From IMG/VR virus record IMGVR_UViG_3300044732_001058: 20,000 nt of DNA; one strand, given 5' to 3'. This stretch comes from an uncultured virus (IMG/VR IMGVR_UViG_3300044732_001058) (lineage: Duplodnaviria > Heunggongvirae > Uroviricota > Caudoviricetes). Both the position numbers and the translations under genes were made by a program. Positions 1-20,000 of the stretch are shown piece after piece; positions within the stretch are counted from its first letter, which is position 1, and each line of letters begins with the position of its first letter. Under the pieces are notes generated by a model that was not told the DNA's origin, did no database searches, and was given only the letters and a program-made list of their open reading frames with translations.

Positions 1-808
1 CTACAGAATCGACTTCATAAAACTCAGCTTCTTCTGTTTCTATTTCTTGTTTTTCGTTTTCAATTTCTATAGCAGATGTTCCATCATCAATTACTACGCC
101 TTTAACATCAGCAGCAGGATTGCTTGTGAATCCGATACCTAAAGGATAAATACGTCCAGTAACCAAACGATATACTGGAGTTCCATCGTTCATATATCCA
201 GATCCATCAAAGCCTTTTAAATATTTCTTGAATTCATCTATTTGTTCTTTTTTAGTGATAATCTCCGCTTGCTTCAAATCTAAACTTCCAACTGCAATAT
301 AATACTCATTAAATCCTATCTCCCAACTTGCACTAATTTTTTCATATAATGCGGAATCAGGATCGTTAGAATCCATTAATGCGTCTGCGAAATCGCGATC
401 AACTGTTTTATAAATTACAGCGGCCAAAGCAATATTAAATGGACTAAGACTTCCTCTTACATCTTCGTCAGATAATATTTTATTTTCTCCATAAGAAGAA
501 AACGCTGAATTAACAATATGCCCAACTACTCTTTTTTTGTTATGCTCAATATTTGTTGGCTTATGAATGAAATAATTTTTAAACGCAATAGCTGTATTCG
601 TATCAATACCATCACCATTTTTATTAAAACGATTTACAAGAGCCGCATTAAATGCGGCCCCAACTAAATCGACATTCTTTTCTAAATTAACTGAAGAAGG
701 TATAATTGACTTAAGCGGTTCCAATGAAGCTTGCGACAACAAAACATTGCTATCGAAATTTAACGAAGCCGTAACTATGTTGTCAAATTTAGTTCTATAA
801 AGGAACAT
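1..808 (-). CDS. Prohead (capsid maturation) protease, probably with an acidic scaffold extension; 3' end runs off the window
   Basis: Not in the ORF track. Manual translation from ATG at 808 stays open to base 1: MFLYRTKFDNIVTASL...NRFNKNGDGID...HKPTNIEHNKKRVVGHI...KISASWEIGF...GIGFTSNPAADV...EIENEKQEIETEEAEF. The His, Ser and NPA motifs resemble HK97/assemblin-fold prohead proteases. It lies directly downstream of the portal. Confidence 0.75.
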   Translation of the reverse strand, partial: MFLYRTKFDNIVTASLNFDSNVLLSQASLEPLKSIIPSSVNLEKNVDLVGAAFNAALVNRFNKNGDGIDTNTAIAFKNYFIHKPTNIEHNKKRVVGHIVNSAFSSYGENKILSDEDVRGSLSPFNIALAAVIYKTVDRDFADALMDSNDPDSALYEKISASWEIGFNEYYIAVGSLDLKQAEIITKKEQIDEFKKYLKGFDGSGYMNDGTPVYRLVTGRIYPLGIGFTSNPAADVKGVVIDDGTSAIEIENEKQEIETEEAEFYEVDSV

Positions 809-819
809 ATATTTACATT

Positions 820-2856
820 TTACACGGAATACTTAGTACTGTGATATAAAAGTGCTGCTGCATATGTGTCTAAATCATGTTCGCCAGCAGTAGTTTGTAT
901 CTCACTTAATATGTTTAGCTTGTCTAATTTATTTGGATCGTTTAGAACTTCTGTAGCTAAAGAAGTCCAAGATTCACATTGAGATCCTAATATGATTGCT
1001 TCAGAAATGCCTTGTGCTAATTTATTCTGTTCAGCGTTTAAAGATTTTTTAGAATATTTCTTTTTCAAACCTAATTCTACAATAGAATACAAATCTTTTG
1101 TTTTGTCCATGACTTTAGCGATTGCCTCTTTTGCATAAACAGAAGCGTTAGATCCGACAGGACGACCTTTTTCAGTTGGAGTTGTTGTCTTTTTGATTGC
1201 GGATTTAATTCCTGAAACTTCAGGCGTTGGAGGAGCGATAACAGGAACGCCGCCAACAATTGGGTTATAATATCCCTTCTTTCTTTCTTCTACAAACTTA
1301 GCTTGAGCAGTGCCTAACTCTTCTTTAGTTGGATAAATACCAGTTTCAATTACTCTCAACCCTTCTTCTGGAGGCAGTATTCCTAGTTCCATCATGCGCG
1401 TGACCACGCGATTAAATTGAGTCTCGTCTTTAATAGACACCTCTTCAAACTTAGCGATAGGGCATTTACCTTTAAATCCCAAGTTGCGAAAAATCAATTC
1501 CATTTCAGGCTGTAGAAAATCATTCAAGAAAGCTTTTCTAGCTTCTTTTAATCTTTCAAAAAATACTTGAGCTTTGACAGTTGTATTCGCAAACTTTTCT
1601 GAACCGATAAGAATGTTCTGCAATCCTTCTTTAATGTCCTCATTAACGACTTTATACTTTTCATATCCTAAAACTTTATTCATATCTGGGATAATGAACT
1701 CAGCTTTTGTTGTATAATCTGCAACAAGAACGCGACCAACAGATTGATTGCTCAAAAGATTTTGCATCGCTTTTATATTCTTGTGATTAATACCTCCTTT
1801 AGCTGGTTCGCTACCCATAGTTATCAATAGAATAACATTCTCAATTGTGCGGCAAATAGCTTGATCAATCTTTTTCATTTCCATCTTGAAATTGATATCA
1901 TCAAGAACGGCGAAACCAAAAGGTATAGCAAAAGGTTCGTAATCTTGCTTCTTATAAAAAGAATAAATAATATCTGTAGGATTCAATTGAATTTTAAGCC
2001 CATCTCTTGCCCATTGACCCAATCTGATTTTTTCTTTTGTATCGTTGTCTAAACTATCGAATACAACTTTATCGTGATCGTTTTTAGGCGATCTAAGTCT
2101 TTCTAATTCGTATTCAGAAAGTATTTTTTGATAAACAATTTGATGCCAAGAACTTGTGTGATTTGTTGTTAAATAATATGGATTGAGCAGTGTGTATTGA
2201 ACTGGAATTAAATTCTTTACGTCGTATGGCGTAGGATAATTATACAATTTAATATCTGTATTATAAGACGCTCCATCATATGAAGCGTATGTTTCTAGAA
2301 TTTTTTGAAAATCGTCGATATTAAATTTAGCATTTATCTTGTAAAAGAAAACATTACCACTGCGATAATACTCGCGGAAGTATTGATCTTTAACATTCCA
2401 CATCCTTGTATACTTCATCCATTTTGAGAAAAAGTCTTTTGATTTTTGACTTCCACCTTCTAAATATATTTCAGCATTAGCAAATTCAGACATAATATCA
2501 ACAGCATTTCTAAAAATAGCTATATTTGCATAAGCTTTCTGGCATAATTCTATAGCGTCACGAATATTATATCCGTTAATAGAAGTTTCGAATGGCAACA
2601 TTCCTTCTCTAATGTTTCCGTATTTATAAATCTTTGGTCCTACATAAGCCAAATTTCTACGTAAATTAGTAGACTCGCCTCCTCCACTTCTTTCATAACT
2701 AGAAGCTTTAGCCTCTTGTTGATAGAATGGATCACCAACTAAAGAAGGTTCAGAAGCATTATCTCTTAACATAGCGTCAAGCGGCTCAGACTGCCCCTCT
2801 TGAGCTTTAGAGAATTTGCCCCAATAATCTGATCTTTTATTATATTTGCGACTCAT
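820..2856 (-). CDS. Putative phage portal protein (678 aa)
   Basis: Sits between terminase large subunit and prohead protease, the canonical head-gene order. Portal-like segments include AYANIAIFRNAVDIMSEF, FREYYRSGNVFFY and YEPFAIPFGFAVLDDI. Confidence 0.75.
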   Translation of the reverse strand: MSRKYNKRSDYWGKFSKAQEGQSEPLDAMLRDNASEPSLVGDPFYQQEAKASSYERSGGGESTNLRRNLAYVGPKIYKYGNIREGMLPFETSINGYNIRDAIELCQKAYANIAIFRNAVDIMSEFANAEIYLEGGSQKSKDFFSKWMKYTRMWNVKDQYFREYYRSGNVFFYKINAKFNIDDFQKILETYASYDGASYNTDIKLYNYPTPYDVKNLIPVQYTLLNPYYLTTNHTSSWHQIVYQKILSEYELERLRSPKNDHDKVVFDSLDNDTKEKIRLGQWARDGLKIQLNPTDIIYSFYKKQDYEPFAIPFGFAVLDDINFKMEMKKIDQAICRTIENVILLITMGSEPAKGGINHKNIKAMQNLLSNQSVGRVLVADYTTKAEFIIPDMNKVLGYEKYKVVNEDIKEGLQNILIGSEKFANTTVKAQVFFERLKEARKAFLNDFLQPEMELIFRNLGFKGKCPIAKFEEVSIKDETQFNRVVTRMMELGILPPEEGLRVIETGIYPTKEELGTAQAKFVEERKKGYYNPIVGGVPVIAPPTPEVSGIKSAIKKTTTPTEKGRPVGSNASVYAKEAIAKVMDKTKDLYSIVELGLKKKYSKKSLNAEQNKLAQGISEAIILGSQCESWTSLATEVLNDPNKLDKLNILSEIQTTAGEHDLDTYAAALLYHSTKYSV

Positions 2857-2867
2857 GTTAATAATAG

Positions 2868-2873
2868 TTACAC
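2868..2873 (-). promoter_or_regulatory. GTGTAA motif upstream of the portal start (also at 820-825 and 8623-8628); candidate phage-sigma promoter element
   Basis: On the minus strand GTGTAA lies 11 nt before the protease ATG, 11 nt before the portal ATG and 13 nt before the phoH ATG. Each is followed by an AT-rich stretch with no Shine-Dalgarno sequence. Confidence 0.45.
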
Positions 2874-2876
2874 ATT

Positions 2877-2893
2877 GTCACTTTAAAAGTGAC
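2877..2893. promoter_or_regulatory. Inverted repeat GTCACTTT-A-AAAGTGAC between terL and portal (operator or hairpin)
   Basis: Perfect 8-bp arms around one base, followed by TTTTT on the plus strand and adjacent to the GTGTAA motif. Confidence 0.45.
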
Positions 2894-2903
2894 TTTTTAG
2901 CTT

Positions 2904-4769
2904 TTAAGCTATGAACATAGGTTCAAAAGTTTCAGTCATATCTTCAACTTGAGTATTATTCATGTCGAAATAAATCTTACACAACCAATTACCTAATACT
3001 AATGCTGAGTAACTATCTTTTCTAGGTTTATCTGGTCCAGACTTACGTTTAAGGTTCGCTGGAAGATCAAAGTTCTGCATACCTTGAGCAGATGTTGTTA
3101 TTTGTATGAGAGCGCATTCTGTTTTAGTTAACAATATCATATCAGTTAAATGTTCTACAAAATCAATCATTTTAGCTTCTTCATTTTCTTTTTCAGTGTC
3201 TAAAGCGTTAGAGAATTTTAAATCTGTAATACCAATACGCTTTTTAGTTTGACTTCTGAAATTATCATCAATAGCTCTACTAGCAAAATATGTACGGCGA
3301 TGATCAAAATTCGCTTGTAACATTTCATTCGCTAATCGTATCCAACCTGAAGTTGGTTTTCTCAAGAAAACGTATTTATAATCTGATCTGTTGTATTCGG
3401 TTTTTGCAGAATATAAATTTTGAGCATATTCTTCGGGTCTTTCAAACTCTGTTACCATTGATTTCAAATTTATTTTAGCATCCTTAAACAATTCGCTTTC
3501 ATTGCAAGAATTCATGAACTGAACGCCGCCGTTATAGTCCATGCAGATCGCTATAATATTAAAGTTCTGCAATAGATATAAGAAATATTTAATATGATCT
3601 TTTAAAGAAGATCCAGAGAGAGCGTAAGAATGAATTAAAGTATTAATTTGCTTTTCTTTATCTATTTTTAAGACTTGAATTGCAAAATCATCTGATGATT
3701 CAGTTTCTGACCAAGAAGGATCTACCGCCAATATATATTCATCTTCTGGATTGCCAACTACCTCAACAGCAGGAAGCTCACCATCAGGAACAGTGCATAA
3801 CGCCATCTTAGATATTTTAAAATAGCCAGAACTATCATCACTAAACTGTGCGCCGAACTCTCGCAAAAACTGCGACTCACTCATTGTCGATTTTGCTTGA
3901 TTAATTAGATTTTGATCGTACAACTGAACTGGAGCGCAGTCATAAGAGAACTGCATAATACAACGCTTAGTCTTTTCTTTGTTTTTAGGGTTAGATATTA
4001 GATTTTCATACTGCTCGTATAATTTATACAAGTATTCAAATTTAAAAGACGCTGAAGATAATGCTATTAATTTATTGTTAGGCCAGATATACCTATCTTC
4101 TTCAGTCATTTCTCCTTTATTAATCAATTGGGTTTCAAGATTATAAAGCTCTTCTCTTTGAGTCGGGTTTTGAACGACGGATAAGAAGGGAATAATGACT
4201 TCGTTATAAATACGTTCAGGCATCAATAAAAACTCATCAATAATAATACGATGAAAACGAAAACCACGAAGCTTTTCGCCATCACCTAATGGCAATGCAC
4301 GAATGCGGCTTTTACCAATCTCCATTACCCATTCATCGTTAGACTTGGATATTTTTGTAATACATTGTTTTAAAAGATAAGCTTCAGGTTTAGCAGCGAT
4401 GTCTTCTATCTTTTTAAATATCATTTTTGACTGACGAAATGATCGGGATAATATACCTGTTTCAACTCCTTGATTTAATATAGCATCAAGTACGGCATAA
4501 ATACCAGTAGTATAAGATTTACTCATACCACGCGACCACACGCCTAAAAAATAATCACTTTCCAACATGCCTTTAATAGCCATGTGTTGAAAAGGAAACA
4601 GTTTGACACCAGTTATTAAATCAGTAGCAAAAGTAGTATTGTTGCGAAGAAATTGATAAAACAATAACTTCGCTTCTCGTTCTTCTATATATCCAGGTAT
4701 CTTCGCTAATTCCTCATTGGAAATTAACTGCGATTTCCTTGGTACTTGGTTGCCAATTTCCCAGCTCAT
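2904..4769 (-). CDS. terL: Terminase large subunit (621 aa)
   Basis: Adenine-binding LFPFQ, Walker A-like WSRGMSKS, LRGFRFHRIIIDE (Walker B), motif III LSSAS, FLREFGAQF, RNase H-like LAVDPS and C-terminal RKDSYSAL. Confidence 0.9.
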   Translation of the reverse strand: MSWEIGNQVPRKSQLISNEELAKIPGYIEEREAKLLFYQFLRNNTTFATDLITGVKLFPFQHMAIKGMLESDYFLGVWSRGMSKSYTTGIYAVLDAILNQGVETGILSRSFRQSKMIFKKIEDIAAKPEAYLLKQCITKISKSNDEWVMEIGKSRIRALPLGDGEKLRGFRFHRIIIDEFLLMPERIYNEVIIPFLSVVQNPTQREELYNLETQLINKGEMTEEDRYIWPNNKLIALSSASFKFEYLYKLYEQYENLISNPKNKEKTKRCIMQFSYDCAPVQLYDQNLINQAKSTMSESQFLREFGAQFSDDSSGYFKISKMALCTVPDGELPAVEVVGNPEDEYILAVDPSWSETESSDDFAIQVLKIDKEKQINTLIHSYALSGSSLKDHIKYFLYLLQNFNIIAICMDYNGGVQFMNSCNESELFKDAKINLKSMVTEFERPEEYAQNLYSAKTEYNRSDYKYVFLRKPTSGWIRLANEMLQANFDHRRTYFASRAIDDNFRSQTKKRIGITDLKFSNALDTEKENEEAKMIDFVEHLTDMILLTKTECALIQITTSAQGMQNFDLPANLKRKSGPDKPRKDSYSALVLGNWLCKIYFDMNNTQVEDMTETFEPMFIA

Positions 4770-5673
4770 TATCTAAAAAATACTGTATATCTACCTGCCA
4801 TACTGACTTACCATGATATAATAATTTTGGTATAATATCTAAAGATTTGTTTCGACTACCAGTGAATATAAATTGTATATGCCTTGGATATTTATGACAT
4901 AAAGAACGCATATTATGAAAAACGTATTCTAAATTTGTTTTTCTATTGTATTTACGCTGATTTATTAATATGCTACTTATACTGCTTTCAATAACCACAA
5001 ACAAATAACAATTCAATTCAACCGCTTTCACCACTTCTTTCTCAAATCTTTCTATTCCAGAAGCCATAGTACCTAGAAAATCAGATTCGCTTTTTCTATC
5101 AACAAATGTATTGGTAAAATATTTTTTATCAGCTATTAGATAATCTCCTACAAATATTTTTTCTATTTTAGACTTAGGAAATTCCAACGCATCTTGTTCT
5201 CTGGTATCAATCAGTATCGGCAAATGAGATGCATCAATTTTATTAAAAGCTTCTGGTAAATTTTTGTTATATAAAGGTTCAATATTTAATAGCTTACATG
5301 CGTTGGTATAAGAACTAAAATACTTCTTATAAATATTTAAACTCGGCAAATCAAGAGTTATCACTTCATTATGAAACGGCGCAAAATGATATTGTTTTTC
5401 ATCTACCCTCTTTTTTAGCAGTTCAATGCATTTTGTTTTAACTGTTTCTTCGTTAGATGCAGCTTCCCACTTCAGAAACTCTGTATAATCAAGAAACTCG
5501 GTTTCAAAATATTGTTTTTTATTTTTAAAAGGTATTTGTTGGCGATAATAAAGAGAGTTTCTCGGATAATACGTGCAATAATACTCCGCTTGATAAAGGT
5601 TATGCTTTTTTAAATGGGCATGAAAAGACTTATCGTTATTAAAAGATTCGCTACAGATTTTACACTGAATCAT
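4714..5673 (-). CDS. C2H2 zinc finger plus ERCC4/XPF-family nuclease domain protein (319 aa)
   Basis: N-terminal CKICSESF...FHAHLKKH. C-terminal IDTREQ...VGDY...VDRKSESDF...FVVIE matches the ERCC4 GDY-x-ERK-x2-D signature, with D in place of E. Confidence 0.75.
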   Translation of the reverse strand: MIQCKICSESFNNDKSFHAHLKKHNLYQAEYYCTYYPRNSLYYRQQIPFKNKKQYFETEFLDYTEFLKWEAASNEETVKTKCIELLKKRVDEKQYHFAPFHNEVITLDLPSLNIYKKYFSSYTNACKLLNIEPLYNKNLPEAFNKIDASHLPILIDTREQDALEFPKSKIEKIFVGDYLIADKKYFTNTFVDRKSESDFLGTMASGIERFEKEVVKAVELNCYLFVVIESSISSILINQRKYNRKTNLEYVFHNMRSLCHKYPRHIQFIFTGSRNKSLDIIPKLLYHGKSVWQVDIQYFLDNELGNWQPSTKEIAVNFQ

Positions 5674-6740
5674 ATAGCATCTTCTTTAGAAATTCCTAAA
5701 ATTCTAGCTTTCCATGAAGACATATTCTCTAAACGATCAGCTTCCTCCTTAATAGTGCGCTTTTGCATATCGGCAATTTGAATCATCATTTTGCGTTCTT
5801 GCTCGTCTTGAAAAAGCTCTACAAGGTTAAGTATAGAAGCGTTCTTCTGATGCGTTTGCTCTACTCTCTTGGACCGTTCGCCATTGAGCTTTTGAATACT
5901 CTTGTCTATACGCCCAGCGCACTGATTGTATTCTTCAGAGATCGTCTTAAGAACCTCAGTTAGACGCATTGTGAAGTCTTTCTGATCTTGCGTCTCATTG
6001 AACATATCATTTATCTTATTTTTCTTAATATCGATCTGTCTTAGATTGATATAGTCCATGCAAACATTAATATACAAATTAATTTCATCAACAGTCAAGT
6101 CAGGCTTATCCCAAACAGAGCGCACGAATTCTGCTTCAAATAATTCTTTATCTATAGAGCTGTTGTATGAGTCATAATTCCCAACGAATCTTGGACTTGA
6201 TAAATAATTTAATAATTTTTCCATCCATTTTCTATGTTGCAAAGATAATTTTTCTTCAGAAATGTTTTGGCCGCACCATTTATTTGCTTTATTGATTACC
6301 GTTCTGATTGATCGCGGAACAGAGTATTTGTCGCCAACTCCAGATTCGTTATCTACAAGATAATCAGGATATTTTTCTTTTATGTATTTTTGAACGGCTC
6401 TATACTCAGGTGTAATAAAAATATTAAAGTTTTCAAGGCCCAGAAATTTTTCATGGAATATTAACTCTGTTACTTGCCTAGGAGTTATTCTTGTTTTAAT
6501 GTTTTGTTCAATAAATTCACAATTTTCTTTTGATAGTATTTCTATTGTTTGTGTGGGCTTTGGCTTTTCTTGTTTTTTAACAAATCCAGTTGTTAAAAGA
6601 AAGTCTCTAACCAGTTTTGCCTCTTTAGATCTACCCGTTAAATCTTCACGATTATAAAGTAGATTAGCGAGGACGACGTAATCTTGAATTCCTTCGTTAA
6701 TCTTCTTTAATATAAATGCTTTATTTTCGTCTGTTAACAT
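5670..6740 (-). CDS. Hypothetical protein (356 aa) with helical/coiled-coil C-terminus; possible terminase small subunit-like packaging protein
   Basis: Long ORF that overlaps its downstream neighbour by 4 nt, two genes upstream of terL. The function is a positional guess only. Confidence 0.45.
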   Translation of the reverse strand: MLTDENKAFILKKINEGIQDYVVLANLLYNREDLTGRSKEAKLVRDFLLTTGFVKKQEKPKPTQTIEILSKENCEFIEQNIKTRITPRQVTELIFHEKFLGLENFNIFITPEYRAVQKYIKEKYPDYLVDNESGVGDKYSVPRSIRTVINKANKWCGQNISEEKLSLQHRKWMEKLLNYLSSPRFVGNYDSYNSSIDKELFEAEFVRSVWDKPDLTVDEINLYINVCMDYINLRQIDIKKNKINDMFNETQDQKDFTMRLTEVLKTISEEYNQCAGRIDKSIQKLNGERSKRVEQTHQKNASILNLVELFQDEQERKMMIQIADMQKRTIKEEADRLENMSSWKARILGISKEDAI

Positions 6741-6741
6741 A

Positions 6742-7455
6742 TTAAGATGAGAATATATCGTTTTCTTTTAATAACAATTGAGCTTTCACATACAACATTT
6801 TTTTTAAATTTTTTATTTGTTTGTAACCAGCTTTTCTTCCTTTTTCGCTTGTTTTAAACTTTAAAACTTGGGCTACTTGATCATCGCTAAGATTGTCTAT
6901 AAAAAACATTTTATAAATAAAGAAATGCTTATCTCCTAAATTGCTTTTCATTAAACCGTGAAGTTTACTTTCAGCATTTTTATAATCGTAACTTATACTT
7001 GATTCACAATTCATAAAATAATTTTTATGATTCTCTAAGCTTACAGTCATCTTGACATCGTAAGCGGATTTTTTTACTTTCTCCCACTTAGCGTATAATG
7101 GGCATTCATTACATTGTTTGCCGCTGGTTGTAAAACCACATGACATTTCTATTCCAGAATCACCTTCTTTATTTTGATTAAATGGACAAGATAAACAAGG
7201 ACGCGCAAAACTTGTATAATTATTTCTTATTATATTTCTAATTTGATTCGTGACTATACGATTCACCCAAGGTTCAATCGCTCGCGATTGATCCCACAGA
7301 TGCCATTTTTTATATATATGAAGTTTGATGACTTGCTCTATATCTTCAAAATCAAACCAAGTAATCGCTTTTAACTTCCATTTATTTCTGCGCTTTTTGA
7401 TTACTTGGTTAATAATCTCATACATGTCTTCAAAATTTTTCTTTTTACGATTCAT
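6742..7455 (-). CDS. Phage RNA polymerase sigma70/ECF-like factor with Cys-rich insert (237 aa)
   Basis: Region 2-like DFEDIEQVIKLHIYKKWHLWDQSRAIEPWVNRIVTNQIRNIIR. Region 4/HTH-like FIYKMFFIDNLSDDQVAQVLKF. A CxxC-x15-C-x8-CxxC segment lies between them. Confidence 0.7.
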   Translation of the reverse strand: MNRKKKNFEDMYEIINQVIKKRRNKWKLKAITWFDFEDIEQVIKLHIYKKWHLWDQSRAIEPWVNRIVTNQIRNIIRNNYTSFARPCLSCPFNQNKEGDSGIEMSCGFTTSGKQCNECPLYAKWEKVKKSAYDVKMTVSLENHKNYFMNCESSISYDYKNAESKLHGLMKSNLGDKHFFIYKMFFIDNLSDDQVAQVLKFKTSEKGRKAGYKQIKNLKKMLYVKAQLLLKENDIFSS

Positions 7456-7849
7456 CTATGTCTTGTATTGGGCGCGAACTACACTCCTTCAACGACTGAC
7501 TTAAAAATTCTTCTTTACTTAGTTTTCTATAATTGGAATTCGGTCTTGAATTAATTCTTTCACTTGGATCGACTGGGGGAGCGTTAAATAAATCTTTTCC
7601 TAAATATTTATTACCTGCTGGTTTTTCTATTTCGTATGAAAGCTTCGATGGTCTAACGAATACAGTGGGAATACCATCTTCATCGACTTCTGTATTTTGT
7701 TTGCGAGAGGTAGATCTCGATTGTAGTGAATTTTGTAAAGTCGGTTTACTGATGTTTGCAAATCCTCCCAAAGAAACCCCACAGTTAGTACAGAATTTAG
7801 AGCCTTGGGCATGTTTTGTTCCGCAACTTGAACAGTAAATATTACTCAT
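7445..7849 (-). CDS. Zinc-ribbon domain protein (134 aa)
   Basis: N-terminal YCSSCG-x7-KFCTNCG double CxxC. It overlaps the sigma factor start. Confidence 0.7.
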   Translation of the reverse strand: MSNIYCSSCGTKHAQGSKFCTNCGVSLGGFANISKPTLQNSLQSRSTSRKQNTEVDEDGIPTVFVRPSKLSYEIEKPAGNKYLGKDLFNAPPVDPSERINSRPNSNYRKLSKEEFLSQSLKECSSRPIQDIDES

Positions 7850-7859
7850 GGTTATTATA

Positions 7860-8609
7860 TCAATGAATGTTTGTTTTATCTAATCTCTTAAGAGAATGAA
7901 CGATGTATTTAAGAATTTCACTACGCATGATATCTTCTTCATTGAATTCAAAACAATAAATACCTCTTTCTTCGCTGTCTTTATTATTAAACAAATCATA
8001 AATTTTCATAAAACCAGATTTGTTTCCGATGTCTGATTGCATAGCGTCTCCGCAGATAAACATTTTAGTATTCTCGCCAATACGAGTGAGAAGAGTAATC
8101 AACTCCTTGCTGCTATAGTTCTGAGATTCGTCTGCAATAATGATCTTCTCGTTCCATGTAGCACCTCTTAAGAAGTTCACAGGCAAAGCCTCTATAATAC
8201 CACTAGTTTCAAGATATTTTGATTGAGACATGGGAATAAGTTCATCCAACTTATCATACAGTGGTATCATAAAAGGATTAAACTTTTCATCTACAGTTCC
8301 AGGCAAAGAACCTAAGCCTCTTTCTCCAGACTCGACGATTGTTCTAATGTATTTGATCTCGTACTTTGAATTCATATTTAACATATGCAATGCACAATAA
8401 ACAGCCAAAAATGTTTTAGAACTTCCGGCAGGTCCATTAATAAAAACAATTTTAGTATTTTTATCAAAAGCTATTTGAGTAAAACTTTTTTGCTTATCCG
8501 TTAAATTAAAATTCTTAATTGTTAATTTAGTCGATTTAAAACTATTATTTGAGATAATGTCGTTCAGATCGTGTTTTTCTTTTTGAATTTTTTTCTTTTT
8601 GATTGACAT
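7860..8609 (-). CDS. phoH: PhoH-family ATPase (249 aa)
   Basis: GPAGSSKT P-loop, LGSLPGTVDEKFNPF, EALPVNFLRGATW, IADESQN, LLTRIGENTKMFICGDAMQSD, EDIMRS. These are classic PhoH motifs, and phoH is a common phage auxiliary gene. Confidence 0.93.
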   Translation of the reverse strand: MSIKKKKIQKEKHDLNDIISNNSFKSTKLTIKNFNLTDKQKSFTQIAFDKNTKIVFINGPAGSSKTFLAVYCALHMLNMNSKYEIKYIRTIVESGERGLGSLPGTVDEKFNPFMIPLYDKLDELIPMSQSKYLETSGIIEALPVNFLRGATWNEKIIIADESQNYSSKELITLLTRIGENTKMFICGDAMQSDIGNKSGFMKIYDLFNNKDSEERGIYCFEFNEEDIMRSEILKYIVHSLKRLDKTNIH

Positions 8610-8636
8610 ACTATAAATAAATTTACACTATTATAT

Positions 8637-9701
8637 ATGGTTTTTCACTGTTTGAGCGTTCCTTACTCGCCTACTAGAAAAGATGTTTCATTATGTGCTT
8701 TTGTGCAAAAGGTTTATAAGTTTTGCGACGAAATGACTAAAAGGGGTCATACTGTTTATCATTATGGTCATGAAAACTCTATTGTTAATTGCACAGAACA
8801 TATTAATGTTACTAATAATGATATATTAATTAATAGCTATGGCAACTTAAATGATTGGAAGATCAAAGGTTTTGATCAAAACGTTAATACAAAAGCGGTT
8901 AATGCGTTTAATGACAATTGTGTTACAGAGTTAAAAAAAAGAATAAAATCAAGTAATGAATTTATATTATGCTGGTTTGGGTTCGCGCATGAACCATGTG
9001 TTAAACACTTTTATGATAAAACTATAGTAGTAGAACCAAGCATAGGTTATGATAGCATGTTCGCGCCAATTAAGATATTTGAAACATATAGTCAAATGCA
9101 TAAAATGCATGGTCATTCTAAAACACATGTTGAATTAGGATGCGAACATATTGTTTATCCCGGCTTTGATCCTGACGACTTCATATACAAAAAAGAAAAA
9201 TCAAATACAGCATTATTTTTAGGCAGGATTATAGAAGAAAAAGGCGCACAGCTTGCTTATGATATCTGCAATCATGTCGGACAAGATATTATATTTGCAG
9301 GGCCAAACATACTGAATCTTAAAGAGACTAAACATTGTAAATTTGCAGGATTCGTTGGTCCTATTGAACGAATGAATTTACTAAGCGATGCGAAATTTTT
9401 ATTTGCTCCTTCGTTGTTTATGGAGCCATGCAATTGGACAGTTATTGAAGCTCAATTTTCAGGAACGCCCACTATTACAACAAATTTCGGCGGCTTTACC
9501 GAAACGGTATTACAAGGAGATACAGGATTAAGATGTTCTACTACTAATGATATGATTTACGCCACTCAAAACATAGATAAACTTATCAATCCTGAAAATT
9601 GTTATAAAAACGCTAACTCAAGATTTACAATTAAACATCAGTGTGATTATTATGAATATATTTTTCGTAACCTATCTTTAACTCAGATAAGTCAGATGTA
9701 A
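8637..9701 (+). CDS. GT4 (group 1) glycosyltransferase (354 aa)
   Basis: KRGHTVYHY, LFLGRIIEEKG, PSLFMEPCNWTVIEAQFSGTPTITTNFGGFTE (EX7E motif). Confidence 0.85.
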   Translation: MVFHCLSVPYSPTRKDVSLCAFVQKVYKFCDEMTKRGHTVYHYGHENSIVNCTEHINVTNNDILINSYGNLNDWKIKGFDQNVNTKAVNAFNDNCVTELKKRIKSSNEFILCWFGFAHEPCVKHFYDKTIVVEPSIGYDSMFAPIKIFETYSQMHKMHGHSKTHVELGCEHIVYPGFDPDDFIYKKEKSNTALFLGRIIEEKGAQLAYDICNHVGQDIIFAGPNILNLKETKHCKFAGFVGPIERMNLLSDAKFLFAPSLFMEPCNWTVIEAQFSGTPTITTNFGGFTETVLQGDTGLRCSTTNDMIYATQNIDKLINPENCYKNANSRFTIKHQCDYYEYIFRNLSLTQISQM

Positions 9702-10008
9702 AAAATTTCTTTTGAAAATTTTGTTTTGCCATATGTCTTTGATAATTACAATAATCAACGTGTTGTGCGGTTACTTCATTATTTTTAGCTTTATTAACCG
9801 CATCAAATGTTAATTCATTAGCTTTAATCATACTTTCGTATTCTTTTGAATGCATCATGTGCGACCATTTTTCGTTATCAAATTGATTTTGTAAATACAC
9901 ATAACATTTGATCCAAGCATTATTAGATATAGAAGATTTTTGTTTTTTAACCTCTAAGATACTAAGATAATCAAATGCGTACGCTTCATCTACTAATAAA
10001 GTTATCAT
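9631..10008 (-). CDS. Hypothetical protein (125 aa), loosely DUF6165-like
   Basis: N-terminal FDYLSILEVKK recalls the D-K/Y-x-x-IL-E-I/V-K motif of small proteins found beside glycosyltransferases. It starts 2 nt after the stop of the giant glycosyltransferase. The family call is tentative. Confidence 0.5.
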   Translation of the reverse strand: MITLLVDEAYAFDYLSILEVKKQKSSISNNAWIKCYVYLQNQFDNEKWSHMMHSKEYESMIKANELTFDAVNKAKNNEVTAQHVDYCNYQRHMAKQNFQKKFFTSDLSELKIGYEKYIHNNHTDV

Positions 10009-10010
10009 TT

Positions 10011-13000
10011 TTATAATTCAATATGTATAATTACTTCAGTATAATATTGTAAAAAATGATCATTATAAAGATCCCATTTTATATCTGCGCCATCTAATGA
10101 ATAAATACTATAATTTTTAAATTTATTAATAGCGGTATCTCTAAAATCACGAAATTTATTTTTAAAATCATTATTACCCAAATGAAATTCAGCAACTAAA
10201 AATTTTACATTTGATTTCAAAATGTTTAAACAGTCCTCGCTAAATAAACCATATTCACTGCCTTCTATATCTATTTTTAGAAAATCTATTTTATTTATAT
10301 TTAATTTGTTTAAAAGGGTTTTGAAAGTAATAGCTTTGCATTCGTATGACTTATCATGGAAAATGTAACTGAAATCATTTTCACAAAAATCCGCACCATT
10401 ATTATCTATTGCGTAGTTCAAACATGTTACGTTTTTATAGTTTTTCATATTACTTTTTAATGTTGAAAACATTTCAAGTGATGACTCTACAGCATAAACG
10501 TGTTTAGGATTTTTATTTAAAACACTCATCACAAACGGACCAACACTAGCTCCTAAATCAACAACGATATCCCCTTCAGATACTTCGTTAACTTTTTCAT
10601 ATATTTTGTTTTCAAAAATTTCTTTCTTAACCGAATCCTCAAAAGAATCATCAATTTTTAACCATTCAAAATCATTATTTTTATTTTCTAAATCTAAAAT
10701 GCATTTATCTATTTTTTCTTTTACCATATCAAATGTAATTTCGCGAGAACATTCGAAATCTTTATCTCTAGGACACCAAAGCCAATTTGATCTATCGAAC
10801 GTACAATTCACATCGCTCCAACAACTGTTACAAACGTTTTTATTATGAACTCGATATGGTGTGTAAAATTCAGACTTAGGGTCTGAAAACCCAGAAATCA
10901 TTACGACAGATTTTTCGCAAGCCCATGCTAACCATGACAAGCCAGATCCTAAACCTATAAAAAATTCACAATGATATAAATCATTTATCCTGTCTTCCAG
11001 CGGCAAATCTCCAGTTTTATCTATAACATTTTTAGGAATAATATTCATTACGTCTTTCGCCCCATAACCATAATGCTTATCGATGCATACCACATCGTAA
11101 CCAAGTGAATTTAAATAGCTTACAACTTTAGTCCATCCTTCTTTATTGTTCCAGTATTTGCACTGGGCGGTAGATTGAGTCGCTATACAAACGTATTTTT
11201 TATTAAAATTAGATTTTTTTGTTTTATCAAAATTTAATTTGCATTTTTTTTCTTCATGTTTAATTCCTAAAATATTACTAGCAACTTCTTGTAAAGAGTA
11301 GGGTTTCCAATCGCTTTCATTAAAACAACCTATTTTATAAACGCCTTTCTCATCATCAGAAGGTTTTTCACAATAATCATAAAAATTAATCATGGGATAT
11401 TCATTAATAAATAATTCTTTATGTGGAGTATAATAATTTACTTTTTTTCTTTTTTGCAATGCGAATTCATTTACAATTGGAACCCAAGCTATAGCATCTC
11501 CCAAACTTCCAGATTCATTACAAATATTTATTTCTTGAGAATCTAAATTAATATTTTTATTTACATTTCCGACAATATAAAAATGCCTAATATAAGAAAA
11601 CCAATTATTAATATTAACAAATGAAGATAAATTATTTTTTAAATCATTCATCCCATTTGAGACGTTAGTATCTCTCTCTTCGTTAGAAATGTATTTATCG
11701 TCATAAAGTTTGTAAAAAATTATACGAGCATTTTTATTTTTAAGACTTGAAATTATATTTTTTATTTCGCTTGTGTCGTAATAGTTAAGCACGATCACAT
11801 ACACATCATGAAAAAAATTATTATTTATTGTTAAATTTTTATCAAAAAACAAATCGTTTAATAATTTAGCGTTTTGATTTTTAGTGAAAATAGACACGCT
11901 TTCATTGAAGTTTAAATCAAGATAATTTAAAGCGCAAGTTTCTTTATATAATGAAATAAATGTAGTGTCTACTAATGATTCTGAATTTATTAGTTTTTTA
12001 TAAGCTATATCAAAATTATTATTAAAACCTTTTGAGATCGGAGAATGAGATTCCGAATCTGGCCTGTACATCCATGTGTATAAATTTCTTGGTATGTGTA
12101 ACCACTTACCATATGAATTTACATACATTATATGATAAGAATCATTTGCACACGCGTTGAAATCTTTAATTAAAAATTCTAAATCTTTAATGTTTTTAAA
12201 ACATCTTAAATACCCAAGGGAATAATAATTTAAATTATTTAAATAATCAACAGACGGATGAAATTTATTTATTTTTGATTTTAAAACTTCATTATTATTC
12301 AATAAACCTAATGAATGTAAGTTTCCATTTGATTCTTCTATTTTTTTGAAATCACAAGTCATGAGACATATTGATTTATCATTAGATAAAAATTTGTTAT
12401 ATATACATAAAAAATTCAAATCAAAAAAATCGTCAGCATCTATCGCAACAATATATTCAAAACTTTTATCCATAAAAGCATTTGGTTGCCAATACATTTG
12501 TTTTTTAAACTGCTGTTCAACATATTTTATTTTATCTGTTTTTAAGGTTTTTAATTTATCTAATATTAAATCTTTAGTGTTGTCAGCGCTAAAATCATCA
12601 GTTATAAACCATGTAAAATTATTATATTTTAAATTTAAAATGTTATCAAAAATAGCGTTCACATATTTAGCGCTATTATAAAAAGAAGTGTACAAAGCGA
12701 ATTTTATTTCATTATTTTCGTTTAACGGCTTTGTATTTAAATTTTTTAATTTTTGCAAAATAAATTCAGATGTATTTATATCGTCTATCAAATAAAAATT
12801 ATTTTTTTCTAAATATTTATCTGTATAATTTGTACATTTTTTGCATACGACCTCCATATTCCAAGACAGCGCTTCTTTTACACTTAATGGATTCAATTCT
12901 TTATTAGATGGAAATAAAAACATATCCATGCATGACATAAACAAATCCACATCAGACCTCTCTCCCCAAACTTTGCAATTATGCAATAACAATTGGTCTT

Positions 13001-13715
13001 GAGGTATGTCACATTCATTTAAAAAACATGAATTACCAATAAAATGAAATTGTATTTTATAGTATTTTAATTTTTCCGCTAAATCGAAAATATATTTTTG
13101 ATTTTTATTTTGATTAAAAATTCCCACGTTTAAAACATGCAGATAGCTTGGATCTAGACCAAGAAGTTCTAAAGTATTTTCTCTATTTGGTCTTACATTA
13201 TTTGAAATAGGCACTTCCCAAATAGATTTTATGATGTTAATATTTTTTGATTTTTCTAAATGCAATTCAGAACAAAACATAAATTCATCTGGGATAAATA
13301 TCTTTTTATCAAAATCAAAACTGTTATTGTGTGTTGTTTCTATTATTTTATAAGCTCTATTCGGGCTATAAATTTTTTTTATTAATTCTTCTGGAGGTGA
13401 TTTATATTCAAAACATTCAGGAAACTCATTAAACCAAACAACATCAGGATTGTATTCTTGAATAATATTTAATAATTTAAATTTTTTAAATTGAAATGTG
13501 AAGTCATCTTCCCAAAAGTCGCCTAAACAAATAACATTTTCTTCACCGATTAAATTTTTAATTTTGTTTTTTTGAATTACATAGTCATTAGAGAAATTGG
13601 AAAACTCAATTACTTTTATGGCCTCGTATTTATTTTTATTATTTAATATGAACTGATATAAATATTCAGGACAACCACCTGTAGATAGATGTGGATTAAC
13701 TATTAAAATTTTCAT
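10011..13715 (-). CDS. Multidomain glycosyltransferase/methyltransferase (1234 aa): GT4-like + GT2-like + Aah/TibC-type O-heptosyltransferase + FkbM methyltransferase
   Basis: GT4-like: PHLSTGG...VGIFNQNKNQ...FLFPSNKELNPLSVKEALSW. GT2-like: YTSFYN...ITDDFSADNT...IDADD. Aah/TibC-like: SLGDAIAW...YVCIATQSTAQCKYWNN...FFIGLGSGLSWLAWA...ISGFS...VCNSCW...WCPR...FECSREIT. FkbM: VVDLGASVGPF...IDFLKIDIEGSE. Confidence 0.85.
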   Translation of the reverse strand: MKILIVNPHLSTGGCPEYLYQFILNNKNKYEAIKVIEFSNFSNDYVIQKNKIKNLIGEENVICLGDFWEDDFTFQFKKFKLLNIIQEYNPDVVWFNEFPECFEYKSPPEELIKKIYSPNRAYKIIETTHNNSFDFDKKIFIPDEFMFCSELHLEKSKNINIIKSIWEVPISNNVRPNRENTLELLGLDPSYLHVLNVGIFNQNKNQKYIFDLAEKLKYYKIQFHFIGNSCFLNECDIPQDQLLLHNCKVWGERSDVDLFMSCMDMFLFPSNKELNPLSVKEALSWNMEVVCKKCTNYTDKYLEKNNFYLIDDINTSEFILQKLKNLNTKPLNENNEIKFALYTSFYNSAKYVNAIFDNILNLKYNNFTWFITDDFSADNTKDLILDKLKTLKTDKIKYVEQQFKKQMYWQPNAFMDKSFEYIVAIDADDFFDLNFLCIYNKFLSNDKSICLMTCDFKKIEESNGNLHSLGLLNNNEVLKSKINKFHPSVDYLNNLNYYSLGYLRCFKNIKDLEFLIKDFNACANDSYHIMYVNSYGKWLHIPRNLYTWMYRPDSESHSPISKGFNNNFDIAYKKLINSESLVDTTFISLYKETCALNYLDLNFNESVSIFTKNQNAKLLNDLFFDKNLTINNNFFHDVYVIVLNYYDTSEIKNIISSLKNKNARIIFYKLYDDKYISNEERDTNVSNGMNDLKNNLSSFVNINNWFSYIRHFYIVGNVNKNINLDSQEINICNESGSLGDAIAWVPIVNEFALQKRKKVNYYTPHKELFINEYPMINFYDYCEKPSDDEKGVYKIGCFNESDWKPYSLQEVASNILGIKHEEKKCKLNFDKTKKSNFNKKYVCIATQSTAQCKYWNNKEGWTKVVSYLNSLGYDVVCIDKHYGYGAKDVMNIIPKNVIDKTGDLPLEDRINDLYHCEFFIGLGSGLSWLAWACEKSVVMISGFSDPKSEFYTPYRVHNKNVCNSCWSDVNCTFDRSNWLWCPRDKDFECSREITFDMVKEKIDKCILDLENKNNDFEWLKIDDSFEDSVKKEIFENKIYEKVNEVSEGDIVVDLGASVGPFVMSVLNKNPKHVYAVESSLEMFSTLKSNMKNYKNVTCLNYAIDNNGADFCENDFSYIFHDKSYECKAITFKTLLNKLNINKIDFLKIDIEGSEYGLFSEDCLNILKSNVKFLVAEFHLGNNDFKNKFRDFRDTAINKFKNYSIYSLDGADIKWDLYNDHFLQYYTEVIIHIEL

Positions 13716-15585
13716 TTATTATTGATTTTATTTGTTTTAATACTTCGTCTGAATTTGGTTGACAACGCATCGTTTCGTAGTTTTCTTGACATCTTGGTAA
13801 ATAATGAACAGCATTTATACTGTTCCATTCTCTAACAGAATATTTAAGATTACTAGCGCAAAACAAAGAACATTCACCGTTAACAAATATATGTTTATAT
13901 TTTTGAGAGCCTTTTCTATAAGGAGTGTTAAATTCTGGATGTCTTGCGGAACCTATTTGAACAATCCAAGTATCTGTCGTTCCAGCTAAATGCAATGGTC
14001 CAGAATCTAAAGTAACAATAGCTTTTGCATTATTAATAATATGCCAAAGATCATTTATAGAACTGCCATCATTGCTTATGTCTATTACGTTTTGCCCCAA
14101 CGGTACAAAACATTTTTTATAACAAATAGATTTATCAAAGTTAACTTCTTCATGATCTTTTCCAATAACTACCACATTGAAACCTAGGTGAGATATATTG
14201 TCGGAAAGTTTTTGCCAATTTTCTTGGCTCCACGTTCTATTTTCCCAATTAGATGTAGTGTGCAAACATATATAATTACCAAAATTTTTAATTTCATAAA
14301 TGCAATTATTTGTTGGAAAAAAATCTAATTGTAACTCATCGCTCGTTAAATCAAAACCTAAATCATATGCACAACTTCTTTCTGTGCAACACGCATGATG
14401 TTTTCTTAAAGATTCTGTTTCGTTTAATTTATGAGTTGAGTGTCGTTCAAAAATACTAAAAACTTCGTATTGAGACTTATCTACTGTTTCGTTCAATTTA
14501 AAATTATTTTCTATGTATGGATTATTTTTGAATAAGTCGTAGTGATTAGAAATGATAGATATTTTTGAAGAATAAATGTTAGACAGTTTTTTTATGGCTG
14601 GCGTACTTGTTAAAGCATCGCCCATACCAACAGCGTTAATTATTAATAATATCTTTCGATCAGACGAGTAAATATTAATAGGATTGTTCTGTTTATTTTT
14701 GTAAATAATTTCTGTTTCTAGGATTTTATAATTGGTTGGATTCGGGCGTCCATGCAAAAAGATAATATTTTGAATTTTTTGCTTCTCTGGTATTCTACAA
14801 AAATCTTTAAGAAAGAAAGAGTTATCGGAAGGGTTATTAAATGCGGAAACCAATGTATTTACTTCGTCTAATGGTATATTAATATGTATGTGATCAAAAT
14901 TAGCATTATAATCGTATTTCCACAACAAACAATTTAAGACGCTTTCTTCATTCATTGCCGCCAAGTATTTATTTTTTATTATTTCTGGGCGATAACAAAT
15001 ATTATACCACTCCTTAAAAAGATCCAAGCTATTTTTATTAAAAAGTAATAAATTACATTGTTTATAAAAGCTATCACGTTTTTGTATCGAAACATTTAGA
15101 AACCTCATCAAATCAGCTTCTAAACATTTATTTACATTTAAATTATTATTTTCGTCATATGGATTACCATGACCATCCATTAACATATATTCATAACAAT
15201 TTAACGGCAAAATAGGATGATTTATATTATCGTTAATCTTGTTAAATAGAAAATCCGCATTCTTGATAAGCATCATGTCAGAATCTATGCAACAATAATT
15301 ATTGTTCTCTTTCGTATTTAAAATCTCTAGACATAAATTAGCTTTCAAATACAACATGTATTTTTTTGTCCAATGTTGCATTTCATCATCGTTTAAGTCA
15401 TACGGCAAAAAACGAGTATGATCAAAATCGTATCTAATAGGAATTACATTATCAAATTTATTTTCGTAATCAAAATTTATTGTATAATAAATGATTTTAT
15501 AAGAAGAGTACTCTTGTAAAGTCTTAAATAGTCTTTCGGCAATGTGTGTATAATTTTTATCTGAATAAGTGAAATAATAATTCAT
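13696..15585 (-). CDS. Two-domain glycosyltransferase (629 aa): GT-A (DxD) domain + GT9 ADP-heptose transferase-like domain
   Basis: N-terminal YLKA...CIDSDM...NEESVLN...FLHG. C-terminal GMGDALTSTPAIKKL, ICLHT...RTWSQENW, IVTLDSGPLHLAGT. Confidence 0.8.
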   Translation of the reverse strand: MNYYFTYSDKNYTHIAERLFKTLQEYSSYKIIYYTINFDYENKFDNVIPIRYDFDHTRFLPYDLNDDEMQHWTKKYMLYLKANLCLEILNTKENNNYCCIDSDMMLIKNADFLFNKINDNINHPILPLNCYEYMLMDGHGNPYDENNNLNVNKCLEADLMRFLNVSIQKRDSFYKQCNLLLFNKNSLDLFKEWYNICYRPEIIKNKYLAAMNEESVLNCLLWKYDYNANFDHIHINIPLDEVNTLVSAFNNPSDNSFFLKDFCRIPEKQKIQNIIFLHGRPNPTNYKILETEIIYKNKQNNPINIYSSDRKILLIINAVGMGDALTSTPAIKKLSNIYSSKISIISNHYDLFKNNPYIENNFKLNETVDKSQYEVFSIFERHSTHKLNETESLRKHHACCTERSCAYDLGFDLTSDELQLDFFPTNNCIYEIKNFGNYICLHTTSNWENRTWSQENWQKLSDNISHLGFNVVVIGKDHEEVNFDKSICYKKCFVPLGQNVIDISNDGSSINDLWHIINNAKAIVTLDSGPLHLAGTTDTWIVQIGSARHPEFNTPYRKGSQKYKHIFVNGECSLFCASNLKYSVREWNSINAVHYLPRCQENYETMRCQPNSDEVLKQIKSIINENFNS

Positions 15586-15586
15586 T

Positions 15587-16192
15587 TTATTTTATTAAAA
15601 ACCAGCTTCCAAACCATTCGTCTTCAGTAATATGAAACTTATAATTATTTTCTTTACAAAATTCTTGAACAGCGGGGTTAACTCCAAACTGTCCAGCATA
15701 ATTACCATTGTTAAAGTATATATGTTTATTAATTCCATCTTCTGCGAAATTTTTATCAGCAAACCAATCCATTTTTATAAAATCATGTCCAGCAAAAATA
15801 CCACCTTTTCTTAATTTAGAAAACCATAGTTTAATGTCAGCTTTCACAAATTCATATTTATGGTTAGCGTCTAAATAAATAAAGTCAAGAGATTCATCGT
15901 TAAATAGTTTAACTGCGTTTTCACTGTTAGTTCTTATCATGTGGCATCTGTCTTCATGACCAGAAATGTTTTTACAACATTTATACATAACATTTATATA
16001 GTCTTGTCTGTTGCATGAGTCAGAGTATTCGGCGTTATTAACTTTGCGCCATATATCTATTAAATACAAATCTCCTTTCCATGTTTTTAATATTTCTGAC
16101 GCGTATTCGCCTTCATAAGTACCGATTTCTACTGCTCTACCTAATTTATATTTAGATTGGAAAAGGTTTATTAATTCTATTCTATTTTTCAT
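15587..16192 (-). CDS. Class I SAM-dependent methyltransferase (Methyltransf_24-like, 201 aa)
   Basis: VEIGTYEG, LIDIW, LDFIYLDANHKYE..KADI..W..KLRKGGIFAGHDF, GVNPAVQEF. Confidence 0.85.
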   Translation of the reverse strand: MKNRIELINLFQSKYKLGRAVEIGTYEGEYASEILKTWKGDLYLIDIWRKVNNAEYSDSCNRQDYINVMYKCCKNISGHEDRCHMIRTNSENAVKLFNDESLDFIYLDANHKYEFVKADIKLWFSKLRKGGIFAGHDFIKMDWFADKNFAEDGINKHIYFNNGNYAGQFGVNPAVQEFCKENNYKFHITEDEWFGSWFLIK

Positions 16193-16997
16193 AGACGTTT
16201 TTTATTTTGCTGATATCGGCGCATGAGTGGCGCACTTCTTTCTTCGCTTCCTTGTATATTATATGACTACCGAATTGTTTTGCAAGCGAGTTTATAGAAA
16301 TAGATTTGCCGATCCCTATATTAAATATCTCATTCTTTACTACAGTGATTATTAATCTAGAAACGTAATTACACACATCGCTAACACTGACGAAATCCCT
16401 AGTCTGTTCACCATCTCCATAAACGATCAGCGGCTCTTTTTTCTGAGCGGCGACATTAAATGCCGTTATGACTCCAGCGTATTGCGGATTCTGTCCTTCA
16501 CCATACACATTGAAGAAGCGAAATATTAAATAATCAATACCCCATTGTTGGCAATACATTTGTATGTATTTTTCGGAGGCTAACTTATCTAATCCGTATG
16601 GACTGTTAGGTTCGGCGGCATCAGTTTCACTCACCGTACCTTCTTTGCTGCCATATACCGCTGCGCTAGAAGCGAAGACGAATTTCTTAATCTTATGAAG
16701 GTGGGCGGCTGATAATAATTTTATAGTACAGAACGTATTATTGCCAAAGCTATTTATTGGATCTTCAAATGATTTCGGTACACTCACCATACCAGCTAGA
16801 TGAATGATAGTGTCTATATTATCGAAAAAGATATCGTTAACGTCGATATCTAGTATATCTATTATCTTTTGTTTGTCGGGCGGCAGTGCGGGGCTGCTAA
16901 TTTTGTCCAGATTATAAATGTCATGTCCGTCATTAGATAGTTTTTTTATTAAATGGGTGCCAATAAAGCCGCTGCCACCAGTAATCAATATTCTCAT
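16182..16997 (-). CDS. NAD-dependent NDP-sugar epimerase/dehydratase (GalE-like extended SDR, 271 aa)
   Basis: ITGGSGFIG, IIHLAG, FASSAAVYG, SPYGLDK (YxxxK), RFFNVYG, GDGEQTRDFV. Confidence 0.92.
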   Translation of the reverse strand: MRILITGGSGFIGTHLIKKLSNDGHDIYNLDKISSPALPPDKQKIIDILDIDVNDIFFDNIDTIIHLAGMVSVPKSFEDPINSFGNNTFCTIKLLSAAHLHKIKKFVFASSAAVYGSKEGTVSETDAAEPNSPYGLDKLASEKYIQMYCQQWGIDYLIFRFFNVYGEGQNPQYAGVITAFNVAAQKKEPLIVYGDGEQTRDFVSVSDVCNYVSRLIITVVKNEIFNIGIGKSISINSLAKQFGSHIIYKEAKKEVRHSCADISKIKNVYEK

Positions 16998-17350
16998 ATA
17001 TAGTATTGTATATTATTTTGCGTGTTCAGGTATTCTATAGCGTTATAGAGAATAGATATATCATCATTGAATCGCCCAATGCCTAAATTACAACTGTTGC
17101 ATATATACCCGCGAAATGTATCGTCAAAATGACAATGATCTAATATCCAAACCGTTGTGTGATTTTTGCAGATGGGACATGGCCCAGCAATAGGTGGGCG
17201 GTTCTGGGCGCGGAGGTTTCGGCGCAAGGAACTGAGTTCGTTATTACACGATCTGCATGTGTTTTTGCGGCCAGCATCGTTCGTAGAGAAAAAGGGGAAC
17301 TCAATTATATCTTTTTCTTTCTTACAGTTTCGGCAGATCTTGATAGACAT
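16994..17350 (-). CDS. Endonuclease VII-family (His-Me finger) nuclease with N-terminal zinc finger (118 aa)
   Basis: CRNC...CRSC, then CPIC...LDHCH...FRGYICNSCNLGIGRFNDD, the recombination endonuclease VII signature. Confidence 0.85.
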   Translation of the reverse strand: MSIKICRNCKKEKDIIEFPFFSTNDAGRKNTCRSCNNELSSLRRNLRAQNRPPIAGPCPICKNHTTVWILDHCHFDDTFRGYICNSCNLGIGRFNDDISILYNAIEYLNTQNNIQYYI

Positions 17351-17357
17351 TTATTAT

Positions 17358-17366
17358 ATTATATCA
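17358..17366 (-). promoter_or_regulatory. Extended -10 element TGATATAAT upstream of the endonuclease VII gene (same 9-mer at 7854-7862 upstream of the zinc-ribbon gene)
   Basis: Minus strand reads TGATATAAT-ataataa-ATG (start 17350) and TGATATAAT-aacc-ATG (start 7849). The background is AT-rich, so chance matches are possible. Confidence 0.45.
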
Positions 17367-17370
17367 TACG

Positions 17371-17480
17371 TAGAAAACATGGGTTTTTTTATTTTTTGTT
17401 TATAGAAAATATGGGTTCGTATTTTTTTTGTTTTTTGTTTATAGAAATATAGCGTTTTTATGTTTTTTTTATAGGAAAAG
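17371..17480. repeat. Degenerate AT-rich tandem repeat, about 3.5 copies of TAGAAAAYATGGGTT-Tn-GTTTA (~30-39 bp)
   Basis: TAGAAAACATGGGTT at 17371, TAGAAAATATGGGTT at 17403, TAGAAATATAGCGTT at 17442 and TAGGAAA at 17472, separated by T-tracts. Confidence 0.6.
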
Positions 17481-17670
17481 GGGGGAGGGTATGGATTGTG
17501 TTGTTGTTGAGATAAGAAGAAGGAGATATAATAGATAGATATAATATGATGGTTAACTATGTTAAGGATTATAATGTTTAAGAATTTGGGGTTTGAGAGA
17601 TTGAGAATAACCTCCCCCCGCCTATATCACACAAAAGTCAAGAACTTTTTTTTTAAAAAAACGGGGGGGG

Positions 17671-17707
17671 TTGGCATGGCAAATGCTGGGAGCATAACGC
17701 GTGCCAA
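17671..17707. promoter_or_regulatory. Face-to-face pair of sigma54 -24/-12-like sites (sites 1 and 2)
   Basis: Plus TTGGCATGGCAAATGCT (17671-17687), then GGG, then minus TTGGCACGCGTTATGCT (17691-17707). Confidence 0.7.
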
Positions 17708-17758
17708 CCTACTGCGGCCAGGCCATCAAAAAAAAGTGAGAAAAAAAGCAGATAAAAA

Positions 17759-17787
17759 TTGACGACCTGCAAAATTTCGTGCATTGT
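17759..17787 (+). promoter_or_regulatory. sigma70-type promoter for a leaderless transcript
   Basis: A-tract UP-like region, TTGACG (17759-64), 17 bp, CATTGT (17782-87), 6 nt, ATG at 17794. Confidence 0.6.
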
Positions 17788-17793
17788 ATGTAC

Positions 17794-18030
17794 ATGAAAA
17801 ACGAAATGACGGTCCTGAAGATCAGCAAGTTCAAGAGCGTGGTTCTGGTCTCGGTGACGTACCGATTGGCGAACGGTGAAGTCCGTGTGGCTTCTGGCAA
17901 GACCGAAAGCGAAGCAATGGCGAACATGACAACCGAGACGACGAAAGTCCTTGACTTCGCCCCGCTTGCAAAACGGAGCGATAGCGGAACAAGCTTCCGA
18001 AACAACCGAGGCATGATGGTCGAGGTCTGA
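17794..18030 (+). CDS. Small hypothetical protein (78 aa, MKNEMTVLKISKFKSVV...)
   Basis: The track calls 17779..18030 from an upstream non-ATG codon. I moved the start to ATG 17794, which matches the predicted +1. Confidence 0.7.
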   Translation: MKNEMTVLKISKFKSVVLVSVTYRLANGEVRVASGKTESEAMANMTTETTKVLDFAPLAKRSDSGTSFRNNRGMMVEV

Positions 18031-18049
18031 AAAAAAAGTGAAAAAAAAG

Positions 18050-18078
18050 TAGACAGAAAACGCCAACTCGACTAAGGT
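18050..18078 (+). promoter_or_regulatory. sigma70-type promoter for a leaderless transcript
   Basis: AAAAAAAAGTGAAAAAAAAG, then TAGACA (18050-55), 17 bp, TAAGGT (18073-78), 6 nt, ATG at 18085. Confidence 0.65.
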
Positions 18079-18084
18079 AACACC

Positions 18085-18255
18085 ATGACAAACGACTTCG
18101 CCAACATCAACGCCGAGAGCAACATGAGCAGCATGACCACCCTGAGCTTCGAAGAAATCATCGAAGCCAACGCATGGTTCGACATGGTTTCCGCTCAATT
18201 CGACGAAGTCGAAGCGGCATGGGATCGCCTTGTTGAATACGTTGACAACATCTAA
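18085..18255 (+). CDS. Small acidic hypothetical protein (56 aa)
   Basis: Not in the ORF track. Manual translation: MTNDFANINAESNMSSMTTLSFEEIIEANAWFDMVSAQFDEVEAAWDRLVEYVDNI*. It has 12 D/E, 1 R and no K, strongly biased codons, and a promoter placed at its ATG. Confidence 0.75.
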   Translation: MTNDFANINAESNMSSMTTLSFEEIIEANAWFDMVSAQFDEVEAAWDRLVEYVDNI

Positions 18256-18287
18256 CACAACAACAACAACTTTAATACAATAACAAT

Positions 18288-18491
18288 ATGTCAAAACAAT
18301 CTCTCTCTATCAATCAAATCATTCAGTTGCGCCAAGGTCTAGAACTACGTATCACAGAACTACAAAAGCGCATTGATCAGTGCAATGACATTAATCTGCC
18401 CGGTACTGCAAAACTTTGGCAAACCGATTTGAATGAAGTTACCGCAATGCAAAACATATTGAATTCTTGTTACACTGTAACTCTTGAATAA
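18288..18491 (+). CDS. Small helical protein, paralogue A of a C-x3-N-x7-W family (67 aa)
   Basis: Aligns without gaps to 18548..18733 and 19673..19864 (C32, N36, W44). It has an (AAC/AAT)-rich leader. Confidence 0.75.
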   Translation: MSKQSLSINQIIQLRQGLELRITELQKRIDQCNDINLPGTAKLWQTDLNEVTAMQNILNSCYTVTLE

Positions 18492-18503
18492 AAGGTAATA
18501 CAA

Positions 18504-18529
18504 TAAGGGCTGTACTAGTACAGCCCTTA
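18504..18529. repeat. Perfect 26-bp palindrome TAAGGGCTGTACTAGTACAGCCCTTA
   Basis: Self-complementary over 26 bp, intergenic between paralogues A and B, with no U-tract after it. Confidence 0.85.
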
Positions 18530-18547
18530 CAATAACAATATAATAAC

Positions 18548-18733
18548 ATGCAAGACATTAACAACAACGAACTCGCCACCCTTCGTATCGCTCTTATGGA
18601 TAAGATAGATAAGATGGATAGAATCATCAAAGAGTGCGAAAAGACAAACGATCAGCTTAGTAAGTTATATTGGGAAGAAGCTATTGTTAAACACAACGAA
18701 TTGTTAAACAAGTTGTATGATATGCAGAGATAG
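18548..18733 (+). CDS. Small helical protein, paralogue B (61 aa)
   Basis: 17 of 61 positions identical to paralogue C in an ungapped alignment (hand count), including C30, N34, Y41 and W42. Confidence 0.8.
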   Translation: MQDINNNELATLRIALMDKIDKMDRIIKECEKTNDQLSKLYWEEAIVKHNELLNKLYDMQR

Positions 18734-18747
18734 TAATACAATAGCGC

Positions 18748-18786
18748 AGCAAGAAGCGTGCCAACCACCTTGGCACGCTATCTGCT
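18748..18786. promoter_or_regulatory. Back-to-back pair of sigma54-like sites (sites 3 and 4)
   Basis: Minus TTGGCACGCTTCTTGCT (18748-64), then CCACC, then plus TTGGCACGCTATCTGCT (18770-86). Confidence 0.75.
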
Positions 18787-18829
18787 CCCCCCCCCCCCCC
18801 CCCGGGGGGGGGGGGAGGGGGGGGTGGGG
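18787..18829. repeat. Cn-Gn inverted homopolymer tract 1 (C17 G12 A G8 T G4)
   Basis: Read directly; homopolymer lengths may be imprecise. Confidence 0.75.
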
Positions 18830-18833
18830 CCTT

Positions 18834-18850
18834 AGCAAGGCCCGTGCCAA
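18834..18850 (-). promoter_or_regulatory. sigma54-like site 5 (full consensus match)
   Basis: Minus TTGGCACGGGCCTTGCT, pointing into tract 1 from the right. Confidence 0.75.
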
Positions 18851-18865
18851 CCTATCCGCCAACCC

Positions 18866-19057
18866 TCAGTATACGTCGTCAACGTATTGGTTCGCGTCGT
18901 CTGCGACATCGTCGTAGACAGGCTCTGCGACATCGTCGCAGGTTGGGACGTTGTCCACCGTGTTGTCCTCGGTGCCGTTGTACGCACCGTAGAACTCCTC
19001 GGGCGCGACGGTGGCGAAACTGGCGACTTCGTTCTGCGGGTCAATCATTGAATTCAT
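18866..19057 (-). CDS. Very acidic small protein (63 aa), DNA-mimic candidate
   Basis: C-terminal part of track ORF 18866..19360, restarted at ATG 19057: MNSMIDPQNEVASFATVAPEEFYGAYNGTEDNTVDNVPTCDDVAEPVYDDVADDANQYVDDVY. It has 16 D/E and no K/R, and a promoter placed at this ATG. Confidence 0.7.
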   Translation of the reverse strand: MNSMIDPQNEVASFATVAPEEFYGAYNGTEDNTVDNVPTCDDVAEPVYDDVADDANQYVDDVY

Positions 19058-19063
19058 GCGTAA

Positions 19064-19092
19064 AGAGTAGGCTGGAAACCTTTCGGACACAA
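19064..19092 (-). promoter_or_regulatory. sigma70-type promoter for a leaderless transcript
   Basis: Minus strand TTGTGT (19092-87), 17 bp, TACTCT (19069-64), 6 nt, ATG at 19057. Confidence 0.6.
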
Positions 19093-19135
19093 GAAAAAAA
19101 TGCAAAAAAAGAAAAAAAAATATGCAAAAAAAAGC

Positions 19136-19165
19136 TTGACACAGCCAACCGCGCATGAGTATAAT
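19136..19165 (+). promoter_or_regulatory. Consensus sigma70 promoter with no credible downstream start codon
   Basis: A-tracts at 19091-19133, TTGACA (19136-41), 18 bp, TATAAT (19160-65). It is divergent from the 19064-19092 promoter. Confidence 0.75.
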
Positions 19166-19184
19166 GGGGTATCGCAAGGGGATA

Positions 19185-19220
19185 CCCCCCCCCCCCCCCC
19201 CCCCGGGGGGGGGGGGGGGG
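19185..19220. repeat. Cn-Gn inverted homopolymer tract 2 (C20 G16)
   Basis: Read directly. It is preceded by the inverted repeat GGGGTATC-gcaaggg-GATACCCC (19166-19188). Confidence 0.75.
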
Positions 19221-19221
19221 A

Positions 19222-19290
19222 AGCAAGAAGTGTGCCAAGAGGTTGGCATGATATCTGCTGGGAGCAAGTACCGTGCCAAGTGCGCGCCAA
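19222..19290. promoter_or_regulatory. Cluster of three sigma54-like sites (6, 7, 8) plus a weaker overlapping one
   Basis: Minus TTGGCACACTTCTTGCT (19222-38), GAGG, plus TTGGCATGATATCTGCT (19243-59), GGG, minus TTGGCACGGTACTTGCT (19263-79). A degenerate minus TTGGCGCGCACTTGGCA spans 19274-90. Confidence 0.75.
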
Positions 19291-19396
19291 GATTAAAAAA
19301 AGATTTTTGCGATTTTTCTCGACTTCGTGCGAAGATTTCAAGTGTAAACGTCAGGTCCACGCTCGAAAGAAAGTGAAAAAAAATATACGAAAGATG

Positions 19397-19425
19397 TGGA
19401 CGAATCTCAGCCTTTCGTCTAATCT
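19397..19425 (+). promoter_or_regulatory. sigma70-type promoter for a leaderless transcript
   Basis: AAAGTGAAAAAAAA upstream, TGGACG (19397-402), 17 bp, TAATCT (19420-25), 6 nt, ATG at 19432. Confidence 0.65.
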
Positions 19426-19431
19426 TTGGGC

Positions 19432-19620
19432 ATGGAAAACGAAATCAAATGGTCGGATCTGGTGGACATCGAAGTTGACGGTGGCACTTCAACGGTGGCT
19501 TACGTCACAAGCGCATTCAGCAAGGTGCTGAATCGGGAACTCACGGAAGATGAGTGCGAGGCGGTCACTGCGAAGTTCTCTCGCGAGATGTACGAATTGG
19601 AGTTCAACAGGAAGTACTAA
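19432..19620 (+). CDS. Small acidic hypothetical protein (62 aa, MENEIKWSDLVDIEVDGG...RELTEDECE...)
   Basis: Track ORF 19426..19620 restarted at ATG 19432, the predicted +1. It has 14 D/E and 7 K/R. Confidence 0.75.
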   Translation: MENEIKWSDLVDIEVDGGTSTVAYVTSAFSKVLNRELTEDECEAVTAKFSREMYELEFNRKY

Positions 19621-19672
19621 CAACAACAACAGTAGTAGTAATACTACAATAACCTTTTATATAAATAACAAC

Positions 19673-19864
19673 ATGAAAAACATTTCTTATACTGAGCGCG
19701 TTGCAATCATGGCGGCTCTTAACATTCGTTTGTCACAGATTGACGATGAAATCAAATTGTGTCAGAAGCTCAACAACGAAGACAGTGTTATATACTGGAG
19801 CAAAGAGCGTCAAACACTAGATGACGCATTCAATAAATTTACTGATTTAGTGATAAGTCAGTGA
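19673..19864 (+). CDS. Small helical protein, paralogue C (63 aa, MKNISYTERVAIMAAL...)
   Basis: 3' part of track ORF 19550..19864. ATG 19673 follows an (AAC)n leader and aligns from residue 1 with paralogue B. Confidence 0.8.
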   Translation: MKNISYTERVAIMAALNIRLSQIDDEIKLCQKLNNEDSVIYWSKERQTLDDAFNKFTDLVISQ

Positions 19865-19881
19865 TAGTAGTATAACGGTAC

Positions 19882-19920
19882 AGCACAAAGTGTGCCAACC
19901 ATCTTGGCACGGCATCTGCT
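19882..19920. promoter_or_regulatory. Back-to-back pair of sigma54-like sites (sites 9 and 10)
   Basis: Minus TTGGCACACTTTGTGCT (19882-98), then CCATC, then plus TTGGCACGGCATCTGCT (19904-20). The layout is the same as sites 3 and 4. Confidence 0.75.
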
Positions 19921-19983
<63 letters not shown>

Positions 19984-20000
19984 CCCAAACACACAAACCC

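Follow-up and report, generated by a model that had tools for sequence, protein, structure and literature searches.

A conserved array of sigma-54-type sites in inverted pairs in the early region of an uncultured lake phage

Why would a phage carry ten copies of what looks like a bacterial sigma-54 (RpoN) promoter element within a short stretch of its early region, most of them in inverted pairs, and what binds them? The question arises from a 20,000-base stretch of DNA (the window) from an uncultured aquatic (lake) phage. The phage belongs to an abundant group: its terminase has over 2,000 relatives at E <= 1e-20, and at least 93% of the window's sampled words are present in each of 14 lake-water runs.

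Geometry of the array and its surroundings

The pattern TTGGCAYRNNNNNTGCT has exactly 10 matches in the window, compared with a mean of 0.00 matches to TTGGCAYR-N5-TGCT in dinucleotide-preserving shuffles (n = 200). All ten coordinates and strands reported in an earlier note on this DNA were recovered, and its remark that the 17-mer is missing from the first 17.6 kb agrees with our full-window scan, in which there was no match upstream of 17671. Information content is 2 bits at ten invariant positions, about 1 bit at the Y and R positions and 0.1-0.7 bit at the five middle positions, which bears out the free variation of the middle bases noted earlier. The sites are as follows.

Site 1, 17671..17687, plus strand: TTGGCATGGCAAATGCT, face-to-face with site 2 across GGG, at the border of leftward late genes and rightward early genes
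Site 2, 17691..17707, minus strand: TTGGCACGCGTTATGCT, 51 nt ahead of the -35 element belonging to the 17759 promoter
Site 3, 18748..18764, minus strand: paired back-to-back with site 4 (gap 5 bp), antisense to gene 18548-18733 at its 3' end
Site 4, 18770..18786, plus strand: TGCT end directly abuts a CnGn palindrome
Site 5, 18834..18850, minus strand: faces site 4 across the palindrome
Site 6, 19222..19238, minus strand: TGCT end abuts a palindrome, sense towards gene 19057-18866
Site 7, 19243..19259, plus strand: back-to-back with site 6 (4 bp), face-to-face with site 8 (GGG)
Site 8, 19263..19279, minus strand: partner of site 7 across GGG
Site 9, 19882..19898, minus strand: antisense to the 3' end of gene 19673-19864
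Site 10, 19904..19920, plus strand: TGCT end abuts a CnGn palindrome

Two geometries recur, as the earlier note had described: three back-to-back pairs (18748/18770, 19222/19243 and 19882/19904, with gaps of 5, 4 and 5 bp) and two face-to-face pairs with GGG between them (17671/17691 and 19243/19263). Additionally, a 47-nt CnGn palindrome separates 18770(+) from 18834(-), which point towards each other. The sites are interspersed with promoters, hairpins and small genes.

17759..17796, plus strand: sigma-70-type leaderless promoter (TTGACG-N17-CATTGT-N6-ATG) of gene 17794-18030, preceded by A-tracts
18050..18087, plus strand: sigma-70-type promoter of the same TTGACG type, gene 18085-18255
18787..18829, no strand: C17 then a G-rich tract, a self-complementary hairpin or cruciform between sites 4 and 5
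19136..19165, plus strand: consensus sigma-70-type promoter TTGACA-N18-TATAAT, directed into hairpin 2, the CnGn tract and sites 6-8
19166..19220, no strand: hairpin 2 (GGGGTATC..GATACCCC) then a C20/G16 palindrome
19397..19434, plus strand: sigma-70-type promoter of the TTGACG type, gene 19432-19620
19921..20000, no strand: third C/G palindrome, extending past the window end
17794-18030, 18085-18255, 18866-19057 (minus strand) and 19432-19620: G+C-rich small genes, GC3 about 0.7
18288-18491, 18548-18733 and 19673-19864: A+T-rich helical paralogues

The pattern TTGACG-N17-CATTGT-N6-ATG has 4 window matches, against a mean of 0.02 in 100 shuffles, and the unit of TTGACA-N18-TATAAT promoter, hairpin and CnGn tract occurs 6 times over the window and three related records (L004, L082 and L090). 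The 91-nt stretch around the palindrome of sites 4 and 5 folds as DNA at -36.2 kcal/mol (z -3.5); the lengths of its C17 and G tracts are uncertain because assemblies break at these tracts. None of the seven small genes within 17794..19864 belongs to a known family.

The orientation of the sites relative to genes is mixed. The earlier claim that they mostly do not face genes was too strong, as about half do: sites 1, 2, 6, 7 and 8 have a sense-oriented gene about 100-390 nt downstream, and site 10 is probably also sense-facing, by analogy with L003 and L082. What stands of that claim is that sites 3, 4, 5 and 9 (4 of 10) point antisense into the 3' ends of genes; the single sites of a second lineage (G003/G004) are all antisense. 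It was also correct that sites 1 and 7 are each opposed by another site 3 bp away and that the ORFs behind them have their own sigma-70-type promoters, which we located at 17759 and 19397, with a further one at 18050.

Conservation and likeness to sigma-54 elements

The earlier note had held that a motif not conserved in relatives would argue against function. Across 23 related virus records (549 kb) we found 122 sites versus 0 of the reversed control, and in each record the sites form one cluster of at most 3.2 kb. Sites in unique contexts are almost invariant, with 92 matching all 12 specified positions and only 10 carrying one mismatch. In the near-identical record L004 the array extends by two further sites past the window end. 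Within-pair spacing varies (3, 4, 5, 8, 20-21 and 33 nt), even for the homologous border pair, whose sites lie 3 nt apart in the window versus 33 nt in L082 and L090, and the asymmetry of the 17-mer is kept in every case. Thus, the sites work singly, with direction. We conclude that the ten sites are real, selected protein-recognition elements.

In the 17-mer, GG and GC are separated by exactly 10 bp, as they are in the sigma-54 consensus TGGCAC-N5-TTGC. Sigma-54 holoenzyme binds -24/-12 DNA as a closed complex and is, to our knowledge, the only holoenzyme of bacteria that can occupy DNA in a silent state. Phage-like contigs with the same site pair occur in two bacterial genome bins, and each of these bins also encodes a sigma-54 DNA-binding domain, although binning of phage-like contigs with rpoN-bearing bacteria is weak evidence of host. 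With those contigs left out, the strict 17-mer occurs 5 and 11 times in the two bins, versus 1 and 1 in the control. At 14 of these 16 bacterial sites an ORF of at least 60 aa begins 18-165 nt downstream in the same orientation, and one site lies 76 nt upstream of a type IV pilin gene. Among 31 genomes of the bins' order there were 121 strict sites versus 31 in the control. Variants with another base at position 1 or 17 were barely enriched (7 versus 6 and 11 versus 7; 6 versus 4 and 21 versus 5), so the extra invariant T's of the phage sites match sigma-54's own preference. The earlier identification of the motif as a sigma-54 -24/-12 element is thereby strengthened: judged by its letters, the 17-mer is indistinguishable from the best-consensus form of that element, which makes host sigma-54 holoenzyme the most likely candidate binder.

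The phage sites nevertheless are not built like ordinary promoters: they include inverted pairs and antisense members, have G/C-rich DNA downstream, and their neighbours have promoters of their own. G+C makes up 83% of the three nucleotides that follow TGCT in 86 phage sites, versus 35% in 16 bacterial sites. A G/C-rich stretch where a sigma-54 promoter must melt fits sites that may bind polymerase but fire poorly. Binding without firing is documented in the accessible portion of the E. coli sigma-54 map (PMC4591121), as are many antisense or intragenic sites; the natural E. coli sites described there are looser than the ~100 near-identical phage sites.

These features bear on the idea that the elements are activator-dependent sigma-54 promoters of the usual kind, timed by a phage or host enhancer-binding protein, with sense transcripts of the next unit and antisense transcripts of the early unit before it. 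The lambda cII-dependent promoters PRE and PaQ form a comparable temporal switch. The full consensus, the sense orientation of window sites 1, 2, 6, 7 and 8, the position of all four plus-strand sites in L082 about 135-235 nt before genes, and a border pair that points into the late and early blocks alike would all suit such promoters, and a sigma-54-like promoter is reported for phage YuA in the available part of a later paper (bioRxiv 10.1101/2023.10.13.562163). We consider this reading distinctly improbable. The region to melt is G/C-rich, up to pure C tracts, and a purine start is not conserved; face-to-face sites 3 nt apart are mutually exclusive because each start point falls within the partner site; sigma-70-type promoters already serve the genes; and we recognised no upstream activator sites. 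Additionally, two sets of related records, all of them fragments (3-30% complete), gave no match to the activator domain PF00158 (0 of 4 and 0 of 19).

Candidate binders and roles of the array

Our preferred explanation, to which we give a probability of roughly 0.4, is that the elements are sites for host sigma-54 polymerase that may serve, depending on their orientation, as boundaries or gates within repeated regulatory cassettes. Each putative cassette would consist of a long hairpin, the 17-mer and a sigma-70-type promoter, and would bound a small early transcription unit. Some sites stand where early units end, some follow a strong promoter that fires into a CnGn hairpin, and some mark the early/late border; they are present in both orientations, or else their TGCT end faces oncoming transcription. 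Polymerase bound at the sites could stop or insulate transcription, incidentally tying up sigma-54; given an activator, these sites could later give rise to both sense and antisense transcripts.

The decoy or roadblock system conjectured in the earlier note draws partial support from these data: the sites form one confined cluster, sigma-70-type promoters stand nearby and the region to be melted is G/C-rich. The density of sites is 10 in 2.25 kb of phage DNA versus ~1 strict site per Mb in bacteria, and one phage array equals about three bacterial chromosomes in perfect sites, so titration is arithmetically possible. A more far-reaching version, which we regard as unlikely, treats closed, non-firing sigma-54 polymerase as a structural protein in widespread aquatic phages, both an insulator between early units and a sink for sigma-54; each genome would then carry a dozen or more perfect sigma-54 sites at its early-region border. 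In its bolder form, cruciform-prone palindromes would let the complex open without an activator.

A different binder, namely a phage-encoded or other non-sigma-54 DNA-binding protein whose operators resemble sigma-54 elements by coincidence, is less probable than host sigma-54 but is the alternative we take most seriously. Such a protein would switch a special early promoter class on or off, like T4 MotA boxes or repressor operators. In the G003/G004 lineage a site stands exactly 6 nt upstream of the -35-like TTGTTA of a TTGTTA-N16/17-CACTTT promoter; two polymerases would hardly fit together at this distance, and a small regulator suits it better. Of nine matches to this pattern five are site-linked and share a TGTGAC..CACTTT core, a promoter type found only beside a site. 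Clusters of 6-8 sites at 20-24 bp start-to-start, about two helical turns, look like operator clusters, and the near-invariance of the sites and the absence of a sigma-54 activator from the 23 records point the same way. A small helical protein family is kept in both lineages; in the window, the back-to-back pairs at unit ends (18748/18770 and 19882/19904) each follow directly on a gene for a paralogue. Moreover, the window was singled out in a very large scan for the very likeness of its motif to sigma-54 elements, so that chance likeness of a phage operator is not negligible.

Against coincidence, the likeness to sigma-54 spans the GG-N10-GC core, the Y/R degeneracy and the T preference at positions 1 and 17, which an unrelated protein would have no reason to share, and no DNA-binding family or fold was assigned to any candidate binder. 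A dimer that spans the pair is hard to reconcile with the 30-bp insertion tolerated between the border-pair sites. Face-to-face pairs with the same motif and 3-nt spacing also occur in phage contigs retrieved by searching for that very pattern: two (L021 and L157) have no detectable similarity to the window's phage family, and a third (C29) shares only a GP88-like gene and tRNAs with it. The sigma-54 reading presupposes a host with rpoN. Late genes lack Shine-Dalgarno sequences, early genes are leaderless and one relative carries tRNAs for A/T-ending codons, traits that would also fit hosts without rpoN such as cyanobacteria and actinobacteria. Also against the sigma-54 reading, a scan of 22 and 87 ORFs from records 3-30% complete found no sigma-54 domain.

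The sites and palindromes could instead be DNA-level elements for recombination, replication or packaging, that is, junctions for cassette shuffling like the PeSL elements discussed below, iterons of an origin whose G tracts are prone to R-loops, or sites bound by terminase. The early region has a mosaic structure: the module of gene 18866-19057 has opposite orientations in the window and in L082 and is flanked on either side by CnGn palindromes, and contigs from RNA libraries carry replaced segments. A strong promoter is directed into the C/G tracts, an A+T-rich repeat region adjoins the border pair, and many contigs terminate in the array. However, homopolymer tracts that break assemblies account for the contig ends, homologous recombination does not need a strictly conserved bipartite 17-mer with a free middle, and several clusters between genes over at least 3 kb fit a single origin or packaging site poorly. 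The genes beside the arrays included neither a recombinase nor an initiator, as far as they were identified, and we consider a DNA-level role very improbable. Hairpin promoters of the N4 type for a virion RNA polymerase were also considered, but no giant polymerase gene was found in these incomplete genomes; the 3,820-aa and 3,593-aa ORFs of relatives match only tail-fibre and virion-protein families.

Known systems and significance

The earlier note knew of no described phage system like this one. Partial precedents do exist, as far as the available portions of the reports show. Pseudomonas phage YuA is reported to have one sigma-54-like promoter region (bioRxiv 10.1101/2023.10.13.562163) and Pectobacterium phage Q19 encodes a sigma-54-like protein, gp2 (PMC7693777), and both are precedents for phages using or imitating the sigma-54 system. 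They differ from our case in that YuA has a single promoter region rather than an inverted-pair array with hairpins, and that no protein like gp2 was found in the fragments examined here. Closer in layout are the promoter-early stem-loop (PeSL) elements of T4-type phages, composite promoter/terminator cassettes (PMC4122927, in the part accessible to us), in which, as here, a short repeated stem-loop is combined with an early sigma-70-type promoter between small variable genes of a mosaic region. The cassettes described here add a more strongly conserved sigma-54-type 17-mer and have far longer hairpins, with CnGn tracts of 16-25 bp, and the phage is not T4-like (terminase <28% identical to that of any cultured phage).

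In Tus-Ter, RTP-Ter and TTF-I/Reb1 terminators, asymmetric sites, often in opposed pairs, set by their orientation which direction is blocked. The phage sites would resemble them in working principle only. The E. coli sigma-54 sites share the bipartite element with GG and GC 10 bp apart, whereas the phage sites are dense, near-perfect, arranged in inverted pairs with gaps of 3-7 bp and beside long hairpins, and followed by G/C-rich DNA, a comparison limited to the accessible text of the map (PMC4591121).

That same text treats the role of many 'silent' sigma-54 sites as an open question. The phage family provides a compact, conserved and natural system in which to address it, combining perfect sites in fixed geometries with strong sigma-70-type promoters and hairpins of great length. 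Should sigma-54 prove to be the binder, the array would be the first known example of a virus that uses closed complexes as insulators, roadblocks or decoy, or of an early/late switch gated by sigma-54. If a phage protein binds instead, that protein would have copied the recognition code of sigma-54, and the cassettes would represent a new class of phage regulatory element.

The site array and its setting

The window contains exactly ten copies of the motif TTGGCAYR-N5-TGCT, all within 2.25 kb (17671-19920), in agreement with an earlier note in count, placement and strand, and a pattern count confirmed that the first 17.6 kb hold none. The 17-mer was absent from 200 dinucleotide-preserving shuffles of the window. 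The pair geometries described by the earlier note also hold: back-to-back pairs occur three times, separated by 5, 4 and 5 bp, and face-to-face pairs twice, with GGG in between. A C17/G-rich palindrome separates sites 18770 (+) and 18834 (-), which face each other, and the TGCT ends of sites 6 and 10 (numbered by position) also adjoin CnGn palindromes, self-complementary tracts of a C run followed by a G run.

Positions 1-17350 form the late region of a tailed phage, with low G+C (about 0.24-0.38).

Recognizable features of the window late region
Large terminase subunit
678-aa ORF adjoining the terminase, without family match, portal by position only
ERCC4-type nuclease
6742-7455 (-), sigma-70-like protein
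PhoH
Glycosyltransferase/methyltransferase island
Endonuclease VII

From 17500 on, G+C climbs to 0.44-0.50 across seven small early genes without a Pfam or PHROG family; in Atlas, the small early proteins matched only viral clusters without names and helical-hairpin look-alikes of a generic kind. GC3 is about 0.7 in the G+C-rich early genes versus about 0.25 in late genes of the same phage. An A+T-rich stretch (17400-17470), with three TTTATAGAAA-like repeat copies and long T runs, has endonuclease VII on one side and, on the other, the border pair of sites (17671/17691) between leftward late and rightward early genes. Three early genes (18288-18491, 18548-18733 and 19673-19864), paralogous to one another, encode helical proteins of ~65 aa, of a family present in 10 of 17 sources compared and in both main lineages; one of these paralogues is the gene immediately ahead of each of the unit-end back-to-back pairs 18748/18770 and 19882/19904.

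Recurrence across diverged phages

The closest record to the window, a virus fragment of 37 kb with a completeness rating of 25%, is identical over window bases 1-18258. No cultured phage is close by DNA, and none by terminase above 28% identity. The terminase has more than 2,000 relatives. The window terminase has 621 aa and lacks the PF14528/PF14890 insert; many close relatives (P0002, P0003, P0049 and others) carry both domains in about 1,025-1,060 aa, several of the long ones being labelled 'intein/homing endonuclease' by a source. At least part of the window was found in 20 public runs, of which 14 are lake-water runs, each with at least 93% of the sampled words.

In pattern scans of a viral collection, many contigs proved to carry arrays of this motif. 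The 23 related records searched whole (548,701 bases added up) contain 122 strict sites versus none for the reversed 17-mer; the sites of each record lie within a single stretch no longer than about 3.2 kb, in many cases where a contig ends. The observation is confirmed and extends to a large phage group. DNA alignment of the window with two records of a relative lineage (G003/G004) covers only 460 bases at 67% identity, and the PhoH region shares about 36% identity with a G003-lineage contig in translated comparison; judged by these alignments, the array-bearing lineages are deeply diverged. Families encoded on the early side of these two records include YopX, DUF932, DUF2958 and GP88, together with a lytic transglycosylase and a protein with a histone-deacetylase domain; some of them are characteristic of anti-defence islands and of the leading regions of plasmids.

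With every 41-nt context counted a single time over 39 loci, 92 unique contexts match all twelve specified positions, 10 have one mismatch and 24 have two, the last mostly outside clusters. These 92 contexts hold 57 different 17-mers, bearing out the claim that the middle bases vary, with biases towards purine at position 9 and pyrimidine at position 12. Additionally, about 90% of sites have G or C at the second and third bases past TGCT.

Pairs, hairpins and neighbouring promoters

Among 91 unique-context sites with sufficient flank, an inverted partner follows the TGCT end at 3-8 nt in 45 and at 20-33 nt in six, and 36 have a back-to-back partner 4-7 nt ahead of the TTGGCA end. At least 16 of the 91 lead into a near-perfect hairpin within 8 nt, a lower bound because the simple finder used misses bulged stems.

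Hairpin types beside sites, by locus
CnGn tract: window, L004, L082, L090
ATAGTTTTC...GAAAACTAT: L008, L009, L010, L017
GAGAGTTGC...GCAACTCTC: L097

Next to single sites the hairpin can be weak, as at L010:1500-1590, where folding does not exceed that of shuffles, and thus not every site has a hairpin as its constant partner. RNA structure was rejected as the conserved feature: stems are kept in sequence, without covariation, and the middles are unpaired, as the earlier note had argued for the middles of paired sites. A known RNA family was likewise rejected, all Rfam matches being chance hairpins below thresholds.

The sites are asymmetric and selected at every specified base, and they appear to work singly, because within-pair spacing is not fixed and the border pair tolerates an insertion of 30 bp. 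Thus, they would be read by a protein in an orientation-dependent manner.

Neighbouring ORFs were said to have their own sigma-70-type promoters, and these were found. The G+C-rich small genes are preceded by A-tracts and then T[TAG]GAC[AG]-N17-YAnnnT-N6-ATG, in which the -35 element is TTGACG-like and ATG falls 6 nt past the -10 element. This pattern has four window matches versus a shuffle mean of 0.02, and the G+C-rich early genes apparently give leaderless mRNAs. A second arrangement, found six times, is a consensus TTGACA-N18-TAYAAT promoter aimed directly at a short hairpin (10-bp stem, 3-nt loop), a CnGn tract and then a site, TGCT side first; its product may be a short RNA, an R-loop or supercoiling alone.

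Promoters and associated elements
Window 17759-17796, leaderless sigma-70-type promoter
Window 18050-18087, leaderless sigma-70-type promoter
Window 19397-19434, leaderless sigma-70-type promoter
L082 1196, 1490, 2380, 3227 and 3426, leaderless early-gene promoters of the same type
Window 19136-19221, promoter/hairpin/CnGn unit
L004 2881 and 4667 (-), promoter/hairpin/CnGn units
L082 2264 (-) and 1867 (-), promoter/hairpin/CnGn units
L090 938, promoter/hairpin/CnGn unit
L009 about 1267-1300, TGTGA-N4-TCAC palindrome and CCCTTG repeats; equivalents in L006, L008, L010, L017 and L097

The G003/G004 lineage has single intergenic sites, antisense to both flanking genes, with a hairpin on the TGCT side; exactly 6 nt off the other side is a -35-like TTGTTA, and CACTTT comes after a further N16/17. 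In its cassette promoters a small TGTGA-N4-TCAC palindrome overlaps the -10 region and CCCTTG repeats occupy the short leader; both may be further regulatory sites. In our reading, which is not a statistic, RNA polymerase from the preceding unit or a strong promoter meets the TGCT end first; the one departure is an L082 junction at which the gene already has a canonical terminator behind it and the opposing site stands alone. RNA-library contigs, which carry no start, end or strand information, span the small genes. The contigs of the four runs examined break at C/G tracts.

The module with the MNSMIDPQNE... gene is inverted between window 18787-19221 and L082 1775-2216. Self-complementary CnGn tracts lie at both of its borders, and thus recombination between the palindromes is suggested as the route of inversion.

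Sigma-54 and other candidate readers

Bacterial genomes support sigma-54 as the identity of the element. With phage-like contigs excluded, two gammaproteobacterial bins contain 5 and 11 copies of the strict 17-mer versus 1 and 1 of the control, and an ORF of at least 60 aa in the same orientation starts 18-165 nt downstream of 14 of these 16 sites. One site lies 76 nt upstream of a type IV pilin, a classical RpoN-dependent gene in Pseudomonas. Across 31 genomes of the same order there are 121 strict sites versus 31 control matches, about one per Mb, with at least one in 29 genomes; the window, by comparison, packs ten into 2.25 kb. Variants with non-T at position 1 or 17 are hardly enriched in the bacteria, and thus the phage's extra invariant bases coincide with a bacterial sigma-54 preference. 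The flanks differ: G+C of the three bases past TGCT is 83% at 86 phage sites versus 35% at the 16 bacterial sites, and of twelve bases 62% versus 44%, even though overall G+C is lower in the phages.

Both bins carry a sigma-54 DNA-binding domain, and each holds one of the two phage-like contigs on which a scan of one genome per bacterial species found the full face-to-face pair (L157, G006:C726; L158/L181, G005:C29). These could be virus contigs placed in the wrong bin, or a clue to host range. No Shine-Dalgarno sequences precede the late genes, and L152 of record G003 encodes seven tRNAs at 8313-10909 (Asn-GTT, Lys-TTT, Met-CAT, Ile-TAT, Leu-TAA, Arg-TCT and Gln-TTG), all but Met for A/T-ending codons, a hint that the host has a higher G+C than the phage. 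Absent Shine-Dalgarno sequences, leaderless early genes of high GC3 and A/T-codon tRNAs fit several host groups, some without rpoN.

Of the traits of a sigma-54 promoter, which include position, activator, host and start site, the phage element has so far matched the sequence. Plain activator-dependent sigma-54 promoters are an improbable reading. The sigma-54 activator domain PF00158 was not found in the 23 related records, all fragments, and no sigma-54 domain was detected among 22 window ORFs and 87 ORFs from fragmentary records of relatives. A phage-encoded or other factor as binder is unlikely, if clearly less so than plain promoters; in one lineage, the fixed 6-nt distance to a -35-like element would accommodate a small regulator more readily than another polymerase. 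The phage's sigma-70-like protein (6742-7455) was rejected as reader: in our reading, the two blocks of the site lie about 12 bp apart centre-to-centre, too close for -35/-10, and no common -10 lies behind the sites. This protein belongs to a conserved family of 229-237 aa (also L153 4534-5226 and L149 4078-4767) with N-terminal sigma-70 region 2 and, by reading of the sequence, a cysteine-rich insert and a region-4-like C-terminus. It is encoded between PhoH and terminase and probably serves the phage as a late sigma factor of its own. An N4-like virion polymerase with hairpin promoters was also rejected, as the giant ORFs are tail-fibre-like. These ORFs, of 3,820 aa (L148 3683-15145, record G001) and 3,593 aa (L155 5315-16096), are built from modules of tail-fibre and virion-protein type in repeats.

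It is very unlikely that the sites act at the DNA level, in recombination, replication or packaging; a lambda cosB-like terminase site was considered as well. The format would fit the target of a type I restriction enzyme, but such targets are ones that a phage would be expected to lose, not accumulate.

Host sigma-54 holoenzyme is the putative binder, at slightly better than even odds, and our main reading, that its sites have a boundary, gating or decoy role, has a probability of roughly 0.4. The decoy or roadblock interpretation of the earlier note is partly supported: what stands established is the sequence, with binding, barrier action and titration as inferences. Silent holoenzyme binding is documented at many E. 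coli sites, and the YuA promoter and the sigma-54-like gp2 of phage Q19 are earlier cases of phages that touch the sigma-54 system. Taken as a whole, the cassette operates in the manner of PeSL promoter/stem-loop cassettes, known from T4-type phages; unlike them, it has an extra element, in a phage unrelated to that group. In literature outside most subscription journals, we found no account of a phage in which inverted sigma-54 sites form arrays together with C/G palindromes. The site array is an unusual, compact and directly testable feature of these phages.
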